Source: Escherichia coli (lineage in GTDB: Bacteria > Pseudomonadota > Gammaproteobacteria > Enterobacterales > Enterobacteriaceae). From it: a stretch of 64,000 nucleotides of DNA. The stretch lies in assembly GCF_024223415.1 (NCBI RefSeq), contig NZ_CP100503.1; one strand, given 5' to 3'. The position numbers and the translations under genes were made by a program. Shown one piece after another: positions 1-64,000 of this stretch. Under the pieces are notes generated by a model that ran no database searches, was not told the origin of the DNA, and saw nothing but the letters and a program-made list of their open reading frames with translations. Numbering within the stretch: position 1 is the first letter of the stretch; every line of letters starts with the position of its first letter.

Positions 1-13700: not shown

Positions 13701-13877
13701 CGCCAACTGTGATTTTACCGAAATAAATTCATAGCCCTGATTCCGCAGGTCCTGAATCAGTTCCCGTTCCAGGTCCGATTCGCTCTGGTAGCTGTCGCCT
13801 GTTTGCTCAGCTTTGATGTACTTATCAAGGACGATAAAGTTATTGGATTCAGCAATGGTGTGTATCTGATGAGTCAT
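10761..13877 (-). CDS. hsdR: Type I restriction enzyme R subunit, type IC (EcoR124 family), 1038 aa
   Basis: Near-identical in length and sequence to EcoR124I HsdR as I remember it ([23 protein letters not shown]...). Shows TTGSGKT Walker A and a DECH box ([10 protein letters not shown]). Confidence 0.95.
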
Positions 13878-13998
13878 AGCGCATCCTTTGTCCCGCCTGG
13901 CAAGGGCCGGAAGGGCGTTAAGAGTGACTTCCGGCGCGTAAAAAATAGTCTATATACAGACCGGGTGTTAAGGTGGCCCGGTCGGTAGCAATGGTCAA

Positions 13999-15233
<1,235 letters not shown>

Positions 15234-15237
<4 letters not shown>

Positions 15238-16796
15238 TTCTGCACCTCGCAGCCTTCAATTTCAGCCACAATCGCATCAATATCTTTACGCAATTGGTCG
15301 ATTTTGCTGACCGTGGTTTTCAGCTCTGCATTCAACTCAGCGATATCGATAATTTCGCGAGTATCTTTCGCTTCCACATAGCTGCTCACCGACAGGTTAT
15401 AGTCATTAGCTACAACGGTCTCAAACGCGACAGATTTTGCCAGATGAGCAACATCTTCCTTGCTGGTGAATACCTGCATAATTTGTTCGATATGGGCATC
15501 GGTCAGGATATTGTTGTTGGTCTCTTTTTTGAACAGTTCGCTGGCATCAATAAACTGAACGTTGGTATCCGTTTTATGTTTGGACAGAACCAGAATGTTT
15601 ACGGCAATGGTGGTGCCAAAGAACAGGTTCGGTGCCAGTGAAATCACGGTTTCGACATAGTTATTGTCAACCAGATACTGACGGATTTTCTGCTCCGCGC
15701 CGCCACGGTAAAAAATGCCCGGGAAGCAGACAATCGCAGCACGACCTTTGGCAGAAAGATAGTTCAGCGCATGTAATACAAACGCAAAGTCAGCTTTGGA
15801 TTTGGGGGCCAGAACGCCAGCCGGGGCAAAACGCTCATCGTTAATCAGCGTCGGGTCATCGCTGCCAATCCATTTCACCGAATACGGCGGGTTAGAAACG
15901 ATGGCATCAAACGGTTTTTCATCTCTGAAGTGCGGTTCAGTCAGCGTATTGCCCAGCTTGATATCAAACTTGTCGTAGTTGATGTTGTGCAAAAACATGT
16001 TCATACGTGCCAGGTTATAGGTCGTATGGTTGATTTCCTGTCCGAAAAAGCCTTCTTCAATGATATGGTTATCAAACTGCTTTTTAGCCTGCAACAACAG
16101 CGAACCGGAACCTGCTGCCGGGTCGTAGATTTTGTTAACGTGGGTCTGCCCGTGCATAGCCAGTTGTGCAATCAGCTTAGAGACGTGCTGTGGTGTAAAG
16201 AACTCGCCGCCTGACTTACCGGCATTCGCGGCATAGTTAGAAATCAGAAACTCATAGGCATCGCCAAACAGGTCAATCTGATGTTCGTTAAAGTCGCCAA
16301 GCTTTAATCCTTCAACCCCTTTCAGAACCGCAGCCAGGCGGGCATTTTTATCCTTAACGGTGTTACCCAGGCGGTTACTGGTGGTATCGAAATCAGCAAA
16401 CAAACCTTTGATGTCTGCTTCTGAAGGATAACCGTAAGCAGAACTTTCGATAGCAACGAAGATGCTGTTTAAATCTGCATTCAGTCTGTCATTAGTATTT
16501 GCTTTCGCAGCTACGTTGCAGAAAAGCTGACTTGGGTAGATGAAGTAGCCTTTGGTTTTGATGGCATCGTCTTTAATGTCATCAGTAATTACGCTGTCAT
16601 CCAGTTTCGCATAACAGATACTGTCATCACCGGCTTCAATATAGCTGGAAAAATTTTCGCTGATAAAACGGTAGAAAAGTGCGCCCAGAACGTATTGCTT
16701 AAAATCCCATCCATCGACCGAACCCCTGACATCGTTAGCAATTTGCCAGATTTGACGATGAAGCTCTGCGCGTTGTTGAATACTTGTCATTTTCAT
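15234..16796 (-). CDS. hsdM: Type IC N6-adenine methyltransferase subunit HsdM, 520 aa
   Basis: HsdM N-terminal domain is present ([14 protein letters not shown]). AdoMet motif [10 protein letters not shown] and catalytic NPPY (VSNPPYS) are seen. Confidence 0.95.
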
Positions 16797-16938
16797 CCAC
16801 TTATTTCAGGCTTATGTAATTGGCGGTGATTCTACAGCAACTTGGATGCTTTAGCAGTTCGGACATTAGGCTACGAATGATCTGCCTAGAGGTTTGTTAA
16901 GCCGCAAAGTGCTGGTGCTTTATGCCTGTGAAGTTTAT

Positions 16939-16968
16939 AATTGTGTACACATAACGAGTACATGAGGT
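16939..16968 (+). promoter_or_regulatory. Probable phd-doc promoter/operator region
   Basis: Palindrome tgtgtacaca (16942-16951) and the related gagtacat lie just upstream of the phd ATG. phd-doc is known to be autoregulated at palindromic sites. Exact site limits are not verified. Confidence 0.35.
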
Positions 16969-16972
16969 ATTT

Positions 16973-17194
16973 ATGCAATCCATTAACTTCCGTACCGCGC
17001 GCGGCAACCTTTCTGAAGTGCTCAACAATGTTGAGGCCGGGGAAGAGGTTGAAATCACCCGCAGAGGCCGTGAGCCAGCAGTAATTGTCAGCAAGGCTAC
17101 TTTCGAAGCCTACAAAAAAGCGGCGCTGGATGCTGAATTTGCATCCCTGTTTGACACCCTGGACTCCACCAACAAGGAACTGGTTAACCGATAA
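16973..17194 (+). CDS. phd: Phd antitoxin (prevent host death), 73 aa
   Basis: [73 protein letters not shown] matches P1 Phd from memory. ATGA overlap with doc. Confidence 0.95.
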
Positions 17195-17574
17195 TGAGGC
17201 ATATATCACCGGAAGAACTTATTGCGCTTCATGATGCGAATATAAACCGCTACGGCGGCCTGCCGGGAATGTCAGATCCGGGTAGGGCAGAGGCCATTAT
17301 CGGGAGAGTTCAGGCCAGAGTTGCCTACGAAGAGATCACCGACCTTTTCGAAGTCTCCGCCACCTACCTGGTGGCTACAGCGAGAGGGCATATATTCAAT
17401 GATGCCAATAAGCGTACCGCGCTAAACAGCGCGCTGCTATTTCTACGCCGTAACGGGGTGCAGGTATTTGATTCACCTGAACTGGCAGACCTTACTGTAG
17501 GCGCTGCGACTGGCGAGATATCTGTATCTTCTGTCGCCGACACGTTACGTAGATTGTATGGTTCTGCGGAGTAG
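17194..17574 (+). CDS. doc: Doc toxin (Fic-fold kinase), 126 aa
   Basis: Matches P1 Doc from memory, including the Fic-like motif [11 protein letters not shown]. Confidence 0.95.
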
Positions 17575-17578
17575 ATTA

Positions 17579-17758
17579 ATGGCACGCAAATACAACAAAT
17601 TGTCCCGTGAAGCGTTAAAGATGCTTCTTGATGGCGTGAGTCGCCGCGAGGTAAAGCAATACCTGGCTGGTAAGCAAATTGGTGCCAGGACCGCTATTGC
17701 TGTGTTATGCCGTCAGGAAATGGTTGTGCTTAAACAGAGAATGCCGGGCAGCAGATAA
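17579..17758 (+). CDS. pdcA: Small protein in the P1 pdcA position
   Basis: ORF immediately after doc (track start 17558; I prefer ATG 17579, MARKYNKLSREALK...). The name is by synteny only. Confidence 0.45.
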   Translation: MARKYNKLSREALKMLLDGVSRREVKQYLAGKQIGARTAIAVLCRQEMVVLKQRMPGSR

Positions 17759-17785
17759 AGCCCAATCAGTGATGAAAGGTGTGAT

Positions 17786-18829
17786 GTGAAAGCCGTAATT
17801 ACTCCCTTTGTACAAAAAGAGCTTGGCGTCGCCACATTCAAAGTGGATCAGGAAGTCAGAAAGCTGGTGGAGGCTGGCCGTAAATTTATTATGGAGCCGG
17901 TGCCGCGTGAGTTAATCGAGCACATGGACGACGGCCTCGTTGTTTCCGAGCAAACTATGGCAACAAATGAGGCGTTGCAGCCGTTTTTTAACAGCGATGA
18001 ACTGTTTCGCCGTATTGGTGGAATTGACTCGCTGGTGGCGTGGTTGCGCAGGAAAGAGGGGCAATGCCAGGCCGCAGATCGTAGCTGGTGTGACAACCAT
18101 ATTGTCCACGCTGAACGAGACAATAGCGCGGTGTTGTTGTGCTGGCATCACGATAACCATTACCGGATGCGTGGTTTTAATGAGCTGAAAGAAACGCTGC
18201 ACAATAATCGCGTTAACTGGATACTGGATGTCGCCCGTCAGGAAATGGGGCTTTCAGATGGCCATGATTTAAGTATTCAGGAACTGTGCTGGTGGGCTTT
18301 CATGCGCAACATGATGCACCTGATGCCGGAAGAAGTTTGCCGTATATCAATAAATAAGATGAAAGCCGCAACGCAGGATAGCGGACCTCTGAAAGAGGCG
18401 GATATTCGCCCGTATGACGATCGCGCTACAGCATATGTTCAGATGATGGAAGAACGCGCCGCGCCGATGCGTGCAAAAGTATGCCCTGTGGATGTTGACT
18501 CCGACCCTGGCATGGCGCATTTCAAAATACCAAAACTTCAATCGCTAAAATTGCCCGAGTACATGGACTTTGTGGCTTCCCGTCCATGCTGTGGCTGTGG
18601 AGCTGCGGGAGCTGGCGCTCACATTACGCCTTATATCGTTCGTCATAGTCGATTATGCGCGCATGACATTTATGCTATTCCTCTGTGCCAGTCATGCCAG
18701 CGTGATATTGAGCGTGACCGCGATAATTGGGAGAAGACGCACGGTAGGCTGGCGATGCATCAACGATTGTTCTTTGATTACGCGCTTGGAGTCGGCGCTA
18801 TCACAAGTCATTCGTCGAGCGTTAGATAA
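17786..18829 (+). CDS. pdcB: Cys/His-rich protein in the P1 pdcB position, 347 aa (GTG start)
   Basis: Long ORF between doc and lpa with several CxxC/CxH clusters (CCGCGAAGAG..., PLCQSCQRD). The name is by synteny. Confidence 0.55.
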
Positions 18830-18830
18830 A

Positions 18831-18847
18831 ATTGCTCTAATGTATTG
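18831..18847 (+). promoter_or_regulatory. C1 operator upstream of lpa
   Basis: attgctctaatgtattg, 14/17. C1 control of lpa is established for P1. Confidence 0.65.
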
Positions 18848-18917
18848 CTATTTCTTTAATCGAGGGTATTATATCCCACGTTGATTAGTTGACATGGGCT
18901 AATCAGTAGGTGACAGG

Positions 18918-19370
18918 ATGTTACTTAACTGGCAGGGACGCCACTTCATGGAAATAAATCACTCACGAATAACATCGTATGAGATTGCGGATTACATGAT
19001 CCGCACTAAATCTCTTCTATCAGCGAAAGAACTCGCAGCAATCCTTGAAAAGGAATACCCGCATCTGGATGTCGATAAGCGCGATGTTTATCTGCGCTTA
19101 AAGGCTATCGCTGTGTCTAAGTATTCGTCTGTTTTGATTGATGACAGTACACGCCCACGTAGATTTCAGATCCACTCTCTGAATCCTGAATTCTTTCGCC
19201 GCAGCCGCGCGCCGCGCCGGTTTGATGAAAAACTCCAGAACGAACTCTATATGACGCAGGACGAAAAGGAACGCCGGGAGCACCAGCCTTGGGTAATGGC
19301 GCGTCAACTTTTCAATAAGGTGGCCCGTCAGCACCGTCATTACGGTAATGCCACATCCGCACGTATGTGA
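18918..19370 (+). CDS. lpa: Late promoter activator Lpa (gp10)
   Basis: The size (~140-150 aa), the position between pdcB and pacA, and the upstream Op all fit P1 lpa. The start may be 18918 or 18948. Confidence 0.7.
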   Translation: MLLNWQGRHFMEINHSRITSYEIADYMIRTKSLLSAKELAAILEKEYPHLDVDKRDVYLRLKAIAVSKYSSVLIDDSTRPRRFQIHSLNPEFFRRSRAPRRFDEKLQNELYMTQDEKERREHQPWVMARQLFNKVARQHRHYGNATSARM

Positions 19371-19455
19371 TTGATTGCTTGCCCGTTCCGGGCCTTTTGA
19401 CATGTGACTTTCGTTACCCTCGCGTCAAAAAGAGTTTTTACGAAAGGAAGCATAA

Positions 19456-20649
19456 GTGACCTGGGACGATCACAAGAAGAATTTTGCTCGCCTGGCGCGA
19501 GATGGTGGTTACACCATCGCACAGTATGCCGCCGAGTTTAATCTTAACCCTAATACTGCACGTCGTTATCTCCGTGCCTTCAAAGAAGACACCAGGACAG
19601 CGGACAGCCGCAAGCCAAATAAGCCAGTCAGGAAGCCACTAAAAAGCATGATCATTGATCACTCTAATGATCAACATGCAGGTGATCACATTGCGGCTGA
19701 AATAGCGGAAAAACAAAGGGTTAATGCCGTTGTCAGTGCCGCAGTCGAGAACGCGAAGCGCCAGAATAAGCGCATAAATGATCGTTCTGATGATCATGAC
19801 GTGATCACCCGCGCCCACCGGACCTTACGTGATCGCCTGGAACGCGACACCCTGGATGATGATGGTGAACGCTTTGAATTCGAAGCTGGCGATTACCTGA
19901 TAGATAACGTTGAAGCGCGGAAGGCCGCTCGCGCTATGTTGCGTCGGTCCGGGGCTGATGTTCTGGAAACCACTCTTCTGGAAAAGTCTCTCTCTCATCT
20001 CCTTATGCTGGAGAACGCCAGGGATACGTGTATTCGCCTGGTGCAGGAAATGCGCGATCAGCAAAAAGACGATGATGAAGGGACTCCGCCTGAATATCGT
20101 ATCGCGAGCATGCTAAACAGCTGTTCCGCGCAGATAAGCAGCCTGATCAACACCATTTACAGCATCCGGAATAACTATCGAAAAGAAAGCCGGGAGGCGG
20201 AAAAGCACGCTTTATCTATGGGGCAAGCTGGCATTGTTAAGCTGGCATACGAACGAAAGCGTGAAAATAACTGGTCAGTGCTGGAAGCAGCTGAATTCAT
20301 CGAGGCGCATGGCGGAAAAGTGCCGCCCCTGATGCTGGAGCAAATCAAAGCCGATCTGCGTGCTCCTAAGACCAATACCGATGATGAGGAAAACCAAACA
20401 GCATCTGGCGCTCCATCACTTGAAGATCTGGATAAAATCGCGCGAGAACGGGCCGCCAGCCGCCGCGCTGATGCCGCATTGTGGATTGAGCATCGTAGAG
20501 AAGAAATTGCCGATATCGTCGATACAGGTGGTTATGGTGATGTCGATGCGGAAGGCATATCAAACGAAGCATGGCTTGAACAGGATCTGGACGAAGACGA
20601 GGAGGAAGACGAAGAAGTTACCCGCAAACTGTACGGGGATGATGATTAA
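19456..20649 (+). CDS. pacA: Terminase (pacase) subunit PacA, 397 aa, GTG start
   Basis: Contains the pac site internally. It has the acidic C-terminus (DEDEEEDEE) and ATGA-type overlap with pacB. Length and organisation are as in P1. Confidence 0.9.
19649..19807 (+). other. pac: pac packaging site: 4 + 3 TGATCA/G hexamers
   Basis: TGATCA occurs at 19649, 19656, 19668 and 19683. TGATCG occurs at 19779, and TGATCA at 19791 and 19802. This is the Dam-methylatable 4+3 arrangement described for P1 pac. Confidence 0.9.
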
Positions 20650-22133
20650 TGGCCAGAAGTTGCGTAACGGACCCACGTTGGCGCGAGCTTGTGGCGCTAT
20701 ATCGTTATGACTGGATTGCGGCCGCTGATGTGTTGTTTGGGAAGACACCAACCTGGCAGCAGGATGAGATCATTGAGTCCACGCAGCAGGACGGCAGTTG
20801 GACAAGTGTGACCTCCGGCCATGGTACTGGTAAGTCGGATATGACGAGTATCATTGCAATACTCTTCATCATGTTTTTCCCCGGCGCTCGCGTTATTCTG
20901 GTCGCTAACAAAAGACAGCAAGTCCTTGATGGTATTTTCAAATACATAAAGAGCAATTGGGCTACTGCTGTTAGCAGATTCCCGTGGTTGTCGAAGTATT
21001 TCATTCTTACAGAAACGTCTTTTTTTGAGGTGACTGGCAAGGGTGTTTGGACAATATTGATAAAGTCCTGTCGCCCCGGGAATGAGGAGGCGTTGGCTGG
21101 TGAACACGCCGATCATCTCTTGTATATCATCGACGAAGCGTCGGGTGTGAGTGATAAAGCATTCAGTGTGATAACAGGTGCGCTGACCGGTAAGGATAAC
21201 CGTATTCTGCTTCTTTCCCAGCCTACGCGACCTTCAGGCTATTTCTACGATTCACACCACAGACTAGCTATTCGCCCGGGAAATCCTGATGGATTGTTTA
21301 CTGCGATAATACTGAATAGTGAAGAATCTCCGCTTGTAGATGCAAAATTTATACGAGCAAAACTTGCGGAGTATGGCGGTCGTGATAACCCCATGTACAT
21401 GATCAAAGTACGTGGTGAATTTCCCAAATCTCAAGATGGCTTTCTTCTTGGTCGTGATGAGGTTGAGCGGGCGACGCGGCGAAAGGTCAAGATTGCCAAA
21501 GGATGGGGCTGGGTTGCATGTGTTGACGTTGCTGGTGGCACAGGACGAGATAAGTCCGTTATTAATATCATGATGGTGTCCGGCCAGCGAAATAAACGCC
21601 GTGTAATCAACTATCGTATGCTGGAATACACAGACGTTACAGAAACGCAGTTAGCCGCCAAGATTTTCGCAGAATGTAACCCAGAACGGTTCCCGAACAT
21701 AACCATAGCTATTGATGGCGATGGCTTGGGGAAATCGACGGCTGATCTAATGTACGAACGCTATGGCATTACCGTCCAGCGTATCCGCTGGGGTAAAAAG
21801 ATGCACAGCCGTGAAGATAAGAGCCTGTACTTTGATAAGCGTGCTTATGCCAACGTTCAAGCCGCAGAGGCCGTAAAATCTGGTCGTATGAGACTGGATA
21901 AGGGTAATGAAACTATTGAGGAAGCGTCGAAAATCCCTGTAGGGATTAACTCCGCAGGTCAATGGAAGGTGATGAGTAAGGAGGATATGAAGAAAAAACT
22001 CAACCTGCACTCACCAGACCATTGGGATACATATTGTTTCGCTATGCTGGCTGATTATGTTCCCCAGGATGAAGTGCTTAGCGTCGAAGACGAAGCGCAG
22101 GTTGATGAAGCTCTTGCATGGCTTAACGAATAA
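20649..22133 (+). CDS. pacB: Terminase large subunit PacB, 494 aa
   Basis: Walker A-like SGHGTGKS and Walker B-like [10 protein letters not shown] are present. Position is as in P1. Confidence 0.9.
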
Positions 22134-22136
22134 ATA

Positions 22137-22153
22137 TTTGCTCTAATAAATTG
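22137..22153 (+). promoter_or_regulatory. C1 operator at the head of immI-like module a
   Basis: tttgctctaataaattg, 15/17. It starts 4 nt after the pacB stop. Confidence 0.65.
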
Positions 22154-22334
22154 TGTTTTTTGACTGCCGATGTTACATTGAACCTGACCTCTTGCGCCTT
22201 GAGGCTTTTTCGGTTTATGCTTATCAGGCACCTCATTAAAACGGGTGCCGGGATTGGCCTCCCGCTTAAGTCTAAGGCGATACAGACGCCGCTCGCGTCT
22301 TTTTTGTATCGGCGTACACGCACACCTCTACAAT

Positions 22335-22410
22335 GGTGGGCTGTATGGGGCTACCTTCGGGTAGGCTGGTTACCTTGGACGCCAGTAAGGCCAACTCCGT
22401 ACAGTCCACC
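22335..22410 (+). ncRNA. c4: c4-type antisense repressor RNA, specificity variant a (76 nt)
   Basis: ggtgggctgtatggggctaccttcgggtaggctggttaccttggacgccagtaaggccaactccgtacagtccacc has the same scaffold as the two other c4 copies (GGUGGG...CCACC closing stem, UUCG hairpin). The loop sequences are complementary to flanking sites at 22254, 22271, 22421 and 22453. Confidence 0.7.
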
Positions 22411-22470
22411 GCCAGCAAGATTGGTCTCTTCTGCGGTGGTTACATACCAACGTCTAAGGAGGCTGCCAAT

Positions 22471-22692
22471 ATGGCTACTATCCCTACCCCAACTCATCCT
22501 GAATTTATCTGGCGCTTTTACTCCTGCCAAAAACGTCACTATCACTTCGTTATTGCACCAACAGAAGATGAGGCCCGCTCTCAGCTTCCTGACGCCCCAT
22601 GTATTTTCTCTGCCCGTTTTTCCACTGATTCACGCAATTCTCTCAGTTACTGGTGCCTCCCTGTTAACGCTTCTGCTCAGGAGGGACTATGA
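22471..22692 (+). CDS. icd: Icd-like protein, 73 aa, variant N-terminus
   Basis: MATIPTPTHPEFIWRFYSCQKRHYHFVIAPTEDEARSQLPDAPCIFSARFSTDSRNSLSYWCLPVNASAQEGL. The length is the same and the stop overlaps the ant start (ATGA), as for P1 icd-ant. Confidence 0.8.
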   Translation: MATIPTPTHPEFIWRFYSCQKRHYHFVIAPTEDEARSQLPDAPCIFSARFSTDSRNSLSYWCLPVNASAQEGL

Positions 22693-23804
22693 GAACGTCA
22701 TTAGTCACCCGTGAAGAGATGATCGAGGCAATTGAACAGCACACTGCCTGTATCAGTACCAGGGATATACCGGGCGTTATTGCCAACTACTTCATGATCA
22801 CCAAACAACTTTACCGGAGAAAGGACAAGAACGCGGTTCACCGCATTCTGCTAACCGATATCCGCGAATACCTGCTCGAACAGGGTCATCTGAATTACGC
22901 AACCGTCGCAGCCGAAACACGCAAGGAGGCACACAGAATGAAAGCAACTAACGTTAAATCAGAAAAAATTCATGCAACTTCAGTTCAGGAATCAGAGCTG
23001 GTGGTTGTTCAGAATCAGTCTGATGAAATTCCCGTTCTGGAATGGCTGGGAGTGCGTGTAGTGACAACCAAGATCCTTGCTAAGGGGTATGGGACCGATG
23101 CGGATAACATCAAGAAGAACTTTTCCCGTAATGCTGAACGTTTTTGTGAAGGCAAGCATTTCTATAAAGTTATTGGAGATGATTTGAACAATTTGCGGGT
23201 GACTTTAAGTAACTCACAAAATCCCATCTCTCCTAAAGCCCGTTCACTCATCCTCTGGACAGAACGCGGCGCTGCCCGTCACGCTAAAATGCTCGAAACC
23301 GATCAGGCATGGGCATTCTTTGAAAAACTGGAAGACAGCTACTTCCGGCAAAAAGAACAGCAACCGGTTGCAATCCCCCAAACATTACCAGAAGCCCTAC
23401 GCCTGGCTGCCGAACTGGCTGAACAAAAGCAGCTTCTGGAACAGAAAGCCCACCAGCTAAATCAGCAGCTGGTGGCCGCCGCTCCTAAGGTCGATTTTGC
23501 CGACCGGGTATCAGTAGCTAAAGGGATCCTGATTGGGAATTTTGCAAAGGTTGTTGGACTTAAGCAAAACGCGCTGTTTGCCTGGTTACGGGAGAACGGC
23601 ATCCTGATAGCGTCCGGTGGACGTAAAAATGTGCCGTTCCAGCAGTACATCAACGCGGGGTATTTCACGGTGAAAGAAGTGGTGCTGGATGATGAAGATG
23701 GCTACCAGATACGGTTGACGCCTCAATTAACGGGTAAAGGCCAGCAGTGGTTGACGCGTAAACTGCTCGATGCTGGCTTGTTAAAACCGGTGGCGGCTGA
23801 ATAA
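22689..23804 (+). CDS. ant: Antirepressor Ant, copy a (N-domain + ORF6N/Bro-like middle + KilAC/ANT C-domain), 371 aa
   Basis: The C-terminal ~130 aa (APKVDFADRVSVAKGILIGNFAKVVGLKQNALFAWLRENGIL...TGKGQQWLTRKLLDAGLL) is the phage antirepressor KilAC domain. It follows icd as in P1 immI. Confidence 0.8.
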   Translation: MRTSLVTREEMIEAIEQHTACISTRDIPGVIANYFMITKQLYRRKDKNAVHRILLTDIREYLLEQGHLNYATVAAETRKEAHRMKATNVKSEKIHATSVQESELVVVQNQSDEIPVLEWLGVRVVTTKILAKGYGTDADNIKKNFSRNAERFCEGKHFYKVIGDDLNNLRVTLSNSQNPISPKARSLILWTERGAARHAKMLETDQAWAFFEKLEDSYFRQKEQQPVAIPQTLPEALRLAAELAEQKQLLEQKAHQLNQQLVAAAPKVDFADRVSVAKGILIGNFAKVVGLKQNALFAWLRENGILIASGGRKNVPFQQYINAGYFTVKEVVLDDEDGYQIRLTPQLTGKGQQWLTRKLLDAGLLKPVAAE

Positions 23805-23811
23805 TGGAAGA

Positions 23812-23833
23812 ATGCCCGGTTGATGCCGGGCAT
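23812..23833. terminator. Hairpin between convergent ant(a) and c1
   Basis: atgcccgg-ttgatg-ccgggcat is a perfect 8-bp stem. The T-run is weak. Confidence 0.45.
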
Positions 23834-23836
23834 AAT

Positions 23837-24688
23837 TTATTGCGCGCTTTCGGGGTTGTCGTTTACTGGCTGCCCCTTCTTGGTTTTACGGCTGCGCGTA
23901 ACTGATGCGGCTGACTTAACCTTTTTCTCTTCGCGAGTGATGGCAATTTGTTTTTTTACATTTTCAATATCTGCCAGGCGATATATTTTTGCTTGCGGCC
24001 AGCGGTCGCAGATGATCGGTTCTATGGAGTCATAAAGGCTAAATTTTGCTTTTTCGAATTCACCGTTGATGATAATTCCATCACGGAGAGTTTCATCGCA
24101 GATAAACACGCCACACAGTGGCACATGGTAACTCACTGATTTACCGTTATTGTAGTTAGGACTACTGGAGATGTAGTGAACGCGCAGCATTGTTTCGCTA
24201 AAGCCGTGTACGCGCATACGGAATTTTTCATCCTCCGGGTACTGCTTCATTAGCTCTTTTGTTGCTTCCAGGTTCTCTATGTATTTCGCACTGTGCTCAT
24301 TGAACCCCGCGCTTTTTTGGATGCGAATGTCCTTATCAATCAGATGAATAATGCGGCCAGCGGTCATGTTGACGCTGTTTACAGCTTCTGTCTGATAGGT
24401 CGTAACCTTACGCACACCGCGAAGGATGTTAGGCACAGGATATAAAATAGTCTTTGGGATATTGAGGTCTGGGTACTGTTCCAGTTCCCGCGCCATTAAA
24501 GTCCATTTATCAATTTCAGCCTGAATGCTGTCAGTTTCTTTGAACGGTAGAACGACAACCGGGCGTACAGGACGACCGTCGCTGGCTGTATCAACGTGTT
24601 GGGCGCGTGCAACAGCTTTTTTTAGAAAGAGATCCCTGAAGCTGACGAACTCCTGGTACAGTTGTTCGCCGTAGACATAATTTATCAT
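23837..24688 (-). CDS. c1: C1 master repressor of lysogeny, 283 aa
   Basis: MINYVYGEQLYQEFVSFRDLFLKKAVARAQHVDTASDGRPVRPVVVLPFKETD... matches P1 C1 from memory. The length of 283 aa also matches. Confidence 0.95.
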   Translation of the reverse strand: MINYVYGEQLYQEFVSFRDLFLKKAVARAQHVDTASDGRPVRPVVVLPFKETDSIQAEIDKWTLMARELEQYPDLNIPKTILYPVPNILRGVRKVTTYQTEAVNSVNMTAGRIIHLIDKDIRIQKSAGFNEHSAKYIENLEATKELMKQYPEDEKFRMRVHGFSETMLRVHYISSSPNYNNGKSVSYHVPLCGVFICDETLRDGIIINGEFEKAKFSLYDSIEPIICDRWPQAKIYRLADIENVKKQIAITREEKKVKSAASVTRSRKTKKGQPVNDNPESAQ

Positions 24689-24782
24689 TGATCCTCCTCC
24701 AGAATTGACATGGTCAATAACGCCCGGCTGAGAAAACCGGTCATTACTGACCTATATTATAGAGGGATCAAACAAAAATAAT

Positions 24783-24799
24783 AGATTTATTAGTGCATT
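24783..24799 (-). promoter_or_regulatory. C1 operator (Op99-region variant) between c1 and coi
   Basis: Reverse complement is aatgcactaataaatct, 14/17. Confidence 0.55.
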
Positions 24800-25008
24800 T
24801 ATTGTGAGTCTAACTGGTTAGTTGCCATGAGATATTCGATTGTGTCAGTGAGGTCATCCAGGTCGTCTTGGGTGATGCGGTACTCCTGATTGGATATCTT
24901 TGAGTAGTGTTCAGCAATGGCGCGGGCAGCGTCGGTTTCGGCAGGGTCTACAGATAAAGCGTTAGAGCAATATCTAACGTCGTCGATGGTTGGTTGAATG
25001 AAAGCCAT
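24799..25008 (-). CDS. coi: Coi, C1 inactivator, 69 aa
   Basis: The size and the position immediately upstream of c1 on the same strand match P1. Confidence 0.75.
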   Translation of the reverse strand: MAFIQPTIDDVRYCSNALSVDPAETDAARAIAEHYSKISNQEYRITQDDLDDLTDTIEYLMATNQLDSQ

Positions 25009-25247
25009 AATTATGCCTCACTGTATTGACAACACAGAGCCTGAAGCTCTGACCTACTGTTTCACCCATAATCCATGCTGGGGGTAATCTAACAACATTG
25101 CGCTGTGTGTAAGATGAGCAATGCATAGCTGTAATGCCGTTGTATAAGGTTTCCCTGTTTGCTCATTTCCTTCTGAGCCGCTCTACAACGCTGAAGACAC
25201 ATTAAATAGTGAATCCAAAGTCGTATTACGTAACGGCGGCAAAACTA

Positions 25248-25264
25248 TAATTTATTAGAGCAAT
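25248..25264 (-). promoter_or_regulatory. C1 operator
   Basis: Reverse complement is attgctctaataaatta, 16/17. Confidence 0.7.
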
Positions 25265-25330
25265 TGTCAAACAACTATGAAAAACAATCCAGTTTTTGGC
25301 TGGTGGAGTGGGATTTTTCTCTCAAAATTT

Positions 25331-25347
25331 ATTGCTCTAATAGTTCT
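25331..25347 (+). promoter_or_regulatory. C1 operator
   Basis: attgctctaatagttct, 14/17. Confidence 0.55.
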
Positions 25348-25390
25348 TGATCTTTATGCGCAGCTGGACGTAAACTGCTCTTCAGACCTA

Positions 25391-25424
25391 ATAACTTCGT
25401 ATAGCAAACATTATACGAAGTTAT
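25391..25424 (+). other. loxP: lox site (loxP with a variant spacer)
   Basis: ataacttcgtata-gcaaacat-tatacgaagttat has both 13-bp arms identical to loxP. The spacer is GCAAACAT rather than the canonical GCATACAT. Confidence 0.95.
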
Positions 25425-25496
25425 CTTAAGGGTTATTGAACATGATTAATTTACCTGTAAATCCATACAGTTCAATACCTTATCAGGTCAAATAGT

Positions 25497-25516
25497 GATC
25501 ACTTGATCATTTGATC
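25497..25516 (+). promoter_or_regulatory. Cluster of three GATC (Dam) sites near lox
   Basis: gatcacttgatcatttgatc. A Dam-sensitive cre promoter near loxP is described for P1. Confidence 0.5.
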
Positions 25517-25661
25517 AAGGTTGCGCTACGTAAAATCTGCGAAATGTTGGCAGTGTTTGTGCTCCAGATTTCGCGTAGCGCATATATCCCAAGATGGGAC
25601 TAAAAAGCTTTACCTAATCCCAGAATGGGACTAATATACTTGCCGGGATAAGGAATATGTA

Positions 25662-25964
25662 ATGAAGATTATTTCGGTAAAAACATTGAGGGATTTTTGG
25701 TCTGTGAATCCCGATGCAGAACAACCATTAAAGGCCTGGGTTGACGAAGTCTCCAAGGCCACCTGGAAAAGCCCGGCTGATATCAAAGCGCAGTACCGAT
25801 CTGCCAGCATTCTTAAAAACAGGCGGGTTGTCTTCAACATCAAAGGTAATGACTACAGATTAATTGTTGCAATTGCTTATCAGCGAGGATGGATGTTCGT
25901 TAAGTTTATTGGAACACATAAGGAATACGATGCCATCGACGCGGATACAATAGAGCTGGAGTAA
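25662..25964 (+). CDS. higB: HigB-family type II toxin (RelE-fold mRNA interferase), 100 aa
   Basis: MKIISVKTLRDFW...ATWKSPADIKAQYRSASILKNRRVVFNIKGNDYRLIVAIAYQRGWMFVKFIGTHKEYDAID is the typical HigB_toxin pattern. It is followed 3 nt later by an HTH antitoxin, in the toxin-first order of hig loci. Confidence 0.8.
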   Translation: MKIISVKTLRDFWSVNPDAEQPLKAWVDEVSKATWKSPADIKAQYRSASILKNRRVVFNIKGNDYRLIVAIAYQRGWMFVKFIGTHKEYDAIDADTIELE

Positions 25965-25967
25965 ATC

Positions 25968-26327
25968 ATGAACATTAAACCTATCCGTACAGAACAAGAT
26001 TATCAGGCCGCACTACGCGCGGTCGAACCTATGTTCGATAACGAACCGGAAATGAACACCCCGGAAGGTGATTTCTTTGAGATAATGTGCCTGCTTATTG
26101 AAGAGTATGAAAAAAGACATTACCCAATTGAACCGCCTACACCCATTGAAGCGATTAAGTTCCGTATGGAACAGCAAGGGTTGACAGTGAAAGATCTGGA
26201 ACCGGCGATTGGTAAGTCGAACCGTGTTTACGAAGTTCTGAATGGAACGCGAAATTTAACGTTACCAATGATTAGGCGTTTGCACGTACAGTTTGGCATT
26301 CCTCTCGAAAGTCTGGTTGGTGTGTGA
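25968..26327 (+). CDS. higA: HigA-like antitoxin, XRE-type HTH at the C-terminus, 119 aa
   Basis: The C-terminal GLTVKDLEPAIGKSNRVYEVLNGTRNLTLPMIRRLHVQFGIP is an HTH. It is paired with higB. Confidence 0.75.
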   Translation: MNIKPIRTEQDYQAALRAVEPMFDNEPEMNTPEGDFFEIMCLLIEEYEKRHYPIEPPTPIEAIKFRMEQQGLTVKDLEPAIGKSNRVYEVLNGTRNLTLPMIRRLHVQFGIPLESLVGV

Positions 26328-26333
26328 CTTAAA

Positions 26334-27386
26334 ATGTCTAATGTCCTGACCGTACACCAAAATTTGCCTGCATTACCGGTCGATGCAACGAGTGATGAGG
26401 TTCGCAAGAACCTGATGGACATGTTCAGGGATCGCCAGGCGTTTTCTGAGCATACCTGGAAAATGCTTCTGTCCGTTTGCCGGTCGTGGGCGGCATGGTG
26501 CAAGTTGAATAACCGGAAATGGTTTCCCGCAGAACCTGAAGATGTTCGCGATTATCTTCTATATCTTCAGGCGCGCGGTCTGGCAGTAAAAACTATCCAG
26601 CAACATTTGGGCCAGCTAAACATGCTTCATCGTCGGTCCGGGCTGCCACGACCAAGTGACAGCAATGCTGTTTCACTGGTTATGCGGCGGATCCGAAAAG
26701 AAAACGTTGATGCCGGTGAACGTGCAAAACAGGCTCTAGCGTTCGAACGCACTGATTTCGACCAGGTTCGTTCACTCATGGAAAATAGCGATCGCTGCCA
26801 GGATATACGTAATCTGGCATTTCTGGGGATTGCTTATAACACCCTGTTACGTATAGCCGAAATTGCCAGGATCAGGGTTAAAGATATCTCACGTACTGAC
26901 GGTGGGAGAATGTTAATCCATATTGGCAGAACGAAAACGCTGGTTAGCACCGCAGGTGTAGAGAAGGCACTTAGCCTGGGGGTAACTAAACTGGTTGAGC
27001 GATGGATTTCTGTCTCTGGTGTAGCTGATGATCCGAATAACTACCTGTTTTGCCGCGTCAGAAAAAATGGTGTTGCCGCGCCATCACCCACCAGCCAGCT
27101 ATCAACTCGCGCCCTGGAAGGGATTTTTGAAGCAACTCACCGATTGATTTACGGGGCTAAGGATGACTCTGGCCAGAGGTACCTGGCCTGGTCTGGACAC
27201 AGTGCCCGTGTCGGAGCCGCGCGAGATATGGCCCGCGCCGGAGTTTCAATACCGGAGATCATGCAAGCTGGTGGCTGGACCAACGTAAATATTGTCATGA
27301 ACTATATCCGTAACCTGGATAGTGAAACAGGGGCAATGGTGCGCCTGCTGGAAGTTGACATCCTCCCCCACCTTCGCACTTCGTGA
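26334..27386 (+). CDS. cre: Cre recombinase with its last 3 codons replaced by a 10-codon IS-derived tail
   Basis: Matches Cre essentially residue for residue through ...ETGAMVRLLE (nt 27354). It then reads VDILPHLRTS* from the IS end instead of DGD*. Few substitutions are seen (e.g. L4V; an A->P in ...NGVAAPSPTSQ...). Confidence 0.97.
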   Translation: MSNVLTVHQNLPALPVDATSDEVRKNLMDMFRDRQAFSEHTWKMLLSVCRSWAAWCKLNNRKWFPAEPEDVRDYLLYLQARGLAVKTIQQHLGQLNMLHRRSGLPRPSDSNAVSLVMRRIRKENVDAGERAKQALAFERTDFDQVRSLMENSDRCQDIRNLAFLGIAYNTLLRIAEIARIRVKDISRTDGGRMLIHIGRTKTLVSTAGVEKALSLGVTKLVERWISVSGVADDPNNYLFCRVRKNGVAAPSPTSQLSTRALEGIFEATHRLIYGAKDDSGQRYLAWSGHSARVGAARDMARAGVSIPEIMQAGGWTNVNIVMNYIRNLDSETGAMVRLLEVDILPHLRTS

Positions 27387-27405
27387 CTCAGGAGGGGGAT
27401 TCCCA

Positions 27406-28638
27406 TTAGTGGGTGACGGCTGATTGCTCAGCGTCTGGTTCCTGCTTCAACGGGCGGTCTGACTGCACCGTCCCTCCACAGGCAAGTACGGCGTGCCCCG
27501 CCGCTAAAATGTTGCGAGCGCCGTTTACATCGGCGTTCGCTGTATATCCACAAGCCCGACACACGAATTTACTTTGTGTCAGGCGGTTTTCTTTCGCTGT
27601 ATGACCACAGCACGCGCAACGCTGGCTTGTGTACGCTGGCGGAACAGCAAGCACCTGACCACCACGCCAGAGCTGCTTGTACTCAAGCTGGCGGCGCATT
27701 TCATACCAGCCCTGATCCAGTATCGAACGGTTTAAACCTGATTTTGCCCGGACATTGCGCCCCGGCTGGCTGACCGTACCCGCTGCTGACTTTGACATGT
27801 TGCTGACCTTCAAATCCTCAATGACTATCATTGCGTGGTTTTTGCTGACGGTCGTTGTGACTTTGTGAAGGTAGTCCCTGCGGATATTTGCAATACGGGA
27901 ATGCAGTTGCTGTATTTTGCGTTTCTGCTTCTGCCAGTTGTTGCTGAATTTGACCCTGCGGCTTAACTGTCGCTGAAGTCTCGCCAGCTTCTTCTGGTTT
28001 TTCTGAAAACTGTTTACAGGTTCAAAGACTGTGCCATCTGACAGCGTGGCGAGTTTAGCCACGCCAGCATCCAGACCGACTATCGTTGTGCTTGTGTGAT
28101 TTGGTTCTGCCGTTTCAATTTCAACCTGAAACGAGATATACCACTGTCCCGCTAACTGACTGATTGTCGCATTTTTGATTTTACCGTTCACACGTTGAGA
28201 TTGCCGGAATTTTACCCACCCAAGACCTGACGGTAGCTTCACTCTGCGATTTTCAAGGCAGCAATATTTCTCAAAGTTCACAAAACGGATTGAGTCTCTG
28301 CCCTCATTTTTTCGTTTCCATACCGGAGCCTTAGCTGCGAGCTTTTTATCAAAACAACGTTTCCATGCGGTATGCAGGTCTTTCAGCTTTTGTTGCAGAT
28401 TGTCGGTATAAGCATCCTGTAAGAAGATATATTCCGGCATTTTTTTCCACACTGTAATCATCCGGTTCAACTCGAAAGCCGAAGGTAACTTTTCGCCTGA
28501 GCCAAGTACGCGCTTTGTCTCCGCAAGACCTAAATTCCAGACAAAACGGGCGCAACCACATAACTGCCGCAAACGCTGCGACTGTTCATGCGTTGGTTCC
28601 AGTCTGAATTTGTAGGCTTTCAGGATTAGCATCATCAT
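27406..28638 (-). CDS. tnpB: TnpB (RuvC-like RNA-guided nuclease family), 410 aa
   Basis: IVGLDAGV (RuvC-I), the zinc-finger CACCGH...CRACGY and ADVNGARNI (RuvC-III) are present. The C-terminal ~220 aa are nearly identical to the TnpB of copies 1/2, but the N-terminal ~190 aa are only distantly similar. Confidence 0.9.
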
Positions 28639-28690
28639 TCAGTGTGTAGTAGATTTTCTTGCAATATTACTGTTTTTACGGCCAACCTCA

Positions 28691-29095
28691 ATGCAAAAAT
28701 ACAAAATCAATCGTTCAAGACATGCTGCCTTCCTTTTGCATGTTCATCTTGTCTTTGTAACAAAATACCGTCGAAAGATACTGGGAGAGTTACACTGTGC
28801 AGCATTCCATCAGTATGCAGCAGAAGTCTGCCGTGACTTTGGGGCAGAACTTAAAGAAAGTAACGGAGATGTCGATCATGTCCACATGCTGATCGAATAC
28901 CCACCAACAGTGCAGCTTTCGGTACTGGTTAACTCACTGAAAGCAGTGACATCCCGCCGTCTGCGAAACGAATTTCTTGATTTGCGGGGGGCATACGGAA
29001 AAGCCGTGCTCTGGTCGAGGTCATACTTTGCTGGCTCCTGCGGAGGTGCGCCGCTGGAAGTTGTGAAGCAATATATTCAACATCAGCGAGGCTGA
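28691..29095 (+). CDS. tnpA: TnpA, Y1 (HUH) transposase of the IS200/IS605 family, 134 aa
   Basis: HUH motif (HVHLVF), DHVHML, and the C-terminal SYFAGSCGGAPLEVVKQYI containing the catalytic Tyr region. Confidence 0.9.
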   Translation: MQKYKINRSRHAAFLLHVHLVFVTKYRRKILGELHCAAFHQYAAEVCRDFGAELKESNGDVDHVHMLIEYPPTVQLSVLVNSLKAVTSRRLRNEFLDLRGAYGKAVLWSRSYFAGSCGGAPLEVVKQYIQHQRG

Positions 29096-29172
29096 GCACC
29101 CTTCGGGCTTTTCAAGCCCGTCCAAATTCCCCTGCCGCCTTATGTCGGCGGGAGTACCCTTTGGAAGTTAAG

Positions 29173-29183
29173 ATGGCGATTAG
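29173..29183 (+). other. Displaced native 3' end of cre (…at ggc gat tag)
   Basis: atggcgattag continues the canonical cre sequence ctggaag|atggcgattag exactly where the IS stops. Confidence 0.85.
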
Positions 29184-29200
29184 CCATTAACGCGTAAATG

Positions 29201-29217
29201 ATTGCTCTAATTCTTTG
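29201..29217 (+). promoter_or_regulatory. C1 operator downstream of cre
   Basis: attgctctaattctttg, 13/17 with the full 11-nt core. Confidence 0.5.
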
Positions 29218-29233
29218 ATATTTATGGTGACAT

Positions 29234-29545
29234 ATGAGAAAGGATTTCAACATCGACGGAAAATATGTAGTGCTGTCTGTAAGCACTAATATTCAGTCGC
29301 CAGCCGTCATTGTCACTGTAAAGCTGAGCGATAGAATACCTGATATTGACTCAATATCCGTTGCGTTCCCTGTCAAAAGTATTCGTAGTGCTGAACATTT
29401 CGTGATGAATGCCACCGAGGAAGAAGCACGGCGCGGTTTTGCTAAAGTGATGTCTGAGTTTGGCGAACTCTTGGGTAAGGTTAACAATGTCCTTTCAATC
29501 AGTTCAGCAAGGTCCAAAGCGTTAACAGCTTCCATGATGAAATAA
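29234..29545 (+). CDS. Hypothetical 103-aa protein (position of P1 cra)
   Basis: ORF preceded by an Op and followed by a hairpin (29551-29569). No family recognised. Confidence 0.5.
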   Translation: MRKDFNIDGKYVVLSVSTNIQSPAVIVTVKLSDRIPDIDSISVAFPVKSIRSAEHFVMNATEEEARRGFAKVMSEFGELLGKVNNVLSISSARSKALTASMMK

Positions 29546-29676
29546 AAAAAGCCTGGCAAGGAGCCAGGCTGCACAAAAGAGCGGGTTTGTATTCCGCATC
29601 CAATCAATCAAGAAGGAGTATAGCACACAGGTACTGAAGTGAAAAAATGTGATTCGCGATTAACAAAATATCTACC

Positions 29677-29693
29677 ATTGCTCTAATTGATTG
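29677..29693 (+). promoter_or_regulatory. C1 operator
   Basis: attgctctaattgattg, 14/17. Confidence 0.5.
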
Positions 29694-29759
29694 ATATAAT
29701 TAAGCCGCAGTTTTTGTCAACTACGAAGACATTGCCATTATAGACTCCGTGACATCATT

Positions 29760-29783
29760 GGCGGCCGAAAGGCCGCCTTTTTT
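29760..29783 (+). terminator. Rho-independent terminator
   Basis: ggcggcc-gaaa-ggccgcc followed by tttttt. It abuts the stop of convergent ant(b). Confidence 0.75.
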
Positions 29784-29785
29784 AA

Positions 29786-30850
29786 TCATTCAGCCGCCAC
29801 AGGTTTTAACAAGCCAGCATCGAGCAGTTTACGCGTCAACCACTGCTGGCCTTTCCCCGTTAATTGGGGCGTCAGCCGTATCTGGTAGCCCTCTTCATCA
29901 TCCAGCACCACTTCTTTCACTGTGAAATATCCGGCGTTTATGTACTGCTGGAACGGTACATTTTTACGTCCACCGGACGCTATCAGGATGCCGTTCTCCC
30001 GTAACCAGGCAAACAGCGCGTTTTGCTTAAGTCCAACAACCTTTGCAAAATTCCCAATCAGGATTCCATTAGCCACTGATACCCGGTCGGCAAAATCGAC
30101 TTTAGGAGCGGCGGCCACCAGCTGCTGATTTAGCTGGTGGGCTTTCTGTTCCAGAAGTTGCTTTTGTTCAGCCAACTCGGCAGCCAGGCGGAGGGCTTCG
30201 GGGAGTGTCTGGGGGATCGCTGGAGAAGCAGCGCTAACCTGCTGCAACTCCTCCAGCTTGTCGATCAACGAACGGCGGACCGCTTTTGACTCGCGCGCGG
30301 CAACTCGCAGGGCTTGTTTGTAGGTCATGGTTATGACCTCAAAAGAGCGCCCAGCCCTTGTGCCATGGGATTTTACGAAAGTTTCGTAAAATTCCCCATC
30401 AAGTTCATCCTTAATTCTATTGAGAAAATCGTTATTGCGGATCTCATTTTCCCCACATAGCTTGCGCGCCTCATTGACCATCTTTAACAGTGTCTGGCTG
30501 TCGATTGTGTCGCCCGTACTGGGGATAACATCCATGGCTGGTAGTGGTGTGGATTCTATCAAAGGCTTTGTAACGACAACATCTGGTTTGCTTGCTTTCA
30601 TTCTGTGTGCCTCCTTGCGTGCTTCGGCGGTTACGGTTGCATAATCAAGACGACCCTGTTCGAGCAGGTATTCACGGATATCAGTTAGCAGAATGCGGTG
30701 AACCGCGTTCTTGTCCTTTCTCCGGTAAAGTTGTTTGGTGATCATGAAGTAGTTGGCTATAACACCAGGAATGTCCCTGGCGCTGATACAGATTGTGTGC
30801 TGTTCAATAGCCTCGATCATTTCTTCACGGGTAACTAATGACGTTCTCAT
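29786..30850 (-). CDS. ant: Antirepressor Ant, copy b (alternative middle domain), 354 aa
   Basis: The N-terminal 85 aa and C-terminal KilAC domain are about the same as copies a/c. The middle (IDSQTLLKMVNEARKLCGENEIRNNDFLNRIKDELDGEFYE...) is shared instead with copy d. Confidence 0.8.
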   Translation of the reverse strand: MRTSLVTREEMIEAIEQHTICISARDIPGVIANYFMITKQLYRRKDKNAVHRILLTDIREYLLEQGRLDYATVTAEARKEAHRMKASKPDVVVTKPLIESTPLPAMDVIPSTGDTIDSQTLLKMVNEARKLCGENEIRNNDFLNRIKDELDGEFYETFVKSHGTRAGRSFEVITMTYKQALRVAARESKAVRRSLIDKLEELQQVSAASPAIPQTLPEALRLAAELAEQKQLLEQKAHQLNQQLVAAAPKVDFADRVSVANGILIGNFAKVVGLKQNALFAWLRENGILIASGGRKNVPFQQYINAGYFTVKEVVLDDEEGYQIRLTPQLTGKGQQWLTRKLLDAGLLKPVAAE

Positions 30851-31068
30851 AGCCCCTCCTGAGCAGAAGCGTTAACAGGGAGGCACCAGTAACTGAGAGA
30901 GTTGCGCGAGTCAGTAGAAAAGCGTGCAGAGAAAATGCAGGGAGCGTCAGGAAGCTGAGAACGGGCCTCATCTTCTGTTGGTGCAATGACGAAGTGATAG
31001 TGACGTTTTTGACAAGAATAGAAGCGCCAGATAAATTCCGGGCGTGCGCAAGGATTGGCATTAACCAT
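30847..31068 (-). CDS. icd: Icd, 73 aa, copy b
   Basis: MVNANPCARPEFIWRFYSCQKRHYHFVIAPTEDEARSQLPDAPCIFSARFSTDSRNSLSYWCLPVNASAQEGL. ATGA overlap with ant(b). Confidence 0.85.
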   Translation of the reverse strand: MVNANPCARPEFIWRFYSCQKRHYHFVIAPTEDEARSQLPDAPCIFSARFSTDSRNSLSYWCLPVNASAQEGL

Positions 31069-31118
31069 AGTTACGGCCTCACAAGTTGAATTAACAACCT
31101 GCTACCCGCTGTCAAACA

Positions 31119-31195
31119 GGTGGCAGGACGTGACAGGGTTGACAGACTGGCACTTGTGAAACCAGCAGGCCGAAGCCTCCCCATCACGCCCCACC
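31119..31195 (-). ncRNA. c4: c4 antisense repressor RNA, specificity variant b (77 nt)
   Basis: Minus strand reads ggtggggcgtgatggggaggcttcggcctgctggtttcacaagtgccagtctgtcaaccctgtcacgtcctgccacc. The loops CUGUCAA and UCACAAGU are complementary to flanking TTGACAG and ACTTGTGA sites. The 77-nt size agrees with published c4. Confidence 0.8.
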
Positions 31196-31385
31196 ATAAT
31201 TCGGGCGTAACGCGGTTTTACGGACACAAAAATACCGCAATAACGGAGTGATGCGGTTGTCCGCACAAGTATTCAGGCTGTCAAACCCGGTCGCAGAATT
31301 TGCTACGACGCAGGAACTATAAGCCTGAACGACGGGAAGATCAATAGTCTGGCGTCCAATAGTAGTTTATTTGTTCCAATAAATC

Positions 31386-31402
31386 AAATTTATTAGAGCA
31401 AT
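31386..31402 (-). promoter_or_regulatory. C1 operator (Op51-like) heading immI module b
   Basis: Reverse complement is attgctctaataaattt, 17/17. Confidence 0.85.
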
Positions 31403-31462
31403 ACAATCTGGTTGAATGTTTCCTCTCCGAGGTTGCAATGTGCACACTTATTGTTTTATTTG

Positions 31463-31479
31463 TATGCACTAATAAATAT
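31463..31479 (+). promoter_or_regulatory. Possible C1 operator variant upstream of the 31661 gene
   Basis: tatgcactaataaatat, 13/17, the same GCACTAATAAAT variant as at 24783. A TTGACA -35-like hexamer lies at 31501. Confidence 0.4.
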
Positions 31480-31660
31480 ATTATTTTTAATAATAAATAA
31501 TTGACAACTGACAAGTGACTTCAGTCAGAATCATCACACGCCCGGTACGGATGGATCCCTTTTCAAATATTCCATGGACGGCACAGTCTGAGTACCGGGC
31601 GCTACCTTCAGTTGTATTGCTAAGCCGCCGCTGGTGGCTTTTCTTTTTTGTAGGGGCGCT

Positions 31661-32302
31661 ATGGATAAGAAAATATGCGTTGTTTCAATGTGCGTCGGCA
31701 AACCGGCGTCAATGACTGCTGCATGGATCAACAATGAGCTGATCATGGCTGAGCGGACCAGCTACCCTGAACGCCGCCGCGATATGGAACTCCAGCTGCT
31801 GCGCGAATTGCGAGAAAAAGAGGAAAAGGGTTTTATCGTGCTGGTGGAAGAGGAAAACAGCTTTATTACCGGTCGAGTTGGCCAGCGTGTAAGGTTGCGT
31901 GATCCCTTCATGAACGGCAGACCGGTACTGATTGAAGCAATGCAGATTTACAAGGAATTGGAACGCCAGAAAGCGATCAAGTTACCGCGCAAGGAATCCG
32001 GCAAATACATCCTTCACCAAAGCATCTTCGATTCCGAACACGATAAAAAAGGCGATGAATTTTTCAACATCAACTGGAGCGAAATAACGACAGAGCACGT
32101 TCTGACGTTGTTATGCTGCTTCGCAACGGAATATAACAACGTTGCAAGCGCCGACTACATCAGGGCAATGGCTGGAGAAGTTGAGGCACGCCAGGAACCA
32201 TCGTTACTAAGCCCTCTGATTAACATAATTCGCGGCACACAGAGACTTGCGGAAAAAAGCGTTCCACACGGAATCTTAACTGGGAAGGGAAACTATTTTT
32301 AA
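31661..32302 (+). CDS. Hypothetical 213-aa protein (cargo between the inverted immI modules)
   Basis: Track ORF is 31634..32302. I prefer ATG 31661 (MDKKICVVSMCVGKPASMTAAW...). No motif recognised. Confidence 0.55.
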   Translation: MDKKICVVSMCVGKPASMTAAWINNELIMAERTSYPERRRDMELQLLRELREKEEKGFIVLVEEENSFITGRVGQRVRLRDPFMNGRPVLIEAMQIYKELERQKAIKLPRKESGKYILHQSIFDSEHDKKGDEFFNINWSEITTEHVLTLLCCFATEYNNVASADYIRAMAGEVEARQEPSLLSPLINIIRGTQRLAEKSVPHGILTGKGNYF

Positions 32303-32335
32303 CATCCCCAAATCCTTTTGGGGAACAACTCATTC

Positions 32336-32653
32336 TTACAATAGCTGCCCCATACATTGTCTCCAGGCACTCCCCTCATTACCGTTATCAAGAAACGTAG
32401 AGGTTGCATAAGGAATGCCTCTGATTTGTGTTGATGTGAATGGACCATCAGACGTCGAAGTTGTGCGCAGTTTTGATGTAAACTCGTAATTTCCACTGAT
32501 GCCTTTCTCTGCCAGAGCTTTTGATTTTGTGATAACTAAATCTGCACATTTCTCTGCGGCTACATATTGCGGGTCTTTTTCAGCTTTTCCGGCACATGCA
32601 GTTATCGTTAAAACGATAGCTGCGGCTAACAAATTACCTAGTTTCATCTGCAT
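32336..32653 (-). CDS. Small lipoprotein, 105 aa
   Basis: N-terminal signal peptide with lipobox (AAAIVLTITAC|AGK). Confidence 0.65.
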   Translation of the reverse strand: MQMKLGNLLAAAIVLTITACAGKAEKDPQYVAAEKCADLVITKSKALAEKGISGNYEFTSKLRTTSTSDGPFTSTQIRGIPYATSTFLDNGNEGSAWRQCMGQLL

Positions 32654-32751
32654 ACCTTATTAAGTGCATTAAAAACAGTAGGTTGCCAAGGTTTTAAACA
32701 AATTTCAATCCTCCATGACGCTCAATATGAGCAAAAATAACACACAAACAT

Positions 32752-32768
32752 CATTGCTCTAATAAATT
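32752..32768 (+). promoter_or_regulatory. C1 operator (Op51-like) heading immI module c
   Basis: attgctctaataaattt, 17/17. Confidence 0.85.
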
Positions 32769-32959
32769 TGATTTTTTAGGGCAAATAAACTACCATTGCG
32801 CACTGCCCTATTGATCTCCTTACCGTTCAGGCTTATATTCATGCCGTCGTAGCAAATTCTGCGACCGGGTTTAGCAGCCTGAATACTTACGCGGACAACC
32901 GCAGATATCCGATATTGCGGTATTTTCATGTCCGTATAACCGCGTTACGCCCGAATTAT

Positions 32960-33036
32960 GGTGGGGCGTGATGGGGAGGCTTCGGCCTGCTGGTTTCGTA
33001 AGTGCCAGTCTGCTAACCCCGTCACGTCCTGCCACC
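32960..33036 (+). ncRNA. c4: c4 antisense repressor RNA, specificity variant c (77 nt)
   Basis: ggtggggcgtgatggggaggcttcggcctgctggtttcgtaagtgccagtctgctaaccccgtcacgtcctgccacc. The loops CUGCUAA and UCGUAAGU are complementary to flanking TTAGCAG and ACTTACGA. Confidence 0.8.
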
Positions 33037-33086
33037 TGTTTAGCAGCGGGTCGCAGGTTGTTTTATCAACTTACGAGGCCGTAACT

Positions 33087-33308
33087 ATGGTTAATGCCAA
33101 TCCTTGCGCACGCCCTGAATTTATCTGGCGCTTTTACTCCTGCCAAAAACGTCACTATCACTTCGTTATTGCACCAACAGAAGATGAGGCCCGCTCTCAG
33201 CTTCCTGACGCCCCATGTATTTTCTCTGCCCGCTTTTCCACTGATTCGCGCAACTCTCTCAGTTACTGGTGCCTCCCTGTTAACGCTTCTGCTCAGGAGG
33301 GACTATGA
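33087..33308 (+). CDS. icd: Icd, 73 aa, copy c
   Basis: Protein identical to copy b. The track ORF 32958..33308 is an upstream extension through c4. Confidence 0.85.
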   Translation: MVNANPCARPEFIWRFYSCQKRHYHFVIAPTEDEARSQLPDAPCIFSARFSTDSRNSLSYWCLPVNASAQEGL

Positions 33309-34417
33309 GAACATCGTTAGTTACCCGTGAAGAGATGATCGAGGCAATTGAACAGCACACTGCCTGTATCAGTACCAGGGATATACCGGGCGTTATTGCC
33401 AACTACTTCATGATCACCAAACAACTTTACCGGAGAAAGGACAAAAACGCGGTTCACCGCATTCTGCTAACCGATATCCGTGAATACCTGCTCGAACAGG
33501 GTCATCTGAATTACGCAACCGTCGCAGCCGAAGCACGCAAGGAGGCACACAGAATGAAAGCAACTAACGTTAAATCAGAAAAAATTTATGCACCTTCAGT
33601 TCAGGAATCGGAACTGGTGGTTGTTCAGAATCAGCCGGATGAAATTCCCGTTCTGGAATGGCAGGGAGTACGTGTCGTGACAACCGAAACTCTTGCTAGA
33701 GGGTATGGGACCGAAACTAATAACATCAAAGTTAACTATACGCGTAATGCTGATCGCTTTGAGGAAGGTAAACATTACTTTCTACTAACTGGTTCAAAAT
33801 TAAAAGAATTGAAGGACAAGGTTACTCAAAGTAACTTAGTCGCACCGCGAGCAAAGCACCTCACTCTCTGGACGGAACGCGGCGCAGCCCGCCACGCTAA
33901 AATGCTCGAAACCGATCAGGCATGGGCATTCTTTGAAAAACTGGAAGACAGCTACTTCCGACAAAAAGAACAGCAACCGATCGCAATCCCCCAGACGCTT
34001 CCTGAAGCTCTGCGCCTGGCTGCCGAACTGGCTGAACAAAAGCAACTTCTGGAACAGAAAGCCCACCAGCTAAATCAGCAGCTGGTGGCCGCAGCCCCTA
34101 AAGTCGAGTTTGCCGACCGGGTATCAGTGGCCAAGGGGATCCTGATTGGGAATTTTGCAAAGGTTGTTGGACTTAAGCAAAACGCGCTGTTTGCCTGGTT
34201 ACGGGAGAACGGCATCCTGATAGCGTCCGGTGGACGTAAAAATGTGCCGTTCCAGCAATACATCAACGCCGGGTATTTCACGGTGAAAGAAGTGGTGCTG
34301 GATGATGAAGATGGCTACCAGATACGGTTGACGCCCCAGCTAACTGGGAAAGGCCAGCAGTGGTTGACGCGTAAACTGCTCGATGCTGGCTTGTTAAAAC
34401 CGGTGGCGGCTGAATAA
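33305..34417 (+). CDS. ant: Antirepressor Ant, copy c (ORF6N/Bro-like middle), 370 aa
   Basis: Collinear with copy a. The middle domain reads VLEWQGVRVVTTETLARGYGTETNNIKVNYTRNADRFEEGKHYFLL. Confidence 0.8.
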   Translation: MRTSLVTREEMIEAIEQHTACISTRDIPGVIANYFMITKQLYRRKDKNAVHRILLTDIREYLLEQGHLNYATVAAEARKEAHRMKATNVKSEKIYAPSVQESELVVVQNQPDEIPVLEWQGVRVVTTETLARGYGTETNNIKVNYTRNADRFEEGKHYFLLTGSKLKELKDKVTQSNLVAPRAKHLTLWTERGAARHAKMLETDQAWAFFEKLEDSYFRQKEQQPIAIPQTLPEALRLAAELAEQKQLLEQKAHQLNQQLVAAAPKVEFADRVSVAKGILIGNFAKVVGLKQNALFAWLRENGILIASGGRKNVPFQQYINAGYFTVKEVVLDDEDGYQIRLTPQLTGKGQQWLTRKLLDAGLLKPVAAE

Positions 34418-34425
34418 TGGAAGAA

Positions 34426-34445
34426 TGCCCGGTTGATGCCGGGCA
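34426..34445. terminator. Hairpin after ant(c), same element as after ant(a)
   Basis: tgcccgg-ttgatg-ccgggca. Confidence 0.4.
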
Positions 34446-34459
34446 AAAGGGCGGAAAGT

Positions 34460-34708
34460 TTAATCAGCATTCAGGAGCAATGCGTTATCTATGATGATCT
34501 GCTCCCATTCTTCGAATGCCCGGTCGCGGACGCCCTGGGGAACACTGTTAGTTTTGAAATCGACGACCATACGCCATTTCCCGTCCGGACGGTACATGCG
34601 CAGAGCTTTACTTCCCCCTTCCCTGCGCACCTCAACGTTATGCTTGTCAGCAAACTCTTGTAATGCTCGTAGCGTCCCATGCTTTACTGTGTAGTATCGC
34701 TTTTTCAA
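34460..34708 (-). CDS. Hypothetical 82-aa protein
   Basis: ORF with ATGA-type overlap with the upstream 146-aa gene. No family recognised. Confidence 0.5.
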   Translation of the reverse strand: MKKRYYTVKHGTLRALQEFADKHNVEVRREGGSKALRMYRPDGKWRMVVDFKTNSVPQGVRDRAFEEWEQIIIDNALLLNAD

Positions 34709-35145
34709 GTTTTCTCTCCAGCCTGTGCCAAGGCTTCAACTTCCAAATCGTAAGACTCAAACTCATAGTCCTGGTCGTCAACTTCTTCAGGCACTGGCAG
34801 TAAGTGCCAGGCTGAGTATATCTGACCATTATCAAAACGCTCCTGGCTGTAGAGCGTCGCGGCTATGAGTGTTAGCGCCGGGCGGTCATAACGGTAAATT
34901 TTGCGAACGTCACGGTCAACGAGACGACCGAAATTACCATAACCGCGCTCCAGTAATAATTTTTTAATTTCCGGCCAGTATGGACCATAGCTGCGGTACA
35001 GGCGGTGATTTTTCAGTAATCGCCCGCGTAGCCCTGACAGGAAGAAATCAACGTATTCGTCTTCTGTCTTTCCTAACAACGCTGTACGGAGTACCGCCTC
35101 AAGATATGTTTTATTCGGTTTTATTGTATCAGATAGTGTGGCCAT
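34705..35145 (-). CDS. Hypothetical 146-aa protein downstream of the darB-like gene
   Basis: ORF lying 33 nt downstream of the darB-like stop on the same strand. Confidence 0.55.
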   Translation of the reverse strand: MATLSDTIKPNKTYLEAVLRTALLGKTEDEYVDFFLSGLRGRLLKNHRLYRSYGPYWPEIKKLLLERGYGNFGRLVDRDVRKIYRYDRPALTLIAATLYSQERFDNGQIYSAWHLLPVPEEVDDQDYEFESYDLEVEALAQAGEKT

Positions 35146-35178
35146 ATTATGCGACGCCCGGCGAACCGGGCGCTCCTG

Positions 35179-38100
35179 TTATGCGTATTGTTGGATGACG
35201 GCCAGAACGTCCGCCACGTTGTGTTTTGTCTCGATAATCCACCAGTTACCCGGGAAATCGCTGTTCTTCGCCTTCGCTGGCAGCCAGCGAGCGCCGAATT
35301 TCGCCTTGATTGCGTCTTTCGCACGGAAAAGAACCCCTTTCATGCCTGAGGCTTCCTGAAGCCCAAATACCTCGCCAGCGGCGAATTTTGGTGCGTACAT
35401 CATCTTCAGGTCGGCGGTGGATACGCGATAATTCAGGCCAAGAGACTGAGCTATGCTGGTGGCATCACCCTGTATTGATGATAACTCTTCTTGTTTCTCG
35501 TTTCTGGCGGCAATCTCTTCCTCCGTGATGTTGCCAAGGGCCAGGTTTATCCGATCAGCGTCGGCCTGTTTCTCTTCATCGGTGCGCCCGGCAAGAACCG
35601 TGTTAATTCTCTGCAATATCTCCACATGATTCTTGCGCATGCTGAGCAATTCCGGCGTAACCTCGTTAAGATCCACCAGCCCAAGGATGGCAAGGTCGGA
35701 AAACATTGATACCAGGTTGTAGGTCATGCGATAGCTGAGTTGACCATAGGCTGATGGCAACTTCACCGCATCCATTTGATAGGCATCCATAAATTTAGAG
35801 CCGTCGTTTACGACATCCGCTATTGCAGGTGTGATTTTCCCTGTGGTGGCGGCCTCCCTGATTGCTGTTACCCACGATTGAGTCAGCGCGGCGACTGCAT
35901 GATTCAGATTGGCTTTCCGTTCTGCTGCGATGCGCGCGCTTGCTGCGTCCATTGCCTGCTTGATCTCGGCTTTATTGCTGTAAATGCCAATGGTGCCAAA
36001 CTGTGCTGTGGTGATCTCATAATCTGACGCCCGGAACTCATTGGTACCGAAAATGGCATTGGTGACTTCAAGTTCAGAATCCCCGTTACGAGTAGCCCCC
36101 TGGCTTGTTTTTTCCGGCATTCTGGCGATCGCATCCGCTATTTTCTCCTGAATTGCTTCAGGGGATAGCGTATCTCCGTATGACGCGATTACATCGCCAT
36201 AATTGGAGCCAAACAATTCAACCAGGAATGTTTCTGCCGAACGGATCTGGCGGTTATTCCCTTCCGACATCATACCAAGCACCCATTTTGCAATTGACGA
36301 CTTCAGCGCGCCGTCACGGCGATCCGGGTAAACCGCATGCTTCAGTGGGTCCGTATAGGTACCAACAAAATCAATGCTATAGCCTGACTCTGTAGTCTGA
36401 ACGCCGTATGAGTCAGTGATTTTGATCATGCCGCGCTGCTGGAAACGGTAGAAATCGTCACAGGAAATGATGTCGTTAATCCCGGCGATGGAGACGCCAC
36501 CACTGATTTTCTGCATAACAGCATCTTCATCGGGAGTTACATCCACCTGTTTATCCAGCGTCTTCACATCCCAGTTACCCGATTTGGTGCCTTTGAAGGT
36601 AAAGATGATCTCCACGTCTGCGCGCTGGCTGTCGAAGTCCAGCGACTTAATGCGAACGATATCACCGGCACAATCGTAGTATTGGCCTACACGCCATGAG
36701 CGATCGCCGATAACAAGGAACTCACTCGCATGGTTAACCAGGTCAGGATCAACATCCAGAATGCCTTTATTTATTGCATCCTCCACCAGCGGGCGCAGGC
36801 GTTTGATATCCGTCGCGGCCTTCTGAGTACGGTTCAATAATTTCTCATAGCGGGAGATGGCTTGAGAGATATTAGCCTTGCGCTGAATGGCGTTTTTCAA
36901 CGACGCGCGATACTGTGCTAACAACATACGGTCTGTGTGATGGACGCTCCCCCAGCGGGCCTTCCAGTCTGCGTTATCAGCTGCTTTGGCCATTACCGCC
37001 TGTTTGAATTTAGCTACCTCGGCGGTGGTCTTTTCAAGTTCCGCTTTGCTTCGCTCTAATTCAGCGGTAAGTACCTCCACATCCTCGCCAGCTGCGTGCT
37101 GCGCCTTGATGTAGTTCTGAAGGTCGATAGTAGCCTGTTCTTTCTGGCGAGCGCGTTGCGCGGCTTTCGCCTTATCCATTTGAACCTGCATCATTGCCAG
37201 ACGTTCGCCATCATCCTTAGCGGTATACATCTGCATTTCGATCATATCGTTGGCGTCGGCGTTCTCCATTTCAGACTTATCTGAGCGGAGGATATCGGAG
37301 ATCCAGCCTGCTTTACGCTTCAGCGTCTTCAGTCGGTATTCATCGAAAGAACCCTTGCCGCAGTAGTAGTGAACGCGAACGCTTGCACGGTTGGAACCAA
37401 CTCGGGCACCGCGACCGTTACGCTGTGCGATACTGGCTGGTGTCCATGGCAACGTCAGATGATGGATGTCAGTCGTTCCTCGATGCAGGTTGATACCCAC
37501 CTCTGCCTTTTTGTTGCAGATGATGATCGGAGTCCGGCCCTCCTGGAAGTCGGCAGCAATCTTTTCCAGCCCACCCAGCGACATTTCATTTTGCTGCGCG
37601 ATATAGGCGTCATACAGAGCCATTTGCTCGTTGTATTTCGCTATCTGTGCATCTGTTGGTTCATCCGGTAGCTCTTTCGGCGGTTTAACCGCTTTCAGTT
37701 TCTTACCGGTTTTACCTGCCTCGGCAACCGTCTGAGCATTCAGGATCCCCACCTTTGAAGGTTCAAGGTTAAGAGCATTGCAGATAATGCGCTTGAGCTT
37801 CTGGTGTTGCGTTTTTTCATCGGTGAAGATGATTTGCTTACCTTCCGGGAAAAACTCCTTCAGCGTGGCGATCAGCTTCGCGTATTTCGGCGTAACGGGG
37901 TGAGTTACGGTCTGTTCGTCAATGCCAAACCTGGCCAGGCGCTTATTCACTTCCTGCTCGAACGCTTCCGGAACCTGCAACTGAATAAACTCGCCCTTAT
38001 CTATCAGGGAGTATTGCGATTGCTGCGTGATCGAATCATCACTGTCGTCGTCTTCGCTGGTGGCTTGTTTAGGCAAACTGTCCGCCAGCTGCTGCACCGC

Positions 38101-40068
38101 ATCGGCGTACTCCGGCAGGAAACGATAGGTGATCCTGCGATAGTACAGGTCCATGTCAGTACATACGCGGTCCATATCCCTGATTATTGAGAAGATCGGA
38201 CGGGCTTTCTCGTGCTCAATCACGCCGTCTTCATTGACCGAGGTCGTTACGCCATTGTTGGCTTTGGCTGCCGCTTCCGCCTGCTGACGCAATTCTTCAT
38301 ACGCCGCCAGTTGTTCTTCCGTAAGTGGTGCATCCTGCTGGTGTTCGTCCAGTTCCGGGATCTCCACGGTATCCTTAACGTCTTCCGCCGTTTTAAGCGT
38401 TGTCCAGCGATGGAATATGCCGCGCAGCGCATCAAGGTTTTCAAAGCCCACCAGCGCCATTTTTTCTTCAACTTCACCGCTAATTTTCTGTACCGTTTCC
38501 AGCCTGGTCTTGCCGAAGAATTTAACGAAGTCATCAGGACCGTAGATCCCCATCTTCTGCCAGTATTCCTTCGGCAGCACATGAGAAAGCATGTTGTATG
38601 CATCGATCGGGGTGTTAACGACTGGCGTTGCAGTCAGGAGAACCGGTCCGCGCCCACCATTCTTTTTCATCAGGTACGCGTTTTTAATTGCCATATCCCG
38701 CGCCGATTGCGCCACCGCGCTGGTGGGCAGATAGGCCAGTTGTGACGCTTCGCGACCATTTTTATAGCTATTGCGGTAGTTGTGACCTTCGTCAGCGATC
38801 ACACTATCGAAGCCCATATCCTCAAAGTACGGATACTTCTCTGCTTTTTCGGTGCCGGTATCTGAATACTCCGACAATACCCGGCGACGCGCGGCCTCTT
38901 TGCGGTGGGAGTCGGAGTCCATTGCGCTGGCTACGCGCCCGGCGGCAACGAAGTCATAAAGCATATCCTGTGCATGCTCATCTACGGTGTCATCACGTAG
39001 CGGAATGCGGGCGTATTGTTCTTTGGTAAACACGACTGCACGGTAATTTGAGTGCGGGATCGCGTTCATCCGCGCCGTGATAGTGGCTTCATCTGCCAGC
39101 TTAAGAGCATCGCGCATAACTGGAGTGCCATCAGTACCAAGAACAGGTTTACCGTTCTCATTGAGCACCGGCACCTGGCGAATCTGATCGCCATCCATCA
39201 GCACATCAAGACCGACGAACAGGTAGTTACTGAATGCCTCTTCACTCAGGAACTCTTTTGCTTCGTAATACCAGTTTTCCAGCACTGATTTAGGCACTAC
39301 ATACGCAGTACGGGTGGAACGACCGTTCTCATAGTTGAACGCCTCAAGCGCCAGCGCGGTCGTGGTTTTACCCAGCCCGGTACCGAAGCCCAGGATGCCG
39401 CGCCCATCTTCGGACAGTCGGCGCACCTCGCTATTCTGGTAATCAAATGGCTGTCGCTTACCGCTTAATCCCTTCAACCCAAGCGGATCGCCAGAGTGTT
39501 CATACGGGATATTGCTATTGAACACATCGTTGTATTTGGCAACCAGCTCATCGTAGCGATCGTGCGTCTTGATCCACTTATTGAACTGGTCCTCAAGCAG
39601 TGCCATCTGCTCGCGGTAGCCGTTCGCCGTCGCGCTATCTTTGCCACCGATACGCGCACCATTGAGATACTTTTCCAGCTGTGCCGGGAACCCGGTCGCG
39701 TTTTCACCTGATTTACGGTCCCACTCGTAGCGGATCTCGCCTGTTTCTTTATCCTTGCGCTGGACGACACCGTATCGGTGCCCGACGAACAGACCATCAC
39801 CACCGTGATAGGTGTCAGAAACCATTTCGTCGCCTTCCAGCTGCACTGACTGCACATAGCGAAGATCCGGATAGCCGTTTTCCTGCAAAAATTCCAGAAT
39901 GACGGAACGGTCGAACCAACGGCTATTGAGCTTAAAGCGGATATTCTCTGCTGGCGTCTTGATGCGCTTCTCTTCGATCGCTGCCAGCTGATTAAGGACG
40001 TTGTTCTTTACCCAGTGCGCCGTAAAGCCCCGTCCTTCAGGTCGGGGATATAAGGCGCGGTTTTCCAC
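35179..40068 (-). CDS. darB: DarB-like giant SF2 helicase, N-terminally truncated by IS copy 1 (native sequence ends at 40011; first 19 codons come from the IS left end)
   Basis: Helicase motifs GFGTGLGKTTTAL, VIADEGHNYRN, LLTATPVVNTP and QRNGRGARVG are present. The reading frame enters the IS at TTAC (40008-40011). No methyltransferase domain is present upstream. Confidence 0.7.
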   Translation of the reverse strand: MENRALYPRPEGRGFTAHWVKNNVLNQLAAIEEKRIKTPAENIRFKLNSRWFDRSVILEFLQENGYPDLRYVQSVQLEGDEMVSDTYHGGDGLFVGHRYGVVQRKDKETGEIRYEWDRKSGENATGFPAQLEKYLNGARIGGKDSATANGYREQMALLEDQFNKWIKTHDRYDELVAKYNDVFNSNIPYEHSGDPLGLKGLSGKRQPFDYQNSEVRRLSEDGRGILGFGTGLGKTTTALALEAFNYENGRSTRTAYVVPKSVLENWYYEAKEFLSEEAFSNYLFVGLDVLMDGDQIRQVPVLNENGKPVLGTDGTPVMRDALKLADEATITARMNAIPHSNYRAVVFTKEQYARIPLRDDTVDEHAQDMLYDFVAAGRVASAMDSDSHRKEAARRRVLSEYSDTGTEKAEKYPYFEDMGFDSVIADEGHNYRNSYKNGREASQLAYLPTSAVAQSARDMAIKNAYLMKKNGGRGPVLLTATPVVNTPIDAYNMLSHVLPKEYWQKMGIYGPDDFVKFFGKTRLETVQKISGEVEEKMALVGFENLDALRGIFHRWTTLKTAEDVKDTVEIPELDEHQQDAPLTEEQLAAYEELRQQAEAAAKANNGVTTSVNEDGVIEHEKARPIFSIIRDMDRVCTDMDLYYRRITYRFLPEYADAVQQLADSLPKQATSEDDDSDDSITQQSQYSLIDKGEFIQLQVPEAFEQEVNKRLARFGIDEQTVTHPVTPKYAKLIATLKEFFPEGKQIIFTDEKTQHQKLKRIICNALNLEPSKVGILNAQTVAEAGKTGKKLKAVKPPKELPDEPTDAQIAKYNEQMALYDAYIAQQNEMSLGGLEKIAADFQEGRTPIIICNKKAEVGINLHRGTTDIHHLTLPWTPASIAQRNGRGARVGSNRASVRVHYYCGKGSFDEYRLKTLKRKAGWISDILRSDKSEMENADANDMIEMQMYTAKDDGERLAMMQVQMDKAKAAQRARQKEQATIDLQNYIKAQHAAGEDVEVLTAELERSKAELEKTTAEVAKFKQAVMAKAADNADWKARWGSVHHTDRMLLAQYRASLKNAIQRKANISQAISRYEKLLNRTQKAATDIKRLRPLVEDAINKGILDVDPDLVNHASEFLVIGDRSWRVGQYYDCAGDIVRIKSLDFDSQRADVEIIFTFKGTKSGNWDVKTLDKQVDVTPDEDAVMQKISGGVSIAGINDIISCDDFYRFQQRGMIKITDSYGVQTTESGYSIDFVGTYTDPLKHAVYPDRRDGALKSSIAKWVLGMMSEGNNRQIRSAETFLVELFGSNYGDVIASYGDTLSPEAIQEKIADAIARMPEKTSQGATRNGDSELEVTNAIFGTNEFRASDYEITTAQFGTIGIYSNKAEIKQAMDAASARIAAERKANLNHAVAALTQSWVTAIREAATTGKITPAIADVVNDGSKFMDAYQMDAVKLPSAYGQLSYRMTYNLVSMFSDLAILGLVDLNEVTPELLSMRKNHVEILQRINTVLAGRTDEEKQADADRINLALGNITEEEIAARNEKQEELSSIQGDATSIAQSLGLNYRVSTADLKMMYAPKFAAGEVFGLQEASGMKGVLFRAKDAIKAKFGARWLPAKAKNSDFPGNWWIIETKHNVADVLAVIQQYA

Positions 40069-40485
40069 CTAACCAGGTGTTTGCTGTTGTTCAATGTATT
40101 GGCGGATGATGGATATTGGTGCGCCACCGCAGCTACTGGCAAAATAGCTGGGACTCCATAAAACGCCTTTGTAGTAATATCGGGCTGCAATATCTGGTCG
40201 ATCTCGTCGCAATAATCTACTCGATACGCCCTTGAGACTGTTCACCAGGCTGGATATCGCCAATTTGGGGGGATAGTTAATTAGCAGGTGAACGTGATCT
40301 CGTTCTCCATCCATTTCAACCAGTTCAGCTTCAAAATCAGCACATACACTTGAAAAGTAAGTGCGTAGTTTTTCTATTGCGTCATGGTCAAAAATCTGAC
40401 GTCGGTATTTTGCGACAAAGACCAGGTGAACGTGCATCAGGAAGACGCAGTGTCTTCCACGTCGGATATCAGTTTCTTTTTTTAT
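40069..40485 (-). CDS. tnpA: TnpA Y1 transposase, copy 1; canonical ATG replaced by ATA
   Basis: Same protein as copy 2 (KKETDIRRGRHCVFLMHVHLVFVAKYRR...SYFASSCGGAPISIIRQYIEQQQTPG), but nt 40483 is T where copy 2 has C. The copy-2 start codon is therefore ATA here. The track's 178-aa ORF uses an upstream ATG. Confidence 0.7.
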   Translation of the reverse strand: MKKETDIRRGRHCVFLMHVHLVFVAKYRRQIFDHDAIEKLRTYFSSVCADFEAELVEMDGERDHVHLLINYPPKLAISSLVNSLKGVSSRLLRRDRPDIAARYYYKGVLWSPSYFASSCGGAPISIIRQYIEQQQTPG

Positions 40486-40507
40486 GGACCAAAGTATAAT
40501 TTGGCTT

Positions 40508-41716
40508 ATGAAACGACTACAAGCTTTCAAATTCCAGTTAAGACCAAATGGACAGCAGGAGCGTGAAATGAGGCGCTTCGCGGGCGCATGTCGTTTCGTT
40601 TTCAATCGTGCTCTGGCGCTTCAGAATGAGAATCATGAGGCCGGGAACAAATATATTTCTTATGCAAAGATGACTTCCTGGCTGGTTGAATGGAAAAATG
40701 CTACTGAAACGCAATGGCTTAAAGATTCTCCCTCACAGCCATTGCAGCAGTCACTGAAAGACCTTGAGCGAGCCTACAAAAATTTCTTTCAGAAGCGTGC
40801 CTCTTTTCCCCGCTTCAAAAAGCGGGGACAGAATGATGCATTCCGCTATCCGCAGGGCGTTAAGCTCGACCAAGGGAACGGTCGTATTTTTCTGCCAAAA
40901 CTTGGCTGGATGCACTACCGGAACAGCCGTCAGGTCTCGGGGATTGTGAAAAACGTCACTGTCAGCCAGTCCTGCGGTAAGTGGTACATCAGTATTCAGA
41001 CAGAAAGTGAAGTATCAACTCCGGTTCACCCTTCAGCATCAATAGTCGGTCTGGATGCAGGCGTGGCTAAACTCGCCACGCTGTCAGATGGCACAGTCTT
41101 TGAGCCTGTAAACAGTTTTCAGAAAAACCAGAAGACGCTGGCGAGACTTCAGCGACAGTTAAGCCGCAAGGTCAAATTCAGCAACAACTGGCAGAAGCAG
41201 AAATGCAAAATACAGCGACTGCATTCCCGTATCGCAAATATCCGCAGGGACTACCTTCACAAAGTCACAACGACCGTCAGCAAAAACCACGCCATGATAG
41301 TCATTGAGGATTTGAAGGTCAGTAACATGTCAAAGTCAGCAGCGGGTACGGTCAGCCAGCCGGGGCGCAATGTCCGGGCAAAATCAGGTTTAAACCGTTC
41401 GATACTGGATCAGGGCTGGTATGAAATGCGCCGTCAGCTTGAGTACAAGCAGCTCTGGCGAGGCGGTCAGGTGCTTGCGGTTCCGCCAGCGTACACAAGC
41501 CAGCGTTGCGCGTGCTGTGGTCATACAGCGAAAGAAAACCGCCTGTCACAAAGTCAATTCAGATGCCAGGTATGTGGATATACAGCGAACGCCGATGTAA
41601 ACGGCGCTCGTAACATTTTAGCGGCGGGGCACGCCGTTCTTGCCTGTGGAGGGATGGTGCAGTCAGGCCGCCCGTTGAAGCAGGAACCCACCGAAATGAT
41701 TCAGGCGACAGCCTGA
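40508..41716 (+). CDS. tnpB: TnpB, copy 1
   Basis: [17 protein letters not shown]... with IVGLDAGV, the CACCGH..CQVCGY zinc finger and ADVNGARNI. The track start 40484 is probably 8 codons too early. Confidence 0.9.
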
Positions 41717-41797
41717 ACGTAGCAGGAATCCACGTCCTTCAGGGCGTGGAGGATGTCAATGGAGCCTCCCCTTCTCTGCCGACGTTCAGGGGGGTTT

Positions 41798-42835
41798 ATG
41801 AAAACACCTCTCGTCACCCGTAATGACATAGCCGAAGCGATCGCCCTGCATACTGCCTGTATGCCGACACGGGAGATCCCCGGCGCAATTGCCAACTATT
41901 TCATGATAACCAGACGTTTTTATACCCGAACAGATAAGGCTGTGATCAACAAGCTACTGATAGCCGAGATCAGGGATTATTTGATTGAACAAGGACGTCT
42001 ACGTTACGCAACAGTGGCAGCAGAAATGAGAAAGGAGGCACATAGAATGACCGGTAATAATTTAAATGTTGAAAAACCAGCACCTGTTGCTTCAGCTACG
42101 CCAGCACCAGCCGTGAATATCATCCCCAACACCGGAGACACAATCGACAGCCTGACACTGTTAAAGATGGTCAATGAAGCGCGTAAGTTATGTGGGGAAC
42201 CAGAGGTTCGGAACAACAAATTCATCGAAAAAATACTCGATGAGCTTGATGGTGAGCACTACACAAAAAGTGTAGTGGAAAAAATGAACAAAACATCAAT
42301 GCTTGTCATAACCATGACTTTCAAACAAGCCCTGCGAGTCGCCGCGCGCGAGTCAAAAGCGGTCCGCCGTTCGCTGATCGACAAACTGGAAGAATTACAG
42401 CAGGCAAACTCACCTACCCCATCGATCCCCCAGACATTACCAGAAGCCCTACGCCTGGCTGCCGAGTTGGCAGAACAGAAAATGCAGCTGGAACAACAGC
42501 TGGTGGCCGCAGCCCCTAAAGTCGATTTTGCCGACCGGGTATCAGTGGCCAATGGAATCCTGATCGGGAACTTTGCAAAGGTCGTTGGACTTAAGCAAAA
42601 CGCCCTTTTCTCATGGTTGCGCCAGAACGGCATTCTCATGGCTTTTGGTGCGCGCAAAAACGTACCGCGCCAACAGTACATCAACGCCGGGTATTTCACG
42701 GTGAAAGAAGTGGTGCTGGATGATGAAAATGGCTACCAGATACGGCTGACGCCCCAATTAACGGGTAAAGGCCAGCAGTGGTTAACTCGCAAGCTACTTG
42801 ATGCTGGTTTGTTAAAACCAGTAGCAATAGGTTAA
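41798..42835 (+). CDS. ant: Antirepressor Ant, copy d (native immI position upstream of kilA), 345 aa
   Basis: MKTPLVTRNDIAEAIALHTACMPTREIPGAIANYFMI... has the same three-part architecture, with the middle domain as in copy b. The upstream 38 nt resemble the 3' end of icd and abut the IS right end. Confidence 0.8.
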   Translation: MKTPLVTRNDIAEAIALHTACMPTREIPGAIANYFMITRRFYTRTDKAVINKLLIAEIRDYLIEQGRLRYATVAAEMRKEAHRMTGNNLNVEKPAPVASATPAPAVNIIPNTGDTIDSLTLLKMVNEARKLCGEPEVRNNKFIEKILDELDGEHYTKSVVEKMNKTSMLVITMTFKQALRVAARESKAVRRSLIDKLEELQQANSPTPSIPQTLPEALRLAAELAEQKMQLEQQLVAAAPKVDFADRVSVANGILIGNFAKVVGLKQNALFSWLRQNGILMAFGARKNVPRQQYINAGYFTVKEVVLDDENGYQIRLTPQLTGKGQQWLTRKLLDAGLLKPVAIG

Positions 42836-42848
42836 CAAAAGAAAAAAA

Positions 42849-42871
42849 CCTGCCAGCAAACTGGCAGGTTT
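42849..42871 (+). terminator. Rho-independent terminator after ant(d)
   Basis: cctgccag-caaa-ctggcagg followed by ttt. Confidence 0.6.
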
Positions 42872-42913
42872 CTGAGCAGATCGTCCAACCCGATCTGGAT
42901 CGAGCCAGAAAAA

Positions 42914-42930
42914 TTTGCTCTAATAAATTT
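42914..42930 (+). promoter_or_regulatory. C1 operator (Op53-like) controlling kilA-repL
   Basis: tttgctctaataaattt, 16/17. C1 control of the kilA-repL operon is established for P1. Confidence 0.8.
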
Positions 42931-42999
42931 CGTTTTCTAAGTGCAAAGAATCACCATTTCGAGCTGGTGATTGAAGGTTGATGCAAATTTGGAGAAAAA

Positions 43000-43800
43000 A
43001 TGCAACAAACATTCAATGCGGATATGAATATATCAAACCTTCATCAAAATGTCGATCCTTCAACCACTCTGCCTGTTATTTGTGGTGTTGAAATTACGAC
43101 CGACCGCGCTGGCCGTTACAACCTTAATGCTCTACACAGAGCGAGCGGACTCGGTGCCCATAAAGCGCCAGCTCAATGGCTAAGAACGCTGTCAGCCAAA
43201 CAGCTCATCGAAGAGCTGGAAAAAGAAACTATGCAGAATTGCATAGTTTCGTTCGAAGGCCGTGGCGGCGGCACTTTTGCCCATGAATTGCTCGCTGTGG
43301 AGTACGCAGGCTGGATTTCTCCCGCGTTTCGGCTGAAGGTAAACCAGACATTTATCGACTATCGAACCGGAAGATTACAACCTGCTATTCCGCAGAGTCT
43401 CCCTGAAGCTCTCCGTTTGGCTGCCGACCTGGCAGAGCAAAAGCAACGGCTGGAGCAAAAAATGCTTATGGATGCACCTAAAGTCGAATTCGCTGAACGC
43501 GTTGCTACCGCCAGCGGGGTTCTAATCGGCAACTATGCCAAAGTGCTCGGCCTGGGCCAAAACTATCTCTTCACCTGGTTGCGTGATAACGGAATTCTGA
43601 TCGCAACCGGTGAACGCAGGAACGTCCCCAAACAAGAATACATATCTCGTGGGTATTTCACCCTTAAAGAAACCGTGATCGATACAAGCAATGGAAGCAG
43701 GATTTCTTTCACGACTCGTATAACCGGCAAAGGTCAGCAGTGGCTGATGAAGCGATTGCTTGATGCTGGTGTGCTGGTACCTGTCGCGGCAACGCGCTAA
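43000..43800 (+). CDS. kilA: KilA (KilA-N domain + KilAC/ANT domain), 266 aa
   Basis: The N-terminal KilA-N region (RYNLNALHRASGLGAHKAPAQWLR...GTFAHELLAVEYAGWISPAFRLKV) and position upstream of repL match P1. Confidence 0.85.
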   Translation: MQQTFNADMNISNLHQNVDPSTTLPVICGVEITTDRAGRYNLNALHRASGLGAHKAPAQWLRTLSAKQLIEELEKETMQNCIVSFEGRGGGTFAHELLAVEYAGWISPAFRLKVNQTFIDYRTGRLQPAIPQSLPEALRLAADLAEQKQRLEQKMLMDAPKVEFAERVATASGVLIGNYAKVLGLGQNYLFTWLRDNGILIATGERRNVPKQEYISRGYFTLKETVIDTSNGSRISFTTRITGKGQQWLMKRLLDAGVLVPVAATR

Positions 43801-43829
43801 CAGACGTAGTAAGAACCACCAGCATTGTA

Positions 43830-44675
43830 ATGCTGGCTAAAGTCACTTTCCTGAGCTGTATAACGATGAGCGATTTTACTTTTTCTGGCTATGAATTGGC
43901 CTGCTTTGTAACACACTCCGGTCTATCCCGTAGCGCCGGGCATATCCTGTCGCAATGTGCAAATCTCGCGGCAACAACCAGTGAATACTTCATTCACAAG
44001 CCTCACCGCCTGATCGCGGCAGAAACTGGTTATAGCCAATCAACCGTCGTTCGTGCATTCCGTGAAGCTGTAAACAAAGGAATTCTGTCTGTAGAGATTG
44101 TTATCGGCGATCACCGTGAACGTCGCGCTAACCTGTACCGGTTTACACCATCCTTTTTGGCCTTCGCACAACAAGCCAAAAATGCGCTGATTGAAAGCAA
44201 ATTAAAGATCTCTTCAGCGGCAACCAAGGTTAAAGCTGTTCTCGCTAAGACATTGGCTTTATTTAATTTTTTATCCACACCCCCATGTCAAAATGATACC
44301 CCCTCCCCCTGTCAGGATGACGTGGCAATAAAGAATAAGAAGTCAGAAATTAAAAAAACAAAAAGATCAGTTTCCGGCGGTGCCGGAACGACCAGCCTCA
44401 AAAAACTGACTTCATGGATCGCCGAGGCAAAAGCAAAGGCTGACAATCTGCGGTTATCCAAAAAACGCGCTCAAAAACATGAGTTCAAGCAGAAAGTAGA
44501 GGCGGCAGCGCGGAAATATGCTTACCTGAAGGACAAGCGTTCTCCTGATATTGGCGGGATATCAAACTTCGATAATCTGCCGCATTGCATGACAGTAAAC
44601 GAAGCTCTTAATGCGGTATTAGCCAAAAATAAAGATAACGAACAATGGGGTATACCGGCAGGATTCAGAGGGTGA
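43830..44675 (+). CDS. repL: RepL lytic replication initiator, 281 aa (oriL expected inside)
   Basis: The length and sequence (…GYSQSTVVRAFREAVNKGILSVEIVIGDHRERRANLYRFTPSFL…) match P1 RepL from memory. Confidence 0.9.
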   Translation: MLAKVTFLSCITMSDFTFSGYELACFVTHSGLSRSAGHILSQCANLAATTSEYFIHKPHRLIAAETGYSQSTVVRAFREAVNKGILSVEIVIGDHRERRANLYRFTPSFLAFAQQAKNALIESKLKISSAATKVKAVLAKTLALFNFLSTPPCQNDTPSPCQDDVAIKNKKSEIKKTKRSVSGGAGTTSLKKLTSWIAEAKAKADNLRLSKKRAQKHEFKQKVEAAARKYAYLKDKRSPDIGGISNFDNLPHCMTVNEALNAVLAKNKDNEQWGIPAGFRG

Positions 44676-44678
44676 TAG

Positions 44679-44695
44679 ATTGCTCTAATCTGGAG
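44679..44695 (+). promoter_or_regulatory. Possible C1 operator half-match
   Basis: attgctctaatctggag has only the 11-nt core conserved. Confidence 0.35.
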
Positions 44696-44725
44696 TCACC
44701 TGGCGTTTTCAGTTTGAGGTCGGAG

Positions 44726-44971
44726 ATGCAATCTGATTTTTTACAGTTAGCGATCGCTTTTGCAGGATATGTTTGTATTGGCTTCTGTGTATACATGATC
44801 AGCCGAAGAATGCTTGTCGATATCGACCGCAAAGAACGAACAGAGGAGATCTTAGTATGGATTTTCTTTGGCGCGGTCTGGCCATTAGGGATCATGTTTG
44901 CTGCAACATTTCTTCTGATGTGGATATTCACCCTTCCTGGTGATTTCTATAGAAAAAAAGCCAGACATTGA
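44726..44971 (+). CDS. Small membrane protein (P1 rlfA position), 81 aa
   Basis: MQSDFLQLAIAFAGYVCIGFCVYMI... shows two predicted TM segments, with SD ggag 3 nt upstream. The track ORF starts at 44645, inside repL. Confidence 0.45.
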   Translation: MQSDFLQLAIAFAGYVCIGFCVYMISRRMLVDIDRKERTEEILVWIFFGAVWPLGIMFAATFLLMWIFTLPGDFYRKKARH

Positions 44972-45153
44972 TACAATCGTTACGGGTGCTTGAGGCTATC
45001 TGCTTCAGGCATTACCCGAAAAGCAGATAGAAGAAAGCCCCAGATAACATTACGCGTCCTGCAAGACGCTTAACATTAATCTGAGGCCATCTCTATGCTT
45101 AGCATACGTAGATTAACCCTCTCCCCTTTTAAGGAGCAAGGAATTTTTTACTG

Positions 45154-45750
45154 CTATGCCGCATTTCCAATTATGGATTCAGCGACCAGAACAACCCCAT
45201 GCTTACTTCGATCTGGGTGTTCACTCCATATCTCGGATTCAGGAATACTTACCCCGTCATAGCAAACACGTTCGCCGTCAAACGGGTAATACTGAGCGGC
45301 ATCGGTGTCAAGGATAAACACTTTTAGCTCGGAAGAGCGACGGGCGATGTGTTGCCAAAGAGCTTTTCCACCTTCGTATTGCTCATTATCACTGAGCAAA
45401 ACAACACCAGCTTTTGAGGCTACGGTTTCGTAAACAAAAGTAGCTAAACCGACATCCCGGACGGTTCCATCAACCACGATACCTTCAATCTGGGCAACAT
45501 CGCTATCCTCCCAGAACTTCCTTACCAGTACGCCTTCAAGCTGCGGGCGACGTTGAAGTTCAAGAGTAGCGACAACCTTATGGCGCATATCACCATCGAT
45601 AATAGAAGGCGCAGCCTCTATTACAGCTGCAAATGGGGTTTTGGAATCCCATATAACCTGGTAAAGCACACCCTGGATGGTAACTCCGTCCAGGATCGAA
45701 AATCGACGAGCGACAGTACCCGGGGAGTACGACATTGGAATCACAGCCAT
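45154..45750 (-). CDS. Hypothetical 198-aa protein
   Basis: Track ORF is 45154..45786. ATG 45750 has a good SD (aaggggga). No family recognised. Confidence 0.55.
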   Translation of the reverse strand: MAVIPMSYSPGTVARRFSILDGVTIQGVLYQVIWDSKTPFAAVIEAAPSIIDGDMRHKVVATLELQRRPQLEGVLVRKFWEDSDVAQIEGIVVDGTVRDVGLATFVYETVASKAGVVLLSDNEQYEGGKALWQHIARRSSELKVFILDTDAAQYYPFDGERVCYDGVSIPESEIWSEHPDRSKHGVVLVAESIIGNAA

Positions 45751-45877
45751 TTTAGAGTCCCCCTTTAACAGTACAGGCACAAACATCTACCTCAATAATT
45801 GTAGTTTATTAGAACATTAATAATCTAACATAAAACTCCAGACAATGTTATCGATGCATGTTTATATAAAATAGTTA

Positions 45878-45900
45878 TAAAAAAAGCTCCCGAAGGAGCT
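45878..45900 (-). terminator. Rho-independent terminator ending the structural operon
   Basis: Minus strand reads agctcc-ttcg-ggagc followed by ttttttt. Confidence 0.7.
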
Positions 45901-45921
45901 TTAAAATACAAGGGATGACTC

Positions 45922-46431
45922 TTAATCCCACTCAATCCAGTTGTAGACGATACGAAGTGACGGGCGCACAGCGGCAGTCACATCTTCGGTACTAAAGTCG
46001 ATTGCATCACTGTAGATTTTGCAGTCCAACATTTCAATTGTTGTAGCAGCTTTTGTCACAGCGTTAACCCCGGAAGATTTGGATTCAGGGGTCGCAGCCA
46101 TCGTGATATCAACATAGTCCTTCGCCGCAATGCGATCCTTGATGAACTGAAGAATATCGCCTTCGATAGTCTCCACGCACTGGACCTGGATTTCCCCAGA
46201 GTTTCGAATTGGTCCGTGCTGGTTGAACTTCACACCATTCGGACCATAGTCCTCCACATCCTCGCGGGTCATTTCAGGAATTTGCGACGTGCGAACCAGT
46301 ACGCTGATATCTTCATGGCCTGCAAAAGTGAGCTGGAATTCAGAAGATACCAGTCGTTCGCCTTTGGCCGCGTTGGCAGTATAGCGGCCCTTAATAAATT
46401 TACGGTTTCCCTTAGTGTTATTGTGCCCCAT
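45922..46431 (-). CDS. Structural protein, 169 aa (P1 bplB position; tube/baseplate-like)
   Basis: Last gene of the 23-22-21 operon. The assignment is by synteny only. Confidence 0.55.
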   Translation of the reverse strand: MGHNNTKGNRKFIKGRYTANAAKGERLVSSEFQLTFAGHEDISVLVRTSQIPEMTREDVEDYGPNGVKFNQHGPIRNSGEIQVQCVETIEGDILQFIKDRIAAKDYVDITMAATPESKSSGVNAVTKAATTIEMLDCKIYSDAIDFSTEDVTAAVRPSLRIVYNWIEWD

Positions 46432-46442
46432 ATAAAATCCTT

Positions 46443-47024
46443 TTACTGGAACGCCCGAACAATATCGGAGCTGTTATATATCGAAGAACCGGTCAACTGG
46501 AGGTTGACGGTGTTTTTCAGGAAATGCCCATTGCTGTCCCTGGGCGCATCGAGATCGAAACTTATGTCCTGGATAGCGACATCAATGATGTTGATCCGGC
46601 GACCAATGTTTAGCGTCACACGCTCCGGGATTCGACCACCAATACTGGCATCTTTGAGTTCCGGGCTAATCATCGCTGACAATGCGGCGATAGCTCCTGA
46701 AACCTCCGTGAATGGGTCAAACAAAGCGATGAAAGTTACTGGCAGCGTGAAAGTCGGCGGTGTTCCCCCTTCCCAAACCATTAAGCTGTTCCAACGAGCA
46801 ACAGACGTTGTTTCAGTACCAACCTGCGCAAAACCACTGAAGGCACCAGCAACAGAACCCATGGACATACCAGTAAAAGGTGCTTCCCAATTCTGGGCCA
46901 TGTTCATTGCCGCCCCCTGGCTGATATATCCGGTAACCTGGTACTGAGAGTTCGTTAAAGTAACTTTCAGAAATGGCGATACACCGTCAGCCTGGCTGTA
47001 AACCCCATAAGGTATAGGTGCCAT
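46443..47024 (-). CDS. Structural/morphogenetic protein, 193 aa (P1 pmgG position)
   Basis: Operon context only. Confidence 0.55.
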   Translation of the reverse strand: MAPIPYGVYSQADGVSPFLKVTLTNSQYQVTGYISQGAAMNMAQNWEAPFTGMSMGSVAGAFSGFAQVGTETTSVARWNSLMVWEGGTPPTFTLPVTFIALFDPFTEVSGAIAALSAMISPELKDASIGGRIPERVTLNIGRRINIIDVAIQDISFDLDAPRDSNGHFLKNTVNLQLTGSSIYNSSDIVRAFQ

Positions 47025-47059
47025 TCAAGTTAAAGGCCGGAGTTCTCCGGCCTCCTCCT

Positions 47060-47875
47060 TTAGCCGAGGCGCTTACGGCGCAGTTTCATTGACTTTTTGC
47101 GGGCCAGTTTTGCCGCGCCGGTCTGGGCTTTACGACGCGCTTTTTTCAGCGCCGATTTTTGAGCCGCAGTCAGACGTTTTTTACGCAGGCGTTTACGGAT
47201 GAGTTTGATCTCACCGTTACGAACAACCTTCTTAAATGCTTCAGTCAGCATTTCATCAGAAGTGCCAGCAACAACAAACGCCGCTTCCAGTTCGTCACGG
47301 TCGTCGCTATCTAAACCAGCGATAGAGGCACCAACATCAGCAGCTGCGTCGTCGTCTTCATCGTCAGCCAGTGCTTCGATCAGGTCATCATCTACACCGC
47401 ATGCTGCGAGGAAGTCAGCAACATTTGCCCATGCTTCGTTATAGGCATCGTCCTGTTCTTCTGTAACTTCGGAGTCGTCGTCATCAGAGATACCAGCGAT
47501 AGCCTGAACGAAACCATCAAGGGAGTCGAAAGTCAGATCACCGCTATCAGCCCAGGCGAAAACGGCGTCGGCCGCATCACTCAACGCATTCTGCATAGCA
47601 CTTCGATTTGCAGCTTCCAGAATCATCTGGTGCGCCTGTTCGACGGTCCATTCTTTACCGTCTTTCCCTTCCAGGATTTGCTCAGGAGCCGGGGCAGATG
47701 GAACGTTATCGTTAGTCTGTGCCGCCGGTTCCGGATTATTATTAATAACCGGATCTGTTGGCGGTTCGGCGCTTGCTCGGGCAGACTCCATCAGCTGCAC
47801 AGGATCAGAGTTCAAAGCGAAACGGGACAGTCCATTCCCCAAAAATGCCCCGGATTGAAAAAAGTTTTTGCTCAT
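47060..47875 (-). CDS. Acidic protein with highly basic C-terminal tail, 271 aa (P1 gene 21 position)
   Basis: A D/E-rich centre and the tail RKRLRKKRLTAAQKSALKKARRKAQTGAAKLARKKSMKLRRKRLG. Synteny supports the position. Confidence 0.6.
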   Translation of the reverse strand: MSKNFFQSGAFLGNGLSRFALNSDPVQLMESARASAEPPTDPVINNNPEPAAQTNDNVPSAPAPEQILEGKDGKEWTVEQAHQMILEAANRSAMQNALSDAADAVFAWADSGDLTFDSLDGFVQAIAGISDDDDSEVTEEQDDAYNEAWANVADFLAACGVDDDLIEALADDEDDDAAADVGASIAGLDSDDRDELEAAFVVAGTSDEMLTEAFKKVVRNGEIKLIRKRLRKKRLTAAQKSALKKARRKAQTGAAKLARKKSMKLRRKRLG

Positions 47876-47884
47876 TGTATTCCC

Positions 47885-49474
47885 TTACTTAATAAGCAGC
47901 GGTACGCCCTGGATACGACGGGCTACGCCAGTCGGGCAGCAGGCCCAGACTACTTCCCATTTATCGAATTCCGCCTGCGTAACTTTCAGCACATACGGTT
48001 CTGTACCGTCAGCATCGGGATCACGAGGAGCCACCAGAGCGCCGGAGGCGACAAAGCGATCTAAAAGTTTGGTCATCCCTTTAGTCAGGCCAGCCGCAGT
48101 AATACCGTCCGGGCTATGCTTCATCTGTCGGGCTAACTGGACAAAGAAACGGCTGATTGCATTCATCAGGGATGGGACGTGCTGGAAGTGCAGATAGTTA
48201 TCCTGCGTGCAGCAAGTTAAAGCATCGTCGATGATCATCTGGCCAGAGGTGCCAACAGATACTTTATTGAGACGGCCCTTGACCATTGCTTCTTCGTCCG
48301 GGGTATCTTCCGGATACAGCGGTTGAATTGACGCACGAGCAATGACGGCACGTTCTTCACCAGCCGGTGAGTAATGCCAACCGCCGACATCAGAGTTTTT
48401 CTTGACGCCATGAGCTTTCGCCGCATACGCCACGCCAGACAGACCAAAGACCACACGGGATTGGGTCCATTTGTCTTTGCAGGAGAACGGATAGTGATAG
48501 AAAGAACAGCTTACATAATCGGTACCAAGTAAACCGGTATCTTCAACAGCAGACAGCGCTTCCGTATACGTCAATGTCGGTTTGACATCAAAGAAGCCAT
48601 CAATCAGGCGATCAGAACAGATATTACCTAACGCGGTGATAGCCGCATTGTCATAGCAGCCCAGGCCAAGAACAGCGGTGTACATGTACGGCGCATTGTT
48701 CAGCACTTTCACCGCACGCAGGTACGCAGCGGTTGAGATTTTCGACTGATCACCGTTGGTACCACCAGTGAACGCCAACGATTTTTTGTTTGTTACTTTC
48801 GCTGTAGAAATCAGATCTTCATTAACAACCGCGCGCAGATATTTAGAACGGGCTTCCAGAGCCGTAGGCAGATAACACAAGCGGCCCATATCATCTTTCG
48901 CTTCTTCCGCCAAAGACACAGTGTGTGTCTCCAGGGTCGTTACCACGCCGAGCGAAGTCGTCTGGGTCAGTTTCAGGAGGAAGCGTTCATTACCTGCGCT
49001 GTCCGCTGTTGCCATTTCGATGGTTAACTCACGGGTAGGTGAAATACACGGATCACCATCATCAACGTAGATAGCAAAGGCTTCGCCGCTATCAAGTTCA
49101 ATTTCAGAACCGTATGGCAACGCACTGTAAGCCGGTTCGCCTGATTCATCGAACATAATAACCGGGAACTTCGCATCATCCGGAACAGCACGGACAACAT
49201 AACCAGACGTTTGCTGAATAGCTTCGTATACATGGCGAATTGGTTCGAACTGTGAGCCGGAAGACGGCTTCAGCGGTTCGCCGAGAACATCTTCGTAATT
49301 GGACTCAGTAACCGCAAGAACAGTAAACGGCTTGCCACGCGCAAATACGCCAATACCAGCCCACAAGCTGCTATTTAATGCAACACCGGTAGATAACATC
49401 GCATCGGTATTGATCGGGCTAACCGCGACGCCGGATGCATTACCTAATGACTGTTGAATTGAATATTGAGACAT
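47885..49474 (-). CDS. Probable contractile tail sheath protein, 529 aa (P1 gene 22 position)
   Basis: The size and position between genes 23 and 21 match P1. The sequence family was not independently verified. Confidence 0.6.
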   Translation of the reverse strand: MSQYSIQQSLGNASGVAVSPINTDAMLSTGVALNSSLWAGIGVFARGKPFTVLAVTESNYEDVLGEPLKPSSGSQFEPIRHVYEAIQQTSGYVVRAVPDDAKFPVIMFDESGEPAYSALPYGSEIELDSGEAFAIYVDDGDPCISPTRELTIEMATADSAGNERFLLKLTQTTSLGVVTTLETHTVSLAEEAKDDMGRLCYLPTALEARSKYLRAVVNEDLISTAKVTNKKSLAFTGGTNGDQSKISTAAYLRAVKVLNNAPYMYTAVLGLGCYDNAAITALGNICSDRLIDGFFDVKPTLTYTEALSAVEDTGLLGTDYVSCSFYHYPFSCKDKWTQSRVVFGLSGVAYAAKAHGVKKNSDVGGWHYSPAGEERAVIARASIQPLYPEDTPDEEAMVKGRLNKVSVGTSGQMIIDDALTCCTQDNYLHFQHVPSLMNAISRFFVQLARQMKHSPDGITAAGLTKGMTKLLDRFVASGALVAPRDPDADGTEPYVLKVTQAEFDKWEVVWACCPTGVARRIQGVPLLIK

Positions 49475-49534
49475 AACTTTCCCTGTTATGCGCCCCGCAC
49501 GGGGGCGCTATGTTAAACGGAGAACTTCCCCTGA

Positions 49535-51262
49535 TTACTCAGAGTCACCGGCATCAATCGTGTCGCCGCTTATGAAGTTAAGCCCGCCTTTTTTGGCCAT
49601 TGTCAGCGTTACACGAGTGAAGTAATCAGCGCCGTTGCGTGGGTGCATATCGTTGATAGCCGAACCCCACAGCGTGGTACGGTTGACCAGCGCCGGAGTG
49701 GTCGGATGCTGGAACGGGATGGCCGGGACAGCATCACCAGTCACGAAGCCTGCTTTACCCGGATTTTCATCACGGACGTAGCACAGCACATCCATCGAGC
49801 TGAACTGAATGTTCTCTGTCGTTAAGTTCTTACAAATACCAGCAGGTACTTCGTACACTTTCACGTTACCGAACAGGGTACCGATGTAGTGAACATACGG
49901 AGTCTGGATATAGTCTTCGGCTGGCTGGAAGAAATCCTTCGGCAACTGTTTGAAGAAAGATGCTGCATCAGCACCAGCAAACATCCCCATCGCACCAGAA
50001 GATTTAACGCGCTCAATAATGTCGCGATATACAGTCTGGAATTTGCCACGAATGATGGTTGCCCATACATCAAAGGACTGGTTAACCGGCAGAGCGATGT
50101 CAAAGGTGTCGTTCGCAAGAGTACGCCAGATCATGATGCGAAGACGCAGCATATCCTGTTCATGAGACAGGTATTCCTTCAGGGTGCGGAACTGTAGGGA
50201 ACCCAGGTCCAGACCAAATTCACGCTGTGCTTCATACGCCGCCTGTACCGTGTGCTCAGCCGCGATAACGAACTGGCTTGGGAACAGGGTGTATTTCTTC
50301 ATTTCGTGGTTGATCAGCGGGATCAGCTCAGGAGCGGCTTCAATATTGATTTCCGTCTCAATTGCGATCTCAGTGCCTTTATCCGGCGCTTTGGAGAACG
50401 ACAGGGCAATCTGACCAATGTTGTAGTTCAGAGAGCAGGTAACAGTGATTTGCTCACCAGCAGCATTAGTAAACGAGTGAAGTAGGCTGCCGGAACCGTT
50501 ATCAACAACAGACTTAATACGGTTAACGTAGATATTAGTGCGACCTTTTCGGATTGGTACATTCTGGCCTTCGAAGTCTTCCATCTTGAAGGTTGCGGTT
50601 TTGCTGGTGCCATCGGAGCTTGCCACCAGCACATAGCGGCGGCGTAACTGGCTGTACACACCGACGGATTGCATGTCCAGAACATCACCAGCAGCATAAG
50701 AACCAAAAGAGGAACCTGCCACGTTAAAGACTTCATAGATGTCGGACTGGTCACGCGTAACCGGAATGAAGGTACACGCATCAGCGGTAGCTGCCCCCAA
50801 CTGAACAGGCAGGATCATCGCGAGGAATAAAGGCAGACGCATAACACCGTCAGAAACGCTCATCATCTCTGCTGCGACGGATTCCAGCATCGCTTTATTA
50901 GTGGCATCCATGCTATTGCGGGTAGACTCAATCAGGCAGTTTTCCAGCGTCTGGTGGCAGGAGGCCAGAATTTCCGGACGCGGCATAGATTTATGTGCTG
51001 CGGCGTAGTCAGCCAGTGCACTTGCCCACGCTGTAGCGATTTGAGCGGTGGCATTATCAGAGATACCCGCAAAAACCGGGTCTTTACGTGCAGCTTCAAG
51101 GATAGATGCGGCACGCGCGGCATCATCTTTAATGAATTGGTTATCAGTACCGAACTGCGCAGTGCTTGCCCAGCCAAGCACAGCTTTAGAGCGTTTTGCG
51201 ATATCTGCAATACGATTCTGGTATTCGCGTAAGTTACTCAATTTACTCTTCCTTAAACACAA
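49535..51262 (-). CDS. Probable major head protein precursor, 575 aa (P1 gene 23 position)
   Basis: The size and position immediately adjacent to parS/parB match P1. Assignment is by synteny. Confidence 0.6.
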   Translation of the reverse strand: MCLRKSKLSNLREYQNRIADIAKRSKAVLGWASTAQFGTDNQFIKDDAARAASILEAARKDPVFAGISDNATAQIATAWASALADYAAAHKSMPRPEILASCHQTLENCLIESTRNSMDATNKAMLESVAAEMMSVSDGVMRLPLFLAMILPVQLGAATADACTFIPVTRDQSDIYEVFNVAGSSFGSYAAGDVLDMQSVGVYSQLRRRYVLVASSDGTSKTATFKMEDFEGQNVPIRKGRTNIYVNRIKSVVDNGSGSLLHSFTNAAGEQITVTCSLNYNIGQIALSFSKAPDKGTEIAIETEINIEAAPELIPLINHEMKKYTLFPSQFVIAAEHTVQAAYEAQREFGLDLGSLQFRTLKEYLSHEQDMLRLRIMIWRTLANDTFDIALPVNQSFDVWATIIRGKFQTVYRDIIERVKSSGAMGMFAGADAASFFKQLPKDFFQPAEDYIQTPYVHYIGTLFGNVKVYEVPAGICKNLTTENIQFSSMDVLCYVRDENPGKAGFVTGDAVPAIPFQHPTTPALVNRTTLWGSAINDMHPRNGADYFTRVTLTMAKKGGLNFISGDTIDAGDSE

Positions 51263-51378
51263 GGCACTTGTGTGAATCCCTTTTCGGAAGAGATTTTATT
51301 GAAAGTCACTTGTTGACTTTCTCGTGACAAGCAATTTTTTTATTTTTTTCGGGAGTAGGGGAGGAAGGTAAAATCCAA

Positions 51379-51462
51379 GGTGAAATCGTGGCGATTTCAC
51401 CTTGAAATTTTAGATGGATTTACTTTAAAAACAGTAGGTTAATAGTGAAATTTGAATGGCGA
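51379..51462 (-). other. parS: parS centromere
   Basis: gtgaaatcgtggcgatttcac...(AT-rich IHF-like spacer)...agtgaaatttgaatggcga contains box A heptamers ATTTCAC and box B TCGCCA on both arms. It matches P1 parS from memory. Confidence 0.85.
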
Positions 51463-51466
51463 AAGT

Positions 51467-52468
51467 TTAAGGCTTCGGCTTTTTATCGAGGCTCTTTCTA
51501 AGGATATGCCCAATCATCCTGTCGAGTTCTTCCTGTAGCTCTTTTGAAAGTCGATTAAACTCATAAGAAAATGCACGGCCTTTCACGCGCTTCCTTGCAA
51601 AGCGATCCTTGTCCTCAAATTTCCATAATTCAGTAACTACGGACTTATCTTTAGAACCTTTATCCGTGAGTAGTGAGGCTTCCTTTGTTATCAAGCGCAG
51701 GATTTTATTTTTAACTTCATCTTCGGCCATTTCTTCAATGGATAAGATGTCGTTTATTTCCGGGGATATGTTTTGAATAAGCTGATCAAACTCTAAATTC
51801 TTGTTCCCCATTTCGTCGCCAACAGCACAAAGCGTTTTGTAGTCCGAAAAGGTTAATTCCGACTGCACAGGGAAAAGGGCGACTAATTCTTCCGGAGCAC
51901 TCGCTGCCTGGAGAGCACGCGTGACCTTCGCCTGAGACAGCCCTTCTTTGGCTGCAATATCCTTCTGACTCATCCCATCATTTTTCATTCGCATCAAACG
52001 CAGACCTATTTCTCGAATGCTGTGCTGCAATGCTGTCTGAACGTCTTTCGCTAAATTTTGCGCTTCCTGAACGCTGATCTCCTGGTCCGTGACTAAAACC
52101 CGCAACCCTACGTTCTCTAAGATGGCAGAAGCTCGACGCCGGGAACCATCCAAAATTTCAATTTTCCCTGTAGCCTGTCTAACACCTATTGCAGGGTAAA
52201 ATTGCTGATGCTTAATAGTGCTTCGGATACTTTTTAATGATTTTGGCGTAAGAGATGCCTGGTCACGCCCGTTGTTATGCTGATCAACAAAGGTATCGCT
52301 TTCTACCTGGTTCGGAGGTATTACCTCTTCAATAAATGTGGCCTGGCGACCAGTTGATAACTTGAATACCTGCTCGACTCGATCGCCAGAGGCTGAAGAA
52401 CTATCAAATCCGCTTAATATTGAAGGATTAAGGGTTCGCCCAATTGTTGGTCTGTTTTTCTTTGACAT
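51467..52468 (-). CDS. parB: ParB partition protein, 333 aa
   Basis: MSKKNRPTIGRTLNPSILSGFDSSSASGDRVEQVFKLSTGRQATFIEEVIPPNQVESDTF... matches P1 ParB from memory, and the length matches. Confidence 0.95.
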   Translation of the reverse strand: MSKKNRPTIGRTLNPSILSGFDSSSASGDRVEQVFKLSTGRQATFIEEVIPPNQVESDTFVDQHNNGRDQASLTPKSLKSIRSTIKHQQFYPAIGVRQATGKIEILDGSRRRASAILENVGLRVLVTDQEISVQEAQNLAKDVQTALQHSIREIGLRLMRMKNDGMSQKDIAAKEGLSQAKVTRALQAASAPEELVALFPVQSELTFSDYKTLCAVGDEMGNKNLEFDQLIQNISPEINDILSIEEMAEDEVKNKILRLITKEASLLTDKGSKDKSVVTELWKFEDKDRFARKRVKGRAFSYEFNRLSKELQEELDRMIGHILRKSLDKKPKP

Positions 52469-52484
52469 GGGGGTTTCTTACTCC

Positions 52485-53681
52485 TCAGTTAGATCTGATA
52501 AATTCAATACGGTCAAAAACTGCTTTAGCAAAATCTTCCGCAGCAATTCGCGCGTTCTTCAATGCATCAGCACTACCAACATACGTTGCCGGGTTAGCTG
52601 AAATAACAGTGTCAAAAGACTCGCCGCAGCGTTCAAAACCGTCAAGGCGAGGGAGGACGACATCAAGCATATCCCCACCGAACACTTCTTTAGCCAGGCT
52701 ATGGCAATACTTATGGTCTGCCTTGTTACTCAACTTGGACATAAAACCAATGTTAGTCGCAAGCTGGCACTCGCAGCCTTCATCCGAAATGAGTTTCACC
52801 AACTCAGGAAGGCGAGCAACATATTTAAGCGATGAGTGGAAATCAACCGTTGCAGGCGGCAGAGGTGTAAACAGTATATTGGCCGAGGCCAAAGCATTTT
52901 TCAGGAAGGCGTCAAGGTGAGGACCACTATCAACGAGGATAAAGTCATAATCGCTCTTCAGCTTATCAATCACATTTTCTTTCAGGACTGCATGGATGTT
53001 CTGACCCGGTAGATGCTCATTGCACAGCTCTCTCCAATCGGATGCAATAAAGGCATCGTCAATCGACGCAGGCATAACGTCAACCCCAGGTACAACAGAA
53101 GGAACAATAAACTCCTCTAACAGCTCTTCACGGCTTACATTCTGCAACATAGCCTGTGCAGATGTTGCGTTTACGATACCAATAGAGTGTTTATGGCTTA
53201 AAAACATCGTTGCTGAAGATTGCGGATCAAGGTCAATAACCAGAATCCTTAAATCTTCCATCAGAAGATGAGGGTGAGCACGCATTGCATGCGCCAGAGA
53301 AACCGTCGATACAGTTTTTGACACACCGCCTTTAAGATTGGAGATGAAAATCACATACGCTTCGCTGTAGCGATCCCGGTATTTTGGCACTCCGCGATGT
53401 TCATATATGTCAATGATGTTCTGAATTGACATCGCATATTTCATTGAAGAGCCAGCAGGGCGTTTATCGAAAACATAACCCTTTTCTTCCATTTCACTTA
53501 CGGCATAGTCAACGTTCGCTCGAGTCAGTAGAGGCAATTTTGCCAGTGCCGCTTTCGCATAGACTTGGTAAAACTCGTTCGCGTGTAGCTCATCCTTTTG
53601 CAACTGTACTTGTTCAGTCAGAACATTGAGCATTCTGTTTGCTCTTTGAGCAACCTTGTGAAGCTGGCTGGAATCACTCAT
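52485..53681 (-). CDS. parA: ParA partition ATPase, 398 aa
   Basis: Deviant Walker A KGGVSKT and an N-terminal HTH region. Matches P1 ParA. Confidence 0.95.
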   Translation of the reverse strand: MSDSSQLHKVAQRANRMLNVLTEQVQLQKDELHANEFYQVYAKAALAKLPLLTRANVDYAVSEMEEKGYVFDKRPAGSSMKYAMSIQNIIDIYEHRGVPKYRDRYSEAYVIFISNLKGGVSKTVSTVSLAHAMRAHPHLLMEDLRILVIDLDPQSSATMFLSHKHSIGIVNATSAQAMLQNVSREELLEEFIVPSVVPGVDVMPASIDDAFIASDWRELCNEHLPGQNIHAVLKENVIDKLKSDYDFILVDSGPHLDAFLKNALASANILFTPLPPATVDFHSSLKYVARLPELVKLISDEGCECQLATNIGFMSKLSNKADHKYCHSLAKEVFGGDMLDVVLPRLDGFERCGESFDTVISANPATYVGSADALKNARIAAEDFAKAVFDRIEFIRSN

Positions 53682-53821
53682 CGAAAGTCATCCTTTATGC
53701 TGTATTTTTGAATTTACTTAAAAATGCTGCATAAAATAATAATGTATGCACAGATGCTTGTACATAGCATTCTCTGCATGTTTGGTTCATTTTGCACGAT
53801 TGAGAGTTACAAGGAGGACAC

Positions 53822-53842
53822 AAAAAAGCCCCGTTCAGGGGC
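53822..53842 (-). terminator. Rho-independent terminator after the T5orf172-like gene
   Basis: Minus strand reads gcccc-tgaac-ggggc followed by tttttt. Confidence 0.7.
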
Positions 53843-53849
53843 ATCAGTG

Positions 53850-54659
53850 TTATTTGCTAAGAGCAGCGAATAATCGTTCGAAATCGATAGTATCTATAGC
53901 ACGCGTAAGCGCCGGAAGTTCAGTCTCAAAGTACCCGTGTCGATCGTAAAAGAAGGGACCGAAGAGCGAGGCATGTTGGATTCTACTTCGCCCCAGCCCG
54001 GACACACAGTTAAGCCCATTACCGGCTAAAAGGCTAAAAAACTTCTCTGGATTATCGTGGTAAAGCTGGGAATCAATGGTGGCGGTTAACTCTTCCATAG
54101 GGAAGCACACCCGCCCTGTCTCCCAGGGATATTTAGTCCGAAGCATAAACACTGCTTTCAGCAATTCACATTGAGCGCGGATCGCGTCCGGTTCATAGCC
54201 AGATATGGAGACATAAGCCACGTCCCTCATTCCTGCGTCATCTTTGAAAGTCACGATAGAAGTAACATCCAACTCTTTTTCGAAAGAGCGAGCAGCATCT
54301 ACTGGACGCTGAAGTAAATCATTCGACTTAATGCGCTCGAGAATCCCTCCCCACATATCATTTAGATATTCGATATGAGCCAAAACCTTATCAAGACACT
54401 CTCGTGTAAACCATTCAGTATGCCCGCCACCGGCGCTTTTCTCCCACGGCGCATTCCAGGGGAAAAAGGTTGCGTGTAAAGCCCGCTCAAGATTAACTAT
54501 TGCCAAACGCGTACCACGATAGACCCGTGAAAGCGCAAAATCGGGACTCACTTGTAGCCCTTTAAACCGTGCCAATGGACCACATGAAATGCCGATTTTA
54601 AAAGTATCTCCATTCTCCGGCACCAGAACGTAGAGGTAGTGTTGTTTCTCTTCTTGCAT
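53850..54659 (-). CDS. T5orf172 / GIY-YIG-like domain protein, 269 aa
   Basis: N-terminal YLYVLVPENGDTFKIGIS...LERALHATF...GGHTEWF is the T5orf172 (MUG113-like) signature. The C-terminal ~150 aa are unrecognised. Confidence 0.65.
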   Translation of the reverse strand: MQEEKQHYLYVLVPENGDTFKIGISCGPLARFKGLQVSPDFALSRVYRGTRLAIVNLERALHATFFPWNAPWEKSAGGGHTEWFTRECLDKVLAHIEYLNDMWGGILERIKSNDLLQRPVDAARSFEKELDVTSIVTFKDDAGMRDVAYVSISGYEPDAIRAQCELLKAVFMLRTKYPWETGRVCFPMEELTATIDSQLYHDNPEKFFSLLAGNGLNCVSGLGRSRIQHASLFGPFFYDRHGYFETELPALTRAIDTIDFERLFAALSK

Positions 54660-54693
54660 ATCAATACCACTGCTTGATGAGAACCGCGCAAAT

Positions 54694-54950
54694 GTTGACT
54701 ATGCGCGAAAGTTAATGTGAATAGTTGACTATGCGCGATGTGACTACAGTAAAAAGTTGACTGTAGTCGATTTAACTCCACCAAAGATCGACTATGTAAG
54801 ATATTGTCGGGAGAAACGTTGACTATACGCGATGAAATGACCCTAAAAGCCATCTCAATAGCGACTTGCAGAATATTGACGCCAGCAAAAATCCACCAGC
54901 GTCAACGAATGTCGCCTATAGTCAACTTCTCGCTATCGCATATAGTCAAT
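54694..54950. repeat. incA: incA-like iteron array downstream of repA (about 8 copies, both orientations)
   Basis: Copies of GTTGACTATGCGCGA / its complement TCGCGTATAGTCAAC occur at ~54694, 54724, 54756, 54818, 54910 and 54935, plus degenerate copies. Confidence 0.8.
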
Positions 54951-54951
54951 A

Positions 54952-55836
54952 TTATGGATTACGCTTATGGATCTGGAAGCCGATTTTCCTGCCGTTTTTT
55001 ATCTCTGAAAATTTAAGATATTCAATAGCTTCCAAATCTTTCATGGCTTTTCTGATAACGCTATTTTGCACGCTAACGGATGATTTGAGATTAAGCCTTG
55101 CTCTAAGGCGCTCAATGCTGACAGGTGCCGGGTTGGCGGGTAGAGCCTCAAAGAATGTATACAGTACCTTGGCCGTCTCTTTGCGCCCGAGCTTATCCAG
55201 CATCTTCAGCTTCAGGATTCGCTTATAGTCAACATAGTAAAGTTCAGATAGCTGTTTCTGCGGCTGGATCTCGATAACATCAAGCTCGGTATTCAGGCTG
55301 CTATATGCCAACAAGTTGACGTTAATGTTATTGAGATGACCTTTTGCCGCCGGGAAGCGGAATTTGACAACTGTCTGCTGAATGCGTGTCAGAGAGTCAT
55401 CAATACTTTTACGGAACGCCTTTGAAAGGCGCTTACGTGGATAGCCGCATCGATCGGCAAACTCGGAGAATGGCAGGGTGATTATGCCGTCATCATCAGG
55501 TGCGTAGTCAAACAACGCGGAGGTTATGCCCACCCACACCTTAAAATCAGTATCCATATCCAGGCGTGGACCATGAATTTCAATTCCCTCATAGCCTTCC
55601 TGCTCAACAATTTTGAGGCTTGATAGTTCTTCGGTTGCGTTCGTTGTGTTTGTAGTAACTGACGATCCGCGACGTAGTGCCACATTGGTAGATTTTAAGG
55701 TTGGCACAAACACACCTAAGCGCAACAAAGCGATGGGTTGTATAGTGCTATTGTTATTGGGTTTCAGGCTGTGGATTTCTCCTGTATTTCCTGCAACTTC
55801 TTCAACGCTAAGGAAGCCTTTATTTTCTTCCGGCAT
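54952..55836 (-). CDS. repA: RepA plasmid replication initiator (iteron-binding), 294 aa
   Basis: Homologous but clearly not identical to P1 RepA (shared ...LLRLGVFVP...GPRLDMDTDFK.W.G...). I prefer ATG 55836 with SD ggag over the track start 55893. Confidence 0.85.
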   Translation of the reverse strand: MPEENKGFLSVEEVAGNTGEIHSLKPNNNSTIQPIALLRLGVFVPTLKSTNVALRRGSSVTTNTTNATEELSSLKIVEQEGYEGIEIHGPRLDMDTDFKVWVGITSALFDYAPDDDGIITLPFSEFADRCGYPRKRLSKAFRKSIDDSLTRIQQTVVKFRFPAAKGHLNNINVNLLAYSSLNTELDVIEIQPQKQLSELYYVDYKRILKLKMLDKLGRKETAKVLYTFFEALPANPAPVSIERLRARLNLKSSVSVQNSVIRKAMKDLEAIEYLKFSEIKNGRKIGFQIHKRNP

Positions 55837-55913
55837 CGTGGTTTCTCCATATGTGGCGCGGCCTGGCGTCATCTGGATTGCAGTTATCAACAACTGTGAA
55901 TAGTCAGGCTCTA

Positions 55914-56015
55914 AAATCGCGTACAGTCAATGTTTCTGTCGCGTATAGTCAACAATAAATCGCGTGCAGTCAACAATAAATCGTGCACAGTCAACATAAA
56001 ATCGCGTATAGTCAA
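55914..56015 (+). repeat. incC: Five direct iterons (incC) in oriR, ~21-bp spacing
   Basis: aaatcgcgtacagtcaa, tgtcgcgtatagtcaac, aaatcgcgtgcagtcaac, aaatcgtgcacagtcaac, aaatcgcgtatagtcaa. Confidence 0.85.
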
Positions 56016-56056
56016 TGTTAATCCCATTTCAGGCCAGAAATGGCGCGGCTTACAGC

Positions 56057-56127
56057 GATCCGGGATCTTCTTTGGATCTTCCTGGGTTCTCTTTAGGATC
56101 TGTTTATTGGATCTATGCTGTGGATAA
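56057..56127 (+). other. oriR: oriR core: five GATC-containing repeats plus a DnaA box
   Basis: GATC occurs at 56057, 56064, 56075, 56097 and 56110. tgtggataa (56119-56127) is the complement of the DnaA box TTATCCACA. The layout is the same as P1 oriR. Confidence 0.8.
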
Positions 56128-56169
56128 GTTGAATAAACCGGCCAACATAGCCGGTTGGAAGGAAGGGTA

Positions 56170-56562
56170 TTATTCTACGCTTTCGATAAGAAGACCATGT
56201 TCATAACATTTAAGCTCATCGCCTTCGTACAGGAATTGGTATCCAATACCACCATTTTCATGGACATTAGGGAATAACTCATAACTCACTGAAGAGCAAA
56301 TCACACCAATGCAACGATCAACGCCTTCTCGTTCTTCAGTGCTGAAAAAATCCTCTTCGGTAAGAACATGAGTACATTGCTCATCAGCATAGGTCGGAAA
56401 TACATGCTCGATGCAATCCGGGTGTTTTAAACCAAGCTGATCGGCAAGCTCGAAAGCATGACGGTATTGTTCAGATCCTGGCTTGCCAACAGTGATGTGC
56501 TCAATTTTGTAGATTGAAGTCGCTTTGTTGATAGTTTGCTTTACTGTTACTTTATCAGACAT
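56170..56562 (-). CDS. Hypothetical 130-aa protein (P1 upfA position)
   Basis: ORF with synteny support only. Confidence 0.5.
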   Translation of the reverse strand: MSDKVTVKQTINKATSIYKIEHITVGKPGSEQYRHAFELADQLGLKHPDCIEHVFPTYADEQCTHVLTEEDFFSTEEREGVDRCIGVICSSVSYELFPNVHENGGIGYQFLYEGDELKCYEHGLLIESVE

Positions 56563-56573
56563 AAAAATCCCTT

Positions 56574-56825
56574 TTAGTTACCGCTGATAGCGCGGTTGTA
56601 ATCATTAACGTTGCGATTCTTCCTGTTAATCCCCTTCAGCATCGTTTCTGTATCAAGGATATAGGCTGGCAGATCATCAAAATATTCACTGCTAAATTCT
56701 GGCATCCTGCACATAAATGCACTTTTGGGGGCAGGGTGGTTAACCTTTGTCGGCGTCGGCGTTAAATTCGCTGATCGACTCCCGGAGCAACCGCTGAGTG
56801 TCAGCAGGAATACGCTGGCGAACAT
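56574..56825 (-). CDS. mlp: Lipoprotein (P1 mlp); candidate o-spanin
   Basis: MFASVFLLTLSGC|SGSRSANLTPTPTKVNHPAP has a lipobox followed by a Pro/Thr-rich segment. The track ORF extends to 56906. Its start lies inside the upstream gene in another frame. Confidence 0.65.
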   Translation of the reverse strand: MFASVFLLTLSGCSGSRSANLTPTPTKVNHPAPKSAFMCRMPEFSSEYFDDLPAYILDTETMLKGINRKNRNVNDYNRAISGN

Positions 56826-57162
56826 TACCCGCCGCAACCAGTTGTTTCTGAACTTCAGCTTTTCGTTCCATTTGCCTGTCAGCATACTTGGCTTGTTCTG
56901 ATTCATTTTTCACTTCCTGGCTGTGAAAATGTTGCTCTGCTTTGTTCATCGTCTCAATGGCCTGGTTAAGATCCATTATTGACTTATCACGTTCCTTAAC
57001 AGCCTGATCAAGACTGCCAATTTTCTCCATGGCTTGCTTTAGCTGATGACGTTCCCATGCAAACCCAGCACCAACAAGTGCGCAAATCAGAACAAGAACA
57101 CCAGTAGCAGCAAGTTTCTCCTTCAAAGACAAAGCTGTTTTTAACGTAGAAAAGAATGACAT
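56740..57162 (-). CDS. ppfA: Membrane-anchored periplasmic coiled-coil protein (P1 ppfA); candidate i-spanin
   Basis: MSFFSTLKTALSLKEKLAATGVLVLICALVGAGFAW (TM segment) is followed by a charged coiled-coil. The 3' end overlaps the mlp start. Confidence 0.6.
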   Translation of the reverse strand: MSFFSTLKTALSLKEKLAATGVLVLICALVGAGFAWERHQLKQAMEKIGSLDQAVKERDKSIMDLNQAIETMNKAEQHFHSQEVKNESEQAKYADRQMERKAEVQKQLVAAGNVRQRIPADTQRLLRESISEFNADADKG

Positions 57163-57201
57163 GTCTTCCTCCTGAAGAAAAATTATCAATGAAGTCCTTT
57201 G

Positions 57202-58047
57202 TTACTGTGCCGCTTTGTTTAATTCATCAAGAACAGAATCAGGAACCAAAGCGGCAACTGCGCTGGCTGTGCTGGCCTTATTTGCTGATGCTTCCGCAAG
57301 CGCGGTACCGATAGCATGGTTATAAGCAGTTATGGCTACGTTGGCGCTTTCATTCGCTCGTTCATACTGCTGTTGTAACGCAGTTGTGGGCGCTGTTGTC
57401 TGGTTGAAAACAACCCCAAACTGTTCAGTTGCTACTTTCAGAGATTCAATTTGCTCTTCTGTTAGTGCTGGTGGGGGAATGGCAGTGCCGCCGCCTGAAC
57501 CAGAGCCTGACGAGCTTCCTGAACCAGTGTTAAGGGTCTGGTTAATCTCCCCCATAGCAGCGACTAAACTTGATGTATTAAGCGCGTTAACAGCGTCCTC
57601 AAGCGATTTAGTAATATTCACATCACCAATGGCAATAGAGATCAGCAGTTCTGAAACTTCTCGCTCATTAGCACGGCAGTAAACATCCCAACCAATATCG
57701 AGTTGAAGCAGCATTGACAGATCTGCATAACCAGCCAACAGGTCCGCGTGCTTAGTTGCCAGTTCTCCAATGTTCGTTAAGCCGGTTGTGGTTGTTCTGA
57801 TCGTTGAAACATAGCTGGTAATAGTGTCGGGATAGACAATTGTATCCAGAATTAATCCGGTCAATTCTTCTGCAAGCTGTTTTGCCGTGTTAGCACTGTT
57901 TCGTGCCGATGTTATGGCACCAGGTGTTTTCATCCCACCGGCAGCGGCCAATTTTTTATATGCGGATAACTGGTAGTCTTTTTCCAGCATGATATCTCCT
58001 AACTTACCTGAACCAGGCCGTCTCCTGACGCTACGGTAGAGCCGCAT
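57202..58047 (-). CDS. Hypothetical 281-aa protein with a Gly/Ser linker (P1 upfB position)
   Basis: ORF containing an internal GSGSSSGSGSGGG. The true start may be the internal MLEKDY (57990). Confidence 0.5.
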   Translation of the reverse strand: MRLYRSVRRRPGSGKLGDIMLEKDYQLSAYKKLAAAGGMKTPGAITSARNSANTAKQLAEELTGLILDTIVYPDTITSYVSTIRTTTTGLTNIGELATKHADLLAGYADLSMLLQLDIGWDVYCRANEREVSELLISIAIGDVNITKSLEDAVNALNTSSLVAAMGEINQTLNTGSGSSSGSGSGGGTAIPPPALTEEQIESLKVATEQFGVVFNQTTAPTTALQQQYERANESANVAITAYNHAIGTALAEASANKASTASAVAALVPDSVLDELNKAAQ

Positions 58048-58283
58048 GAAACAGGGTCACCAACGCATACGACCCCTTTACCATTGACGGTAAACCATGC
58101 CCTGGTTGATATAGCTTGCCCACCGTGCGTACTGTTTCCATCGGTATGCTGTGCATATTGCTTACCATCAACTAACACTTCGACTCCGTTGACTTTAAGT
58201 AGTGGTTCACTCTCTACAGGAGGCCTGGATGGGAATCCTCCGTGCCCCGAACAAATGCTGTCTTTTGTTGCAATACTTGCCAC
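57999..58283 (-). CDS. PAAR-domain protein, 94 aa (P1 upfC position)
   Basis: DSICSGHGG...VNGVEVLVDG...HTDGNSTHGG...VNGKGVVCVGDPVSCGSTVASG shows repeated beta-strand/metal-ligand motifs typical of PAAR spike-tip proteins. Confidence 0.65.
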   Translation of the reverse strand: MASIATKDSICSGHGGFPSRPPVESEPLLKVNGVEVLVDGKQYAQHTDGNSTHGGQAISTRAWFTVNGKGVVCVGDPVSCGSTVASGDGLVQVS

Positions 58284-58363
58284 GTCATCACCAATTATTT
58301 GCTCTGGTTTTTGTTATTTTAACTTAGGTTACTTGTGGTCTAAATGGCGTTAACTATTGCATA

Positions 58364-58380
58364 ATTGCTCTAATAAATAT
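58364..58380 (+). promoter_or_regulatory. C1 operator upstream of the uhr-hrdC-dmt operon
   Basis: attgctctaataaatat, 16/17. Confidence 0.75.
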
Positions 58381-58451
58381 TGTTTTTTATGTCGTGTTTT
58401 CGGTACCATTCAGCCATCGCCCTTCAATGGGCATTTGTTTGGAGTCGTCAG

Positions 58452-58736
58452 ATGCAGATGGAGCTAATAAGCCGCAAGGAGTTCGATAGCCGTGTAACCA
58501 GCGGTGAACTCGACAACTTGCAGGCTATCAAGGTGAAAGAAGGCTTTTGCCTCATTGGGAATCAGAGCGGAACAAATCGCGTTTTTATGCTTCGCCGTAC
58601 GGATTTGAAGCCATTTGTCTGGAAGAACGAAATTGGTCCCAGCTCATACGCTCAAACGAGGGGGTGCCACAACCTGGCCTTTTTCTACAAAGACGAGCTT
58701 TCTGTGGTTGATATTCAAGGGTTACAACATGTTTAA
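58452..58736 (+). CDS. Hypothetical 94-aa protein (P1 uhr position)
   Basis: ATG 58452 with SD ggag. It overlaps the hrdC start. Confidence 0.5.
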
Positions 58737-59634
58737 GCACTGGAAAAACATTACTATTTATAAACTTTCTCGTGAGGCGGATCTGACCGACTTAGAAGAT
58801 AAAAAGAAAATGATCCTTTTCACGCCATGCGGTAGTCAGGATATGGCCAAGTTCGGTTTTGTATCTCCATTTGGTGATAATTCCGAAGTTATCGCTATGC
58901 ATGGAAATGGTTTTATCCTTGTTGAAGCAAAGCGCGAAACAAAAATTCTTCCCCCGCCGGTTATCCAGCGAGCTATTCAAGAAAAAATTGAAAAACTTGA
59001 GCAAGAACAAGCGCGTAAACTGAAGAAAACAGAGAAGGACTCCCTGAAAGACGAAGTTCTGCATTCTCTTCTGCCACGGGCTTTTTCAAAGTTTTCTGTT
59101 ATCCAGGCGATCTACGACGGTTCAACTAAACGTATCTATATCAATGCCAGCACGCGGCAGGCAGAGGATATGCTCGCGCTTATGCGTAAGTCTCTGGGTT
59201 CTCTTCCTGTTGTTCCCCTGAGTGTTGAAAATCCCATTGAATTAACGCTGACCGACTGGGTACGTGATGGTAGTGCTCCACAGGGATTTCAAATGGGGGA
59301 TGCGGCAGAACTTAAGGCAGTGCTTGAGGATGGCGGTATTGCCCGAGTGAAAAAGCAGGATTTGGGAAGCGATGAAATTTCCACACACCTGGAAGCTGGC
59401 AAGCTCGTCACTAAGTTGGCACTCGACTGGCAGAACCGCATTAAATTTACACTGGACCATAACTTCAGCCTTACCAGCGTCAAATTTGCGGATGAATTGC
59501 TTGAGCAGAACTCTGATATTGATAGTGAAGATGTAGCGCAGCGACTGGACGCAGATTTCTTCCTGTTGACCAGTGAAATTTCGTGCCTGGTTGATGCTCT
59601 GGTAAATGCCCTTGGTGGAGAGGCTAAGCAGTGA
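58729..59634 (+). CDS. hrdC: RdgC-family recombination-associated protein (P1 HrdC), 301 aa
   Basis: Collinear similarity to E. coli RdgC from memory ([14 protein letters not shown]...[42 protein letters not shown]...[25 protein letters not shown]). Confidence 0.9.
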
Positions 59635-62291
59635 AAGAGCTGTGCTATGGATCTGTTTGCAGTGGAATTGAAGCCGCGAGTATTGCCTGGGAACCGTTGG
59701 GTATGCGTCCGGCGTGGTTTGCTGAAATCGAGCCTTTTCCATCAGCCGTTCTTGCGCACCGCTGGCCCCATGTCGCCAACCTTGGCGACATGACAAAACT
59801 TGCCAAAAAAGTCCTGGCTGGGGAAATCGAATCCCCTGATGTGCTGGTGGGAGGGACACCATGTTTTACCGCGGGCCATATGGTTCTTTGTAAAAATGGT
59901 TATAAACCAATAGAAGATGTTTGCCCTGGCGATTACGTAGTCAGTCATCTCGGGCGGTTACAACAAGTAAAAAAAGTTGGTTCAAAAATAGCTAATACGG
60001 GGTTACTTAATGCCGTTGGGCAGCCTTTAGGTATAAGAACAACCAACGACCATCCCTTCCTGGCGGTTCGGTGGAAAGCCCAAAACACCCGGAAAAATGG
60101 CACATATTTTAAGAGAGAGTTGTTGTCTGAACCGGAATGGCGAGCAGCATGTGATATGCCGGGATATCAATGGTGTGCTCTAACTAATTTCAATATTGCA
60201 TCTCCAGATATTTGTTCTCGGTTCTTGTCTGAAGAACAGGCTATGTATCTTGCGGGCGCTTATGTTGGCGATGGATATATTAGGAGATGGAGAGGTAAAT
60301 CTAAGAAGGCGGTTGTTTTTGGCATAAATTGCCAGAAATTGAGAAAGTTTCATTGCCGCATATCAGAAAACATATTTTCCGTGGCAAGCGAAATCCGAGG
60401 GAGCATCAAAGTAACCTTGAATGATACGTGTTATGCCAATTGGCTTAATGAACATTTTGGCGAGTTAAGCCATGCTAAGCGTATCCCTGCATGGGTGATG
60501 TCGCATCCATTGCGTCATGTGTTTTTACAAGGCTATCTTGATACTGATGGGACACCAAGTGGTAAAGCGGGATTTAGAATTAATAGTGTTAGTCCTGCGC
60601 TTGCTTGGGGCGTTGCGGAGTTGTCACAGACTTGTGGTTATGTTTCTTCGGTCAGCTTTATTGAAGTTGAGCCCAAAAAAGTGATTGAGGATCGCGTGGT
60701 AAATCAACGGAATTATTATCAGGTAACAATCTGCCCGCAGAAATTGTCACGTAAATCAAGATTGGCTCATGGAATGCTTTTACGAACAGTCAAAGAGTTT
60801 AAATCGGTAGGCCTAGATACTGTATACAACATAGAAGTCGAAGGTGATCATTCCTATATCCTCAATGGTGCGGTGGTCCATAACTGTCAGGCATTCAGTA
60901 TCGCTGGATTACGTGGCGGGCTTGATGATGAGCGTGGCGCGCTAACTTTAAAGTATGTGGAGCTTGCAAATGCAATTGACGACAAACGGGCTGAGTCATT
61001 TCTCAAACCAGCCGTTATCGTCTGGGAAAATGTCCCAGGAGTCTTGTCATCGGCAGATAACGCCTTCGGATGTTTCCTTGCCGGATTGGCTGGAGAAGAT
61101 GTGCCATTTGAACCAGGTGATCGACCTGAATCAGGAAAAAGCAACGCGTTCTGGCGGTGGGATGGCAAAACCGGTTGCCATGTTCCAAAGTGGCCGCAGT
61201 GTGGTTGTATTTATGGACCGCAGCGAAAGGTGGCCTGGAGAATCCTTGATGCCCAATACTTCGGAGTGGCACAACGACGCCGACGCGTGTTTGTTGTCGC
61301 AAGTGCTCGAACAGACCTCGATCCCGCAACGGTACTTTTTGAGTTCGAAGGCGTGCGCCGGAATATTGCGCCGAGCCGAAAAAAGAAGGAAATCGCTTCC
61401 GCCATTACTGCAAATGGCGCTGCAATCAGTGGCGAAAGCCTAAATCCATGCCTACACGCTGGCATGTCCCCCGGTATGAAATCGACGAAAGCCGTAAACG
61501 CTTTCAGGATGGCAGCATTTGGGGAATATATTGACGATGAAACCGCATCGACAGTAAAGGCAAGAGATTTTAAAGATGCCACTGACCTTGCCGTTTTTAG
61601 CAGCACAGGAGCAGGTTTTTGGTCAGAAGGGCATGGTACATTGCGGGCACGTGAGCAAGAAAGCCATGAGCATCTTGTTACATTGGCTTTTCCTGAGCGT
61701 ATGAGCGGTACACAACATGCTGCAACTAAGAATACTTCACCATCTCTAATGGCTAAAAATCCAACAGCTGTTTGCTATGAAGTAAGAAACGCAGAAGTAG
61801 CTGTCCGCCGTCTTACCCCTGTCGAATGTGAAAGGCTGCAAGGTTTTCCTGATGGGCATACGTTGATCCCGACGGAAAAGCGTAAAAAAGTTAATTCAGA
61901 TGAACTGGCATATCTTCGCAATCACTATCCAGATTTAAGCGAAGAAGAGGCCGCGATGCTTGCAGCTGACGGACCGCGTTACAAAGCGATCGGCAATAGT
62001 ATGGCAATACCAGTAATGCGCTGGATTGGCGATCGGATTACTAAGGCCGTATGTCGGCAGAAAGAAGGAAGTGAAACAAAAGAGCGAAAAGTTAAACCAG
62101 CGGCAGAATTCGAACGGTCCATATTCAAATGGGCTGGTGGAAAATTTGGTGTTCTGGAACAAATCTTTCGCTATTTGCCAGAAGGGAAGCGCCTGATTGA
62201 ACCTTTTGTCGGTGGCGGAGCTGTCTTCACGAATGCCGGATACCAGGAAAATCTGCTAAATGATGTGAATGCTGACCTGATTAACTTTTAC
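59631..62291 (+). CDS. dmt: Dmt bifunctional DNA methyltransferase: C5-cytosine MTase domain (interrupted by an intein) + Dam-like N6A domain truncated by IS copy 2
   Basis: C5 motifs seen are I (VCSGIEAAS), IV (GGTP[intein]CQAFS), VI (ENVPG), VIII (QRRRRVF) and X (GNSMAIPV). A Dam-like domain follows ([14 protein letters not shown]...[10 protein letters not shown]...[11 protein letters not shown]) and stops at TTAC/IS. The ORF continues 13 codons into the IS (stop at 62333). Confidence 0.88.
59862..60884 (+). mobile_element. Intein (341 aa) with LAGLIDADG homing-endonuclease domain
   Basis: Cys1 ([13 protein letters not shown]), block B (TTNDHPF), LAGLIDADG x2 ([12 protein letters not shown]; [11 protein letters not shown]), block F ([14 protein letters not shown]) and block G (NGAVVHN|C) are all present. 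Length is 1023 nt, in frame. Excision restores GGTPCQAFS. Confidence 0.88.
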
Positions 62292-62348
62292 CCAGTGCGC
62301 CGTAAAGCCCCGTCCTTCAGGTCGGGGATATAAGGCGCGGTTTTCCAC

Positions 62349-62765
62349 CTAACCAGGTGTTTGCTGTTGTTCAATGTATTGGCGGATGATGGATATTGGT
62401 GCGCCACCGCAGCTACTGGCAAAATAGCTGGGACTCCATAAAACGCCTTTGTAGTAATATCGGGCTGCAATATCTGGTCGATCTCGTCGCAATAATCTAC
62501 TCGATACGCCCTTGAGACTGTTCACCAGGCTGGATATCGCCAATTTGGGGGGATAGTTAATTAGCAGGTGAACGTGATCTCGTTCTCCATCCATTTCAAC
62601 CAGTTCAGCTTCAAAATCAGCACATACACTTGAAAAGTAAGTGCGTAGTTTTTCTATTGCGTCATGGTCAAAAATCTGACGTCGGTATTTTGCGACAAAG
62701 ACCAGGTGAACGTGCATCAGGAAGACGCAGTGTCTTCCACGTCGGATATCAGTTTCTTTTTTCAT
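62349..62765 (-). CDS. tnpA: TnpA Y1 transposase, copy 2 (intact ATG), 138 aa
   Basis: MKKETDIRRGRHCVFLMHVHLVFVAKYRR... has the HUH motif and the C-terminal Tyr region. Confidence 0.88.
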   Translation of the reverse strand: MKKETDIRRGRHCVFLMHVHLVFVAKYRRQIFDHDAIEKLRTYFSSVCADFEAELVEMDGERDHVHLLINYPPKLAISSLVNSLKGVSSRLLRRDRPDIAARYYYKGVLWSPSYFASSCGGAPISIIRQYIEQQQTPG

Positions 62766-62787
62766 GGACCAAAGTATAATTTGGCTT

Positions 62788-63996
62788 ATGAAACGACTAC
62801 AAGCTTTCAAATTCCAGTTAAGACCAAATGGACAGCAGGAGCGTGAAATGAGGCGCTTCGCGGGCGCATGTCGTTTCGTTTTCAATCGTGCTCTGGCGCT
62901 TCAGAATGAGAATCATGAGGCCGGGAACAAATATATTTCTTATGCAAAGATGACTTCCTGGCTGGTTGAATGGAAAAATGCTACTGAAACGCAATGGCTT
63001 AAAGATTCTCCCTCACAGCCATTGCAGCAGTCACTGAAAGACCTTGAGCGAGCCTACAAAAATTTCTTTCAGAAGCGTGCCTCTTTTCCCCGCTTCAAAA
63101 AGCGGGGACAGAATGATGCATTCCGCTATCCGCAGGGCGTTAAGCTCGACCAAGGGAACGGTCGTATTTTTCTGCCAAAACTTGGCTGGATGCACTACCG
63201 GAACAGCCGTCAGGTCTCGGGGATTGTGAAAAACGTCACTGTCAGCCAGTCCTGCGGTAAGTGGTACATCAGTATTCAGACAGAAAGTGAAGTATCAACT
63301 CCGGTTCACCCTTCAGCATCAATAGTCGGTCTGGATGCAGGCGTGGCTAAACTCGCCATGCTGTCAGATGGCACAGTCTTTGAGCCTGTAAACAGTTTTC
63401 AGAAAAACCAGAAGACGCTGGCGAGACTTCAGCGTCAGTTAAGCCGCAAGGTCAAATTCAGCAATAACTGGCAGAAGCAGAAACGCAAAATACAGCGACT
63501 GCATTCCCGTATCGCAAATATCCGCAGGGACTACCTTCACAAAGTCACAACGACCGTCAGCAAAAACCACGCAATGATAGTCATTGAGGATTTGAAGGTC
63601 AGCAACATGTCAAAGTCAGCAGCGGGTACGGTCAGCCAGCCGGGGCGCAATGTCCGGGCAAAATCAGGTTTAAACCGTTCGATACTGGATCAGGGCTGGT
63701 ATGAAATGCGCCGTCAGCTTGAGTACAAGCAGCTCTGGCGAGGCGGTCAGGTGCTTGCGGTTCCGCCAGCGTACACAAGCCAGCGTTGTGCGTGCTGTGG
63801 TCATACAGCGAAAGAAAACCGCCTGTCACAAAGTCAATTCAGATGCCAGGTATGTGGATATACAGCGAACGCCGATGTAAACGGCGCTCGTAACATTTTA
63901 GCGGCGGGGCACGCCGTTCTTGCCTGTGGAGGGATGGTGCAGTCAGGCCGCCCGTTGAAGCAGGAACCCACCGAAATGATTCAGGCGACAGCCTGA
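62788..63996 (+). CDS. tnpB: TnpB, copy 2
   Basis: Same as copy 1 except for e.g. T->M (KLAMLSDG) and C->R (QKRKIQRL). Confidence 0.9.
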
Positions 63997-64000
63997 ACGT

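Follow-up and report, generated by a model that had tools for sequence, protein, structure and literature searches.

An IS200/IS605-family element at dmt and darB of a P1-like replicon of Escherichia coli

Related elements and replicons

IS608 (ISHp608) of Helicobacter pylori targets TTAC, carries the left guide AAAG and has its right cleavage site, TCAA, 10 nt 3′ of the right hairpin; excision of the IS608 type reseals the donor without gain or loss, so that TTAC is preserved (PMC3201880). The E. coli DNA analyzed here (64 kb; "the window" denotes this whole stretch) contains two copies of an element that resembles IS608 in combining a Y1 TnpA with TnpB, in inserting 3′ of TTAC without duplication, and in the position of AAAG, immediately 5′ of the left hairpin, and of TCAA, which ends 10 nt after the right hairpin, with both hairpins on the top strand. 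It is, however, another element in another host: tnpA and tnpB are divergent, an IS605-like arrangement, whereas in IS608 they are co-oriented as far as the legend to Figure 1 of PMC3201880 indicates, and the distance from TTAC to the foot of the left hairpin is 16 nt compared to 19 nt in IS608.

Annotated IS200/IS605 copies on E. coli plasmids are 99.5-99.7% identical to the element in the window, and plasmid copies of the pMTY1887_IncI (NZ_CP128966.1) and NZ_JBXSET010000007.1 type match it with 99.7% nucleotide identity across the whole 1.75 kb. In E. coli, the same IS is also found on IncI plasmids, other phage-plasmids and prophages. Ends and TTAC target are shared with the plasmid copies and with IS609, but the chromosomal copies designated by PGAP as "IS200/IS605-like element IS609 family" are 93.2-93.7% identical to the window element. 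Given that the ISfinder convention places the limit for the same element at no less than ~95% nucleotide identity, and with IS609 judged here by the PGAP-labelled copies, the window IS, ~6% away from these and thus below the limit, is probably a distinct iso-element.

The replicon, too, has described counterparts. P1 Dmt has a documented Dam activity that methylates pac sites for packaging and is essential only in dam- hosts (PMC12707154). Through gene loss, P1-like phage-plasmids become plasmids (Pfeifer and Rocha 2024, PMC10879196), and the window resembles such defective P1-like plasmids in that P1 replication, partition, immunity and packaging genes are present whereas the morphogenesis block is absent from the 64 kb seen. 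It differs from them in that both breakpoints coincide precisely with TTAC sites used by an IS200/IS605 element, the absence of 33 kb being a property of the window.

The insertion in dmt

59631..62333, + strand: dmt′ ORF, 900 aa (ORF list, Pfam, tblastn against P1 Dmt)
62130..62291, + strand: N-terminal fragment of the Dam-like domain, a D12 class N6-adenine methylase (Pfam residues 834-888, comparison with P1 Dmt)
62288..62291, + strand: TTAC target tetranucleotide, the left cleavage site and last P1-homologous bases (sequence, megablast, P1 comparison)
62292..64000, + strand: IS copy 2, IS200/IS605 family, IS609-like, running to the window end (identity to copy 1 and to annotated E. coli plasmid copies)
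62304..62327, + strand: left guide AAAG (62304-62307) and hairpin IPL CCCCGTCCTTCAGGTCGGGG (62308-62327) (sequence; fold of the identical left end of copy 1)
62349..62765, − strand: tnpA of copy 2, 138-aa Y1 (HUH) transposase, ATG intact (PF01797, E = 3.5e-42, profile positions 1-121 of 121)
62788..63996, + strand: tnpB of copy 2, 402-aa RNA-guided nuclease of the InsQ/TnpB type (PF12323, PF01385, PF07282)
40012..41759, + strand: IS copy 1, complete, 1748 bp (sequence, comparison with copy 2, DNA folds)

The dmt′ ORF consists of a C5-cytosine methylase part with an intein, the first ~54 residues of the D12 domain, and 13 IS codons followed by a stop. The N-terminal C5 domain (PF00145, E = 1.6e-30) is recognized in three stretches separated by the intein, and PF13403 and PF14528 are further Pfam matches in the ORF. 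Through residue 546, the product and P1 Dmt are colinear; identity in the flanking DNA is 98-99.7%, and the hrdC-dmt arrangement with its overlapping start is common to both. The window gene differs in two respects: an intein of 341 aa, shared with the P1 isolate OP279344 and absent from the P1 reference, lies ahead of the catalytic Cys in the C5 domain, and the last 208 residues, including DPPY, are lacking.

Homology to P1 dmt ends at window position 62291, the C of TTAC: the megablast match (P1 NC_005856 67758-68049, 99.7%) extends to query base 292, which is this position. P1 continues across the breakpoint from ...AACTTTTAC into AAGACTCTGCAACGC, and the window from ...AACTTTTAC into CCAGTGCGCCGTAAAG. 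The breakpoint corresponds to codon 546 in the numbering of P1 Dmt (754 aa), and 208 of the 754 residues are missing from dmt′ past this point. After the TAC codon at 62289-62291, the frame adds 13 sense codons, ending after the Dam-like peptide as PVRRKAPSFRSGI before the stop at 62333, inside the IS. PF02086 (MethyltransfD12) accordingly matches only with profile positions 1-59 of 253 (residues 834-888), short of the complete D12 domain with DPPY seen in P1 Dmt. The AdoMet-binding motif FxGxG (EPFVGGGAV) is retained; DPPY, located 118 residues beyond the breakpoint position in P1 Dmt, is not, and the pattern [DNS]PP[YFW] has no match in the six frames of 62292-64000.

These results bear out the original prediction that the Dam-like domain is cut after TTAC by a second copy of this IS, oriented like copy 1, that the ORF ends 13 codons inside the IS, that no DPPY follows in the window, and that the tetranucleotide is the target of IS608 (PMC3201880). 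The comparison with P1 dmt that it proposed shows the P1 frame continuing for 208 further residues, so the possibility that P1-family Dmt normally ends at the breakpoint was rejected. The term "truncated" holds insofar as the domain is cut before its catalytic motif, but is indistinguishable here from "interrupted", as the 3′ part of dmt may follow the IS; we infer that it does. Given that IS200/IS605 elements excise precisely, the dmt lesion may be reversible.

Copy 2 aligns with copy 1 in direct orientation (62292-64000 with 40012-41720, offset 22,280), with 8 mismatches in 1709 nt; at 99.5% identity over this length, a partial or chance match was rejected. By analogy with copy 1, the last 39 nt of copy 2 would fall beyond the window, a circumstance that we count against reading it as a simple insertion. 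At the right end of copy 1, the guide GAAT (41726-41729), a hairpin (41730-41749) and the cleavage site TCAA (41756-41759), ending 10 nt past the hairpin foot, are followed by a boundary that is confirmed by contig L005, which ends ...GGAGGATGTCAA. The left guide AAAG (40024-40027 in copy 1) forms the 4 nt immediately 5′ of the left hairpin. Top-strand hairpins are present at both ends (CCCCGTCC..GGTCGGGG and CCACGTCC..GGGCGTGG; DNA fold z = -3.4 at the left and -2.9 at the right end of copy 1), as is typical of the family, and there are no terminal inverted repeats. TTAC directly precedes the left end in all five independent insertions compared (the two window copies, L004, L005 and L007), and the right flanks TGGAGC, ACCCAT and TGTGTG (that of copy 2 lying beyond the window) do not repeat it. 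Thus, as in IS200/IS605 elements generally, insertion is 3′ of a fixed tetranucleotide that adjoins the left end, without target-site duplication, and the predicted pairings, AAAG for TTAC and TCAA at the right, conform to the family pattern.

All three tnpB domains exceed the Pfam cut-offs, and an alternative start of tnpB in copy 2 (ATG at 62764) would yield a 410-aa protein. In copy 1, the tnpA start is mutated from ATG to ATA at 40483. For an omega/reRNA, which the family would encode at the tnpB 3′ end and right end, the Rfam matches (41589-41770) are all below the gathering scores, namely HgcC (24.1 bits; gathering score 50), sot0042 (18.7; 88) and RAGATH-18 (28.1; 44.9). A third tnpB in the window (27406-28638) was rejected as a further copy of this IS because only a 647-nt stretch, at 96%, is common to them.

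Copies 1 and 2 represent different haplotypes: at most of the 8 differing positions, each is matched by IS copies from other E. coli replicons, so nothing obvious marks copy 2 as having recently jumped from copy 1 within this genome. The exact TnpA of copy 2 is encoded in 124 blocks of public assemblies, in many contexts, none of which has dmt beside it. The exact 402-aa TnpB of copy 2 occurs only on two short unrelated contigs (GCA_021342475.1, SRR29278626), and the exact-protein look-up returned no public match for the 900-aa Dmt′, the 410-aa TnpB or the TnpB of copy 1.

Judging by its domains, the dmt′ protein could at best retain an intein-interrupted C5-methylase activity, and the domain cut suggests that Dam activity is lost. 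Because P1 needs GATC methylation by Dmt for pac cleavage only in dam- hosts, the insertion would be tolerated in E. coli, and in terms of this pac role, the loss is conditionally neutral. The designation of dmt as an anti-restriction gene in the original prediction is not established; the documented role of the Dam activity is in pac methylation (PMC12707154).

The darB-icd junction at copy 1

35179..40011, − strand: darB remnant, P1 DarB residues 646-2255, ending at TTAC 40008-40011 (tblastn, megablast, Pfam)
41760..42835, + strand: DNA to the right of copy 1, comprising the final 42 nt of icd followed by ant1 (41798-42835) (comparison with P1 and relatives)

The darB gene had likewise been predicted to be hit by the element 3′ of TTAC. 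This tetranucleotide does precede copy 1, but the IS links the part of darB from codon 646 on with the terminal 42 nt of icd. The remnant is 99.2% identical to P1 DarB over 1610 aa (tblastn) and matches P1 11290-15301 (megablast). Pfam recognizes only SNF2-related, Helicase_C and ResIII domains in it, so the SNF2/helicase part is kept, and the missing residues 1-645 are where the annotated N6-methylase part of P1 DarB would fall. On the other side, the icd flank resumes at the base directly 3′ of a TTAC, and both P1 and relatives with identical Ant1 have this TTAC intact; with 236 TTACs on this strand in 64 kb, a random breakpoint would fall there with a chance of ~0.4%. The exact Ant1 protein is found in the normal P1 gene order in 10 of 10 contexts among the matches listed.

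Between these two flanks, P1 has 33.3 kb with portal, tail, baseplate, lysis and darA genes, and on the synteny map, copy 1 alone occupies this place. For 29 proteins of the missing segment (including prt, pro, lyz, lydA/B, S/U/R, gp16, bplA, sit, tub and the darA operon), tblastn found no match in the 64-kb window. Those P1 late genes that the window does contain (pacAB, gp5-7, 21-26, pmg genes, lpa) all have their full length and no stops. Copy 1 itself combines two IS haplotypes that other replicons carry, one of them found in an IncI plasmid copy, and such a mosaic is expected of a recombinant. The junction thus indicates, at the sequence level, that a rearrangement involving this IS has already happened. 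The two direct copies could recombine, as was also suggested earlier. The replicon thus probably represents a P1-like plasmid that is defective or rearranged, and the "phage" of the window may no longer be a phage.

Proposed history, alternatives and implications

The history that we consider highly probable is that, in a P1-like phage-plasmid, the IS200/IS605 element inserted 3′ of a TTAC in dmt, and 33.3 kb was deleted by recombination between IS copies in darB and icd. Under the IS608 paradigm, TnpA would excise the top strand as a single-stranded circle that would be pasted into a single-stranded target, the left guide AAAG base-pairing with TTAC, without target duplication. In dmt, such an insertion would leave the Dam-like domain with its AdoMet-binding start on one side of the IS and the catalytic DPPY part on the other, and translation would run 13 codons into the left end before the stop. 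In the earlier state, most likely, one IS copy was located at a TTAC of darB and another at a TTAC of icd, and homologous recombination between them would have removed the intervening 33.3 kb. The outcome would be a defective, roughly 70-kb P1-derived plasmid, to which the loss of dmt and darB then would cost nothing. The 33 kb would accordingly have been deleted rather than relocated; decay might be expected in a long-defective plasmid, and the undecayed state of the retained late genes implies that the deletion is recent or else that the 33 kb is elsewhere on the replicon. Gene decay was also considered as a sign of a long-defective element and proved uninformative, all retained P1 genes being intact. 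Against the deletion history, we count that the public records searched contain neither an ancestral single insertion at icd or darB nor the junctions of the window; exact k-mers of the predicted icd-TTAC/left end junction had no match in viral, metagenome and genome contigs.

A single IS copy would suffice for the darB-IS-icd junction if TnpA carried out an aberrant one-ended reaction, an "adjacent deletion", with cleavage after TCAA and, on the same strand, at the distant icd TTAC chosen by the left guide AAAG; strand exchange would then free the 33 kb as a circle. This appears very unlikely. To our knowledge, TnpA-catalysed adjacent deletion is outside the established IS200/IS605 repertoire; if true, it would have converted a P1-like phage-plasmid to a plain plasmid in one step. 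We also regard it as unlikely, albeit with several observations in its favor, that copy 2 is a recombinant junction instead of a simple insertion, formed by a segment swap or by a cointegrate with a second plasmid carrying the same IS. In the swap version, with the IS at TTACs in darB, icd and dmt, one inter-IS segment would have been excised and reintegrated at another copy, giving darB′-IS-[icd..dmt′]-IS-[darB 5′..c4/icd′]-IS-dmt 3′, with the 33 kb right after copy 2 and a ~105-kb element that may still be a phage. Copy 1 proves that flank exchange at this IS has already taken place, the intact phage genes in the window fit a still-functional phage, the IS occurs on IncI plasmids, other phage-plasmids and prophages, and copy 1 has a haplotype in common with the IncI copy. 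However, this history takes three insertions and two recombinations, compared to two insertions and one event for the deletion, and 105 kb of DNA would fill the P1 headful (about 94 kb plus about 10% redundancy) completely or be too long for it. K-mers of the hypothetical junctions right end/darB 5′ (viral contigs) and icd-TTAC/left end (viral, metagenome and genome contigs) are absent from the scanned contigs, which weighs little because the real junctions are absent too: exact k-mers of dmt/left end had no match in viral, genome and metagenome contigs, nor did those of darB/left end and right end/icd in viral contigs, and in phages, plasmids and complete E. coli genomes, neither junction region had a megablast match at any one place with >60% query cover. 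Those of right end/dmt 3′ likewise had no match in viral contigs.

That none of the three junction arrangements occurs in the public collections searched is also what an assembly artefact would predict, and repeats as long as these (1.7 kb) classically lead to misjoins; darB-IS-icd, and possibly dmt-IS, would then not be on one molecule but joined across the near-identical 1.75-kb repeats. We consider this highly improbable: the copies keep distinct haplotypes with 8 differing sites and so were resolved singly rather than collapsed, the TTAC precision at three sites is biological and not an assembler product, and a misjoin would still require the half-junctions dmt-TTAC/left end, darB-TTAC/left end and right end/icd in the sample, so that dmt would be interrupted in any case. 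Least credible of all appears a reversible switch, in which precise excision by TnpA would restore dmt (TTAC followed by AAGACT...) in a subpopulation and make Dam activity phase-variable. Precise excision of the IS608 type, the intact tnpA of copy 2, the TTAC and the two ends, both presumably intact as in copy 1, are compatible with such a switch. Conversely, no sign of selection for dmt switching was seen, neither the right end nor the 3′ part of dmt lies within the window, and TnpB homing normally counteracts the loss of the element.

Under the favored insertion and deletion history, copy 2 in dmt is an ordinary gene-disrupting insertion of an already known mobile element, and the knock-out of a conditionally dispensable methylase domain matters little, the element, the target rule and the family mechanism all being known. 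Judging from the gene content, the replicon has probably lost both its GATC self-methylation, needed in dam- hosts for pac cleavage, and the anti-restriction that depends on DarB. More speculatively, with guide RNAs taken from the sequence to the right of each copy (icd and presumably also dmt) and TTAC as its recognition motif, TnpB would cleave uninterrupted icd or dmt alleles of P1 relatives that enter the cell. The modest value of the locus is that it provides a cleanly resolved case of an IS200/IS605 element remodelling a P1-like phage-plasmid through TTACs in darB, icd and dmt. The replicon should not be annotated as an intact P1-like phage: at one junction, 33 kb of essential virion and lysis genes have been removed or moved with base-pair precision, which fits the recently described route whereby a P1-like phage-plasmid becomes a plasmid.

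The dmt breakpoint and the inserted element

According to the original prediction, an IS copy truncates the Dam-like domain of Dmt at a TTAC, and every factual element of this observation was borne out by megablast, the direct repeat, Pfam searches and a DPPY scan. The features concerned are the following.

dmt' (dmt cut by copy 2), 59631-62333, plus strand, ORF of 900 residues
Intein, 59862-60884, 341 aa, Hint_2 and LAGLIDADG_3, in motif IV of the C5-methylase part of Dmt
IS copy 1, 40012-41759, complete, 1748 bp
IS copy 2, 62292-64000, cut by the window end
tnpA of the IS, minus strand, 138-aa Y1 transposase (PF01797, E = 3.5e-42)
tnpB of the IS, plus strand, 402-aa TnpB (HTH_OrfB_IS605, OrfB_IS605, Cas12f1-like TNB)

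In megablast searches against phage records, dmt is 99.7% identical to P1 (NC_005856 67758-68049), and the match stops at window position 62291, the C of TTAC 62288-62291. Across this breakpoint, P1 reads ...AACTTTTAC AAGACTCTGCAACGCGAGG, whereas the window goes on with CCAGTGCGCCGTAAAG, and translation of the ORF stops after ...VNADLINFY and a further PVRRKAPSFRSGI. Pfam identifies a C5-cytosine methylase (PF00145), Hint, LAGLIDADG and MethyltransfD12 domains in dmt', the last of these over profile positions 1-59 of 253 only. The breakpoint falls after residue 546 of P1 Dmt (754 aa), so that 208 residues are missing, including DPPY, which in P1 lies 118 residues past the breakpoint; no DPPY-type motif is present in any frame of the remainder of the window.

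The co-occurrence of Hint and LAGLIDADG in this ORF indicates an intein. Its junctions (GGTP/CFTAGH...AVVHN/CQAFS) make the +1 extein residue the catalytic Cys of the PCQ motif and, with the intein removed, window Dmt is of the same length as, and colinear with, reference P1 Dmt up to the breakpoint; the length of dmt' to this point is that of the P1 reference plus the intein. The dmt product of the P1 isolate OP279344, in contrast to the 754-aa reference, is longer (1013 aa) and aligns over the intein stretch. Within the dmt ORF, 61377-61805 does not align to OP279344 (430 nt in the window vs 184 nt in the isolate).

The 1709 nt that begin at 62292 and run to the end of the window repeat 40012-41720 in direct orientation, at an offset of 22,280 nt and with 8 mismatches. 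The right boundary of copy 1 is set by an independent public contig ending in ...GGAGGATGTCAA and by P1 homology, which is back at 41760. The tnpA and tnpB genes are divergently transcribed, and subterminal hairpins are present on the top strand at both ends. Immediately 5' of the left hairpin stands AAAG, in IS608 the guide that pairs with TTAC, and TCAA closes the right end exactly 10 nt past the hairpin foot, the same distance as in IS608. TTAC precedes all five independent insertions read (the two window copies, the small Rep_1 plasmid contig L004, the NCBI contig L005 and the IncI plasmid NZ_CP128966.1, L007), and none of these shows a target repeat after the right end. With IS200/IS605 copies annotated on E. 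coli plasmids, the IS shares 99.7% identity, in contrast to ~93.7% for chromosomal copies labelled IS609 family by PGAP, and the exact TnpA is found in 124 blocks of public assemblies, including phage-plasmids, lambdoid prophages, plasmids and chromosomes. Given the conserved ends, the TTAC target, the domains and the public copies, we consider this a known, active and widespread element, IS608-like in its predicted working. IS608 moves by single-strand “peel and paste”, with the target set by guide-target base pairing (PMC3201880), and the features conserved with IS608 suggest that the window element would transpose in the same way. Sub-threshold Rfam matches (HgcC, sot0042) at the tnpB 3' end and the right end are compatible with a putative TnpB guide RNA. 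The dmt lesion is, then, real, correctly located and ordinary: a known IS has used its known target and thereby disrupts a domain that is conditionally dispensable.

Flanks of copy 1 and the absent P1 segment

More informative than the dmt lesion is copy 1, which marks 33 kb of essential phage genes absent from the window, whether lost or relocated. Synteny was mapped against OP279344.

Synteny block 1, P1 70046-88361 and 434-10740: gp5 through pac, c1, cre, ulx and darB' (the remnant left of copy 1), then IS copy 1
Synteny block 2, P1 44087-64098: icd' (the remnant right of copy 1), ant1, kilA, repL, gp21-23, par, repA, hrdC and dmt', then IS copy 2
Absent segment, P1 10741-44086 (33.3 kb): darB 5' part, prt, pro, lyz, ssb, darA operon, lydA/B, cin, tail fibres, baseplate, sit, tube, sim and c4
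Backbone interval, ~5.9 kb, from the dmt insertion site to the P1 position of the window start: dmt 3' part, tRNAs, tciABC, ban and dbn

None of the 29 proteins of the absent segment has a tblastn match in the window, and only the ~5.9 kb of P1 backbone separates the dmt site from the window start. On the left of copy 1 lies darB (minus strand), with DarB residues 646-2255 retained at 99.2% identity; this remnant, in which Pfam detects only SNF2/helicase-type domains, ends at CTTTAC (OP279344 10737-10740). On the right, the final 42 nt of icd precede ant1, and this flank begins exactly 3' of a P1 TTAC, tagTTAC/TGGAACC (OP279344 44083-44086), a TTAC shared by close relatives with identical Ant1 (tagTTAC/TGGAGCCTCCCC). 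Given 236 TTAC sites on the window strand in 64 kb, a random breakpoint would fall at one in ~0.4% of cases, so the icd junction also bears the TnpA signature. Copy 1 is therefore not a simple insertion into darB: its right flank is icd, and the 33 kb between are absent from the window. The original prediction, which has darB hit by the IS, overlooks this absence, and its functional framing is only partly right.

The two copies also differ internally. In copy 1, the tnpA start codon is lost (ATG to ATA, base 40483; copy 2 equivalent, 62763), whereas it is present in copy 2 and in all public copies checked; copy 1 is thus probably non-autonomous and likely relies on the TnpA of copy 2. Their TnpB proteins differ by two residues (T199M, C241R), that of copy 2 being identical to proteins recorded elsewhere. 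Judged from the sequence, tnpA is read out of the element across its left end; its transcript would be antisense to dmt' in the case of copy 2 and would have the same sense as the darB remnant in that of copy 1; any consequence for these genes would be speculative.

Other features of the window and of the IncI plasmid

Three extra icd/ant-like (immI-type) modules (22333-23804; 29786-31100, minus strand; 32958-34417) share ~80-88% DNA identity with P1 icd-ant1, two of them forming an inverted pair with 811-nt arms at 90%. All three contain cagTTAC/TGGTGCCTCCC at the equivalent of the icd insertion site, unoccupied in each. A third, different IS200/IS605-family element is located in the last codons of cre, where P1 homology breaks at OP279344 1456/1454.

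Third element, 27355-29169, minus strand
tnpB of the third element, 27406-28638, 410 aa
tnpA-like ORF of the third element, 28691-29095

It has only a 647-nt tnpB stretch (96%) in common with the dmt/darB IS, suggestive of a mosaic; its right end is also GGAGGATGTCAA, and its left flank is not TTAC. Between pap and phd, at the place of P1 pmgT, 6.2 kb (10686-16896) have no counterpart in OP279344. The best phage record for window 1-25000, vB_EcoM-673R5, lists HsdR and restriction subunit S in its matched part, a hint that the 6.2 kb hold type I restriction-modification cargo. Across 51411-56033, genes for partition and replication are strongly diverged from P1 (amino-acid identity: ParA, 58%; ParB, 43%; RepA, 41%) between flanking genes 97-100% identical to P1, so that the P1 backbone may carry another incompatibility and partition type. 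At locus position 5141 of the IncI plasmid, ~380 bp downstream of its complete IS, lies a lone stretch similar to the IS left end (CCGGTGCGCCGTAAAACCCCGTCCT, with TTTAT in front), perhaps a miniature derivative or a remnant.

Likely history of the insertions

The simplest and most likely account comprises three steps. IS copies would have inserted at the TTACs of darB and icd; these direct repeats would then have undergone homologous recombination, with deletion of the 33 kb and a single hybrid IS left behind; and another copy would have entered dmt. Copy 1 shares the copy 2 haplotype at informative positions up to 385, differs at 472, and has six variants in common with the IncI plasmid copy at positions 1068-1312, a mixed haplotype compatible with recombinant origin.

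The sequence expected behind copy 2 differs among the alternatives. After simple insertion, AAGACTCTGCAACGCGAGG, from the dmt 3' part, would adjoin the IS right end, and dmt may then be restorable, given that excision of the IS608 type is precise. Alternatively, excision and reintegration among three IS copies may have moved the 33 kb behind copy 2, placing TGGACCGTCGGGGAGTG at the right end, or copy 2 may join another plasmid in a cointegrate; either is compatible with the intact state of every P1 late gene that the window retains. The assembler may have misjoined the contig across the IS repeat, but the two copies have distinct haplotypes, which makes this less likely, and such an error would leave the dmt-IS half-junction in place anyway. 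In principle, a lone copy could delete 33 kb by cutting at its right end and at a downstream TTAC, but such a one-ended TnpA reaction would be new, and nothing observed requires it. The real junctions were absent from all collections searched (megablast against phages, plasmids and complete E. coli genomes; junction k-mers in contig collections), and k-mer scans of the contig collections did not detect the hypothetical junctions of the rival arrangements either.

Under the three-step history, the element would have ended as a P1-derived plasmid, defective and roughly 70 kb in size, and gene loss leading to a plasmid is a known evolutionary route of P1-like phage-plasmids (PMC10879196). The original prediction described both dmt and darB as anti-restriction genes. 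This is apt for darB, given that DarB belongs to the Dar anti-restriction system (PMC12707154), but unjustified for dmt because, even in a functional phage, the sole need for the Dam activity of Dmt is to methylate the pac site when the host is dam- (PMC12707154). If the element is indeed a defective plasmid, the loss of dmt and darB would be neutral.
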